Shown here piece after piece: positions 1 to 64,000 of a stretch of 64,000 bases of DNA; the first letter of the stretch is position 1; every line of letters begins with the position of its first letter. The stretch comes from Flectonema sp. DT1601 (Eukaryota), in contig OZ025801.1 in the NCBI GenBank assembly GCA_964019425.1, positions 806,001 to 870,000 on the forward strand, given 5' to 3'. Below the pieces are notes generated by a model. The model made no database searches and was not told the DNA's origin. It saw nothing but the letters and a program-made list of their open reading frames with translations. A program made the position numbers and the translations under genes.

Positions 1-1
1 T

Positions 2-2410
2 GCTGCCACCACGGCTACTGTAGTTTTTCACTACCTGGGAATACCGACCTTTTCATTGGAGAATAGTTCTTCTGTAGTGTTGTGTTTTACAGAACAAGTT
101 CAATTTGAGATTGACACAAGAAATTTTCTTGCATCGCTTCAAATTTCTTACCATGCTGAACACAAGGAAGTTGTGTTAAAACAAAAGCACATCGTTGAAC
201 ACTTGCGCGGTCTCAGCGAGAGGGAACGGGAATTATTTTCTTCAGAACGAACATTCAGGAGAGTATCTTCGCCCTGCCAGAGCAGCGAACAACCGCCGGT
301 TTCATCAGCAGTGCAGGAAATAACTGAATCCCATGAACAATCACTGAAAGACGCAAAACAAAGGAAGGAATTACTGCTGGCGGAACATTCTCGGATGGCG
401 CGAGAATATAACAGATTACACTTTGTGGAAGTTCATGAAGAGTATACTCGAGGGTCTGGAAGGTATGATCGAAAATGTTGGTGGGGAAATAAAAACTCAT
501 CAGACTCTATTGCAAACAATGAATTCATAACGAGATCATTAATTCGAATAAACTTTTATGTTAATCTCACGTCTATCTTAGAGTTCAGTAAACGAGAACA
601 GATCATTGCAGAACAACTACTGATATTTTTAAGTATCTGCTTCCAACAACATTTATTCCCAACTACCTTACTCTCAGAACGATGTGAGAGGTTAGGTATC
701 TTAACCCAACAACAATATCAATTTGACAACATTATCTCAAGCAACCCTCACTTGCCAATGATAAATGCATTTCGAAGGTCTGTTTTTCTCCAGGTGCAAC
801 TGATCCGAAGAGTGGACTTCACCGATCACTATAAACTTATTTCTGCCGAAATTGCACACCTGGAGTCCGACATCTGGATAGAAGATGTGCTTCCGCTCAT
901 TGCAAAGACAATGAGCGATCATAACTTTGCTGTTAAATTACGATTGGATGCCTTCACTCTAGTGCCACATGAGATTGATGAAAAATTCTTCAGAGAGAGA
1001 ATTGAACTGAAACGTTCGATGGATTTATTTATTCTGTACTCACAGCTGTGTAATGAAATTTGTATCATTGCGACCACTTCCTTTATGATGTGTAGATTAG
1101 ATGTTGTGATATCAGAAGCAACGGAGTTCTTAGGAATGGAAGTCGCTAGCGAAAGGATTGCAATATCATTCATAAAACAAACCGACTTTTTTCAAATGCA
1201 GCAAATCAACGAACAACGAAGACAACAACGGAGTGCTTTTCAACTGCGAGAAGCAGAAGTTCGTAAGATTTGCACGGTAGAGATTGATATTTCCGTTGAA
1301 AGAATGAAACTTAGATGGACAAATTTAAGGAAAACAGTATCATATCTCTACCAGAATGTATCGTATGAATATCGAGAACGATTAAATAATCTTGAGAGTG
1401 AAGCTAAGCAGTTTGTAGTAATTTTGAGGTCGTGTTCTTTGCAACGCCGTGAACTTGTCGATCGGTCTTTTAATGTCATTACGAGTTTGGAAATACTTTC
1501 TCAGTTGAAAGATTCTGCTCTGAAACCGACTATGTTGAAAACCCGAACTCGTTACTTTCTCATCATGATTATTGGTAAAGTAATCTACAGAACATATATC
1601 ATAAAGTGGATTCAGTGGTGCGCGCATCGACGAACAAGTCGCAAAAAAGTCTGTTTGCTTGATGCCAATTCCAAGATGGGAATTCTGTACCACGCTTATG
1701 GAGCGTTACTACAGTTCAAGATCCGAAAAATACGAGGCAGAGGAGCTGTGAATCGATTGTTGTCATCTGCAGTTGTGCAAAAAAAGAAAATTCTAACCTG
1801 TTACCTTGGAAAGTTGTTGACATTTTCCTTCTACAATAAAAAGGGGAGACGACATCCCTGTCTTGCAGCTCTTCAGTTTTACTTTGCAGAAAAGAATCTT
1901 GGAGTTAGTATGTTGTTGTCATCTGTTCTTTTGAAGGGCCCGAAGGTTCGCTCCCTAGCCTCAGTTGTCTCTTATCCGCAGGAAACAGTTCAAAAGCTCC
2001 CTGCAAAGAGACTTCTTCACAGAGGTAACAAGTCATGTGGTAAAATCATGGAAACCCGAACTCGTAAACAGAGAGTTGTGTCGAACATTATTAAGAAGGA
2101 AGCTCATCAGCCGCAGCGTCCAAAACCAGTTCAATTAGAACCTCTCGGTGTTGGAAGATACCTCCACCGTATTCAACTGCTTCGAAAGAAACAAGAGGAA
2201 AAGCATTGTAAAAGATACTCTCTTAAGAACAAGACTTCGAACACAAAACTTTCTGAGTTAAGTTCACCAATTCCAGTAATCCCTCGCAGGCGTGTTTCGG
2301 AGCTTGCTCGGCAAGCAGTTGAGACTCTTCAACAAAAGCAAATTACTGCACTCTGTTTACCGCCTCGTCTTCCTCCAATTGACTTCCATAAACCTCTTTT
2401 GTTAAAGTAA
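2..2410 (+). CDS. Hypothetical protein, 5'-truncated by the window edge (helical/coiled-coil, basic C-terminus)
   Basis: The frame is open from position 2 (GCT GCC ACC...) through the track's TTG at 56 to TAA at 2408-2410. No recognised domain. Confidence 0.7.
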   Translation, partial: AATTATVVFHYLGIPTFSLENSSSVVLCFTEQVQFEIDTRNFLASLQISYHAEHKEVVLKQKHIVEHLRGLSERERELFSSERTFRRVSSPCQSSEQPPVSSAVQEITESHEQSLKDAKQRKELLLAEHSRMAREYNRLHFVEVHEEYTRGSGRYDRKCWWGNKNSSDSIANNEFITRSLIRINFYVNLTSILEFSKREQIIAEQLLIFLSICFQQHLFPTTLLSERCERLGILTQQQYQFDNIISSNPHLPMINAFRRSVFLQVQLIRRVDFTDHYKLISAEIAHLESDIWIEDVLPLIAKTMSDHNFAVKLRLDAFTLVPHEIDEKFFRERIELKRSMDLFILYSQLCNEICIIATTSFMMCRLDVVISEATEFLGMEVASERIAISFIKQTDFFQMQQINEQRRQQRSAFQLREAEVRKICTVEIDISVERMKLRWTNLRKTVSYLYQNVSYEYRERLNNLESEAKQFVVILRSCSLQRRELVDRSFNVITSLEILSQLKDSALKPTMLKTRTRYFLIMIIGKVIYRTYIIKWIQWCAHRRTSRKKVCLLDANSKMGILYHAYGALLQFKIRKIRGRGAVNRLLSSAVVQKKKILTCYLGKLLTFSFYNKKGRRHPCLAALQFYFAEKNLGVSMLLSSVLLKGPKVRSLASVVSYPQETVQKLPAKRLLHRGNKSCGKIMETRTRKQRVVSNIIKKEAHQPQRPKPVQLEPLGVGRYLHRIQLLRKKQEEKHCKRYSLKNKTSNTKLSELSSPIPVIPRRRVSELARQAVETLQQKQITALCLPPRLPPIDFHKPLLLK

Positions 2411-2756
2411 CCATGGATGTGGTAGCACCCGTTACAGCCACGGTAGTCCACTACACTACCATCAAAAGCTGGTAGGCGCAGGTGTACATTGTCGCTCGGT
2501 TGCTCATGAAAACTGTTTCGGTCAACTGCATCCACCACATTCTCAAGGGTTTAATCAAAAGAAGTAACCGTTGGACTAAGGAAGTGACAATTTGCTTATT
2601 TTCTTCCCTTGCTGCTTTATGGTTAGTTACACTAGGAAACAATCGTTGCCACCTTTTCAGGTTGAAAGCAGCAAGTCAGTTTAGTTATGTTGTCAAATAA
2701 TATCATATGTGATATACTTATTTTATTCTTTCAGTGATGTCCCACCAAACACAACA

Positions 2757-4325
2757 ATGACACAACGGGACAATTCAGAAAATGATCCCCCAGACTTTAC
2801 AAGTGAGGTGTTTACAAAGCACCAGATTCTTGCGTTGATGGCGGAGAATGGTGAATTCTACTTGGGGAGGGTCAAGTCTGTCAAAAAAGATGAATTGGAG
2901 TGGTACAACACAAAAGACAATAAAAAATATTTTTTATGCGGAATGGAAGACAAGATAGACAGACGATGTGTGTTGGACTGCAATGTCCAGTTAACTGAAA
3001 AATCTTACTTACCTGAAGCAGAGCGAGTGAGGCTCCAAGAAATAAGAACATCATACCTTTCCGGTGATGAATCGCAACGGGCTCACAAGGAAAAAAAGCA
3101 AAAGCGGAGTAAACACACAAAGCAGACAGACAAGAAAGCGAAAAAAACTGTCAGTTCAACTAGCAGTAGTTCCTCACACTGCATAAACCAACAGCAGAAG
3201 AAACAGAAAAGTACGTCTTCCTCGAGCCCCTTGAAAAAACGCAAGGTGGAGAGTGAGTTTTCACATGAAATTCCAAACGAAGAGCCAAGTAATGCCTCTC
3301 AAAAGGGCATGACCAACAAAATAGCATCTGAACCCGAGCTGATGAAAAAACAGCAACAAGAAGAACATGATACATTGGCTGCTGAAGCAAAAAGTTTAAC
3401 ACCATCATTGGGAAATCAGGTCAGTGTGACACGTGATTCCACAAACGAAGAAGTGCAAGCAAGTGTTTTGAGTTCGATTGGAATCACAAAAGTCGGAACT
3501 GAAGAGGCTGTGAAACCCCAACAAGGAGAACCTGAAACGGGGGCAGGGGAGCAGGAATTAGGAAAAAGGGAGGAATGTGCTACTGTTCACACACCTGAGA
3601 AGCCCGAGGCATCCTCGTCTTCCTCATCTTCTGTGGGAATAACTAAGGCAGAAAAAAGAATGGAGGCTGCGAAGAAGTTGTGGGCTGCTTCTCAGGAACT
3701 AAAAAAACCTAAGGAAGTGAAAAACCCACCGATGCCGACGCAACCAAACAGGTCTGCAAGAAAGAGAATAGTAATTCACAATCTTACAGAAGACAATATC
3801 AGAATGTTGCTGCGAAAGGGGGGAGTCAACCAAGGTAAAGCTGGGCAACTAAAAAATTACATTTCAACACAAAGAAGGCTGCTTAAGGAAAGCTCACCTG
3901 ATCCAGTTCCTGATACATGTGGAAAGTTTCCAACTCTTTCTGTTGATAGGGGATATATTACTTCCGAATGTGGCACGTTCCAAGATATTTTAAATGGAAA
4001 TGGAAAGCTTATGGATCATCATCGGCAGCAGGCCAAGAAAGCTGTTGAGGAGTATCGTAAAAAAGTACCTCAACCGAAAGCCACAAACAGTGGGGTTTGT
4101 CAGTTTGGAACAACACCTTTCAAAATTGCAACATCTCGTTATGCAATTCAAGCAGACACTGAAACGAGGGCTTCTGGTGTTTTGGCTCGTCGTCGAGCAA
4201 CCCTCAGAACCTCAACAGTCAGTGTTCTTGCTGTCTTTGCAATTGCGTCTCGTCAGAATGAAGAAAGTGTTTGCAGTCAAAGCACACCACTATTTAGTTC
4301 CTGCGTGCCATCCTCTGCAGTTTAG
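2757..4325 (+). CDS. Hypothetical protein with a small N-terminal beta-rich (possibly Tudor/SH3-like) domain followed by low-complexity K/S/E-rich sequence
   Basis: First ATG at 2757 follows a pyrimidine tract and AG (TTTTATTCTTTCAG, ends 2734). N-terminal pattern ILALMAENGEFYLGRV..ELEWY. The domain call is weak. Confidence 0.6.
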   Translation: MTQRDNSENDPPDFTSEVFTKHQILALMAENGEFYLGRVKSVKKDELEWYNTKDNKKYFLCGMEDKIDRRCVLDCNVQLTEKSYLPEAERVRLQEIRTSYLSGDESQRAHKEKKQKRSKHTKQTDKKAKKTVSSTSSSSSHCINQQQKKQKSTSSSSPLKKRKVESEFSHEIPNEEPSNASQKGMTNKIASEPELMKKQQQEEHDTLAAEAKSLTPSLGNQVSVTRDSTNEEVQASVLSSIGITKVGTEEAVKPQQGEPETGAGEQELGKREECATVHTPEKPEASSSSSSSVGITKAEKRMEAAKKLWAASQELKKPKEVKNPPMPTQPNRSARKRIVIHNLTEDNIRMLLRKGGVNQGKAGQLKNYISTQRRLLKESSPDPVPDTCGKFPTLSVDRGYITSECGTFQDILNGNGKLMDHHRQQAKKAVEEYRKKVPQPKATNSGVCQFGTTPFKIATSRYAIQADTETRASGVLARRRATLRTSTVSVLAVFAIASRQNEESVCSQSTPLFSSCVPSSAV

Positions 4326-4413
4326 CAGACATTGTCATGTTATCTTATTTTCTTTGAATCACAATAAATTTTTCATTCATACATCCTCACTTATTTCCAG
4401 TCCAACGAATAAG

Positions 4414-4418
4414 AAAAA
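4414..4418 (-). terminator. Pol III oligo-T terminator of the tRNA-Gly gene
   Basis: Plus-strand AAAAA reads TTTTT on the minus strand, 2 nt after the discriminator base. Confidence 0.65.
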
Positions 4419-4420
4419 TA

Positions 4421-4491
4421 TGCGTAAACCGAGAATCGAACTCGGGCCGACCCCGTGGCGGGGGGCCATTCTACCACTAGACCATTTACGC
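4421..4491 (-). tRNA. tRNA-Gly(GCC), with atypical C33
   Basis: Reverse complement GCGTAAATGGTCTAGTGGTAGAATGGCCCCCCGCCACGGGGTCGGCCCGAGTTCGATTCTCGGTTTACGCA folds as a cloverleaf: 7-bp acceptor GCGTAAA/TTTACGC, A box TGGTCTAGTGG, B box GTTCGATTC, anticodon GCC. A T5 run follows on the minus strand. Confidence 0.92.
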
Positions 4492-4500
4492 TCCAAAAAT

Positions 4501-4626
4501 CTACAGTTTCTGTACTTTATTGTTTCTGTACTTTATTGTGTGTGATTTACAAAAAAAAAAAAGCTACAGTTTCTGTACTTTATTGTTTCTGTACTTTATT
4601 GTGTGTGATTTACAAAAAAAAAAAAA
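4501..4626 (+). repeat. Two 63-bp tandem units, each = SL 3' end + AG-truncated SL relic + TGTGTGATTTAC + A12-13
   Basis: CTACAGTTTCTGTACTTTATTG at 4501-4522 and AAAAGCTACAGTTTCTGTACTTTATTG at 4559-4585. Each is followed by TTTCTGTACTTTATTG (4523-4538, 4586-4601). These match the conserved 3' half of the euglenozoan 39-nt spliced leader. Confidence 0.9.
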
Positions 4627-4632
4627 CTAAAA

Positions 4633-5997
4633 ATGTCCGGAACACAAGAATCGATGGTCGTGCAGCAACAAGAGCAAGCACAGCAATCAATGATGCAACA
4701 GCAGCAAGCACAGCAATTAATGGCACAGCAACAGCAGGCACAACACTTAATGATGCAACAACAGCAGCCGCAACAGCCAACACAAAGCCAGCCGGTACAA
4801 CAACAAGCGCAGAACAATTCCAACAATTGCTTTTTACATGGCAACTGGACGCTTGAGACTTTAAGTCAGTCGCAAACTCACCTTCCCAACAATGTCCCAC
4901 CAATCTCCCCCTTTTCGTTTATGAGCTCACCAATGATAGCGTTTAAACAGTATCTCAGAATAACAAATCTGTATTTTAAAACAATAAACATTTTAAGTTT
5001 AAAAGAAATGCACTTCACAGTTTCAAAAGACAATGTTGTAAACGTTTTTTCTTGTTTATTGGAAATCAAAAAAGAATGTGCAGCTGATTTCTTAGAAATA
5101 TCCGGCCAACACGGCATTTTCTTTTCCGAACACAAAAGCACTCAACACCTCTCCTCCTACTACACAATTGTGTGGACCCCTGACACACCTTACACCCAGC
5201 TTAAAAAGATAGCAATCGATCTCAATAAAGACCCAAAAAACAAAGGAGCCCTCGGGCTCACAATGTACCAAGGAAGAAGCCTTGGGATACGAATTAAAAA
5301 AGAATCAGAAACAAACTTTCGTTCAAATTTTGGAGTAAAATGTCCGACTTATTTCGAGATAAGCGGCATAAGCAAAGAGAACGCAACGTCATTTGACGTT
5401 GAATTTTTTTTTGATTTAATGAAAAAAAAAATTAAATACTGTTATAAAAAAAAAAGGGAAGAGTCACATGTTGTGAGCTCGTACGAGAATCTGCAGTCTT
5501 GCGGATCAGTAATCGTTAAAAAAATAACTCAACCCTCAAAAGATGAAAGAAGAATTGAAAAGAACTCAATAGAAACGAAAACAGACCAAACTGAAAAAAA
5601 AGATATTAACGAAAAAGGAAAAGGAAAAGGAAAAGGGAAAGGGAAAAAAGGAAAGAAAGGAACTAAGGGAGAGAGCGGTAAAGGAAAAAAAACTGTTTTG
5701 TCATCACCGTCAACCTCAGTAACCCCGTCAATAGAACAAACGGACATTTTAAACCAGCTAAAATTATTGTTAGATGCACAAACAAAGCATCTAACAACAA
5801 AGATCATTGGCACTTTTCTAGCCGATGATCCGAAAAAGCAAGCAGAAGCTTGGGATGCGGAAATAAACCCGCAAGAAAAAGAAGGTTTTCTACAAGGATC
5901 GATGGACGATGACATCGATCTTGTGAAACAGAAGCTGGACAAAGAAAACGATGGTGATGACAACACAAAAAGAAAAAAAGAAGAACCTCCGAATTGA
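4633..5997 (+). CDS. Retrotransposon ORF1 (Gln-rich N-terminus, central globular region, KG-rich basic tract); likely nucleic-acid chaperone
   Basis: 454-aa ORF directly upstream of, and overlapping, the endonuclease frame. Contains KGKGKGKGKGKKG. No CCHC knuckle visible. Confidence 0.8.
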   Translation: MSGTQESMVVQQQEQAQQSMMQQQQAQQLMAQQQQAQHLMMQQQQPQQPTQSQPVQQQAQNNSNNCFLHGNWTLETLSQSQTHLPNNVPPISPFSFMSSPMIAFKQYLRITNLYFKTINILSLKEMHFTVSKDNVVNVFSCLLEIKKECAADFLEISGQHGIFFSEHKSTQHLSSYYTIVWTPDTPYTQLKKIAIDLNKDPKNKGALGLTMYQGRSLGIRIKKESETNFRSNFGVKCPTYFEISGISKENATSFDVEFFFDLMKKKIKYCYKKKREESHVVSSYENLQSCGSVIVKKITQPSKDERRIEKNSIETKTDQTEKKDINEKGKGKGKGKGKKGKKGTKGESGKGKKTVLSSPSTSVTPSIEQTDILNQLKLLLDAQTKHLTTKIIGTFLADDPKKQAEAWDAEINPQEKEGFLQGSMDDDIDLVKQKLDKENDGDDNTKRKKEEPPN

Positions 5998-8900
5998 CTG
6001 TTTCCTTATAATTTATATCTTTTTTTATTTCTCGAACCTTCTTTTGTGTGGAGACATCCACCCGAACCCCGGTCCACAAAAAAAGCAAAAAAACAGTGAG
6101 CTGAGAATTGTATCTTTTAATGTTTGTGGTCTCAAGTCGAAATCCGACGAAATAACTTTTTTTTTACAAAATATAAAACCTGACCTATTCATGGTTCAGG
6201 AAACATTGTTAAAGGATAACGACGAAACCATTAATTTTAATGGGTACAAGTGTCTCAGAAGAGACCGGAGAATTCCGGTAAAAAAAAACGCACCCGTCAG
6301 AGGTGGTGGATTGGCAATTTTTTACAAAAACAGCCTAAGCGTGACAGCATTCGCTGTTGCACAACACAGCCAAGACTGCACTGAAGTCCAGGGCATTTTT
6401 GTGTCAAATTCAAAACAAACTGTAAGGGTATACAACGTGTACAGACCACCGGTAAGCCAATCAACCTCTGATAGGTCCCCCTCTTTTGATATGAATAGTA
6501 TTTTTCTTTTTAATAAAAATGATAAAGTAGTTATCGCGGGGGATCTTAACGCAAGGCATCCACTCTGGGACCCGAGAGACGAGTCAAACACAAATGGCCA
6601 TGAAGTCTCGACTTTTCTAAACAATAACCAGTTTGAATGCTGCAACGTTAAGGAAATCCCCACAAGACCAAAATCAAACACTTCTCCTGATGTTGTTCTC
6701 CAAAAAAACTGTGATATTGGCAACTGGACGACGCTCGAATCTCTATCAAGCGATCATGTACCAATGTATTTTTCTCTTTCTTTTTTTTCGGATTCGATAA
6801 ACAGAGCGAACGGTGCAACGGTTTTTTCTTATAATTGGAACAGGGCACTGTGGCCAAACTACAGCTCCCACCTCGAAAGGGTGGCGAAGCGACTTGAAAA
6901 GATTCAAGATAACCAGAAATTATCAATGGAATTCATAAAAGAATTAAAAAATGCGTTACGGATCTTTGTACCAAGGATTTATTTGAAAGGAAAGTCACCA
7001 AAGAAGTGGTGGAACACGACGGTTGCATCTAAGTTTCATGAGTTCAACGAGTCACATTGTGACCAACGGGATGATCTTACAGATCTGTCGCAACAGGGAA
7101 AGTCAATTTTTACATCTTTAAAAAAAGAACTCAAAAAAACAGTCGTTGATGCCAAGAATCAACAGTTTAAAAAAAGCCTTTAAAAAGACAAGTCTATTAT
7201 TGAAGCTTTTGAAGACATAAGAGGCCTTGATGGAAGATCAAGACTTAAAGAAATTCGAGAAATCACCTGTGGTGATAAACTTGTTACAGATGATGTGGAA
7301 AAAGCATCAATTTTCAATAATCAATTTTTACAACGTGTTGGTAACATCAAAGAAAAAACAAAGACAAAGAAAATAGAAACAGACCCTTCTGATTTTACAC
7401 CATTTACACAACATGAACTTAGAATCCAATTGAGAGGAATGGCTCTGGAAAAGAATTCACCAGATGGCGTTCAAGGTATTCTTCTTAACCATTTGGGACC
7501 TAGAATGCTAAACATTTTACTTAAGATTTTTAACAATTCGTGGAAACATTCTGTTGTCCCGAGTGATTGGAAAGACACACACTGGATCCCTGTTTTAAAA
7601 AAAGGAAAACCCCCAAACCTCCCCTCTTCATATAGAATGATCTCTCTCACCCCTTTTATTGCGAAATTGATGGAAAGAATGGTGAAGGAACGTCTTACGT
7701 ATTTTATGCAATCACCGAATGAAAAGAAAACTGACGGTATTGGTTTCAACCAAACTTCTTATCGGAAAACGCGTTCTTGCCGGGAAAACATCCTATATGT
7801 TACGGACAGACTTAGATTTCTTAAACACCAAAAAAAGTCAGCGGCCCTTGTTCTTCTTGATATCGAAAAAGCTTTTGATAGTGTGAACCATGATCTTCTC
7901 CTTCAAAGGATGGTAGATCTTGGAATACCAAAACATTTTATAGCCTGGATTCAGGCCTTTCTTAAAAAACGAAGAGCAGCGGTTGTTGTTAATAATGAAA
8001 AAGGTTCTTACCACAATGTTTATTCTGGCGTTCCACAAGGAACAGTTTTGTCGGCTCTACTTTTTACTCTGTATATTGAAAAAGTCGCAGAAAGACTAGA
8101 TATTACGGTTGCTAAGTATGCGGATGATATTGCTTTTGTAGTTGATGATGAAGGGAAAGGTTTTACTTATCATTTGGCAAAAACGAAATATTTCTTTAAT
8201 GAGATTGAAAAGGATCTAAACGAATTAAAATTAAAAGTAAGTTATGAGCCTGACAAAACAAAACTTGTGTATTATCCCTACTCCCCAAATTCCCCACTAC
8301 AAACACCTTTCACTTTTACTTCAAATTTAACAAAAAATATTGTTCCATGTGTTGATAGCGCCAAGCTTCTTGGGGTGATCCTTGATAACAAGCTCGATTG
8401 GAAACAGCATATCTCGTATATTTGTAGAAGAGTTAATCTTCGCTTAAGGTATCTGAAGCTTGTCGCATCAAAAGCATGGGGACAGTGTACTGCAACTTTG
8501 CGTGAGGTGTATGATTTGTATATTCGACCTGTCATAACAAACTCGTGTGAAGCTTTTTATCCTGAAGTTAGGTATAAAAAGATTCACATGGACAGGCTTC
8601 TCTCTTTACACCTTAGGGGTGCGTGCTATGTCTTAGGTGCCTTACCACCAACAAGGGAAACAAGAGATAAGATCTTTTTTGAGGCACAACAACAAAGTAT
8701 CAACACCCATTTGAGACTTGAAACTGGTAGATGGTTCGCCAAAATGGCGCGAATCACGTCCCCTTTATTAAATGTCTTTATTCCACCTGAAAGAATATCC
8801 TCAACACCCATTGATTCTTTTACTCGTTTAGGAATGAATGTTCTGAAAGAACACAACCTTCTATCACTCAGTTTTGAGAAATATCCCATTTACGTTCATC

Positions 8901-9943
8901 CTCCATGGAGTTTTTCAAATGATTTCAATGTTTTTAAACCAGAAATGCATGTTAGAAAAAAAAAAGACAAAAAGAAAAATAAAAAAGCCTGTGAAGCTGT
9001 TCTTAATGAAATAAGGAAAGATTATGAACCAGTCTTAGAGGTATATACCGATGGTGCCGTTGTTGAAGAACGCGGTGCTGCGGGTGTGTACATCATAGAC
9101 AGCGAAGGAAATGAATTTCTCACAAACAAAAGTGAAGCAGGAATAATCTGCACCTCTTTTAGGGCTGAAATGATGGCGATCAAAAACGCTTTTGTTTTAC
9201 TTTTTAAGGAATTTAAACCGCCGGAAAATGCGTCAGTTTTATTTGTGTCAGACTCCTCCAGTGCCTTGATGGAACTGGAAAAAGGGGGAACAAAACAGAA
9301 AACGAGACTAGGAAGCCGCATCTGGCAGTTTATTGAATTTTTCAACAATAAATTCAAAACAAAGTTTATTTTCCAGCATGTCTTTTCTCACTGTGGTATT
9401 GTCGGAAACGAAGAAGCAGACAAACTAGCCCAAAACATTTCATTAAAAAAAGATGAAGAAACCCTTTTAAAACAAAAAAAAGTTCCCATAGACTACAGCA
9501 CCCATGTAGCTAAACTAAAACACAGAATAAAAGAAAAATTTGACCCCCGTCCTTTCCCATCTGAAACTGAAAGAGCGGAAGAAATTCTGATTTCACAACT
9601 CAGAATTGGCGACTGTAAACAAACACAAGGGAAATGTCCTAGGTGCAGAGAAAAAGACTCTGTAGAGCACCTGTTAGCAAAATGCTCAAAGTACAGAAAA
9701 GAGAGGAGGATGTATCTCCAGAAAGACTCTCTAACACAAGAAGAGTTAAAGGATTGTCTTTCCACTGTACAAGGACTAGAGAATGTTTTTCTTTTTATGT
9801 CATCTGCAAGAAGATATGTTTTTCCAGAAAAAGAAAAGAAAAAAGAAAATTTGAGTCAGGAAACAAAGAAAGAAAATGAAGAAAACGTTATCCTTCAACC
9901 CACACTTTTCAATACTGTGATTCAAAACTCACAACTGACTTGA
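5951..9943 (+). pseudogene. Retrotransposon ORF2 (2A-like peptide, APE endonuclease, RT, RNase H, zinc finger) interrupted by one in-frame TAA at 7181-7183
   Basis: Track ORFs 5951..7183 and 7295..9943 are in the same frame, and 7184-7294 is open. Motifs: SFNVCG, VQET, GGGLAI, NVYRPP, AGDLNA, SDH (APE); LLDIEKAFDSV, GVPQG, YADD (RT); YTDG, RAE, SDS, SHCGIVGNEEADKLA (RNase H); CPRC..SVEHLLAKC. Confidence 0.9.
6038..6076 (+). other. 2A-like (StopGo) ribosomal skipping motif LLLCGDIHPNPG|P
   Basis: Matches the (G)D(V/I)ExNPGP consensus except His for Glu, and lies immediately N-terminal to the APE domain. Confidence 0.7.
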
Positions 9944-10711
9944 TTTCTCAAGCTTCCAAATTAACCAAAGTAGCACCTACACCATGGGGATGGTCTGATT
10001 GTTGATTGACTGATGGGCCGATATAGATTGGACACAGATCGAGAGTTTTTGAGAGATCTTAGATGAAAGTCCGCACCTTTCAGGCCATCCCCAAAAAGCA
10101 CATAGCAGCTACAGCTATGTCAATTCAAATTGCGACGAGCTGCAACTTCGACATGAAGTTTTTCGTTATTGTTCTTACCTTCTCCACATATTTACATATG
10201 TGATAAGTATAAGTCATATCTTACGATTGACAATTCCTCCCCATAAATAAATTTCTTTTTATTATTTTATTTTACACCTGCCTTACTAACTTGGGGAGAA
10301 AGAAAGGATGAACAATGGGCCTCTTATGAGGTGGGCAATTGCCCTGGACCCACATTAAATGTACGCGTGTTTTGCGTCAGCCCGTTGCTGTAGAAAAAGA
10401 AGAGACAGTTTCAGGTAGTAATGAAAAAAAAAAAAAAAAAAAAAAATAAAACCGGGTTTTTCTTAATTTCTCCTTTGTTTCCTTTCCTTGGAAAAATACA
10501 AAAAAAACTCTAATCAAGACATTTTCCCTTTTTTTCCTGTTAGTCTCCTTCCGGACTTGGCTTGCCCTCCTGAAGTCCGTAGTTATGAACATGAGTTCAT
10601 GTTTCTTTATAGCACCTCGCAAATTATATTCGTCCTTTCTACATATCAGCTTCGCGTGTATTTTGTGTTTCTCATATTGCTTTTCCATCTTGCAGGCTGG
10701 GAGGCCAAACT

Positions 10712-13700
10712 ATGAAATTCCCATTCCTGTTCACATTCATTTTCTTGGCTGTGAATGGGAATGTGGTTATACCAAAGCAATCTGGTTGGTATCGAGGCAG
10801 GGCATGCACATTTTATGAGTTTGAAGATGTGGAGTTGAATCCCACTGCTGAACCACCTGTAATGTATTCAATAGTAAGAGAGGATGAATGGGGTGATAAA
10901 GTTCGTATATTAGGGCAGGATGACATTATTGATAGAGGGAACACTACTAATTACACTGGTGTGTGGAAACACATGTATGTAATCACAGAAATACCACCCA
11001 CGACTATGTATTCCAGCAGTTCGGTGTTGTTGGCAGCCGCGCAACAAGAGGGTTGGAGTGTTGTGGCATCAGGGAGCTTCTTGTACTGTCCATTAGTCGC
11101 AGCTGATGTCTCGGTGGAGGACGGGGCCCTTCAAAAAAAGAGGATCTTACTCGAAGGAAACACTGTGTACTGTATCAACGCTGGAACACTGTTACAATAC
11201 CCGTCAACTAACTCGATAACATGGCAGCTGCGTAAGCTGCCGACAAGTACCGAGGTCGTAGGAAACGCGTTGTTTGATATCCGCCCTAGCGAATCCGGTT
11301 TTACGCCTTTGTTTATAAGAAATATAGCTCACGTCCCCCCCACATATCAAGATCAAAGTGTGAAATCATTCAATCAGCTGAGTACTATATCGTATCAAGA
11401 ATCAAGTTCTAATATTATTAAATCTATTTATTTACAAGTATCTGACCCTTGGTGGCAACAGCGCTCTCAATGGGCTCATCAACTGACACTTAATTCAGAA
11501 CAAGGAATTGATTTATACTACAGCGTGTTACCGACATTAGATTTTATTCGGGTACGTATTGAAACTCGTTTTGGGTCAGGATACATTGCAATCGGTTTTG
11601 GAGGAAGTGACACTACTAGTGATGATGGTGAATTTGTAGTTGCTTACCTTACGCGTCAGAGAGTTGTGTGTGTTACTTATTTATATCGTAGGAATAATGT
11701 CTTTATCGCATCTCCTGATAATGACAACCTACTCGGAGTTACAGACCTCACGGTTGAGACTACTGCTGCTGGTAGGATTGTTGTTGTTTTTACGAGAAAA
11801 GTTACAGGAGTGACAATCGATTCACAAGGGACATCACGACCACAAACAAGTATTATTCTAAATAGGTTTAATAAAGTATTTTGGGGAGTACGTTCTGGTA
11901 GTCCTCTTTCCCAATGTACAACATCTGTTACTGACTTAATAGAGCACGTGTCTGCGCCTAGGGTTTGGGGTGTTGGTCAAGTCTGGTGGACGTCTTCGTC
12001 AGTCATTCCTGCAGTAACAAATCAACCTATCACTGCACCACCACCAGGATTGATTACACCTTCTCCATTACTTTCTCGTGCAACAAATTCACCACCGTCA
12101 GTTCCTTCTGATAGAATAGCAGGGTCTGTTGACTTCGATTCAAAACTATCTTTATCATGGCGAGCTCTGGAATCATCCGTTGAGTTTACATTAAAATATA
12201 AAGGAAATCTTCGAAATGAGAATAAATGGGTGGGTATTGGATTTGGAGGTCAATTCACAGTAGCTGACATAATAACTACCTGGGTTACGGAAAATGGTGA
12301 GGTCGTTGTTGAAGATAGAAAAGGTCTACCTCAGTACCTACCTCCACCACTTGATCCCCAGCAGGATGTAACACTTATTGCTCAAGATAGTTCAATAAAT
12401 AATGATTTGTCGACGATTGTATTCGTTCGACAGTTAGATACTGGTGATGATAGAGTTACATTTCAAAGTCCTAATAGAACGGAATTAGTTGGAGTAATTC
12501 TTCAAAAACAATCAGGTTGGTTTCAAGGTCAACGTGTTGATTATTATGACTTACCGACGTCAACATCTGATTCAGTGTTAGGAGTGATTTATTTATTTCT
12601 AAGAGCAAACGGAAGTTCAATTCCGGGTCAGCTACCTCTAGTGGATAGCGTTCCTGGGCAGTCATCTTATTCATCAGTGAGATCAGTCACTCAGGTTACT
12701 GTACCAACATCGTATGTTGGACCAACTTTTACTTGGATTCACACAATACCTGAAGATTGGCTTTCTACAACTACTACCATAATAAACTGTCCTGTTGTGC
12801 ATGCGAATACCCGTTTGCAGACTACAGCTGATTCGATGAGATTTATCTTAACTGAGCTTCTTTATAGAGGTGAGAGTGAATATTGTATAAACTTTACACA
12901 AACAGAACTAGCAGTGGGAACAACCCTATCAACTCTTAGCTATCCGAGAGTGTTTAATACCATTACGAGTCCAGTTGAGGGTACCATTTGGTCAACAGAC
13001 AATACGACGAGCTCAACTGCTGTTGATATTGGAATGTACAGACAAGTGTTATGGAATGAGTCTCAGTACACAAACATTGTTGTATCATCTGTAACTAGGT
13101 ATGATCAATTACCAGAAGCTGTAAGAGGAATCACTTCAGTTGATGGTGTTCAACCAATTGTCAATAGGTTTATAACTAATGTACATCCTCCAGCAGCACT
13201 TCCTGATACTCCTGTTCCAACTGAGGTCAGTACACATAACAATCAAATGATTCTAAATAACGCAACTGGTCAGATTGTTGTACTCAGATGGACTATTGAT
13301 GACTCTGCTGGTGTTATTCACATAGAAGTTGAATCTGATGTAGTCAGAACTGATCAACATTTTGGATATGTTTCAATTGGTATGTATTTATGTGTTGATC
13401 CTGTCAGTCATGAAGATTCTGAAGTTTTTCAACAAGTTCTTCGTCAAGTTAATCAAGTACAGTGAGTCAGTCGCTCAGTATTGGTGTTGGCAAACCTTAC
13501 AACTTTGGGGCTTCTCCTCCAATATGGAAATATCTTATAAAAAAAAAAAAAAACAGGATTCAGTGGTGTCGAGTACACGATGATGTCCCACACAGATATA
13601 GTTGTTGGGTATCTCGATAATGGAGTCTCATGTGTTCAGGTACTTCGATCAGATAGTACTCAAGGAGCTCCGTCAGGAACTCCAACACTAACAGTGAGTA

Positions 13701-16700
13701 ACACAAGAGTTGAATTTGTGAATAATAGATTAAAAATGTCATTCACAAGAGGTCTTCAAAGTAATGCCAGCATCGAAGGCCACATCCCAGTAGACACACT
13801 AAAAGCATCGCGAATATTATACGCTACTAGTAATAATAAAGTACCTGATGGAATATGTGGGACACCAACACTAAGTCAGTCAGTTGATCATCACAGTAAT
13901 CCTCATGGGGATAGAGTTATTTATTGGAGATTGTTAGACGGGTCGTCGGTTCGTGTCGGAGTTCCCTCGACGGTTCCTTCATCAGGATTACCATTTCGAC
14001 TTGATGTACCCATTACGTACTCTCTTCAAACTGGTTACTTTACTGGAAGTGAAGTTGAATACTATATTATTGATAATAACCTTCAAGGAACTGATACATC
14101 TGTTCAGTATCAATATGTTTATGATATTTGGTGGCCAGAAAATAGATTCGCAATAGTAGATGTAGTCCCAGGACTTCCGGGTTACAGTGATTTGATGAAA
14201 GTTAAAAGGGTGAGAGTTGATAACTTCCCGGGTAATATAACATCTCTTCAACAACTTAATAGTATAGCTACTGTTTTTATGGAGGACACAGATGAGTATT
14301 GGAATTGTCCAGTTGTTTCAAGTGAAGCGACATTCGAAACCTCGACCACGACACCGACTCAACCAACGCTTAGAGATCTGTGGTATAAAGATCAATTACT
14401 GAAATGTGCATATTTCGGAAAAAGTTCAGGAGTAGGTGTGAACTCAATTTATGAAGTTTGGAGGAGAAGTAGTGTCAGTGGTTCTCTCAACACCGTTAGA
14501 GATTCACAGAATATTTCGGTCTTAACAACAGTTCCGACTTCACTCAGTTACAGTAGTTTTAATTGGCTTCAGATTACTGTTGTTGCGGAATCAGCAACAA
14601 CCGTGTTTTCACACCCTGATTTGATATCCGTCAGCATTGCAACATACACACCGTCTCCACCTAAGATCATAAACACGCCAATAACGTATGTTGATGCTGG
14701 TTCTCCTACTACTCTAACGCCTCAAGTAATTCCAATAAATCAAGGGTATCTAGCTAATCGTATTGTGTACTATGCAGATTTCGGAAGATCTCCAACAGTT
14801 TTGGGTTCGCTGTTAACTTCAGAGATGCTTGTTTTTCGTAGGCAAAGCGACGCATCGTATTGGTCAACAGAACTTCAAAATAACATCGTTTCACATGTTC
14901 CAGGTATGACAGAGTATTCAGGATTGTGGGAGATTATTATAATAAATGTTCCAGACGATCAGACGACAGCAGGAAAGATGATAACCAACATTACAAGTGC
15001 TGGCTTGATACCATCAGAATGGACAAGAACAACTACTAACATACTAATTGACTGTCCTATTACACATAAAGACACTATACTCGGTGATTATCCAGATTCT
15101 GGTGCAGCAGCAGGTTTTCAACAGTTAGAATTATACTATGAGAGTGGTACCTCTTATTGTATGTTTGTGAATCAGAATTTGAGATCAGCTGCTGACGAAC
15201 CTGTCGTCGAACAGGTTTACGTGTCCAGTACCAACTCTAATCCAGTTTTTACAAGTTGGCCTGGAAATTCACCATCACATGTTGTCCCTCAGAACTACCT
15301 CGGTGTTGCTGGAGTCACGCATACGTCAGCTGCAGCTGTAACCGAGTTTACTACAACTTTTACCGTGTCGTTGTTTGCTTATAATTGGCCAATTGTTGCT
15401 GTTAAAGAAAACACCGTCGCTAGTGAAAATCGTGTTCACATGACTGCAGTTGAGCAGCAAGGATTTTATAAGGGAAAATCAGTTGGCTATTGGCCGATAA
15501 CAAACTCTACTTCAAAACTTGTACCGAAGACACTTCAGAATATACGAATTGTGAGAAGTGATGAGACTACGAGAGTTGAGTCAGAAGCTGTGGCAACATC
15601 TGGTGTTTACATATTCCGATATGGAGGTGTGTTGTTAGGTCAGATTGACCCTGTTTTTGAAAGTGTTCCATCCTCTCTCCGAATAAGAAACAGTGACTGG
15701 ACTGGATACAGTGACTTGAAACACGTTAATGTTGTCGACATTCCTGTGACTGACACTATTTCACAAACTACTTCTGTTTCTGAAATATTCGCAAAAGTCG
15801 TATCAAGCGGATGGAGAATCACAACACTAAATAACATTTATTACAACTACCCAATCTGTACCAGAGATTCTGTCCCACCTCCTGGAGGGAGTGGTTCATC
15901 ATCTGGTGTTGTAAGTCAGGGTTGGTATGATAGCAATCCAATCCATTTTATGAATATAAATGAACAAGGAAATAATATCATAGCAAAGGCTTACCTTGTT
16001 GACTCTGGTAAGATAGTATTTCCTAAACTACCTGAAGATCCAGCTTACACAGCATTTCATACTGTTTGGAGAGTGCCTGGTGCTTCTGATACCTTTGATC
16101 CTGATAGAGATTTAGGTGGAGCTTTAGATGCGTATCCAGTTTCTGGTGATGTTCATAATTTTCCAATATTATTAGCACCGTCTGCGTCAAGACAAGAAAA
16201 TGAAGTTGATTTACAAAAAGTTTATGAACCACAAACTGGATGGTCTAACGGCAATAGAGTAACTTACTACAAGTTCTACAACACCCCATCTGCTATACCT
16301 ACTGGTGAAGTGAATGTTAGATCCATGAAGAGATATGTTCTTAGATACGGTTCTTCATACACATCTGAAGAAGCTCAGTCTAGTAGTATCATGGCGAGGA
16401 ATCCAGGTCAAGATGGATATTCTGACTTGAGTGAAATTATAGTAGTAAATGTAGACACTGGTGAGAATGTTACATTCCCAATTCAGTCTGTTACAAATTT
16501 ATTATTAGCAATGGAGCAGCACTCATGGAGTGTGGTCTCTTCAGGTATTGATATGCTCATACCAGCAGTTCATATAAATTCACTTTTATCAGAAGAAAGT
16601 GATCGAATTTTATATCCAAAAGCTGTATCTTATAAAGATGGTAGAACCGTATCAGTTCTTGACTTCAGCAGGCTGTGGCAAGATAGGTCTGCAACTCTCC

Positions 16701-19700
16701 GCACTCCTCTCTCTGTTGCGAGAGTTATTAATTTAAGTTCGAAGGAATCTTTGATATTTAATACGGTAGACAGTTTTCCTGCTGCAAGGACATGTCAAGA
16801 AAAGATTTATATTGCGCAGACAACTGATCATCCAATAAAGGTTGTTAATCAATCATGGGAGAGTTGCACATCATTCACAACAGAAGCGACATGTCCAACT
16901 CAGTATGGATGTGTTTGGAGTACTTCGTGTGATGATCCTAATGTTGTGTATGGTTGTCCTATTTTATCTGTTAAAAGTAATTCAATAGAGAGTTTACCAT
17001 TGCTACAGTTAACGCGTTCATCAGGATGGTTTGATGGACGTCTTCTAATGTATTATGTAAGTCCTAATGCAGTGTCTGGAAACATAACAACTGCTATTAC
17101 AAACATTGTATACATCTTTGTGAGGTCTGATGGGTCGACTATTACTTCTATGCCTCCAGTGTTTGAACTGATGCCAACTTCAATGATGTATAGTGACATT
17201 CACGTTGAACATTTTATTACGATTCCAGACGGTTATACTTCTGGTGCTATTCGAAGTTCTGCTGATGCTGAGTTCGTAGTAACGTCAAAGAGTTGGAACA
17301 GAACGATAGGAACAGTCAACAGAAATTGGTGGCTAATCCATCCTGACACTAAAGTTGAAGATCGAGATTCAGGAGTTATCGGAAAGCACACCGCATACAG
17401 TGAAGGTTTACTGCTAAGGTATCTTGATTTTGGTGTCATCGGAACACTTGACCACACAGAGAAGTTTATGTTATTTGAAAACGGAAACTACATAACCAAC
17501 AATGACATATTTACAACAGCAGCTCTCTTCACAGCACCATCATCACCAGTCTATACAAGTTTAGTATGGGAAGTTTCAGTACTTGTTGAAGCAGGTTATA
17601 AAGCCAACACATACACATCAGTTAGACAATTAAGTGGAACAGCTGATTATGGAAGTAGGTCGCGTATTAGTAACAATCCAGTTATATCAATTAACGCTCC
17701 TATTAGTATGGATGCTGCTGATGATCTTCCCTTGTCTCTTGATGGTAGTGAGTCATTCTTATGGGCATATGGAGATATTAACACAGTCACAAAACAACTT
17801 GATAGATGTGTTGATCGACAGAGAGGTGCTGTTGCGCTTCAGTTGGTTCAGACAGGTGTGACTTTAGCGCCGATGAATGCGACAACAATGTCGAATGTGT
17901 GTACTGTGTTTAATGCTGACTTTGAGATGTGTTGGGAAATTAATATCCGACCTGGTACAACACCAGTCCTTGAGATGACTGCGAGTTTTATTATGAAAGT
18001 TTCAAAGTGGGTTTCTGTTGCAATCTCTAACTCACCTTCAATGGAGTATTCTGACGTGTGGTTGGGATACGCTGATTCCAGAACATCACAGATTCAAGAC
18101 AGATATAACGCTGCTGGGCACTCAGCTAACCCACCGTTTGACTTGTCATTTGGAGGTAGATCTAACTTAGAGTTAGTGGGAGCATTACCGAATACCTTTC
18201 ATGATAGATTTAATATAACCTTCAAGAGACTATTGGACACTTCAGATACTGTTTCAGACATTACTATTACTGATCGTGAGTTTTGGATATCTTGGGCTGT
18301 TGGACCTTGGAATGATGGCCCATTCGTCCACACTGACACCGGCATGTCAAAAATCAACTTCATAACAGGAACTGTCAACCATTCAGCTTCCAGTGATACC
18401 CTTGACACTTGGTGGGTTACTTTTACTATTCTGACTTTTATCTTAACAATCTTCTCTGCTCTCTATCTTACTCGCTGTTCTTCAAAGAATCATATTTTAC
18501 ACGTTTCAGCTGCTTGTTGGGTATGTAAATCATTTTATTATTCGTTGAGAGTAGGTGGGTAATCCCAACACGTGTCGAATAAAAAATAAATAAACGGACA
18601 AAAACAGGGTTCTCCATGCTGCTACTTAACTCTAGCACAGGTTGCAATTATAGTAATTTATGTTTCTCTGCTTTCTGTTTGGATTATTATGTACGCAGAG
18701 CAGTACAGGAGGGTATGTGTTTATTTTATATAATTGGAATTACATTATCACTGTCACGACTATGACAAGAACCCAAACACAACCAACAGGCTAATTTAAA
18801 AGCACCAATTGTACGAGGTCTTGGAGCAGGTGCTCTACTGTGCTTCTCATTAGTTTTAATACCAGTTACGAGATCGAGCATAATACTTCGTTTCTTTGGG
18901 ATGACAAAAGAAAGAGCTTTGAAATGGCACAGATGGAATTCAACAGTTTTACTACTGTTGGTATTCAGTCACGGTTTTGGAATGGTAGTAACATATTCTA
19001 ACAAGGCAATCGGTTGGGAAAGTGGTGATGCGAATCGCCAACCTGGACTAGCTGGATTCATCTCCTTCATAGGACTCGTTCTACAAGCCATGCTCGTCAC
19101 TCGTTCTTGTTTTGGTAACGGACTCAAACGTCGTTATAATTGGAAAAAACTACACGCTGCGGTTGGTATTTGGACATTAGCTTGGGCAGTTATTCATCAC
19201 CCTCCACTAATCTGGGGTTTGTTATTTTCATTAATTGATGCGGCCACTGATGTAATGTACCAACTCTACGCCAACTATAAAGCAACTCGTAGAAGTGCTA
19301 TTTATTCTGCTCAAGAAGAGTCTTTTCTCAATGGTGACAAAGTTACGAGTGTTGAGGTTAAGGTTTTATCATCTGACCATGCATTTTGCTATGACAGTTT
19401 TTCATTATCTCGTTTATCACCATTGCAGTATGTTCAAGTTCGATTCCCTGCTGTGTCTGGAGCTTGGAAATCAATCTCGCTTAGCTCACGTCCTATTCAT
19501 ATTGAAGATGATCAATCTGGTCCTTTTAAAGGACTTCCAACAACAACATTCACAATTCATATTCATTCTCATGAGGCGGTGACACAGTCTTGGGCTTATG
19601 CTGCTCATCAATTGGTTGAAGCAAGAAAGTTGACGTCTATTCAGGTATTGGGACCTCATGGAAAACCATCTTTAGAGCTTCGTAATTACGAGCACGTCAT

Positions 19701-20373
19701 TCTTATTGGGGGTGGTCTGGGAGCAGCAAGTTTAGTTTCTGTTATTGAATACTATTTAGATGCGAAGTGGGGAAGACAACAACCAACAGGTCCAAGTAGA
19801 ACAAAACTAATAACTCTGATCTGGTCAGCAAAAGACAGAAGAATGTTTAATTTATTCTGCGGAGAAGATCGAGGAGCCATTAGAATGGCTCTTGATGTTG
19901 ACCACGACGGTCCGACAATGAATTTAAATTTTGTGTTTAGATTGTTTTTGCATGAGACTCATGGTAATGCGAACCCTCTCAGATCAACTGATAAACGCAA
20001 CGACATCTCAGATTTAAATGCACCGTCTACTTCAATGCCTGTAGACCAACTACAAGAACGAGTGGATGGTAAAGCTCAAGCTCTTGGTCTTGGTAGAATC
20101 CCACTAATCCATTCTGGACGACCTAATCTTTTTCAAGGTCGAAACGTATCAGATCACGTAAACGTTTTTGACGATTTAGCTGCTGAAAATGAAATGGGAA
20201 ATCGAGGACTTCGTGGGCTCAGTGGCAGAATCTCAAACGCTGCGGTAGTAGTATGCGGTCCAGAATCTATGAGGACAGACGTCCAGAGATCTATTCACAA
20301 TCATAATATTGTGTCAGGTGGTGGTTTAACCTTTCACCTACACACTGAAGATTGGAAAACAAACGCTCTGTAA
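10712..20373 (+). CDS. ~3,106-aa membrane protein: signal peptide, 7 extracellular repeat domains, 4 DOMON domains, ferric-reductase-like TM domain, FAD- and NAD(P)H-binding domains. Exons 10712-13379, 13557-18520, 18608-18712, 18790-20373
   Basis: Three GTATGT...ACAG introns join the track ORFs in frame; splicing restores the DOMON motif GYVSIGFSGVEYTMMSHTDIVVGY. FRD motifs PVTRSS..GMTKERALKWHRW, two His pairs, GPHG, LIGGGLG, VVCGPESM, LHTEDW. Confidence 0.85.
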
Positions 20374-20852
20374 TTACCATCCTTATTTGTTATGTTATAA
20401 GTTTAGTCACTGACCTACTTACTTACTTTCATTAGAAAAAAAAAAAAAAAAAAAAAAAAAGTAGAAATTTTTTTTTTTAAAAAAAAATAATAGATTTAAC
20501 TGACCCCTCTTTTTTGCGGTTTTTTATTTTTTGTTTTCTTTGCTTACTGTTTGAAAAACACTTGGTATTTTAGATTTAAAAAAAAAAAAAAAAACTCACA
20601 CATAAACTTTTTATGACGTAACTTCAATTTGATGTGTTTTACTGATTCTTAGATTCTAAACGACCTCTCTTTTGTTAGAGAAACAGCAATCTAACCATCT
20701 TTTATAGACTTTAAAAAAAAAAAAAAAAAAAAAGATAGGAAAAAATTGCAAAACACCTTTTTTTTTAAAAAAAAAATTAAAAAAAAATCGTTAATTATCT
20801 CTTCTCTAGGTGACAAATAGTACAAAAAAAAAAAAAAAAAAGGAAAAGGAAA

Positions 20853-21383
20853 ATGCCGAAAGCAGCTGACTTCCCTGACGTGGATAAGAACCAATACCAA
20901 TCGCTATACCCACAGTATATCGATGCTGCACTTACTGTAAGTGGTGGTAGACGAGTAGGTAAGGGGATCGCTTTAGAAAATCCAACATCACTAGAAATGT
21001 ATCAAGTAGCTGACAAGTTGGGTGTTCCAGTAGTTTTTGAACCAGCGAAGTGTTACGCAAGGCAATCAATTGCTAAGAGAGGAAGAGTAAAGTGTCTTAT
21101 AAAAACACCTGCTGACGCTCACCGAATTAAAAAGAGTGAGTTCGATACTGAAGACCGCACTCTAATTGTCCCTGGTATTACTAAGGTATTTCGTTGTGTG
21201 TTTTTTTGATGTGTTGTTTTGTTTCCGAGAAAAAAAAAAAAAAAAAAAAAAAAAAACAACCAGAAAATCCTCCTTCAAAAGATGTGTGAAATTATCCCGA
21301 CCCTCCCTAGCAGACAAAAGAAAGAGGAGTCGGCTTCAATTATAACTACGGGAGGAGACAAGAAAAAGAAGAAGAAGAAGTAG
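20853..21383 (+). CDS. SRP19: Signal recognition particle 19 kDa protein; exons 20853-21185, 21264-21383
   Basis: LYPQYID, GRRVGK, ENPT, KCYAR, RGRVK motifs. The spliced C-terminus is TKKILLQKMCEIIPTLPSR...KKKKKKK. Confidence 0.88.
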
Positions 21384-21783
21384 GTAGTTTTTACCATCAG
21401 TCTTGGTCCAACTACCTGCGCTATCGTAGACCGCAATCGGTTTTGTGTTTTGGTGTAGGGAGGTTGCCAAACACGTAAAAGGAAATCGTTTCCGCGACCC
21501 ATTCTCTGGCTCTAAAACAGACTCAACAACTACAACGATAACTGGGCATCACAGCATTCGCTCACATTGAAGAAACGAGTCTGCGCTTGAGAAGTAAAAT
21601 TATAATTCCAAACAATTTCAGAAGGAGAAATCTTTATTATCGTATTTAACAATTCTCCACAATTAGTGTTTTGGAATCTTTTGTTAGTGTTGTTGGAGAT
21701 GGTCTCTTCTAACGTTTTTATTTTTTTATTTTCCCCCAATTTAATTATTTTTATTTTCCCAACAAGTACAACACATCCAAACA

Positions 21784-23793
21784 ATGGACGCTGATCTACT
21801 TGGTGAAATGTTACAGGGTGATGATGACGATTTCGCAATTCACGACGATGACGAAGAACACTACGACGATGATGAACTTCCTGGATACGAACCCACCAGC
21901 AGACTGGATGCCGACTACGATGATGAAGACAACTACAATGAGTCTCTTACTCATGAACCTATGATGGATCCTTATGCCAGAGCCGCATACGATGCTGCAG
22001 CTGAGGTAAACAAATCTAAAGACGAGGAATATAGAAATGAAATAATGGATGAAATGAACCTCCTTGAACAGCATGTCGCCAGAACTGACAGAGAAGAAAC
22101 CATCGGTGATCGTCTCTATTTGAAGGGACAAGAAATTCTAAGACAACGAGAAGAAAAAGTATTGAAAGCCAGAAATGACAAACTTCATGAAGAGATGTTG
22201 AACGCTCCTGGAAAACCAAAAATATGTCCCAGCAGTGAACTACTTGTTAAGAGATCAAAAGGAGATCACGCAGCTTTTTATAAATCTCAAACTGATTGGT
22301 TAATGAAACGAAACCGACTACTAGACACAAAACGAGAACTAGAAGAGAATGAAATAGAAAATATTGATCGAGTTCAGAAAGCTTCTGCGAAATCAAACAG
22401 AATCCTCGCTGGGCGTCATAAAGGACCAGTTGAGGACTGGTCAGAAAGAGAAGCACACTTCAAGGCAGTTCATCACGATAATTCAACAGCTCAATCGACA
22501 TTCAGACCAACAATAAGCCCAGCAGCTCAACATCTTCACCGTAAAGGTCCTGTCAGTGAGAGATTATATGGCGTGGCTAAGACGAGGCAGTTAAAACAAA
22601 AGACACCACCTCCGAAAGCTAAGGAAAAGAAAATCACAACTGGGGAAATGAGCACACTACTAAATAAAATGCAGCTTCGAACTAACACAGCTCATATTGC
22701 TCTTCAAAGGAAACGTGCGGAGATTGAATCAGCTGAAGGAAGTTACCAACCAGAAGTTAATGAAAGAAGTCGAATGATATTAGCTCGTCAAGGTGGTCAT
22801 GTTCCTGTTCATTTACGATCATCAAACTCTGCTCAGGTGCAGTACCAGCGTAGTCAGACTCCTCCTCTCAAGAAAAAAACTACACCTGCGCCACTACAGT
22901 ATGTTCTTCCTCTATTTCTTTTGTTGATGCTGTGTCAGGATTTTATAAAAAAAAATGAGGAGATTAACAACTAAAAACCAAACAGGGAGTCGTTTTGGAA
23001 AAAGATTGAAGTCACCAGACAAAAACATGAAAATAGAATAAGTGCTTTAAAGAAAGAGAAAGAGCAGGATGAGACGAAGGAGTGCACGTTTATGCCGAAG
23101 ACGAATAGATTTTCTGGAGAACTTGCAAAGATAAAACAGTCTAATCAAGTTGATACGGAACTTAGTCCGCAAGAAGTTTCTCATTACACTGAGGCGGATA
23201 CTTTTTATGATGAAGAGACTGCAACTGGTGGACAGAGGAGTGTTTCAAGAACCTGTTCTGCCTCTCCGAAGGAGGTTCCGCCTGCCGTCAGTCTGGTCGA
23301 TCAAAACTTTTCGGATTGGGAACGAGAGTGGGAACAACAACAAAAGAATATTGAACATATCTTAAAACAATACACTGTTGATGCGAATAAAAGGAAATCT
23401 TTGGTTCCTCCACCAGAATTATCTCCTGCGACACCAGCAGTGACGACGCCAACTACTACCAGACGACCTGTGAAACAACAGCAACGACAGCAGCAACAAC
23501 AGCGTCACGTTGATCCAACTCCGGTTAGACGCTCTCTATCTCCAAAACGGCAACCAACTGCTACCGTACCTCCACTACAACAGCAACAGCAACAGCAACA
23601 ACAGCAACAGCAACAACAGCAACAACAACAACAACAACAACAACCACAACAACCACAACAACAGCATCAACCGCAATCAGAAGCCTCACCAACAAACGGT
23701 AACGATGTTTCAGAACTTCAGACCGTGTTGGATGGTTGGCGTCAGTTAGAGGATCAGTTTAGTTCTTCTTTCGAAAAATTCCGCCTTCGGTAA
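21784..23793 (+). CDS. Hypothetical coiled-coil protein with repeated (T/S)FxPxI-like motifs and a polyQ tract; exons 21784-22898, 22986-23793
   Basis: Intron 22899-22985 (GTATGT..AAACAG) joins the two ORFs in frame. Motifs STFRPTIS, SYQPEVN, CTFMPKTN, ERLY/DRLY. Confidence 0.75.
23578..23664 (+). repeat. CAA/CAG microsatellite encoding polyglutamine
   Basis: Run of CAG/CAA codons in frame within the CDS. Confidence 0.9.
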
Positions 23794-24161
23794 CTCCAGA
23801 CCGAAGGGGATTTAAAAACAAAAAAAAAAAACACGAAACCTGTACTTCTCCCTTCCCATAGATATCCCTCCCGATCCTTCCGAAGGTGGTGAGGGAGGAT
23901 TTTCTTTTTGTTATTATCTTACTCCACACTAGTTGGGGGTGTTGTCAACTATCTATCTACGATATATATTTCTTATTATTATTATTACTATTTCTTTTGG
24001 ATTGTTATATTTTCATAAAAAAGTGTTTTAATTTGACAAAAAAATAAACAGTCATTCTCATTTATCTCTCAACAGGTCGACATTCATCAAAATTCTTTTT
24101 GATGTTGATGGCAGTACACTTTGATCGCTAATATAATTTTATAAATCAGAATAATATAAAA

Positions 24162-25181
24162 ATGCTGTGGAAGCAAATTCAAAAGAGATGCCTTTCAGAG
24201 ATGGCTGAGAAGGTTTTGAGTGGTGACAGACGATCAGTTTCACGTGCGATAACTCTAATTGAAAGTAGCAATCCGGATCATAGAAGGCAAGCTGATTTAT
24301 TATTGCAAGAAGTAGCAACTTATGAAAATAGATCTTCGTTTAGAGTGGCTGTTTCGGGACCTCCAGGCGCAGGTAAATCATGTTTTATCGAGGCACTTGG
24401 TACTCATTTAACTGAAAATCTTGGAAAGAAAGTTGCAGTCCTTACAATCGATCCTTCATCGACCATAAGTGGAGGATCATTGTTAGGTGATAAGACCCGA
24501 ATGGATAAATTGTCAATCAACAATAACGCTTATGTTAGACCATCACCAACAAAAGGATGTCTTGGTGGTGTAGCTGAAGCAACTTACGACAGCAGTCAAC
24601 TCTGTGAAGCGGCTGGTTTTGACGTCATTATAATCGAAACTGTTGGTGTTGGTCAGTCTGAAGTAGCAGCTCGCAACATGTCTGATTGTTTCTTGTTACT
24701 CCTCCCACCATCATCTGGTGATGAACTCCAAGGTATAAAGAAAGGTATCGTCGAAGTTGCCGACATCGTTGCCATCACAAAGGCTGATGGCAGCACTGAA
24801 AAGTTAGCCAAGTCAAGTCAGGTTGAGTATCGTAAGGCATTGCAATTAATTCGTCCTTTCGGTAGATGTACAGACTGGCGTGCTCCAGTATTAACCTGTT
24901 CGTCTAAAGCAAATAAAGGAATATCGGAATTGTGGGATAAAATAATGTTCTTTTCAACAGAAGAGAGTGATGAGATAAAATCTAGACGACACAACTATCG
25001 AGTTGAGAAGCTCTGGGAGAGCATACGAGCTGACATTACTCGTCGCATAGAAGCTGATCAGCGAATGTCTGACTCTGCTCAAAAACTCACTGAAGGGGTT
25101 CGCAGAGGAAGTGTCGTACCTCGACTGGCATCTCGTCAAATTCTTGACGCTTGGCTACGAACTCAAATAAAAGCTGCTTGA
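24162..25181 (+). CDS. MMAA: Methylmalonyl-CoA mutase-associated GTPase (MeaB/ArgK/MMAA family)
   Basis: SRAITLIES, GPPGAGKS (P-loop), IDPSS..SGGSLLGDKTRM, IETVGVGQSE, GDELQGIKKG, ITKAD. Confidence 0.95.
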   Translation: MLWKQIQKRCLSEMAEKVLSGDRRSVSRAITLIESSNPDHRRQADLLLQEVATYENRSSFRVAVSGPPGAGKSCFIEALGTHLTENLGKKVAVLTIDPSSTISGGSLLGDKTRMDKLSINNNAYVRPSPTKGCLGGVAEATYDSSQLCEAAGFDVIIIETVGVGQSEVAARNMSDCFLLLLPPSSGDELQGIKKGIVEVADIVAITKADGSTEKLAKSSQVEYRKALQLIRPFGRCTDWRAPVLTCSSKANKGISELWDKIMFFSTEESDEIKSRRHNYRVEKLWESIRADITRRIEADQRMSDSAQKLTEGVRRGSVVPRLASRQILDAWLRTQIKAA

Positions 25182-25609
25182 AAATCAAATTCTTTTATGA
25201 GACTTTATAAACAATTAACTTGTGGTCATTTCGTAGATGAAACTTACCAACTATGAAATACTACAATCTCTTATCGTTGACTTGTCTACTTGAGAACATT
25301 TCCTTTTTGGGCTCATCAAGATGGGTAATGTGATAGGGAAAAAAAAACGTTTTTTCACTCTAGGTACTTTGCATGCCTAAAGACGGTACATATTTACCGA
25401 CAGATTTTATTTTTTCTCCTCCACCTCCAAATTATTGTTTCTTTTCATCATCAGTATTCACACTAATGTATAAAACAGTTGAAACTATAAAAGGAATTTT
25501 CTCAGTCGAGAAGAATGTTTATAAAAACAATAACATAAAGTGATTCATGTTGACTAACGTTTTAATAATTTCACTACCTTCACATAGAACGGGGGACTCC
25601 AAACAAAAT

Positions 25610-27517
25610 ATGACTTCCGTCGAGCTCCGTGAGAGCTTCGCAATGTTGAGAAAGGATAAGAACGCGGGAGGAGTCACAATAGACACGGTGTTAGAGTTTT
25701 TGTTAAAATTGACATCCAGACGGAAAGTAACTCGGCAACAGTTGGTCGATTGGTCTGACCAATCTGATGGTGATCTTATAAACTTAACAAACTTTTCGCA
25801 ATTAGTGGAGATGGCGAGAGTAGCATGCGAACAGGGATCAGTCGCAGCGCAATTAGAAAAAATGCGTCGGGTGTTTGTGAGTGAAATATTTACCATAATT
25901 GACACCAACAAAGATGGGAAGATATCTCGATCTGAAGTAGAAAACTTTTTGTGTGGATGCGAAGTACCAGAACCGATTACACCTCCACAAGTACATGACC
26001 TTCTCCGTATTGGTGATATTGGTAACAACCTTTCAAAGGAAGACTTCCATATGATCATTATCGATATCTTTCTTGATGAAGGTGAACGCGCAGGGTTTCT
26101 TCCCATCCTTGTTAAGTGCGCTCGAAAAGACTTCGAGGCTCGTCAAACGCAAAAACTTCGTGCAATCGCTTCTTTTAATAAAGTTGTTGGAAAAGTTAAA
26201 TCATTCACGATCAAGAATAGCAGTTTTGCTCCTTCTAATCCATCGTCTCTTCCAGACTCACCAACATCACTACACTCATCACAACCGAATGATATTAATG
26301 AAATGGCGTCACCTACCGCAACCAGTTTATCACCATCCTCTCCTATGTCTCTGAGTCCTGAATTTGGTAAAAAGAAAAGTGGAAAATGGAGTAGTTGGAA
26401 ATCAGCTGCTGCCTCAACAGTTCAAAGCAAGAAGAGCGCAGCAGCACAGGCAGCAGCTACAGCTCACCAACATACTGTTGAGGAGAATAAGAATTTAAAA
26501 ATGACTATCACCCGACTTACCAATGAGAATGACGAGCTACGGGAAGACCATCAAATTCAAAGTGACATCATCGATAAATTAGAAAAAGAATTGGAATTAT
26601 ACTCCTCCACCACATCACTAAATACTCACGCTCTACAACAACAGCTGGTTAGTTGTAGAGGGGAACTGACTAAAATGTCGTCTTTAAAAAGTGAATACGA
26701 TTCTCTAAATGAAAACATGCGTACAAAACAATCGCAGATGGACAACTTATCATCCGACCTTTCAATTCAAAAAGAAGAACTCAGTAGAGAAAAAGAAAAG
26801 GCACGTGAATTAGCAGCCATTCGAAAACAAGAACACCAAGAAGCTCTGAGAAATAAAACTGAATTATTGAAATTAAAAAGTGTTGTTAGACAACAACAAG
26901 AAGATTTGATTGAAAAACAAAAAACGATTGAGAGAATGGAATTTGATCAGCGAATTGAAGCGATTGAAGCTGCTGGACTAAACAACACGACAAACTTATT
27001 CGCGACAAGCAAATTCGCTGAAACGATTGACTTTTTAGATGCTCCAGAATCACCTGACTTAGACGGCGTACTGTTCTTAAACCCTCCAAAACACGTTGAA
27101 TCAGCCGCAACCATCAACAGTACGTTGTTCGAGTCAGCTGGTCCAATTTACTACACATTATCATCACCAATAAGACCATCACAGTTAATGTTTGATATAA
27201 AAGTTTGTTCATCAACTACGTCTGAATACATCACATGTCGTGACAATACATCAAATAGAAGTATTTCACTTACGATTGATCAAAGTTATGTTTCAATACC
27301 CGCGACGGCATTGTCGTTTAAATTATCTGAAGATTGGAATACGATATCAGTTACGTATTCTTGGCAACGACAGTCTTATTCACTTTTTCTTGGAAGTATG
27401 AAAGTTTGTTCTGATCAACCTTTCCGTGATAGGGGAGTTGGAAACGTTGCCGTATTCGATATTTACCCACGAACTGACACGGGAATATCGTATGCGAATA
27501 TTAGGTTTTTGTATTAA
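25610..27517 (+). CDS. EF-hand and coiled-coil protein with a C-terminal beta-rich domain
   Basis: Canonical EF loop DTNKDGKISRSE plus degenerate EF-hands and a long heptad region. The likely ATG at 25610 follows CACATAG. Confidence 0.75.
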   Translation: MTSVELRESFAMLRKDKNAGGVTIDTVLEFLLKLTSRRKVTRQQLVDWSDQSDGDLINLTNFSQLVEMARVACEQGSVAAQLEKMRRVFVSEIFTIIDTNKDGKISRSEVENFLCGCEVPEPITPPQVHDLLRIGDIGNNLSKEDFHMIIIDIFLDEGERAGFLPILVKCARKDFEARQTQKLRAIASFNKVVGKVKSFTIKNSSFAPSNPSSLPDSPTSLHSSQPNDINEMASPTATSLSPSSPMSLSPEFGKKKSGKWSSWKSAAASTVQSKKSAAAQAAATAHQHTVEENKNLKMTITRLTNENDELREDHQIQSDIIDKLEKELELYSSTTSLNTHALQQQLVSCRGELTKMSSLKSEYDSLNENMRTKQSQMDNLSSDLSIQKEELSREKEKARELAAIRKQEHQEALRNKTELLKLKSVVRQQQEDLIEKQKTIERMEFDQRIEAIEAAGLNNTTNLFATSKFAETIDFLDAPESPDLDGVLFLNPPKHVESAATINSTLFESAGPIYYTLSSPIRPSQLMFDIKVCSSTTSEYITCRDNTSNRSISLTIDQSYVSIPATALSFKLSEDWNTISVTYSWQRQSYSLFLGSMKVCSDQPFRDRGVGNVAVFDIYPRTDTGISYANIRFLY

Positions 27518-28279
27518 TGTTGTTGTTGGTGGTAATCTTTTTATTAAGGTAAAGAAAACAATCATTTCTCAAGTAACAATAAAGTACTATTTTAGTACAA
27601 GGCATGTCTTCTCCGTGTCGTTGTCATTATCTTGTTTTTACGGGTGTGAAATTATTCCGTGTGGACACCCTCCATGTCTCTAGATTTATTGTAATACGTC
27701 ACTCAGAATAGCGATACTGATTACAGATCAGGTGCGATACAATCCAACAGCTGTTCGTCTGATGTTGAATTTGTGACGAGAAAGGAAGTTAAATCCTGAA
27801 ACTAAGAATAAGTGAGTGAACTGTCCCTGATCAAAGAAAAAATCTTTTCACAGGTAAGGGTTTCCTCTGTAGTCTTTATGAGGAAAAAATCACACGAATT
27901 TTCTTCTTCTTTTTAATTTCCCCCTTCCCAATTAGTATCAAGTTTCAAAATTCACGAGAGCATTTCCTCGCGAGAATGATTCTTATTCCACAGTAGTAAT
28001 ATTCGTATTCTTTAAGGGAGTACAAGTTTGGTAGTATTTTCTTTTTTGTATTCCATTTCACTAGATAAGTAGACCTGACTTCTGTTTTTTTTTTTTTTTT
28101 TTTTTTTTGTTTGTTTGTTAAATAACCTAACAGGTAACGGTTAGTTACCACCAAGGTGAAGGTTGTGTTAGTTTCTTTTTTTGTGACATCACAAAAAAAA
28201 AAAAAAAAAAAAAAATCGTTTTGTGAAAAATTAAATTATTATTCTCTCACAACAGACGGTGTTTATTGCAGTGATAATT

Positions 28280-29341
28280 ATGTCATCTCCTGCACCGGTT
28301 GTGATAGTGGGTGGTGGTGTGATTGGAAGTGCTTGCAGCTACTACCTACACAAGAGAGGTATCGCCAGCGTTATAGTAGAGCAGTGTAGTGTTGCCTGCC
28401 ACAGCAGTGGAAAGGCAGGTGGATTCCTAGCTGAGAATTGGTGTCGAGGTGAGACAGGAAAATTAGCAAAATTATCCTTTGGTCTTCACAAAGAGTTATG
28501 GAAAGAGAGTAGTGAACAAAATTGCAATCTCGGATACAGAAATTTAAATGCAGTTGAGCAAGATGTAGGCAGTCCCAACACGGCAATGATTGATAATACC
28601 TGCATGCAAGTACTCCCTTATGAGCTGACAACATATTTATCAAAAGCAGCAAAATCTATTATATCAGAAACCGTTGTATCCCTCCAGTTCGATTCCTCCT
28701 CGAAGAATATTATTTCATTATGTTGCAAATCTGGTACTAAAATACCGGTATCTGATGCGAAAGTTGTATTCTGTCTTGGACCTTGGGCTTACAAACTAAC
28801 TCAATGGATGCCCTCTTTGTACAGCTTCCCAACCAAGACATGGGACGCGCATCACGCTTCAATGGTTCACTCTGGTTTAGACCAGACTGATGCAGAAGAA
28901 TCGCAAGCAATATTCACAGGAGACAACATAGAAGTATACCCAAGAGGGAATGGTGATATGTACAGCTGTTGTGAAGATAAATGGAATTCAGCGACTGATC
29001 TTCCAGACGATCCACGTGAGATGATTCCTTCAAAGGAATCGAAAGATTTCATTCTGTCTTCCCTTAACAAACTTAACTTTAAAAATAAAGTACCACCAGA
29101 ATCTATTATAAAAGAACAGTGTTGTTGTATTCCACAATTTGGGAGTGCTCATCCAACAATCGGTAAACTCGGATTACTCAACGCGTGGATCGCATGCGGA
29201 CACAGCTGTTGGGGAATCTTGAATGGTCCTGCAACTGGATTGGTGTTGTCAGAAATGATTCAAAATAATAATTCAGATTCTACTTTTGTAGATGCCTCAG
29301 TATTCTCACCAGAAGTTCACCGACTGGAACCAGAAGAATAA
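28280..29341 (+). CDS. FAD-dependent oxidoreductase (DAO family, TDA3-like)
   Basis: VVIVGGGVIG Rossmann motif, SSGKAGGFLA, GHSCWGILNGPATG. Confidence 0.88.
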   Translation: MSSPAPVVIVGGGVIGSACSYYLHKRGIASVIVEQCSVACHSSGKAGGFLAENWCRGETGKLAKLSFGLHKELWKESSEQNCNLGYRNLNAVEQDVGSPNTAMIDNTCMQVLPYELTTYLSKAAKSIISETVVSLQFDSSSKNIISLCCKSGTKIPVSDAKVVFCLGPWAYKLTQWMPSLYSFPTKTWDAHHASMVHSGLDQTDAEESQAIFTGDNIEVYPRGNGDMYSCCEDKWNSATDLPDDPREMIPSKESKDFILSSLNKLNFKNKVPPESIIKEQCCCIPQFGSAHPTIGKLGLLNAWIACGHSCWGILNGPATGLVLSEMIQNNNSDSTFVDASVFSPEVHRLEPEE

Positions 29342-29574
29342 GCAACTAGCAATGTGTGCAAACCTATCCTGTATTTAAGCTAAACGCAAAAATTTTCTTC
29401 CCCCCGAATTATTAATGATTTGTTACTAAAAAAAAATTATTTCATTAAAAAAAGGATTGAAAGAAAAAAAAAAATGAATACACGAGACAGCACTATATTG
29501 TTATTTCAATTGTGACATATCTTAACCTACAAATTTTTTTTTTTTTTTTTTCCATCCTACAGTCTTAGTAAAGA

Positions 29575-31959
29575 ATGGATGCATTACTTGAGATAAAAGT
29601 ATCAGCTGCACTGAATGCAGCTTCAGATGTTCTAACATCCAACAAGGAACCAGTTATGTTGGGTGACGTACCTCACGATTACGAGGACAAGTTTGAGATG
29701 GCTGAATTTATTGTGAAATCAGCCAGAGAAGCCACTCTCAGCATATTCAAGACAATTGGAGTTACTGAAGACCAAATGAAGATTGCTAACGAGTGGTCAG
29801 CAAACGACAGAGTGACCATCGAATTTAAATCAGAAGAGTTTTGTGATCTCAACAAACAAACTGAAAGAGAAGAAAGCTCACCGACTGATGAAGTGTCAGC
29901 TGCTGGAATTCTTACGGTAAAGTCAAAAGTAGTAACAAAAATACAAGAATGGCATTGGGTTATTCGTAACAGGTATAAAATAATACTTTATCCGGGAAAT
30001 AAACACAATCAGTCAATAACCATAGTTCACAATGAGATCCGCACTGACGCCATTACACTCACTGACACTCCTCCGATACCAACACAAGACAGTGCAATGT
30101 GTGATCTTCATTGGTTTTTTAATAACAAGAACTTCCAAATCAACAGATCTTCCCCAGACTGCCACACTCCCTTACGAAACACGGATACCACTACTGCGGG
30201 AGAGTTCTTTTTAAAGATCGAACAGTTTTATTCATCAATATGCAAACGATTTCGTAACTGGTGTAGTAAATTCAACATAAAAGGAATCTTCAAAGAAGAC
30301 GACGTCTATGACAGCGGAAGTGTATTCTTACCAGTACAGAGCTTCTTAATCAGAGATAACGAAACCAATGAAGTCAGAGCTCCCCAAGAAACAGATTTAC
30401 AATCTCTAATCAGACTACAAGATGAAACATTAAACGAAAAAATAGAAAAGATATGCGTTCAGTTTAAAGTCGATACTCCTGCATTGACAAGTCAAGAAGC
30501 GCAGTTGTTGATGGTGGTGAGTTTCGGTCAGAGGGTGTGCAAATCATTCGTAGATGCGATTGGTTATATTGAGTCGCTGTTATACAGTCAGCTTCGTAAA
30601 GCGATCGGATGTGAGATTTCTGACAGGGATTTTGATGACTTCATGAAATATCATTCTGCTAAACTTGTTCTCCCCGAATACAAACCACGTCAGTTATCAT
30701 ATCCTGTGAGATCAAAACAATCACAGAATCCTGCGGGAAATATGATTCTCAGTAGAAAATGGTCGACTGGAATGTCTTCTCCTGTCTTATCAATCTGTAA
30801 GTCGAAAACTAACATCACACCAACTATTGAAACGTCATCGGGCTGTATCGTAGAGGCACCTGGGGATGTAAAAGTTCATTCAATTATTAATAATATGTTC
30901 AAATCGGGAAATCTCAATTTGGAATTAAAAATTTCATCAAAAAGGTTTAATGGAATCATCGCTGTACTTGGAACTATCGAGGAAGGATGTCGACTTAAAC
31001 CTTGTCATGCCATCACTTTAGTCGATTCTGACTCTGTTACTATTCCGTTTATTCAAGAAATGATATCTTCTGGAAATAAAAATGTTAATTTAGAAAGTCT
31101 CAGTGAAGAACAGCGACAATTCGCTCTCGCTTATAAAAATATTCAATTAGCGAACAGTTTATTTGGCGTTCTATTGGTGCCTTTAATTCCAAACTTAGAA
31201 AAACTTGTTAACCTTCCGGAGGATAGTTTATTGTCGGAGGTGCAACTTGTCACTGATTTGGTTGAGATATTTTCAAAATTTCAAGTTTCAGGTGATCTGA
31301 TCGCCTTCTGTGAAGAAGACCTTCCAACAGACCTTCCCGATGATATTACAGTCGATCGTAAAATATTATTTGTAAGACAAAATGTTGATATGTTAAATAG
31401 ATATATCGAACATTTGAAAAAAGAAGAACTACGTGAAGCTACCACAGCAAACATAATCGATTCCAACAATCAATTAACTTCCAAAGATGTTGATGCGCCA
31501 TCGGTCACTACGGCGTCTCAGACTACAACATCTGGAAGTGAGATGCTACTCAACAGTGATCAGCTATTAGGAATACCTTATCTATTAGACGGTCGGTTAA
31601 AACTTCAACGTGAGGGTGGTTCAATATGTCAGTCGATACTGAAACCTTCACCATGGACCTCAACAAGTAAACAATCTGAATGTAAAACTGAAGCCTTGTC
31701 TCTCCTTGAAATCTTTACGAATACAGGAGCAGTTCCTCTCCATCACTCATGTCAAATGCATGTGATTGTTTCTGTTTGTCATTTGTTTGAAGATTCTCTT
31801 GTTGATACTTTGATTAGAAAATCAAATAATCCGATCGAAAACATAGAAAAGACAATTCTCTCATGTGCTTCTGTTATTCACGAAACTGACATCTCAAATC
31901 TTCTTGCTGAAGGACAAGCAGAGCGGTTGATGAAAATATCACCTTCGGTGTTAACGTAG
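29575..31959 (+). CDS. Hypothetical protein (794 aa)
   Basis: Long ORF preceded by a long poly-T tract and CCATCCTACAG acceptor (ends 29562). No recognised motif. Confidence 0.75.
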   Translation: MDALLEIKVSAALNAASDVLTSNKEPVMLGDVPHDYEDKFEMAEFIVKSAREATLSIFKTIGVTEDQMKIANEWSANDRVTIEFKSEEFCDLNKQTEREESSPTDEVSAAGILTVKSKVVTKIQEWHWVIRNRYKIILYPGNKHNQSITIVHNEIRTDAITLTDTPPIPTQDSAMCDLHWFFNNKNFQINRSSPDCHTPLRNTDTTTAGEFFLKIEQFYSSICKRFRNWCSKFNIKGIFKEDDVYDSGSVFLPVQSFLIRDNETNEVRAPQETDLQSLIRLQDETLNEKIEKICVQFKVDTPALTSQEAQLLMVVSFGQRVCKSFVDAIGYIESLLYSQLRKAIGCEISDRDFDDFMKYHSAKLVLPEYKPRQLSYPVRSKQSQNPAGNMILSRKWSTGMSSPVLSICKSKTNITPTIETSSGCIVEAPGDVKVHSIINNMFKSGNLNLELKISSKRFNGIIAVLGTIEEGCRLKPCHAITLVDSDSVTIPFIQEMISSGNKNVNLESLSEEQRQFALAYKNIQLANSLFGVLLVPLIPNLEKLVNLPEDSLLSEVQLVTDLVEIFSKFQVSGDLIAFCEEDLPTDLPDDITVDRKILFVRQNVDMLNRYIEHLKKEELREATTANIIDSNNQLTSKDVDAPSVTTASQTTTSGSEMLLNSDQLLGIPYLLDGRLKLQREGGSICQSILKPSPWTSTSKQSECKTEALSLLEIFTNTGAVPLHHSCQMHVIVSVCHLFEDSLVDTLIRKSNNPIENIEKTILSCASVIHETDISNLLAEGQAERLMKISPSVLT

Positions 31960-32444
31960 TGGTACTTTTTATAACTTTCATCTACTCCCGACATAATCAC
32001 TACCCTAGCCATTGACTTTTAATGTGAGCGTGGTTGCAAGTTATGTTTTTGAGTTTTTTCTTTTTTCTTTTTCTCTCCTCTCTTCTAACACCCGGGAGGC
32101 AGGTTGTTTTTCCTTTTTTTAAAACAACCCGCTTTCTTTTAAGTTTCGATGTGTGAGGAACAAAGTTTACCAGAGGCCTTAGTATAGCTGTTTTTTGCAC
32201 CCTAACCTATTTAAAAAAAATACTTGCCTGTCTTTTTTTTTTTTCTTAAAGAAATTCTTTTTATTTTTATATGGAATTTATTTTATTGTCTTACATTATA
32301 CGTCGGTAGTGTTGTCCGCTGTGAGGAATCGATCGATGCTTTTAAATATGCGGTGTTGAGTTTTTTTTTTTCTTTCTCTTCTTTTTTTTTTTTTTCTTTT
32401 CTCATTCTCATTAACAACAATCAGGTCTTCACCAAACAACACAA

Positions 32445-32732
32445 ATGGAAGTATCTGAACTGCAAAAAGAAGTTAGGCGTCTAAGACGAAGCGCTGCTCA
32501 GACGATAATTGCCCATAGAGCACTAGCTGAATTACAATGGCAGCAACAGTTAGAAACTGGAAAAGCTCTTCATGATGATATGACGAACACATTATATCAA
32601 GATGGCGGTAGGACAATAAAACATAACTACAAGTGGAATCAATACTACACACCTGATGGATACCCTTACGTCTATTGTGAAGAGACTCGTGAAACAAGAT
32701 GGGGTCATGCTCCGTCTGTTCATATTCTCTAA
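32445..32732 (+). CDS. Small WW-domain protein
   Basis: WNQYYTPDGYPYVYCEETRETRWGHAP fits the WW consensus. Confidence 0.75.
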   Translation: MEVSELQKEVRRLRRSAAQTIIAHRALAELQWQQQLETGKALHDDMTNTLYQDGGRTIKHNYKWNQYYTPDGYPYVYCEETRETRWGHAPSVHIL

Positions 32733-32816
32733 ACCTTGTTTTATATAATACGACTCAAAAAAATAGTTTTTATAATTCCGATAACAATATCTAATACAGC
32801 CAGCAAAGGTCACAAA

Positions 32817-33824
32817 ATGCAAGCAAAAGATGCTCGGAATCGACTACGTGCAGAGCTTCGTTCCGCTGGTGAAGATGATGTCACAGTTGCTGTTGTTCTG
32901 CTACCACGGAATCTATGGAGAGATGTAACTGTTTTGGGAAGTTCTTACAGAGAAAACATCCGATGTGGACCACACATCACTATGATTGACCCATGCATTA
33001 AACCTGAGCTATTACAACCAAAGCTATTAGCTGAAGAACTCAGATTGGAATTTGAAAAACGAAATTTACGTGAATTTGACGTAACCTTAAAAGACCTTGA
33101 TCTCTTTAAACATCCTTCTGGTTCTGCGACTGTTTGGATAAAACCAGAAACTGATAACAATGAACTAATAGTCCTTCAAGATGCAATGCTGTCATTAATC
33201 CCAAAGTGTAATAGGGTGAACACTATATCGGTTGATAAAAAATTTCATCCTCACGTGACCATCGCAAAGTTTGACACATCAGCTGAAGCGTTGGCAACGA
33301 TGCCTGTTTGGCAAAAATTATGGAAACCGCAAAAATTTACCGTCACAGACATAGCTTTACTTAGCAGGTATAAAAATGATCCTTACGAGATTGTATCATT
33401 AGCTCCTTTGAGTGGAGACAAGACGACTCAAACTGTTTCGTATTGCTGTCCATCATTGATGCCTCAATTAAATAAAATAAAACTATCCAACGAAAACATC
33501 TGTCGTACACTTCGTGTATGTCCTGCATCGGACCCAACTGTTGACTGTCTTGTTGAACATGTAGAGCACCTTATTAATTCTTCGTCTGGCACTCCTCGTG
33601 ATGTCTCGTTGTGGTTGTTTGCTTCGTCGAGGGAAATGTTTGCTTTCTTAGATCGAACAAATCATCCTTCGCATGTGAGATATGAGCCTCTGGCTACGTG
33701 TGCCTATCCCGATATTATCGATAATAATTCACCTCCGTTTGAAGTATTAGGAGAAGTGACAGCGGAGACTAAAGAAACCAAATCCAGTAAAGAGAAACGA
33801 AAAAAGAAATCTCGACTACAATAA
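32817..33824 (+). CDS. 2H phosphoesterase (2'-5' RNA ligase-like / LENG9-like)
   Basis: Two HxT motifs, PHITM and PHVTI, about 90 aa apart. ATG at 32817. Confidence 0.82.
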   Translation: MQAKDARNRLRAELRSAGEDDVTVAVVLLPRNLWRDVTVLGSSYRENIRCGPHITMIDPCIKPELLQPKLLAEELRLEFEKRNLREFDVTLKDLDLFKHPSGSATVWIKPETDNNELIVLQDAMLSLIPKCNRVNTISVDKKFHPHVTIAKFDTSAEALATMPVWQKLWKPQKFTVTDIALLSRYKNDPYEIVSLAPLSGDKTTQTVSYCCPSLMPQLNKIKLSNENICRTLRVCPASDPTVDCLVEHVEHLINSSSGTPRDVSLWLFASSREMFAFLDRTNHPSHVRYEPLATCAYPDIIDNNSPPFEVLGEVTAETKETKSSKEKRKKKSRLQ

Positions 33825-34000
33825 TTAGTTTTTTTTTAAACTAAACGCTTTCTTCCTAACCTAACCAAAATTCCGATCGCCTTGCGAGATATTGCGAGTA
33901 CGCTTATCGGTTGTGAGAGCGCATATTTTTGTGTTTTTTTTAATTGTCATCATCACATTTTTTTTCTTTCATAACAAAGGAAGGTACGGTCCGACAACAC

Positions 34001-37000
34001 ATGACACGTAATGCCGGACCCTCACCGACGGGTATTGAGATGCTGACTACAGGATCCATTAAACAGATTTTCGAGTCTGATTTGTACGTCGCTCCGAATA
34101 CAACACTTCAATGCTTACAAATAATGAAGTTACTCGATGATTGGTTTATTGAAGGATCTGATGGCTTGTCATCGACGTATTTTAAAGTCTCGTCAGCGTT
34201 GGTTGAAGACATCGATCGCAACGCAATTAGAATTGGTCAGCTTTTCGTTCTCGAAAACTTGTCGCGAACTGATATTGCTCCGAGCATCGTAGCGTGGACT
34301 GCGTTGCATTACAGGACGAATAAAATTGGGAGTCCAGTTAAGATTCATACAGAACAGTTTCAAAAGGCTGCCAACAAGAAGAAATTTTCAATCGGAGAAT
34401 CAACGCCGGAATCCTTACCAACAAAATGGGACAAACACACAAACAACAGTAAAGATGTAATTAAACAATCAACAAAGACTCCTCCCTACAGAAGTAGTCC
34501 TCCAGTTGATGTAGAGGATCCCTTAACACCACCAGTTGTTACACCTTCTAAGAGTAGTATTGCAAGTAGAGTTAGTTTAAGGTCGTCTGTAACTGGTCGA
34601 GGACGTAGCCCTCAACGAAAAGAAAAACGTCCATCGACGTCATCGTTGACACGCGTAAAACCGAGACAGAGTTCTGTGCCTCTTCGTAGAGCAACTTCTG
34701 CTGTTGGTGTTGCCGTTAGGAGGACTTCTTCTCTTGGAAAACAGAAGAAGGACAAAGAGATGGTTGCTGTTCCTCAAAGTGTATCATCGTTGAGGAAGAA
34801 AACTGCAACCTTGGCACCTCCAGATCCGCAGCAGTCTGTTCCGTACGATCGAATTGAGCAAGAGATGGACCTACTACTTCGTCATTCTAATACTACTACT
34901 AATAATAATAATAATAATAATAATGGTGACATTGTATCTTCACCGAATCCTGTGTCAAGTTTGGGGGTCATATTAGGAGATGCTGGACAAACTCGCCCAA
35001 CACACAAGAAACACATCGTGACAACACCTAATGCTAAAAGTCAATTTGACACCACATTCTCACCTGACAATAAACCCCAGCCTGGTGGCAGACTTATTTC
35101 AAAAGGGAACTTATTATCAGCGATCATCGATGAGGATAATCAGTGTCCCGCTGATGGTCCTCCTACACCGTCCGGAAAACTCCTGTTGGCCAGAAGAGCA
35201 AGGCAGGCAAAAAATCCTCCAAAGGGAATTGAACCCAAGCCATTACCTGATAATGACAGAGAGCTTCCTTCGACGCCTACTCAGAGTGAACGGTTGCAAG
35301 CTAGGAAGAAGGTACTGGCTGCACAACGTGAAAAGAGTGACTCAGATACCACGCCACTGCTAACTACCAGAATAGACAAGCATGAGCCTCCTAATAACAA
35401 GGCTGGTAGAAATCGAAAAAGTACGGAAAAGGAACCGATCCCTACGCAGAGCGAGCGACTACTATCCAGAAAAAGACAACTTCTGGCATCCCAAAAGAAA
35501 CCAGTTGTCGCAGAGCCAGTTGAAGATCCTACCAAAGCTGATAGTGACGGTCAGGCTGATCAGTTAAACCCGAGAGACAAATTACTATTAGCCAGGAAGC
35601 AACATACTACTGACCAACAGAAGAAACAAGTTCAGAAGTTAGCTCAGCAAAACCTTCTCTTGCAGTTACAACAGCAGCAGCAGGCGCAGAAGAGTAAGTT
35701 GCAAAAAACTGCTCAACAAAGTGAACTGTCCGACGAAGTGAGTAAACGAGAACGTCTCGCCGACGATGCTTTCACTGCTGAGCTGCAAACGAAAAGACTT
35801 CAAGCTCAGCAACTTCAGCAACAACGAGAAGAAAAATCTGCCCAAGACAAACTCGCAACCGCCGAAAAGCAACTTCACCACGTTGAGTGGCAGCTCTCTA
35901 AACAGCGCGAGGAACAGGCTGCTTCAGAGCAACAACTCCAACGAACTCTTCAGCAGGAAAAAGCCGCTCACCATCAACGGCTTGCCCGAGAGAAGGCCGA
36001 ACACGAGAAGCACTTGGCTGAAGAAAAGGCTCTCGCAGAACAAGAAACCCGTCGCCTTGAAGAGCACCATCGCCAACTCCAACAAGAAAAAATCGAACAC
36101 GAAAAGAGAATTGCTGAGGAGAGGGTTCTCGCGGAACGCTTGGCGCAAGAGAAAGCGGCACACGAAAAACGACTCGCGCGGGAGAAGATCCTCGCGGAAA
36201 AAGAATCTCGTCGACTTGAAGAACATCAGCGACAACTTCAACAAGAGAAAGCTGACCATGAAAAACGACTCGCTGAGGAGAAGGCACTTGCAGAACGCAT
36301 CATACAAGAGAAAGCCGAACACGCAAAGCGCCTCTTAGAGGAGAAAGCCCTCGCAGAAAGATTAGCAGAGGAAACTGCCGCTCACGAGAAGCGACTCGCT
36401 CATGAAAAGGCCCTCGCAGAGGAAGAAACCCGTCGTCTGGAAAAGCACCATCGCCAGCTTAAAGAAGAGAGAGCCGAGCACGAAAAAAGACTCGCTGAAG
36501 AAAAGATTCTCGCAGAACGCTTGGAGCATGAAAAGCGGGCTCACGAGCAGCGGCTTGCGGAGGAAAAAGCCCTCACCGAAAAATTAGCACAAGAAAAAGT
36601 GGCGCACGAAAGGCGTCTCGCGGAAGAGAAAGCACTCGCTGAGCAAGAAACTCGTCGTCTTGAAGAGCACCACCGTCAGCTCCAACAAGAGAAGGCTGAA
36701 CACGAGAAGCGGATTGCAGAAGAAAAGGCTTTAGCAGAACGCCTGGCGCAGGAGAAGGTGGAACATGAAAAACGACTCGCAGAGGAGAGGGCTCTCGCAG
36801 AGCGCCTGACACGGGAAACAGCAGCACATGAAAAGCGATTGGCCGAAGAGAAGGCGCTGGCAGAGCAAGAAACCCGACGTCTGGAGGAGCATCAGCGAAA
36901 GCTCCAGCAAGAGAAAGTCGAATACGAGAAACGACTGGCAGAAGAGAAATCCATCGCAGAGCAGGAAGCTCGTCGACTTGAAGAGCACCAGCGACAACTG

Positions 37001-38736
37001 GAAGCGGAAAAGGCTGCTCATGAGATGGAATTGTTGAAGAAGAAGGCAACGGATGCAGATTTTCGTCAAAAGCAACACCAACTTGAATGTGAAAAAGAGC
37101 GAGTAGAGAAAGCAACAATGCTACTGGAACAACACCAGCAGCAGGTACTCAGTGAAGAAGCAGCGATGGTACAAAGACAGCGAGAACTACAACTTGAACG
37201 AGAGACAGAGTGCAACCGAAAGGAAGAACTTCTCCAACTTGAAAATAATCTCCTGAAGAAGGAAGCAGCTCTAGAAGCCAGACGAGTAGAACTCGAAACA
37301 CTTCAAAATGTTCCAAAAGTAGATCTTTACGACAACAGACGACAACTACTCGAAGATCAACTTGAAGAACAAATCCGTCAGCGAGTACTTCAAGAACAGC
37401 AATCAAAACAACAACAGTTGGCTGCTAGACACCAAGAACTTGATGAGAAGGAACAAAACTTACAACTTCTACTCCAGGAAGTTGAAAAGAATCAGAATCA
37501 CGAAAAATCAACTACCGCGTCATTACCCGGAAGTGATTCCAACGACATGACGAGTGAGAAGAGCAACAGAGAAAGCTCATCTCCAGAAGGAGTTCCACCA
37601 GCATATGAACCCGTCATTGTGTCTGGTCCACCAACACCAAGAAGACAATCAAATTACTCGACAGATGTTGGAAATAATAGATATCTTGAAGAACAAGAAT
37701 TACTTCGTAAAAAACTTCATCAGGCTCAGGAAAGACTTCCTTCATCACCAATCGTAAGACCAACTCCTCCAGTCTGTAGTAGCGGTGATATTAAAACATC
37801 CACTCCTAAACTTAATGTTGTTCCAAAACAATCAAAGCAGTCGGGTTATAGTTCTCTTGATTTCGAAGACTGTACTCCTCTTGAGCCAACTTCACATAAT
37901 AAGAGAGCGAAATATCCACCACAACCTCATAGGCCTGAACAAGGGAAATCAATCCCTGCTCCTGCTCATAAACTCAACAGCTCTCCTCCACCCTCATCAA
38001 GTAATAGAGTTCTGGCTAATCAATCATTTGCTCAGACTCCTGCTGAAGAGCAAAACCTTCCGTGGGGAGAGTCAACTTTAAGATACACAAGTGATCAGGG
38101 TGCTCTCTTACAACAAAGGCTTGCAGAGATAGAAGAACAACTCAAGGCAACCAAACAAATAGAATCTTATTCGAAAAAGTTTAAAGAGGTTCGTATTTGT
38201 TTTTTCGTTAAATTTATTTTAAAAAAAATTTTTTTTTGTACCGCAACACCCACAACAAAACAAAACAAAACAGCTGGTCAATAAAGCCCGTCAACGAAAT
38301 GGTCTTTTAATAATAGATTCTTTCTTTAATTTCTACCAGAGACTTTCAGACAGCGTTGGATCATTCGTTGGTAAGGATGTATGTACCGTTGTTTACGTTC
38401 GTTACTTTTTATAATCATTACGTGTTTGTACAAACTATATAATAATCACAGGCGGCATCTCTTCAAGCAATGAGGCGTTTGGTTCGTGAATGTGAACTTT
38501 GGTTTTGTGAATATTCTCGTAGTCTACTCAACCAACCAGAACGGGTTTATAAATTCTTACGATCACTTCAAAAGACTGGTGCAGTTCACGATCCAAGTCA
38601 TATCTTTGTGTTACTGAAAAGACTTGAAAAATGGTTACAGGTTAAGAGCGATTCTAAAGAAGACGCTGCGCTAATCAGCAGTTGTACAGGATACATAAAG
38701 GGACACTACAGGGCTGACCTTGTATCTCATCCGTAG
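34001..38736 (+). CDS. Large protein: RPA70N-like OB fold, disordered linker, E/K/R/A/H-rich helical repeat region, C-terminal helical domain; exons 34001-38188, 38274-38378, 38452-38736
   Basis: N-terminus LTTGSIKQI...LQCLQI...SDG...IRIGQLFVL...KIGSP. Two introns keep the frame into ORF 38470..38736. Confidence 0.75.
35950..37030 (+). repeat. Degenerate coding repeats (EKAEHEKRLAEEKALAE(Q/R)..., RRLEEH(H/Q)RQLQQ)
   Basis: Visible in the translation. Nucleotide copies have diverged at synonymous sites. Confidence 0.85.
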
Positions 38737-38750
38737 TTGTCTCGGGATAT

Positions 38751-38781
<31 letters not shown>

Positions 38782-38994
38782 TAGATTTTGATAAAATTAA
38801 CTCTCCACTCTGATTTGATAAAACTTCAATAAATCACAACGTCCTCATATTGTATCTGTTGGCTGTACTTTATATAGATTGTTATCTTTCGGTTAGAATT
38901 CTTTTTAATTTGTTGTTTTTTTTGTTTTGTATTTTCTTTTTTTAAAAACAGAACCTCTTTCGAGAAAAAACTTTTTTATTACAAAAAAAACAAA

Positions 38995-40239
38995 ATGGGA
39001 TTCGATAAGATTAAAGTTACCGGCACCTGTGTCGATATTGATGGTGATGAGATGACTCGTATCATCTGGAAGATGATTAAGGAGAAGTTGATCTTCCCAT
39101 TCGTTGACGTCCCTCTCGAATCTTACGACTTGGGAATTGAGTCAAGAGACCAAACCGACGATCAGATTACCATCGACTGTGCCAATGCCATCAAGAAGCA
39201 CAATGTTGGTATCAAGTGTGCGACCATCACTCCTGATGAAGCTCGTGTTGAGGAGTTCAAACTAAAGAAGATGTGGAGATCCCCAAACGGAACTATCAGA
39301 AACATTTTGGGAGGAACCGTATTCCGTGAGCCAATTGTGTGCAAGAACATCCCACGTCTTGCCACTATGTGGAACACTCCAATTGTTGTTGCTCGTCACG
39401 CTCACGGTGATCAGTACAAGGCCCAGGACTTAAAGGTTCACCAGGCTGGTAAGTTCACAATGAAGTTCGAACCTGCTGACGGTTCTGCTCCAACTGACAT
39501 CGAAGTTTTCAACTTCCCTGAAAATGGAGGTGTTCTAATGGGAATGTACAACACTCACGCTTCAATCGTCGGGTTTGCTAAGGCCTGCTTTGAATACGCT
39601 CTGATGAAGAAGCAGCCACTTTACATGTCAACAAAGAACACAATCTTAAAGCAATACGATGGAATGTTTAAGGACGTCTTTCAGGACATGTACGACAAGG
39701 AGTTCGCTGCTAAGTTCAAGGAGATCGGAACCTGGTACGAGCACCGTTTGATTGATGACATGGTTGCCTTCGCTATCAAGTCTGACGGAGGATACGTATG
39801 GGCATGCAAGAACTACGATGGTGATGTCCAGTCTGATATCGTTGCTCAAGGATTTGGATCATTAGGTCTCATGACTTCAGTATTGATGTGCCCTGATGGT
39901 AAGACCATTGAGGCTGAGGCAGCTCACGGAACTGTCACCCGTCACTTCAGAGTTCACCAGAAGGGTGGTGAAACATCAACCAACCCGATTGCTTCAATCT
40001 TTGCCTGGACTAGAGGATTGAACCACCGTGGAAAGCTCGACGGAAACGACCGCCTCCAGGAATTTGCTGCCACCCTTGAACAGGTTGTCATCTCTTGTGT
40101 TGAGAGTGGTAACATGACTAAGGACTTAGCTCTTTGCATCAAGGGTGATATCTCAAAGGTTGAGAGAACTGATTACCAAAGTACAACTGAGTTCATGGAC
40201 AAGGTTGCTGCTGACCTCAAGGCTGCTCTTGGAGCGTAA
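38995..40239 (+). CDS. IDH: NADP-dependent isocitrate dehydrogenase (no mitochondrial presequence; likely cytosolic)
   Basis: [40 protein letters not shown]. Confidence 0.97.
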
Positions 40240-41367
40240 ATATATTCAGAGTATAAAATAAAAAAAAAAAGTCTCTCACCGTATTATCCTTAGGTAGGAT
40301 GGTGCACGATAAACAAGAATATTAATGGTTAATGTCTGTTTCATATTTCTTCATACTTGAAGGAACAATAATAAAAAGAGAACAAAAAAACATTTTAGTA
40401 ACAACGTTCCCTCCCTTCTTTTTCCCTTTTTTTTTGCATTCCCAATTTTTCTCATCCCCCTTCCCGTGCTAAATACTTTGTATTGTCAGCATCCGAGCAA
40501 TTTCTTGCTACCGAACGAAACTTCTTTTATTATTCACTTTTCTTACAATTATTAATTTTTTTCTTTCTTTTTTTTCTTTTATTTTTTATTATTACTATTC
40601 TCTTAGCAAGACTTTTGTAACCCGTGTACTGAGGAAGCCCGTTATCTGACGTTGGGAGAGTATTTTGTATTCTTTCAAATGGACACCAAGGGTTTTCTCT
40701 GTTTGGGTTGCATGTGACACTTGCAAAGAGACTGAAATACATACACACCCCTTTTTGAGTCCTATTCATTTCCTATTGCATATGCTCCAAACGAATGTGT
40801 CAGAAGACTATTTCATTTCCAGTGTCAGCTCTGACCTCACGTTCTCGGAACCGTTGGAAACTGGATTTGCTGTTCTTCACATCACGAGGTGCTTCCTTGT
40901 ACATATCGAAGTGGCGGAGGGACATATTAGGAAAAGGTAGAAAAAGAGAGGGGAAAAAAAAAAAAATTTTTAAAAAAAATCCGGAAAAAAAAAAAAAAAA
41001 AAAGAGAAGGAGAAAGCATAAAAAACAAAACGTTTCTACTTTCTCAAAAAACGATGCTCCCAAAAAAAAACAACAAAAAAAGAGAACCAAGAGGGAAAAA
41101 AGCGCCCCCTCTTTTCCAAATCCCTTCCCCGCAGATTTTTTGCACCAAAGAATTCCTTAAAGGAGTTTACTGATTAGGTTTGAATAGAGTTATTTTATCT
41201 TTTTTCTTTCGTTATTTCTGAAGGCCGTTCCGCACAAACATTAAACAAACACCGAGCAGAATGAGATGAAAAAAGGGGATTTACAGCTTCTGTTTTATTT
41301 ATTATTTAATATCATATTTTCATTCAAGGCAGCGCACTTTTTCGTCAAATGCCCCGCCGCTACAAGT

Positions 41368-44300
41368 ATGAATATATCCCCGTGTGAGTCTAGGTGGGAT
41401 GTCAGTGATGAAGGTGTCGTATTTCTGGGAAGGATCCCAGCAATGAAGCCCCATGAGCAACAAGAAGCAGTTGTCGATCAAGTAACGCGTCCTTTGAGAG
41501 GATGCTCACCAGGGATGGGTGGTGGTGCTATGAGGAGAGCAAAGTCTCCAAGAAAGTTAGAATACAGCTGTTCAGCTTTACAACCTCCTAGGATATTCCA
41601 TAATGGAAAAAGACTTGGACACGTCCTCCTGTCGTTATTAGGAAGAGATTTCAGTAATTCGAGTAGCAACAGAAAACCATTAACAGGTCTTGAGCTTCGT
41701 CCCCATCTTTTAAACCGAACAGACGACGACACCGACATCACCATCGACGCCGCAACTATCGACGCAGTCTGTCGTTCTGAATCAGCCATGGGATACTGTG
41801 ACGATCTACATAATCAATTCTTACCCAGGACATCACCACCAGAAGGTGCTCAGGCTGCTAACATATACGGCCCTGGGACATTCCAAATTTCAATTAGTTC
41901 CTTAAAGAAGATAACTCGCTCAGTAAAAATAGCATCCGGGAGTTGCCTACCCCCAGCCTTTGTGGATGCATTAACTGCTTTTATAAGTCGTGTGGATCGG
42001 AGAATGTTCTTTTGGACAAGAAAGAATATACCACTGAGAGAGATGGGTTGTGAACATAGATGGGCAGCTCTCAGGCAATACCACTGTGACGGGTGTGCTG
42101 CTGCGAGGAACCGGATTGCAGCTCTTGGGGAGCCTCCCTCGAATGTGAATAATATCGCAGTTGAGGTTATTGCACAACGTTCAGCTATTTATACAGCCAA
42201 GCAATGCCTTCTTGAAAGTGAGGAATCTCTTCGATCCTTAGACAGAGTGATTGAAGGAAGAGTTTGCACCAGACAGTTCGAAGACTTCCTTGAAAAGGTT
42301 CGTAAAAATTCAACTCAATTTGGTTTTAGATCTTCCAACCATGCTGAAATAACATTAAGCAGATCACTATCACATTTAAGTGAGTCACTTGTTATGTGTC
42401 AAGAAGGATATTGTCTGGTTGATGGAGCCCATTTGAGATATAACCAACTAACAGCAAAGACCCCAACTCCAATTCACTTCATTAGCGTAGCTCAATTATC
42501 AGATCCACAATGTGCAGCTGTGGATATGATCACTTTGAGATGTCGACTTAGAACTCAGTTCTTATTATCTACGTCGCTAGCAAGACACCACAATTTAAAC
42601 GCGATTTCAGGTAGTCTTCTCATAGGTGAGCCGCCTTATGGAGTTTCACTCTCATCACTGAGAGAAGCATCAATACGAGCGTTGTTAGAAGTGTTGTCTG
42701 ATCCTGAAATGTTGCTGCAGTATTACTATATAAGTGTTCCAGATGAAGCCTGTTGCATAGAGTTGTGTCGATTACTTGATGCTGTTCTCACTCCTGGTGG
42801 TGTTTACAACGATCCACAATCATCACGTCATCTCAGAACAACAATAATTATTCATGAAAAGGATCCTAAATTTGTTGCATGTGAGTTAGCAAAGAGGGCA
42901 TTCTCAACTGGTTTAATTGTCCCTTCATCAATGACAGAGTTACTGCAGGGGATACCTGGAGGACATTGGGAAACAGGAAGAGGAAATAGTTTCAGTCAAC
43001 AAGAAGACACAGCTCAAACAACAACAATGCTTTTAAGTGATATAAATATTTCTGGTAGAGATCGGTTTTGTAGTCACAAAATACTATTTGAGGATACAGA
43101 AGGATGGGGAATCTCTTCAGTAAAACAACTCGGGATGTCTGAACCTGTTTCAACGAAAAGTCCGATTGTTACAGCAGACAAGATTGAGATAACTTCTCAA
43201 GCATCATCACCGACAATAACAGCGACAATAGGAAGTCCAATACCTCACGATATTGATAGCACACCACTGGAATCATGTCTCGTCTGTATCAGTTTCAGAG
43301 ATGAATCCTGCGTTGTTGAAGTATCGTCATTGCCTGATGCAGAGACAATTACGAGGGAGTCATTTGATACGGTTGCGCCGTTGCCTCCCGGATCGTTTTA
43401 TTTGAGTTATAGTTTTGAAAAGAAGAATCGAATTGTTAAAACAGACAAACATTTCAAAACGTTTCTCTCTTTGGCATTTAGTGGACGGGTCGCTACTGAT
43501 GGAGGACTTCCTGAACTGGTTGTTAAAATACGTCAAAAAGATAACCAACAGATTCAAGTATCTGAGCAACCATTAAGAATCCAAAGTCCTGAAAAAAGCA
43601 GCTGCGGGATATCACCCGAAGCTGACAGTCTTTGTATTGATTCACAACCAATGCTCAGCCCCTCATCTGCTTCTTTAGAGCTACGCACATGCAGTAGCAA
43701 ACTGGCAGAGCTTGAAGCTGAGCAACGACATTTCGAAGAAACCAGAGAATGGTATCACAACTTAATAAATATTGAAGTTCGCAATATAAATACAGCTGGT
43801 CCAGGTGGGAATCATACCATATCAGTTCACCAAAGCAACATTGCCTGTTTTAACAGGATAAAATCACTCATTCAACAAGAAGTCTCATACGACCCTTTGT
43901 GTTACTGTTCGGAAACTGGAGGATCCTTTTTATCATTGACAGATGATGAAACTTGGTCGGCTTTCATAAAACAATGTTTTATTAAAAATAATCCTTACAT
44001 AGTATATGTAGAAAAACCACCTACTGAGGTTCGAACCCGGGCGGTTAATAGGTTACGTGGGATTCCTGAAGGAGGTGTGGAAGTAGCGATTATAAATTTA
44101 TCTTTTAATCCTCCTTCAATGAAGGTTATTGGATCTGTAGAACAAGGAACGATTGAATCACTGTCGTCAGCGTTGATTGAAGTCTGTCCTCAGATTGTCA
44201 GATACAGAAAAGGAAAGAGAGTTCCTCAACTGAAATTCGCAGCAAAACCACAACCACATTGGACGGTTACATATCCTCACAGTTTTTGTGACCAAACTGC

Positions 44301-45493
44301 ACAGTCGATGTTATCAATCGCAGCCTTAGATGTGATGGAACAGTCTGGTGGATGGAGTTTAAAGGAAACTGCTTCGTGTACTTCTCCAATTGGGAATACT
44401 GATAATCACAGTCCTGTTATGGTTGATTTTTATAAATTTATTATGGTTCGATCAAAGAACAAACCAATACCAACTAATCCACCTGTAGTTAAAAAGGTTA
44501 CAACTCCTCATCCTCCTGTTCGTTGGACTCAACCTGTTCAGGGATCAGAACTTAGCACTGCTCAAGTTGTGTCTTCTTTGTCAAACGAAAATAGGAATTC
44601 TGCACCAGTTCAGTCACCAGTACCACCAGATACCCGGAAAGTCAATACTAAAAAGAAGAGAGCTAGAGCTCAAACCGCAGGGGTGTCTCCCAGAACTGCA
44701 TCATCACCGACAGAAGCTGCTGACTATTGGCCTGGTTCTCCTATGCGTGCGCTGGTTGTGGAGCAAAAGCCGCTGTTAAAAAATAATTTTATGCCTTCAA
44801 CTAACTCACAGCCAATCACCAATACCGACACTGAAGAAGTCACTAAAATGATATCTCAGGGAGTGTCTGGTCCGTCACAAGATTCTGTTGAGTTGTTGTT
44901 ATATTCGAATACAGCTGTTCATAAGAGTGGAGTTGATGACAGCACTCCATTTGATAGTAGTAGTTCGTTTGTTTCTCATCGTGCAGTACGTCGAATGCCT
45001 TCAGGACCTGCTTTATTCAACAGCAGTGGCAGTGATGATCAACTACCCGAAACATCCACCTCACAACCCAAATCAGCTGCCGAACGAGTCCTCAGCTTTC
45101 CTACTAAACTACGACGACTATCAGCTGGTAGGGTTGGCTTTCAGGTTTGTGTTCTTCTCGAATATATAATAAAGTAGTTTATATAAATTAGGAAATCAGT
45201 CACCACAACAACTCAAACAGAAATGGTCCAACATGACGTGGGAAGATCGTCTCACATTTCTTCAATTAAAGGAAACGATTGAAAACGAAAGTAGTATTCC
45301 AACACAACAAATGACTGCCGCAGAGAAGAACATCTCAACTGAGAAACAAATGTCACCCGTTGCTGCTATCGCTGATTGTACAACTTCAGTATCTCCAAAG
45401 CGACAACCACAACAACTGAGAGGTTGTTATGGTCGAAAACGCAGCCTTTCTCAGGGCAACATTCCTGTTTCTCAACTTCTACTTAGAAAATGA
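41368..45493 (+). CDS. Large hypothetical protein with a possible degenerate PARG/macro-like segment and two PB1-like segments; exons 41368-45144, 45221-45493
   Basis: Intron 45145-45220 joins ORF 45233..45493 in frame. Motifs PGGHWETG..SQQED, LSY..IVKTDKHF, LCY..LSLTDDETW. Confidence 0.7.
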
Positions 45494-45794
45494 GGCTGGG
45501 GTTTTTTTTTTCTTCTTCTTCTTTTTTTTTCATTTTTATAAATATATTTTAGTTTTGTAGTTACACATCCTTCCCATCACAATTCCTCAAATTATTATTA
45601 AGTTTTGATAACAAGAAAGGGTACGAGAGTCACAACAAACTTTTTTTTTTTTTGTTTTTTCCATTCTGAACAGAGAGAAACAAAACAATGAGAGTACTGT
45701 TCTATTCTATGAATTTCTCTTTCAAGATTAAAGTTAAAAAAAAAACATATCAATCAAATTCTTTTATTTATTTTTTTAGAATAATATAAATAAA

Positions 45795-46229
45795 ATGGAA
45801 GATGAAGATGTTAAAAAGTTACGTGCGCTATTTCTTCGTGGGCTGTCTGGTTTTGGAGGGATTCCTTTACGAAGGGGACCCACTGTACCAAAAGCACCAA
45901 CACTGTCACAAGGAAGAAGAAAGAAATGTGCATCTCCCTCTGGAACAGGCTGGAATGATAGCCCGATAGTATCTAATAATAATAAGATTCCTCTCCCTCT
46001 GGCGCACACTCATACAGGTCAGGGTACATCAAACGTTAAGAGTCGTCTTCCCATGTTAACAAAGCTTCACATGAGACAAACCTTAGGAGGTGGTGATCGT
46101 GGGTTGCGTTGCATGTGTACTACACAAGACTTATTAAATTATCACACTCGTATTAGTGATTTGAAATATCAATCTGCGAGGAGTAGGAGAGGAAATAGAT
46201 TAGTACCAATTCCTTTAAAGAAGGATTGA
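45795..46229 (+). CDS. Small basic hypothetical protein
   Basis: 144-aa ORF after a T-rich AG acceptor and an AAAATG context; flanked by non-coding T-rich DNA. Confidence 0.5.
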   Translation: MEDEDVKKLRALFLRGLSGFGGIPLRRGPTVPKAPTLSQGRRKKCASPSGTGWNDSPIVSNNNKIPLPLAHTHTGQGTSNVKSRLPMLTKLHMRQTLGGGDRGLRCMCTTQDLLNYHTRISDLKYQSARSRRGNRLVPIPLKKD

Positions 46230-46421
46230 TAGTTAATAGTTAATTTTTTTTTGTTTGTTTGTTTTGTAAGTTGAAATTAGGTAATTCTGGTTTTGTGTTT
46301 GTACTTTCTTACTTTTACAAGTTGAGAACTGCGGAAGATAATTTTTATTTATCGTAACTTATGTAAGTTTTGGAAGTAACGAATTCTCTCAATCAGACTC
46401 CTCCTCCTTTATTCACAAATA

Positions 46422-47240
46422 ATGACTACTTACGACTATAAGACACTTGAGGTCGTTCGTGACGGTGGTGTTCTCCATGTCAAGATGAACAGACCAAAGA
46501 AACTAAACGCAATGAACAAGACGTCATGGTCAGACATGAGAGAGTGTTTCCAAAAAATTAATAACGATGTTGATTGCAGAGCTGTTGTGATTAGTGGTAA
46601 TGGAAGAGCGTTCACAGCTGGATTAGATCTGATGGATACTAGTTTAGCCCAGAAGGGGAGTGATGTATCAAGGAAAGCATGGAGACTACGGGAATTAGTT
46701 TTGTCAATGCAAGACTCGTTCACTGCGATGGAACGTTGCAAGCAACCTGTCATAGCCGCCGTTCACAATGCCTGTATTGGTGCTGGTATTGACTTAATCA
46801 CAGCCTGTGACATTAGATATGGTTCTGAGGACTGCTTCTTTTCAATTAAGGAAGTCGACATTGGTCTCGCTGCTGATGTTGGAACTCTTCAACGCCTTCC
46901 AAAAGTAATTTCCAACATGGGGCATATTAAGGAACTGGCATACACTGCTCGTCGATTCCACTCTGCTGAAGCCTCATCTATGGGACTGTTAACAGCTGTT
47001 TGTAAGGATAAGGAAGCAACTATTGCGCATGCTTTAGCAATGGCTCAAGAGATCGCAAGCAAGTCACCAATTGCTGTAATGGGAACAAAGTTCGGTTTAA
47101 ACTACGCTGTGGACCACACAGTTGAAGATGGTCTTCGTCAAATCGCTGGCTGGAATGCTGCCATGTTGCAATCACCAGACGTGGTAGCAGCAGCTAAGGC
47201 TCACATGACTAAGACAAAACCAACATTCTCAAAGTTATAA
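46422..47240 (+). CDS. ECH1: Delta(3,5)-Delta(2,4)-dienoyl-CoA isomerase (crotonase family) with a PTS1 signal
   Basis: MNRPKKLNAM, FTAGLDL, CIGAGIDLITACDIR, KEVDIGLAADVGTLQRLPK; ends in SKL. Confidence 0.92.
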   Translation: MTTYDYKTLEVVRDGGVLHVKMNRPKKLNAMNKTSWSDMRECFQKINNDVDCRAVVISGNGRAFTAGLDLMDTSLAQKGSDVSRKAWRLRELVLSMQDSFTAMERCKQPVIAAVHNACIGAGIDLITACDIRYGSEDCFFSIKEVDIGLAADVGTLQRLPKVISNMGHIKELAYTARRFHSAEASSMGLLTAVCKDKEATIAHALAMAQEIASKSPIAVMGTKFGLNYAVDHTVEDGLRQIAGWNAAMLQSPDVVAAAKAHMTKTKPTFSKL

Positions 47241-47637
47241 AAATTAGATTCAGCAGATCCATAATCTTGTAAGCCGTTTAAAGGCAACGTTCGTTATTTA
47301 CAAAGGTTTAAATGTTTCATACTCTGATGTGCCTTTTCCATTAAATATATTTTGTACAGTCGTAGGAAAACACGACTTTTCGAAAACCCCGCTCCAGTGC
47401 GATAACGTTGCCGGGGGTACCTCTTAATCTTTACTACCTGAATAATCCATACTTTTCTTTTTTCTCTTTTTTTTTTTTTTTTTTTTTCCTCCCCCTCCTT
47501 CGTAGCCAACAGCCACCTTGCGACATACCAACGCAAGGAGGACATTTGTTCGCTGCAATGCTTCAGTAGAGACTTGAATGGTTTTGTTTTATAAAATATT
47601 TATTTTAATTCTTTAATTCATAGCATATTATTCAAAA

Positions 47638-48623
47638 ATGGGTGCGCAACAATCTGGAGGAAACCAACCAGTTGGTACCAACTGGAAGGCGATTCAAAAA
47701 GACAGAAAGCAGGTATGCCGTACTTTTGTTTTTGACAATACTTTACAAAGGTCGTTCAAACACAAAAAACAAACAACACAACACAGTTCGGAGACATTGA
47801 TCTTCCTGAAATCCCTTTAAACAAGTTGAAAGAAGTAACTTCAGAAATTGATATGACTGTCAAGGATTCGGTATACATCAAACACTACAAAACTGAGTAC
47901 AGAGAAGCTCTAAAGAGAAAGAGAGCCAAGAAACAGGAACCCAAACCATTGAGATTATACGATAAGTGTCTTCACCCTGCTGATGACAGAGCCGGAAAAG
48001 GTTTTTTTTTTTTTTTTTAATTTTTTTGCATTTACCAAGTATTGTAAGAACAAAAAAAAGTGTTTGGCAGCACACGTAAACATCCTAAAGCTTTATCAGT
48101 TTAAGTCGGTTCACGGGGGGGTTTCGTGACACAAACAAGGTTTTAGAGATCCTACTAAACACAACTCACCACAAACAACACAGACGAAGACCGTAAGGGA
48201 CTCATTAAAAAGTTGGTTGAGGATATCACACCTGTCGTAAAGGAGGATGTAGTTGATGGATTCAAAGAAGATGGTGTTCAGGGAGATGAGAAACAATTAG
48301 GAAAAGAAGCAGACAAAGTTATCTTTAAGCTAATCCACGAAAGAGTTCATGACGTCGTTCAGGAGATCGCAACAGCAATCTACAAGAAATACCTTCAGGG
48401 TAACGACTACGATGTTTCCGACGCGGAAGACGATGAAGAAGAGCTTGCCAAGAAGGAAGCCGACCGCGCTGAAAGAAAGAAGGAAGCTGCCGCAAAACGT
48501 CAATACGAAGCCGATGTCTGGTTGGCCGAGGAAGCTGGAGAGGAACCTCCACCACCACCAGCCAACGTTCAGGACGACGAGGAATCCGATGAGGAAGAAG
48601 AGGAGGAGGAGGAAGAGGAATAG
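47638..48623 (+). CDS. Hypothetical protein, probably N-myristoylated, acidic C-terminus; exons 47638-47712, 47787-48000, 48184-48623
   Basis: MGAQQS fits MGxxxS. Two GT-AG introns join three short track ORFs in frame. Confidence 0.78.
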
Positions 48624-49462
48624 ATGCAGCCTTTGCTTTTATAAAAAAACCGGTTCCAAAAGAAAGTGTGATTCCCCTTCTTTCCGCAACTTCGAGCGTT
48701 TGGCTTACCTTGTCATTATATTGAGGGGAAGAACGGGAAAAGAAAAACCAAAAAAAAAAAAAAAAAAAGTATATAAGAGAAGAAAAACAAAATACAGAAA
48801 AAAGAAAAACTACTCTTTCTTTAGTGAGAGACGTTTTGTGCTTCATTTTTATTACATACCCTCTTCTCGAGAAAAAAAAAAAAAAAAAAAGAAGGAAAAA
48901 AAGAAGGAAACAAAAAAAAAGCATGAAAATGAAAAAAACAACAGCAAATAAAAAGACATTCCCCTCACCACCACTGCTAGTTCGCAGTTCGGTCACATGC
49001 GGAGTCTTCACTGAAGGAGGAGGAACCATATCTTATTGGTTTTTTTTTTAGCAGCAAAACGCGTTTTTTTAAACGGTCAACGCGTCGCCCGCCCCCCCTC
49101 ACACGACTGAAACACTGATTCACTGTTTTCACAATACAAACTTTTATTTCACCCCCCTCCAGATTATTTCGTAATTGAATAACTCGAAAACCTAAATAGT
49201 TACTTCAAAAGTCTAAGTTAAGCATCGCTATCACACCTAGTCACTGTATCTAAAACTAATGTTAAATTATCGTTATGTTGTTTGGATTTTTCGTACAAAA
49301 TCGAACAGTTAACCCTTCAGTCTATTAGGTGAATATACTAAACAAGTTATTCCAGCGAGTAGGAGTCTGATGCCGTGATCGATGTTGAACGACAGCTGTC
49401 TTCTGTTTTTAGTAATTTTATTCCATTCGTTAGTTTCATTTCTTATCAGATCTCAAATACTC

Positions 49463-49930
49463 ATGTCTGGTGCTCCCACTACACGTTATCGGAGTGACGG
49501 CTTTGGAAGAGATGCCTACATAAATGAGCAAATTAGAAAACCAACAAAAATATCTAACTTAGCCCAGCGTAGGGATACGCTACCTGATAATGTGTTTCGA
49601 TACCTTAAAGAACAGGTATGTGTATATTTTATGTGGGAAGTGTGGTTTTTGTTGTCCTCAAAATTAAAACCAACACAACAGGTCCACCGCGAAGAGTACT
49701 CCGACTACGTCAGAGATTTGCAAACCTTGGGAAGTAAAGTCAGAAGAACAGCTGGTAAAAGAATGATTCCCAGAGAAAGAGAATTAATGCAAGAAGAAGC
49801 TCGTATGCAATCCCTTGAGACGAAGTATTTCAGACAACAAAAATTACAACTCCTGTACCAACAAGAACAAGCTCAATGGGATGCCGAATTAAATGAAAAA
49901 GGTTTAACAATCGCAAGAAACAGAGAGTAG
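49463..49930 (+). CDS. CFAP141-like ciliary microtubule inner protein; exons 49463-49615, 49682-49930
   Basis: 66-nt in-frame GTATGT..ACAG intron. The C-terminus EEARMQ...RQQKLQLLYQQEQAQWDAELNEKGLTI resembles my recollection of the CFAP141/C1orf189 pattern; N-terminal DGFGRDAYI motif. Confidence 0.6.
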   Translation: MSGAPTTRYRSDGFGRDAYINEQIRKPTKISNLAQRRDTLPDNVFRYLKEQVCVYFMWEVWFLLSSKLKPTQQVHREEYSDYVRDLQTLGSKVRRTAGKRMIPRERELMQEEARMQSLETKYFRQQKLQLLYQQEQAQWDAELNEKGLTIARNRE

Positions 49931-50403
49931 TGCAACCTATCTCTGAATGAGGAAACTAATACTCCAATGATCGGCTAATTTGGACGCAAAGATGATCCTG
50001 AGAGAGGATCGAACCTGAGCTGGATGGGACACCTGTTAAGAACGAATTTACACTAACCCCTTTCATCGGGTGACAATACATGTCGCCCCTCCCCATTGTG
50101 TTTAATGAATGTGTAGTGTTCTTTATTCCAACACTGTAGTCATTCTTACTGCAAATTGCTTACGCCATGCACCATTAAGTAGCTGGCAGAGAATGAAATA
50201 ACAAGCCTAGTTAATTTAACCTATACTTGACTTGCGTGTTTGTAAGTAATTCCTTAACCCTGTTGTATTTTGTTCCTTCCAAACATTGTCAGGCGCACTG
50301 TTTATATATCCTCGGCAGTGTTGACTTTTAAAAAAAAAAAAAAATTCATTTTGTACTTTTACCCTTTGTAAGATTGACTGTTACAAAAAAAAAAAAAAAA
50401 AAA

Positions 50404-52374
50404 ATGAATGAAATTATCATATCGGCAGACGAATGGAAAGAGAAATGCAGTCTGATTGAACCTTTGAGAAAACCAAAATTTCCAAACTGTGAACAACTAT
50501 TTCAAAGATACCACACTGTTGCAGGACAACAACTGAATTGTCCACCTGTTTGGGTTTGTTTAGTTGAGTGCATTGGAACTGTTTTAAATGTTAAATCTCA
50601 TAGTCATCCTTTATGGGAACAAAATCAATGCATAGGACCACAGTCAAAATACTACCCAACAATGTTATTATTTGTGGTGCATAATTACACTGCATTGAGA
50701 CGGTTGGAACAGGTGTCTTTAATAAGTGATACTGATATGGCTGAGGTTACTCGGATCTTATCGAGCCCTGTATTGAAATATAGTAACCTACCTTGTGATA
50801 GCAGTAATGAAGTTTTATTATCGGAAGCCGCAGTTAGAGAGTTGTGTGGTGACGAAGCGGGATTGTTGTGTAATTTTATTGAGAATATCGTATTTCAATG
50901 TGAAGAAGCGAATAATCTCATTAAAATGATCAGATTTAAATTTACTCTTCGCTGTGAACAAAGTGAACTACTAATTCTAAGACAAGCATACGACTACCTA
51001 AATAAAAAATCTACAATAACAGACGGCCTTCACCTCCAACTTCTACCCTTAATGAATAAACAAGAGGCTGCTAGGTACAGCCTATTTGATGTTCATTTCA
51101 CTGATGTTCGAGACTTTGTTAACATAGATATAAACCAAGACACGTCACCAAGACCGGCAAACAGCATGCATGAAGCTCACTTGATCGTAATAGCAATTAT
51201 AAAAATTGTTGTGTTGTTAGTATCTGGAAATGAATTTTGTGGAGATGAGGAAAGTTCAAACGGAGGATGCCACGTTGATAATGATCTCAACTGTGTGATA
51301 TCAAAAGAAAAAGAAATACCTCCCCACTACCGAATAATCCCATCGCGTTATCATGCTGTCATTAATTCAGATCAGAGTAATAGTGAACCTGGTCAGTCAA
51401 CTTTCAATTATGAAGAACCAAAAAAAAGTGTGAAACAAACTCTAAAAGAAATCCTACGTAAAGCGACATGCATTGAGAATATTACTCCTGCTGAGGCTTG
51501 CGATGCGGTTTTCACTGAAAGTGGAGTCATTCGTGATTACGTGAAAGAGTTCATACCCACATATGAAAATCTCAACAGCGTTATAGAAATAGTAAAAAAC
51601 TTCATATCCTCATCTGATTCACATATAAAATCAAAATTACCTGAGTGGAGGCAACGTAATTGGGAATCAGTGCTTTGCACAGATTCGATAAAGGGAATTG
51701 CAATAAACGAAAATAATTCCAATCTCAAAGAACTATATAAAATTATCATGTGGGTAACTGACACGATAAACACTTGGCCGGTCATACTTAAATTAAAACA
51801 GTCGCTTGATGACTTCGATATCGCAAATCAAAAAGTCGTTATTCAAAAGCAATCATTCGTAAAATATCGAAATATTCGTTTTAAGGCACAGTGTAATGTA
51901 GAAAACCAGACTGGAATTAATAATAAAAAACGTGAAGCAATTCAAGTAACTGGAACTGAAAATTCTTTACAAATCATTGTAAGAAATAAAGATGGTGATG
52001 ATCTTGTAAAAATAAATTCACCACCTGCGATGTCACTGAGTGCGGCATATCAACGGCAGGCGTTGATTGGAAAATCTCATTTGAGAGGGCGGACTGATTC
52101 TGATGAATTTGAGAATGCGATAAGTTGGTCGGCTTCTTTAACATCTTCGATTTTAACGGATGACACTATTCTAAAACTCTTCAATACTCTCGAAGTTGAT
52201 GATTCTGATTTAACAAGTTTTAGTGAAGTGAAATCCATCATCGAATCATTCAACTATTTAGGTCCAGAATCTAGTTGTATTACTGATAAGGAATGGAAGC
52301 GAATGGTAGGAAAGAAAGATAAAATCGACATTCACGACTTCAAAACACTTTTATTGAACTTATCAAAACAGTAA
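50404..52374 (+). CDS. Hypothetical protein with a degenerate C-terminal EF-hand pair
   Basis: LFNTLEVDDSDLTSFSEV and KKDKIDIHDFKTLL. ATG at 50404 follows an A-run. Confidence 0.7.
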   Translation: MNEIIISADEWKEKCSLIEPLRKPKFPNCEQLFQRYHTVAGQQLNCPPVWVCLVECIGTVLNVKSHSHPLWEQNQCIGPQSKYYPTMLLFVVHNYTALRRLEQVSLISDTDMAEVTRILSSPVLKYSNLPCDSSNEVLLSEAAVRELCGDEAGLLCNFIENIVFQCEEANNLIKMIRFKFTLRCEQSELLILRQAYDYLNKKSTITDGLHLQLLPLMNKQEAARYSLFDVHFTDVRDFVNIDINQDTSPRPANSMHEAHLIVIAIIKIVVLLVSGNEFCGDEESSNGGCHVDNDLNCVISKEKEIPPHYRIIPSRYHAVINSDQSNSEPGQSTFNYEEPKKSVKQTLKEILRKATCIENITPAEACDAVFTESGVIRDYVKEFIPTYENLNSVIEIVKNFISSSDSHIKSKLPEWRQRNWESVLCTDSIKGIAINENNSNLKELYKIIMWVTDTINTWPVILKLKQSLDDFDIANQKVVIQKQSFVKYRNIRFKAQCNVENQTGINNKKREAIQVTGTENSLQIIVRNKDGDDLVKINSPPAMSLSAAYQRQALIGKSHLRGRTDSDEFENAISWSASLTSSILTDDTILKLFNTLEVDDSDLTSFSEVKSIIESFNYLGPESSCITDKEWKRMVGKKDKIDIHDFKTLLLNLSKQ

Positions 52375-52572
52375 TACCAACCTGACACCTTCGCCAGATG
52401 CTTTTTTACCTTCTAACTGCTATGTACTTAGTGGATATACACTTCTGATTGGGAGACGTGTTTTACAACTGTCTTTCAATTAGTTTTATACACCGCCATT
52501 GAACAGTTTTGTCTGTTGAATATTATTTATTATTAATTTGTTTTTTTTTAAGAAATTTTTCTTCAAAAGAAC

Positions 52573-53289
52573 ATGGAGGCATTCCTCTCAAAACAAATTG
52601 ATATCAACAAAAACAAAATAACGGAATTGCAAGATAATAAAAAATCAGCGACAGTCAGTGAAGTTGGTTTTCTTATTGAGGGACGTTATCAGAACGAGAG
52701 AGAGTATTTATTGAGGAAGGCTGCAATTATAAAAAAGGAAAACGATGACGATCAGCAAACCGTCTTTCAATTACAGAACACTCTATCGACGATTTCTGAT
52801 GAAAATGAAATACTAAAGCGTGAATTAGTATTAAAAGCACCAGCAGAACAATCATTATTATCATTTCAAAATGAAGTATCAGAACGACATAATCAGCGAT
52901 TGTCCTTACAGACAGCGGCAAAACATAAATTACAATTACTTAAATTAAAATTAACCGAATACGAGAATGAACTGAAGTTAGTAAACGCAAAAATTTCTGA
53001 ACTCAGTTCTAAGCAGCAGAATCTTCTTCTTTGTAGAGATGAGGAGTCAAAAATATTTTATTCAAATGATGCCAAAGGTGTTCAGTCTTACTTTAATCCG
53101 ATTGTCTCATCACTTTTCTCTCTCTCTGTCAGTCACGAGACACATTCTAAAGATCTCATTGAGTCTTCTCATGTATCTTCAGATATTTTGGAAGCAAAAT
53201 TACGAGAATTTAAAATTAAGGAAATAGAAACACTCAACCACATCAAATGCTTGATTGAGAATATAAAAACATCCGATTTTACGAAATGA
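52573..53289 (+). CDS. Hypothetical coiled-coil protein
   Basis: 238-aa ORF rich in L/E/K/Q heptads. Confidence 0.65.
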   Translation: MEAFLSKQIDINKNKITELQDNKKSATVSEVGFLIEGRYQNEREYLLRKAAIIKKENDDDQQTVFQLQNTLSTISDENEILKRELVLKAPAEQSLLSFQNEVSERHNQRLSLQTAAKHKLQLLKLKLTEYENELKLVNAKISELSSKQQNLLLCRDEESKIFYSNDAKGVQSYFNPIVSSLFSLSVSHETHSKDLIESSHVSSDILEAKLREFKIKEIETLNHIKCLIENIKTSDFTK

Positions 53290-53418
53290 AAAAAAAAAAA
53301 GAAAATAATGATAATAAAAAAACATAACAATTTACACACAAACTGTATTTTCTTTAATAATTGTCAATCAATCAAAACGTGTGTGTCAAGTCTATTCACT
53401 TTCACAGTATTATAAAAA

Positions 53419-54360
53419 ATGAATTGCTCACCATGTTCTGTAGAGGTGCTGTCAGATGATATTCTCAGCGTCGTGTTCTCATATTTGAATCATCACCACA
53501 TCGTAGAAGGAGTGTCAACTTGCAGTAGGAGGTTTAATAAAATAACAAAGACTGAAATGATGTGGCAATTAGTATCTCAAAATACTATAAAGAAATACTG
53601 TGAAGGTCGAGGTCACGTCTTTGAGGAAACGACTACTCTTCCGGAGATCACAGCAGTTTTTGAAATAGAAGACTGCAACAGACCGAGGAAGAGACGTTCT
53701 TCAGGTGTAGCAGCGATGATCGAATCAGACAAAACTGATAATAATAATATCGATTTTAAAGATATTTATGAAAACGTTTCTCGACTTGGTTTTAAATACG
53801 GTTGGAAACAATCATTTGAACGCTATGTGAGAAGTCTTCCCTTTTCTCTAACAAGTGATACGTTACTTGTGACAGACAACGGAACAACAACGACAAACGT
53901 TTCGTCTGACAGGGGAATCGGAACAGCAGTTTCTGCTTGCAGCTATGTCGGTAATTCATTTATTGAATTCAAAGTGTTGAAATATAACAAAACCAGAACA
54001 GCAACTCTAGCAGTCGGTGTGTCCTCATCAAGAAAAACTCGATCTGATACCCTCGTAGGGTTCTGTTCCAATAGCGTGTCTTGTATAAATACAGGTCATC
54101 CTTGTAGTACTGGTGGTGGTATCACTCGACTACCAATTATCAATGAGGATGATGTTATTAGTCTTTTGTTGTCAACTCACAACAGTACAACTTCTTTTCA
54201 ATTTTTTATAAATTCACAACCAGCTGGTGATGTTTTATCAGTCAACAGTATAGGACCGTGGTACCCAACTATATCACTAACTAAACAGGGACAGTCGATA
54301 GCTATAATCCCAAGGCATAGCATTCCAAAATGGGCCACGTCTCATGTCGGGAATACATAA
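53419..54360 (+). CDS. F-box and SPRY domain protein
   Basis: LSDDILSVVFSYL...VSTCSRRF...W (F-box); FIEFKV, LAVGV, DVISLLL, FFIN, WYPTISL (SPRY). Confidence 0.8.
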   Translation: MNCSPCSVEVLSDDILSVVFSYLNHHHIVEGVSTCSRRFNKITKTEMMWQLVSQNTIKKYCEGRGHVFEETTTLPEITAVFEIEDCNRPRKRRSSGVAAMIESDKTDNNNIDFKDIYENVSRLGFKYGWKQSFERYVRSLPFSLTSDTLLVTDNGTTTTNVSSDRGIGTAVSACSYVGNSFIEFKVLKYNKTRTATLAVGVSSSRKTRSDTLVGFCSNSVSCINTGHPCSTGGGITRLPIINEDDVISLLLSTHNSTTSFQFFINSQPAGDVLSVNSIGPWYPTISLTKQGQSIAIIPRHSIPKWATSHVGNT

Positions 54361-54790
54361 AACAGTTATCAACCAAAGATTTCTTGTTTGGTTTCGTTCT
54401 TTGTATCTGTTGCGAACACATAAAAATTTCTGCTTACGCATAAATATGTTGGTTCCTTTATTGTATCTTTTTGTTTTGTACCTTTTCCTGTTTTGTAAGT
54501 TAAAACTTAATTCTGTTTTTTTCTTTTTTTTCTTCTTGTCCCTGCAGTAGTAAACTGCAGCAGTTTCTTTAAATGTATACAAACCCAGGTGTTTGTTTTA
54601 TGTTGTATTGTATCAGATTACTAATGTTTTTATACCGAATGATATAGTAAAAGTGTGTGATCGAAAATTCCTTATTTTCACACAACCAGGTCACACCACT
54701 ATTAATAAAATGGACAACACAATACGAAGTATTGTTTTTTCTTTTTTAAAAAAAAACACTAATCTCATTCAACTCAACAGTGTCAATAAA

Positions 54791-57700
54791 ATGGTATTTG
54801 CTGGTAGTACTGCCGGAGTGAAACGGAGTAAATTAGGAAATGTTGCAATCGATTCGGAAGGTCGAACGATGAGCGAATACAGAAAAGATGAGAAAAAAGG
54901 ATCAGCAGCACACCAACACAGCATGAAATATGGTTTCTTATCATCGATAAAAGATAGCAATGGAAGAAAACAAGGTGATGAAGGGTACGATTGTAGGAAG
55001 TTATACGTCCCTCAGAATTCATTGTCGCTTATGACTCCTTTTGAACGACAATATTGGGAGATTAAGATGCAAAACTGGGATACGGTATTGTTCTTTAAGA
55101 AAGGAAAGTTCTACGAACTGTATGAGAGAGATGCAGACATTGGTCATCAACAATTCGACTTAAAGTTAATTGATACGGCGAGGTCTTCAATGAGAATGGT
55201 TGGAATCCCAGAACAAGGTTTTAATGGATGGGCTGCTCGCTTTATTGGAGCTGGTCACAAAATTGGTAGGGTTGAACAACTACAAACAAGAACCCAACTT
55301 GACAGATCTGGAGGAAGTAAAACAGCAATCGTCCCGAGGGAACTTTGTCAAGTTTTAACCCTCGGAACTATAACAGAGTTAGATATGTTTATGGATCACA
55401 ATCCTAATTATTTGGTTACGATTAAAGAATCTAATAACGCATACGGTGTAGTCGTCACTGACACGTCTCGAGGAATGTTCAGATTTGCCTTTCTCCCAGA
55501 AGATGAACAGCGTTCTGCGTTAGTAACATTATTACACTCTACGAAACCGAAGGAAATTATTTTAGAACGCGGGTGTGTTTCGAAACTTACCCTCACAATA
55601 ATTGAAAAGGAATTAGGATCAGTTCGAAAAACGTTTTTAACTTCAAAGAATGAATTCCTCTCACTGGAGGATGCGCACAAACATTTTCAGGGAAAGAATT
55701 ATTTTCCAACTGATCCAGACTCCCTTCCCCAAGCTTTACAAGAGTTCTGGTCGGATCCGTTAGTGATGTCCGCCTTTGGAGCTCTAGCAGTGTACCTGGT
55801 CGATTCAAAACAAGACACTGAACTGTTTTCAATAAAAAATTTCGGAAAATACGATCCGAGTATGGGAGGACGTGCTGTCACTCTTGACGGTACTGCCTTG
55901 TCTAATTTAGAAGTTTTGGAAAGTGCGAACTCGAATTTGAGTCCTCATCAAAGAGCTCAGGGTACCCTACTGGGGTTTCTTAATCACTGCGTCTGGTCAG
56001 TTGGAAGAAGGAGATTACATAATTGGGTTTGCTCACCTTTGAGAAATGTTCTTGATATTACAAATCGTCAAGATGCAGTTGCTGAACTTGTCGAATGCCC
56101 TGATAAACTATCTCACATCCAAAGACTACTCCGACCAATTCCAGACCTTGAACGTTGTCTCAACCGACTAGGAATGGCAGGTCGTGAACGAGAAGTAGCC
56201 TGGGTCGATCCTATCGCATATAATAAAAAGATTGTTAACATCTTTTTATCTACTTTGAGTGCGTTAAAACAAGCAACTGAATTCGTTTCAGAATTTAAGG
56301 AACGAGCATCTGCAGATTTACTCAAGTCCGCCGTGACGTTTAAACCAGAAGGAGGAAAATTTCCTGACATTGGAGAAAAATTAGCAAAATTTGAAACATG
56401 TTTTGACGTTGCGAAAGCAGAGAGCAGTGGACAAGTTGTTCCCCGTCCAGGTACACACGCTCAGTATGATAAGGCGTGTAGTGATTTCTCACAGTTGGAA
56501 GGAGAGCTTGATGACCACCTTCAAGAAATTCAAATGTATTACAAAAACAACACGATTCGTTATAATTCTATTGGAAAAGATCACTACCTCGTCGAAATAC
56601 CCGCAGCACTTGGAAATAAAAAACCATTTCCAGGTTTTGAAAAAAAATCAGAAACTAAAGCCATCATCAGATACCGTGATCTCAATAACAGTAAACTTAT
56701 AATGAAAGTTGACGACAAGAAAGAAGATGTTGATGTAATAAAAAGAAGAGTATTAAAAGATATTTTATTAGATTTTTCGGAAGGAGTTTCTGAATGGAGA
56801 CAAGTCATAGAATGCTTAGCCACACTTGATTGCTTGTGTTCACTAGCTGTAACCTCATCAGCCAATAACATGACTCGTCCTGTAGTAAAGGAACGTAAAG
56901 ACGGAGAAGCTCCTTATTTGAGAGCTAGGAATGTTATTCATCCGCTGATGAAGCCTGGAGCTGTATCAAAATCTGATACAATGATCGCTAACGATATCAC
57001 TATTGGAGGTGATGAGCCTCCAGTCATTCTAATTACAGGTCCTAACATGGGAGGTAAATCAACCATCATGAGATGTGCTTGTGTTGTTATTATTTTAGCT
57101 CAGCTTGGATGCTTCGTTCCAGCATCGTTTGCGGAACTAACTCCAGTGGATAGAATTTTTACTCGTATTGGTGCTTGTGATAGAATCCTGTCAGGACTCT
57201 CAACCTTCATGGTTGAGATGAGGGAAACATCTTCAATCCTTCATCACGCAACACAAGATAGCTTTGTTGTACTCGATGAATTGGGTCGTGGAACCGCTAC
57301 TGTAGATGGTTATTCTATTGCTCATTCAGTTTTGCTTTACATCGCCGAAACGTATGTCTTTATTTGGTTTAAACAGCCACGGAGAAGAGTAATGCTTTAA
57401 AAAAAAAAAAAAAACAGGATTAAGTGTAGGACTGTGTTCTCAACTCATTATCACTATCTGTGTCACGATGTTATGAAGAGGGCAAAGCAAGATGTATGTT
57501 AAAGTACTTTTTTTTTTTGCACCGACGAAGTCGGAGAAGAAACTATTCAGATTAAGAGCCGTTATTTATTATGTCATGTTATCTATTTCCCTGTGCGCCA
57601 GTAACACTAGCTGCGATCAACGAAATATAAGGCTTATCTGAATGGTTTTTTTTTAATAAAAATAAAATAATAAAATAAAATAAACATTCACAGATTTCTC

Positions 57701-57996
57701 TCTACCGAATGGCATACGACATAGATCCTGAGACCCGAGCAGTTCGATTCCTTTACAAATTTATAAAAGGATCAACCAACGAGTCTTATGGTGTTGATGT
57801 TGCAAAAAAAGCAAATCTTTTATCATCGATCCTCGTAAAGGCTCAGCAAAAGAGTAACGACTTCAGAGCTCTTGATCACAGAACAAATCTTAAGGAAGGC
57901 GTTGCTTCATTAATCAGAAGAGCAATCGAATCTGATGATATACAATTAATTACTGGTGCTAAACGGAAAGCCACTGACATGCTCAATGTGCAATAA
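54791..57996 (+). CDS. MSH6: DNA mismatch repair MutS homolog, MSH6-like; exons 54791-57351, 57418-57493, 57694-57996 (start uncertain)
   Basis: MTPFERQYWEIK..FFKKGKFYELYERDA, TGPNMGGKST, STFMVE, LDELGRGT. Splicing restores CRTVFSTHYH and FLYKF..G...SYG..VAKKA. Confidence 0.9.
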
Positions 57997-58743
57997 AATA
58001 AAAAATACTAATCTCTGTGTTCCTCAGCACTTTGGTTCTTTTGTAAAGTCAAACTTTTTTTTTTTTTTTTTTTTTTTTTTCATGTAGATCTCTTGTTCAG
58101 TTTTGATTTGTTAATTTTTTTTATTTATTTTGTTCTTCAAATAGTGGTTATTACCATTTATTTATTTTTCTTTTTTTTCGTGGAGAGAGATGACCTGATT
58201 GAATGCCCTCTCCGCATGTTGTCAAAAAAAATATCATTTTATCGATAGTGTCTACCGTGTTAACAACCCCCTTATAATCTAAAAGGCTAGGTGTGCATGG
58301 CTATACCACACGAATGGGAAAAACATAGCCTTTTCTCTCTCTTTTAGTTGAACCCGACAAGCCATCGCGAGCTTCGCGTTTTGATTAACTTGTTTTTTTT
58401 TTTGTATCAAAAGTAAATCTCTTTTTTATTTGTCAATGAATGTCAGCAAAAAAAAAAAAAAAAAAAAGAAGTGTGTTGATTAATTTCTCAGAGCAGTCGG
58501 GCGTTAGTAAACGCCTGATCGCCAATATTGTAATTTTTTTTTTTTTTTTTTTGGCTAACTATTTAGAGGGACAAACTGTAACTTCTTATCCCATCCACGA
58601 ATGGTCTCTCAGCACAGCAGTTTTTTGAAACTAACTTGTGTTGAATTGAATGGCTTTTAATTGTAGTAATTTTGTTGTGATAGCTGAGTAATTAAATTGC
58701 ATTGTTTCCCCTCTCAGCAACGTTTTACTTTTAAGCCCCTTAA

Positions 58744-60193
<1,450 letters not shown>

Positions 60194-61597
60194 ACACTCG
60201 GAATCGAACAAAAATAATCTCTCTCTTCATTTTATTTTTCTCTTTATTTTTTTAAACCACAAGCTGGTTTATTTCCTTTTTTATTTTACCTTCCGGGACG
60301 TCCTTTCTCCTCATCAACTTCACCGATGATAACAAAATGCACAGCCGACAACAATCCTGACCGTACTTCACACAGAATGTGCTCAGAATGGACATTTTAT
60401 TCTTCTTTAGTACTTGTACAGAGCAATGCGACCAAGTTAGATACTTTGATAATAATTATATTTATTTTTGATTTTTTTGTCAGAGCCTATATAACATCAA
60501 CTGTATGATTGCGGTATTGTATATCTGAAAAGTTTTGTTTTTGTGTTGTTCTTAATTAAACTTAACAGGTTGTTACCAACTAAAAATATTTTTATGGGCC
60601 CGTGCTCCTCCTGCTGTTACGCCACCAAAGATTCTGAAGTCAAATTAAGAAAGTTGTTGCACGAATGTCCACGGTAGCCCTTATCTCCTTTGATTCTGTT
60701 ATTGTCAGAGATACTTTCAAAGGATTGACAATCATTCAACCATTTTTGACAGATATTTTAAACATCTGGAATATTATTTTCACATAATTTTAAGAAAAAC
60801 TCTGCAGGATAATAATAATGATAATGATAACGACTGTACCATGGCACCCTCGAATGAAGGAATTCTACTCCTCACCAACACTAAGGAAAAGCGCAAGAAA
60901 GACGACTACAGCTCCGACGAAGGAGAACTCGCGCTCGTAATAAAACGAACAGATGTAGAAGAGATAGAACTCAGCTGATCAAACTGGCGAGCTCCGATGG
61001 ACATTAAGAAATCGGTTCTTTGAATAAACGATTAATAAATCCGATTTATTAATAAACTAAAATTAAAGTCCCTTAGAACTTACTGATGAAGGCCTGAGAG
61101 GGACAAGTAGTATAAGATTAAGGCTCCTGAAAACTACTTTGTGATTTAGTACACTTTTTTTTATAATAAACTCATGTTCTGCACGTTGTGCATGGCTTAA
61201 TCATCCTAGTGAGCTTTATACCAAAAAAAACTATGATGACGAATAGAATATTGCAATCCATGATGATGACAGTTTGTTATTTAAATCTTTAATCCTATTA
61301 AAGTATCGACAATGATATGAAGCTTGATTTACTACAGAACAGAGGTATCCATTTATCTTAAGAAATACGAACAGTAGTTTTGATAAATACATTCCAGAAC
61401 AGGTTATTCATAATAAAGCATCACATGCGATACGATGAGTAAAGATTTTAAAAAACGTGGTTTCAAATTTGTCTCTCTCTCTATCTACTATTTGTTATGC
61501 AAGCAGTGGGTGTGGTAAACGATCGCACAGTTAATTGTGTTCGTATGACTCAACAAACATTTTAATCACATTTTTATTAGAATAACTTAAACGTAAT

Positions 61598-64000
61598 ATG
61601 AATACAACAGAAAAAGATAAATTAAGAGATGTGATAAGTGCTTTGAATGGAATTAATAACGAAACTCAGGATAAATTCAATTTAGGAAATGTGATAGATA
61701 TTTTAATAATAAAGCACAAACGCACTCAGGATGAATCCGATTTAGGAGATGTGATAGAAGCTTTGATAAGAATTCATAACGAAACTCAGTATAAATCCTA
61801 TTTAGAACAAATGATAGATTTGATAACAGAAATTCATAACGAAGTTCAGGATAAATCCAAATTAGGAGATGTGATAGAAAAATTGAAAGTAATTAATAAC
61901 GAAACTCTGGATAAATCCAAATTAGGAAATGTGATGGATGCTTTGAAAGTAATTAAAGACACTCAGGATAAACCCGATTTACGAAATGTGACACGTATTT
62001 TAATAGGAATTCGTAACGAAACTCTGAAATCCTATTTAGGAGATGTGATAGATACTTTAGAAAGAATTCGTAACGAAGTTCTGAAATTTTTAAGATGTGT
62101 GATGGATACTTTAAAAAGAATTCATAACGGAACTCAGAATAAATCCGATTTAGGAGGTGAAGCTTTGGAAGTAATTCATAACGAAACTCAGTATAAATCC
62201 TATTTAGGACAAATGATACATATGATAACAGAAATTCGTAACGAAGTTCAGCATAAATCCAAATTAGGAGATGTGATAGATGCTTTGAATGGAATTTGTG
62301 AAGAAACTCAGGATAAATCCGATGTAGGAAATATGATAGATACTTTAATAGTATGGCACGAACGCACTCGCAAACGCACTCAGGATAAATCCGATGTAGG
62401 AGATGTGATAGAAGCTTTGAAAATAATTCATAACGAAACTCAGTATAAATCCGATTTAGGACAAATGATACATATGATAACAGAAATTCATTGCGAAGTT
62501 CAGGATAAATCCAAATTAGGAGATGTGATAGAAAAATTGAAAGTAATTAATAACGAAACTCTGGATAAATCCAAATTAGGAAATGTGATGGATGCTTTGA
62601 AAGTAATTAAAGACACTCAGGATAAACCCGATTTACGAAATGTGATACTTATTTTAGTGGGAATTCAGAAAGAAACTCTGAAATCCTATTTAGGAGATGT
62701 GATAGATACTTTAGAAAGAATTCGTAACGAAGCTCTGCAATTTTTAAGATGTGAGATGGATACTTTAAAAATAATTCATAACGGAACTCTGAATAAATCC
62801 GATTTACGAAAAGTGATGGATGCTTTAAAAAGAAAATTTAACGGACCTCTGGATATATTCGGATTAGGAGATGCGATAGATGCTTTAGAAGGAGGTCAGT
62901 CCAATTTAGGAAATGTGATAGGTATTATTACAAAAATTTATGACCAAACTCGGGATAAATCCTATGTAGGAGATGTGATAGAAACTTTAAAAAGAATCTG
63001 GAATCGAACCGAGTCAGGGAATTTGTGGTCCGCTGTCAATGATCTTACACCAGAATATAAAAGCTTACATTCAGGTATATATTGGGAGGGTTTAGCATTA
63101 CTAAAAGGTGGAACCAGGTGTCCCTTCGATACGATTGACGTGCTATACCGAAACGACAATCTAAAACAAGAGTTGGAAAAGGTAATTAAATCATTTGAAC
63201 ATATGTTACAAGACGATACTTTTATACAAAAGGATCTTATAATGCCAAACTTAACTAATAGGATAATTTATTGTTGTGATGGGCAAAACCTCAAGACGTT
63301 AACAAGTTATTTGCAATCTATGGATAGTAAGCATATTGCAAATCAAGATAGAAATCATTCGACAGACCAGTTGAGTCACACAGATGATACTGAATGCAGA
63401 CAAGATGGAAATGATTCATTTAGTTTAGGTCGTATACATAACCTTATGACATTGTCGTATGTAGCAGAAATAATAAAAGGATTTTCAGAGTCGCAACGAG
63501 AAACGTATTTTCCAAAAATTGCTTCAGAATTAAAAACATTACGTAATATTATAGATCATCCTGAGCGTAAAGAAAATTGGAAATTCTTAAAAAAACAAAT
63601 TTGTGTTGAAACGGATAATGATGGAGAAAAGATTGATGCTTCTGCATTGTTACGGGAAGTACACACCTGTGTTTGTGAGATGGCGGAGAATATTAATATT
63701 GAGACGGATATGAGTTACTTCCAGTCATCTGATAAAGTAAATACAAATCCTAATAGTAGTGTTGTGAAGAAAGCTTTTAAAAATAACGATAATAAAAGCG
63801 AAGACGAAGTAACAAAGATAAATTCTAATTGTGTAGCACCCAAAATTGGAGTAGAGGTTTTTAGTGATGTGAAGAAAGCAAAAAGTAAAAATAGCGATAA
63901 ACAGAACGCAAAAAGTAAAAATAACGATAAACAGAATGCAAAAAGTAAAAATAGCGATAAACAGAACGCAAAAAGTAAAAATAACGATAAACAGAATGCA
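61598..64000 (+). CDS. Repeat protein running off the window end: 20-aa helical repeats, a HEPN (HepT/DUF86-like) domain, then 10-aa repeats
   Basis: Hand translation from the ATG at 61598 shows no stop to 64000 (>=800 aa). It is probably absent from the ORF track because it lacks a stop. Contains LSYVAEIIKGFSESQRETYFPKIASELKTLRNIIDHP. Confidence 0.8.
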   Translation, partial: MNTTEKDKLRDVISALNGINNETQDKFNLGNVIDILIIKHKRTQDESDLGDVIEALIRIHNETQYKSYLEQMIDLITEIHNEVQDKSKLGDVIEKLKVINNETLDKSKLGNVMDALKVIKDTQDKPDLRNVTRILIGIRNETLKSYLGDVIDTLERIRNEVLKFLRCVMDTLKRIHNGTQNKSDLGGEALEVIHNETQYKSYLGQMIHMITEIRNEVQHKSKLGDVIDALNGICEETQDKSDVGNMIDTLIVWHERTRKRTQDKSDVGDVIEALKIIHNETQYKSDLGQMIHMITEIHCEVQDKSKLGDVIEKLKVINNETLDKSKLGNVMDALKVIKDTQDKPDLRNVILILVGIQKETLKSYLGDVIDTLERIRNEALQFLRCEMDTLKIIHNGTLNKSDLRKVMDALKRKFNGPLDIFGLGDAIDALEGGQSNLGNVIGIITKIYDQTRDKSYVGDVIETLKRIWNRTESGNLWSAVNDLTPEYKSLHSGIYWEGLALLKGGTRCPFDTIDVLYRNDNLKQELEKVIKSFEHMLQDDTFIQKDLIMPNLTNRIIYCCDGQNLKTLTSYLQSMDSKHIANQDRNHSTDQLSHTDDTECRQDGNDSFSLGRIHNLMTLSYVAEIIKGFSESQRETYFPKIASELKTLRNIIDHPERKENWKFLKKQICVETDNDGEKIDASALLREVHTCVCEMAENINIETDMSYFQSSDKVNTNPNSSVVKKAFKNNDNKSEDEVTKINSNCVAPKIGVEVFSDVKKAKSKNSDKQNAKSKNNDKQNAKSKNSDKQNAKSKNNDKQNA
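61621..63000 (+). repeat. ~60-bp coding tandem repeat (consensus about LGDVIDALxxIHNETQDKSx), >20 units, with a higher-order duplication
   Basis: TTAGGAGATGTGATAGA...ATTCATAACGAAACTCAGGATAAATCC recurs at ~60-bp spacing; indels are in multiples of 3. Confidence 0.92.
63878..64000 (+). repeat. 30-bp tandem repeat (AKSKN(S/N)DKQN) with alternating A/B variants
   Basis: GCAAAAAGTAAAAATAGCGATAAACAGAAC alternates with GCAAAAAGTAAAAATAACGATAAACAGAAT up to the window end. Confidence 0.92.

What the first reader, a model, noticed from the sequence alone, without database searches (positions are those of the whole stretch)
4501..4632. LINE 5' end built from spliced leaders plus AG-truncated SL relics: a retrotransposon that may carry its own trans-splice acceptor
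Seen: directly upstream of ORF1 are (AAAAG)CTACAGTTTCTGTACTTTATTG and then TTTCTGTACTTTATTG, twice. Known: this is the conserved 3' half of the euglenozoan SL exon. Leishmania ends CAGTTTCTGTACTTTATTG; the Diplonema SL as I recall it is AACCAACGATTTAAAAGCTACAGTTTCTGTACTTTATTG. The second copy in each unit begins exactly after the SL's internal AG (CTACAG|TTTCTG), the same signature as relic SLs on recycled dinoflagellate retrogenes. No GT donor follows, so this is not an SL RNA gene. Inference: element RNA was SL-trans-spliced and reverse transcribed into the leader; after re-transcription a new SL was spliced onto the AG inside the old one. The captured SL would regenerate a capped, translatable 5' end from polycistronic read-through at each cycle, replacing an internal promoter or the HDV-ribozyme 5' signature of trypanosomatid ingi/L1Tc. 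This differs from SLACS/CRE/CZAR/NeSL, which insert into SL genes using REL endonucleases. I am not aware of it being described for an APE-type LINE.
Basis: partly seen in the sequence, partly recalled or inferred. Interest (0 to 1): 0.9.

Follow-up and report, generated by a model that had tools for sequence, protein, structure and literature searches.

The report
Retrotransposon headed by recycled spliced leaders
A young retrotransposon in a likely diplonemid (marine flagellate) genome begins with pieces of the spliced leader that these cells attach to their mRNAs, one piece cut exactly at a splice signal inside the leader, which suggests that the element likely uses a captured leader as its own splice site in place of the promoter used by related trypanosome elements, and it sits right beside a tRNA gene that it may target.

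Summary
Observation confirmed. Window 4501-4632 holds two near-identical 63-bp units: spliced leader (SL) nt 18-39, a 16-nt relic (SL nt 24-39, starting right after the internal AG), 12 nt and an A-run. There is no donor or SL intron. It heads a two-ORF APE-RT-RNase H LINE bounded by a likely 6-bp target duplication and A23. The family is young (other copies 99.4-99.9% identical, ORF2 intact; this copy has one stop). The host is close to Flectonema. The same SL-relic junction heads an unrelated RLE-type element (L001), so re-splicing at the SL's own AG is the likely origin. Corrections: one relic records one re-splicing, whereas re-splicing at every cycle would add a relic each time. The second unit is probably an A-tract template slip, and it places U-rich sequence before two AGs (4562-63, missed, and 4568-69). 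No genome, RNA or other 5' ends were available, so family-wide use is untested. New variant; interest 0.65.

The parts
4421..4491 (-). tRNA-Gly(GCC) gene, head-to-head with the element, 9 nt from its first base; C at the position where U33 is usual
   Evidence: ARAGORN; Rfam RF00005 53.3 bits; 62 of 71 nt identical to the L018 tRNA-Gly
4495..4500 (+). Likely 5' copy of a 6-bp target-site duplication (AAAAAT); also imperfect microhomology to the SL A-tract
   Evidence: same hexamer at 10442-10447; empty site not seen
4501..4522 (+). Unit 1: SL nt 18-39, internal AG at 4505-4506
   Evidence: 22 of 22 identity to L018 SL exon
4523..4538 (+). Unit 1 relic: SL nt 24-39, starts right after the SL's AG22-23
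4539..4562 (+). 12-nt spacer and A12 (copy of the element 5' UTR)
4560..4585 (+). Unit 2: SL nt 14-39 (A-tract merged with the A12), AGs at 4562-4563 and 4568-4569
   Evidence: 26 of 26 identity to L018 SL exon
4586..4601 (+). Unit 2 relic: SL nt 24-39
4602..4632 (+). 31-nt A-rich 5' UTR, like the inferred host UTRs (IDH, alpha-tubulin)
4633..5997 (+). ORF1, 454 aa, Q-rich start, no Pfam family, no CCHC knuckle; relatives only in Flectonema and a sister family
5951..9943 (+). ORF2, 1330 codons, overlaps ORF1 by 47 nt; APE (about 6110-6766), RT (7598-8374), RNase H (9035-9436), C-terminal Cys/His motif (9635-9685); one in-frame TAA at 7181-7183
   Evidence: 6 of 6 other listed cluster members that cover the site have Lys
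6038..6076 (+). 2A-like motif at the ORF2 start, non-consensus (His where the consensus has Glu); same motif in Flectonema P0003
   Evidence: consensus as given in PMC5814959
9944..10423 (+). Inferred 3' UTR
   Evidence: between ORF2 stop and the A-tail
10424..10447 (+). A23 tail and likely 3' copy of the target duplication (10442-10447)

Best explanation
This is the 5' end of a young LINE, made of spliced-leader pieces that were likely copied from the element's own trans-spliced RNA, and the AG inside the captured leader likely served at least once, and would serve again, as the element's splice acceptor in place of a promoter. Shown: SL identity and boundaries, no donor, LINE anatomy, sense orientation in an all-plus gene run, a tRNA gene 9 nt away. 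Inferred history: (1) element RNA was trans-spliced and reverse transcribed, which lost the original acceptor and left SL + UTR in DNA; (2) read-through of such a copy received a new SL at CAG (SL nt 21-23), giving SL + relic + UTR, and this RNA was retrotransposed; (3) during or before this insertion the cDNA slipped from the SL A-tract to the UTR A13, doubling the unit (unit 2 keeps G17, unit 1 has the target's T, so the doubling is not a later slip at this site); (4) the 5' end joined the target by A-tract microhomology, losing SL nt 1-17. The doubling puts U-rich relic sequence in front of the AGs at 4562-63 and 4568-69, so the copy would carry a host-like acceptor of its own. Insertion was likely primed on a T5 nick 3 nt upstream of the tRNA, probably by targeting. 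Because relics have no AG, repeated re-splicing would lengthen the relic array; a family dominated by one master copy would show mostly one relic.
For: Exact SL match and AG/exon-end boundaries; 2 of 781 placements fit by chance. The only hit of the 38-mer in the metagenome collection is the same junction, with different flanks, at the head of an RLE-type retroelement (L001). Donor-less SLs in other retroelement contigs start at nt 5, 5, 5, 6 and 8 (L020, L021b, L022, L021a, L001), as expected if RT stalls at the cap-4 nucleotides (block at nt 1-4 recalled); L021 also has a tandem SL + 10 nt leader. 17 of 19 host ORFs have a CAG within 120 nt of the ATG, one in the same CTACAG hexamer; T fraction 50 nt upstream: host median 0.40, AG 4569 0.42 (94th percentile of 1042 CAGs), AG 4563 0.46 after 55 AG-free nt. 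21 of 21 ORFs of 300 aa or more are on the plus strand. No RNA family but the tRNA in the window, leader fold z -0.18. No SL relic before any host gene in the window. Sister-family ORF1 P0356 has a 10-residue extension ending in seven Lys, compatible with a 30-nt A-rich UTR (weak).
Against: Only one 5' end was read. One relic per unit does not show use at every cycle. AG 4506 has a poor upstream context here (T fraction 0.22, 25th percentile). Host acceptors were inferred from sequence, not from transcripts. This copy has a stop in ORF2 and may be a dead end. L001 belongs to a class that inserts into SL genes, so its SL could come from the target. L020's SL does not sit at a clear element start. 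Trypanosomatid ingi/L1Tc RNAs are unspliced (PMC1874656), and no SL core lay on the contigs of three bodonid-type APE-like RT matches.
Confidence: 0.5

Rival explanations
1. Dead-end accident: the family has an ordinary promoter or ribozyme 5' end; one lineage of copies was trans-spliced at a UTR AG, lost that end and was re-spliced once more, giving this fossil. The junctions arise as in the best explanation but are not the family's strategy.
For: One copy seen, with a stop codon; one relic only; nearly all diplonemid mRNAs are trans-spliced (PMC10161547 section 9), so stray splicing of read-through RNA is expected; SL exons merged to transposable elements occur sporadically in Schistosoma.
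Against: Needs at least two successive successful retrotranspositions of spliced RNA; this copy's ORF1 is identical to that on 2 further contigs, so its lineage is close to the main one; the UTR looks like a host mRNA UTR.
Confidence: 0.25
2. Cis-encoded SL mimic: transcription starts at or near the captured SL (helped by the neighbouring tRNA gene) and most RNAs are not spliced, so the relic number stays at one.
For: Explains why relics have not piled up; virus-collection contigs carry whole 39-nt SLs without donor 26-27 nt behind an A-rich motif, so encoded SLs exist; TRE5-A promoter activity rises next to a tRNA gene (PMC5911963).
Against: SL nt 1-17 are missing in unit 1, so the RNA would lack the cap-4 end; a T4 run 331 nt into the element would likely stop Pol III (termination rule recalled); the relic itself needs one splicing event.
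Confidence: 0.1
3. The leader is not part of the LINE: it is left by SL-targeting CRE/SLACS activity, by short SL-headed SINEs stacked at the same tRNA target, or by a decayed SL gene next to a tRNA.
For: A(n)-G-SL3' is also the junction between tandem RLE-type elements (L019); L018 shows an SL gene inside a tRNA cluster; SLACS-type proteins are abundant in D. papillatum.
Against: No target duplication follows either A-run; the one candidate duplication brackets leader plus LINE; the LINE would have a 6-nt UTR; no SL intron in the window; the A-run resembles host UTRs.
Confidence: 0.1
4. The 16-nt and 63-nt repeats are DNA slippage or assembly artefacts on a single captured SL.
For: Short tandem repeats next to homopolymers are error-prone; many cluster members are broken at A-runs; no reads were available.
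Against: Both relic boundaries coincide with splice boundaries (2 of 781) and recur in L001; G versus T at the unit starts is not a copy of local DNA.
Confidence: 0.05

Closest known systems
Dinoflagellate SL relics on recycled retrogenes (review PMC6050394, passages)
   Same: A retroposed SL followed by a shortened copy, read as repeated rounds of trans-splicing and retroposition.
   Different: There host genes carry the relics and an LTR element is the proposed helper; here the autonomous LINE itself carries them, in a euglenozoan, and host genes in the window do not.
Trypanosomatid INGI clade: ingi, L1Tc (PMC5814959, PMC1874656, PMC12278014, passages)
   Same: APE, RT, RNase H, poly(A) tail, 2A-like motif before the enzymes, host with polycistronic transcription.
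   Different: One ORF, Pr77 promoter/HDV-like ribozyme and unspliced RNA there; here two overlapping ORFs, an SL-derived 5' end, a non-consensus 2A, and a separate branch in a quick RT tree.
CRE/SLACS/CZAR (PMC12278014, PMC5814959, passages)
   Same: SL exon sequence at element junctions; RLE-type elements fetched here show SL heads, a tandem SL leader and the same relic (L001, L021, L022).
   Different: RLE endonuclease and insertion between SL nt 11 and 12 of SL genes there; APE endonuclease and a tRNA-flanking site here.
Dictyostelium purpureum NLTR-A and D. discoideum TRE5 (PMC5006619, PMC5911963, passages)
   Same: NLTR-A: overlapping ORFs, APE-RT-RNase H, 2-6 bp upstream of tRNA genes. 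TRE5: opposite orientation upstream of tRNA genes, modular 5' UTR.
   Different: No SL; specificity shown on 16 (NLTR-A) and 98 (TRE5-A) copies, here on one copy plus one weak case; homology not tested.
SL exons merged to transposable elements in Schistosoma mansoni (PMC5832876, passages)
   Same: Genomic SL exon inside retroelements, proposed to come from trans-spliced, reverse-transcribed RNA.
   Different: Six loci, possible misassembly conceded; the passages seen give no relic and no acceptor role.

Membership tests
SL RNA gene | 39-nt exon followed by GT donor and SL intron | tested here: not met
   no GT after any piece; no intron match over 14 nt to L018
SL relic of the recycled-retrogene type | shortened SL that starts after an internal AG and ends at the SL 3' end, behind a longer SL piece (AG rule recalled; concept) | tested here: met
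SL relic of the recycled-retrogene type | transcripts with a new SL spliced onto the old one | not testable with these tools
   no sequencing run listed
SL relic of the recycled-retrogene type | several relics marking several rounds | tested here: not met
   one relic per unit in this copy; other copies not readable
Trypanosomatid INGI clade | APE + RT + RNase H, poly(A) tail | tested here: met
Trypanosomatid INGI clade | single ORF | tested here: not met
   ORF1 454 aa and ORF2 overlap by 47 nt; ORF1 conserved across copies
Trypanosomatid INGI clade | Pr77 promoter / HDV-like ribozyme at the 5' end | tested here: not met
   5' end is SL-derived up to the ATG; Rfam blank; fold z -0.18; no direct alignment to Pr77 was made
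Trypanosomatid INGI clade | 2A consensus DxExNPGP before the enzymes | tested here: not met
   motif present with His at the Glu position
Trypanosomatid INGI clade | RT groups with ingi/L1Tc | tested here: inconclusive
   quick tree only: diplonemid clade support 100, outside the group with Leptomonas P0182 and bodonid-type rows; no named ingi or L1Tc in the set
CRE/SLACS/CZAR | restriction-like endonuclease | tested here: not met
   APE found; RT branches apart from the RLE-type rows
CRE/SLACS/CZAR | insertion between nt 11 and 12 of an SL RNA gene | tested here: not met
   flanks are a tRNA gene and intergenic DNA
tRNA-targeted non-LTR elements (NLTR-A/TRE5 type) | insertion just upstream of a tRNA gene, opposite orientation | tested here: met
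   this copy: target duplication 3 nt, element 9 nt from tRNA +1
tRNA-targeted non-LTR elements (NLTR-A/TRE5 type) | same position in many copies | tested here: inconclusive
   P0132 flank compatible with an antisense tRNA, about 1% background, poor anticodon stem
tRNA-targeted non-LTR elements (NLTR-A/TRE5 type) | homology to NLTR-A; dependence on Pol III factors | not tested
   no NLTR-A sequence fetched

The most novel reading that the evidence does not exclude
Diplonemids harbour a promoterless LINE lineage that lives on host read-through: it homes to tRNA gene starts inside polycistronic units and uses a captured spliced leader as a portable splice acceptor, so that trans-splicing rebuilds rather than destroys its 5' end and the number of relics counts the generations of each copy.
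Probability: 0.35. Interest if true: 0.85.

Novelty: new variant of a known kind. Interest (0 to 1): 0.65.

Why it matters
In organisms that trans-splice nearly all mRNA, a LINE loses everything upstream of its acceptor at each cycle; trypanosome ingi/L1Tc avoid this by staying unspliced behind an internal promoter and ribozyme (PMC1874656). An APE-type LINE that instead re-uses the SL's own AG would be the opposite solution. It would extend SL recycling from dinoflagellate retrogenes to an autonomous euglenozoan element, give a built-in generation counter (relic number) for retrotransposition, and make a sharp test of what a minimal trans-splice acceptor needs. tRNA-proximal insertion would add a euglenozoan case to a habit described in yeasts and social amoebae. 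Ten literature searches listed no paper on an SL-headed APE-type LINE in euglenozoans; the library lacks most subscription papers and Repbase.

Tried and rejected
No whole genome is held and no sequencing run was listed (no evidence either way), so other 5' ends and SL addition sites could not be read. The SL + relic 26-mer gave 0 hits in viral contigs and 0 in genome contigs. No ORF2 relative in viral contigs (68 pattern matches, none confirmed). Reading other copies' leaders through spurious proteins failed: the 142-codon open frame across tRNA and leader gave 0 hits among 903 candidates, and the 183-aa ORF 3994-4545 is not in the collection; I treat both as non-genes. ORF1: no Pfam family, no usable Atlas hit. 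Rfam matches in the leader other than the tRNA are far below their cut-offs. Earlier findings of the scan: nothing returned. Rejected: SL RNA gene (no donor); A12/A13 as poly(A) tails of SINEs (no duplication after them, host UTRs are similar); a local DNA slip for the 63-bp doubling (G versus T); Pol III as the full-length transcriptase (T4 run at +331). The pyrimidine tract before ORF2 (AG at 6053, T fraction 0.60) could be an internal acceptor but codes for the hydrophobic run before the 2A-like motif, and the next ATG is out of frame; left open. The careful tree did not finish and L022 was dropped for lack of an RT hit. The capsid search on virus-like records was blank, also in its controls. 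PMC12621601 and PMC11613528 (passages) gave nothing on SL-headed elements. The D. papillatum supplements searched (7 files) had no hit for 'spliced leader', so its Additional file 1 on repeats and structural RNAs was probably not among them and may bear on novelty.

Full report
Observation. The leader is as described. The 16-mer occurs four times in the 64-kb window, all within 4507-4601, against 0.16 expected. It forms two 63-bp units: SL nt 18-39, a relic (nt 24-39), 12 nt and A12 or A13, with a G at 4563 between them and 31 nt from the last relic to the ORF1 ATG. SL numbering rests on fetched sequence: a scan of genome contigs returned SL RNA genes with GT donors lying in mixed bins (L011, L018, L024). 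The exon of L018 is identical to 4560-4585 (26 of 26) and 4501-4522 (22 of 22), and its intron has no match over 14 nt in the window. The published SL 'Euglenozoa 14' matches 4559-4585 (PMC3795323, one passage, species not given). This SL has two internal AGs, nt 16-17 and 22-23. The relic starts right after the second; unit 1 starts right after the first. The host's own SL was not observed.

Host and element. The window's isocitrate dehydrogenase is 94.9% identical to a Flectonema neradi protein, and 21 of 21 ORFs of 300 aa or more lie on the plus strand, as in diplonemid polycistronic clusters, where essentially all mRNAs are SL-spliced (PMC10161547, section 9 read). Behind the leader lie ORF1 (454 aa, no Pfam family) and ORF2 (APE, RT, RNase H), overlapping by 47 nt, with one in-frame TAA at 7181, then about 480 nt and A23. 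AAAAAT stands at 4495-4500 and 10442-10447, a likely target duplication that brackets leader and LINE and would give a T5 primer for the A-tail (inference). The ORF2 cluster has 18 members; the 15 listed lie on contigs of 9 different lengths; 6 of 6 other members that cover the stop have Lys, and three long unbroken ones are 99.4-99.9% identical. The exact ORF1 is on 3 contigs. In a quick RT tree of 59 rows these form a clade (support 100) outside the group that holds Leptomonas P0182 and bodonid-type rows; no named ingi or L1Tc was in the set and the careful search did not finish.

Is the relic a splice product? Of 781 possible duplication placements only 2 start after an AG and end at the SL end. 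The 38-mer has one hit in the metagenome collection, L001, where SL nt 8-39 and the same relic, with different flanks, precede a long RT ORF with a UCH domain and a PD..D motif, no APE found. That class inserts into SL genes (PMC12278014, PMC5814959, passages), so it is independent but not a clean control. Other donor-less SLs in retroelement-bearing contigs begin at nt 5 (L020, L021 second, L022) or 6 (L021 first), which fits RT stalling at the methylated cap-4 bases (block recalled). L021 carries a tandem SL + 10-nt leader before its ORF; L019 shows A11-G-SL3' between tandem elements; L020's SL is not at a clear element start. So euglenozoan retroelements likely do copy SL-capped RNA, and re-splicing at the SL's CAG is the simplest source of the relic.

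Would it work as an acceptor? 17 of 19 host ORFs have a CAG within 120 nt of the ATG; one has the same CTACAG; their putative UTRs are short and often A-rich, those of IDH and alpha-tubulin much like the element's 31 nt. T fraction in the 50 nt upstream: host median 0.40; AG 4506 0.22 (25th percentile of 1042 CAGs); AG 4569 0.42 (94th); AG 4563 0.46, first AG after 55 AG-free nt. The first unit thus supplies a U-rich tract to the second. These acceptors are inferred from DNA alone. Unit 2 keeps the SL's G17 where unit 1 has the target's T, so the doubling came with or before the insertion, probably by a cDNA slip between the SL A-tract and the UTR A13.

A relic has no AG, so each re-splicing adds 16 nt and splicing cannot remove them. 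One relic per unit records one re-splicing followed by a successful retrotransposition, not use at each cycle. Either one master copy with a bare SL piece produced most copies, or relic number varies among copies, or this lineage is a side branch. This could not be decided: no genome, no run listed, and a protein search with the open frame across the leader found nothing. One weak hint: sister-family ORF1 P0356 has a 10-residue extension ending in seven Lys, compatible with a 30-nt A-rich UTR. Against generality: no SL core lay on the contigs of the three bodonid-type RT matches, and L1Tc and ingi RNAs are unspliced (PMC1874656, passages).

What it missed. A tRNA-Gly gene (4421-4491, minus) lies head-to-head, 3 nt from the target duplication and 9 nt from the element. 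D. purpureum NLTR-A (APE-RT-RNase H, overlapping ORFs) inserts 2-6 bp upstream of tRNAs and TRE5 about 50 bp upstream in opposite orientation (PMC5006619, PMC5911963, passages). A second copy, P0132, is cut in ORF2 and has 29 foreign N-terminal residues that are compatible with tRNA A and B boxes in antisense only; so are 23 of 2360 protein 29-mers, 63 of 4376 translated window stretches and 305 of 2627 shuffles. Its full score of 38 beat 153 of 153 ORF2 29-mers and 149 of 150 shuffles, but the anticodon stem fits badly. The tRNA would end 17-20 nt from the element. Suggestive only.

Comparison. It works like dinoflagellate SL recycling (PMC6050394, passages) placed on an autonomous LINE. It is not an SL gene, not CRE/SLACS, and fails the single-ORF, Pr77 and 2A-consensus tests for trypanosomatid ingi. 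SL exons merged to six transposable elements were noted in Schistosoma as possible trans-spliced retrocopies or misassemblies (PMC5832876, passages). Ten searches listed no paper on an SL-headed APE-type LINE in euglenozoans; other papers in those lists were seen as listings only, and Additional file 1 of PMC10161547 was probably not among the supplements searched.

Verdict. Real feature. SL origin about 0.97, relic by re-splicing about 0.8, leader part of the LINE about 0.85, normal 5' end of the family about 0.55-0.6, tRNA targeting about 0.65 (my estimates). New variant of a known kind; interest 0.65, 0.85 if the family-wide, promoterless reading holds.

Noticed in passing
L057-L059, L061, L062, L064, L066-L068, L070, L071, L074, L075 (match near 1501), L078-L080; ten sites in IMGVR_UViG_3300046534_001516: Virus-collection contigs (two named GVMAG) and two AT-rich contigs in bins carry whole or nearly whole 39-nt euglenozoan SLs with no donor, mostly just before ORFs. 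Of 20 distinct sites (4 duplicate loci dropped) 17 are SL-like, 0 have GT, 12 have an AAAA(A/T)TGAA-type motif, 11 of them 26-27 nt upstream; background 112 of 3000. It resembles the mimivirus early promoter (recalled). Likely giant viruses of euglenozoans that encode the host leader in cis. The BsV paper passages do not mention this; one search listed nothing on it. Viral class not confirmed (blank). Possibly more striking than the finding itself.
   Followed up: partly
L001 62-107; L021 2989-3076; L022 11-53; L019 2988-3021; L020 about 3001-3037 (minus): RLE-type (CRE/SLACS-like) elements outside SL arrays with SL heads starting at nt 5-8, a tandem SL leader, an SL + relic, and an A11-SL3' junction followed by an ORF with a 2A-like motif. 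L020 and L021 sit next to tyrosine-recombinase-like sequence (motif recalled).
   Followed up: partly
L018 21-2578: Compact cluster of an SL RNA gene with about ten tRNAs, 5S, U5, U6 and SRP RNA genes in a contig of a bacterial bin; likely euglenozoan contamination, with an SL gene just downstream of tRNA-Trp.
   Followed up: partly
L011-L017, L024-L025: SL-5S tandem arrays (786-bp and about 400-1000-bp spacing) inside prokaryote bins: kinetoplastid-type contamination of these genome records.
   Followed up: no
window 4421-4491: The tRNA-Gly has C in place of the usual U before the anticodon, while most other differences from the L018 tRNA-Gly keep the stems paired; possibly impaired.
   Followed up: no
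window 5998-6053: Strong pyrimidine tract with 68 AG-free nt ending at an AG just inside ORF2, before the 2A-like motif: possible internal acceptor for an ORF2-only RNA.
   Followed up: partly
outside the window, same reported contig length 95,082: A second, truncated and frameshifted copy (P0132 + P0123) and a sister-family ORF1 (P0353) are recorded on a contig of the same length as the window's neighbouring genes: local clustering of insertions.
   Followed up: partly
window 10712-20373: Three consecutive ORFs with DOMON domains and a ferric-reductase-type end, probably one very large intron-split surface oxidoreductase gene.
   Followed up: no
window 61622-62880 and 63873-64000: 60-bp and 30-bp in-frame-length tandem repeats, not examined.
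   Followed up: no
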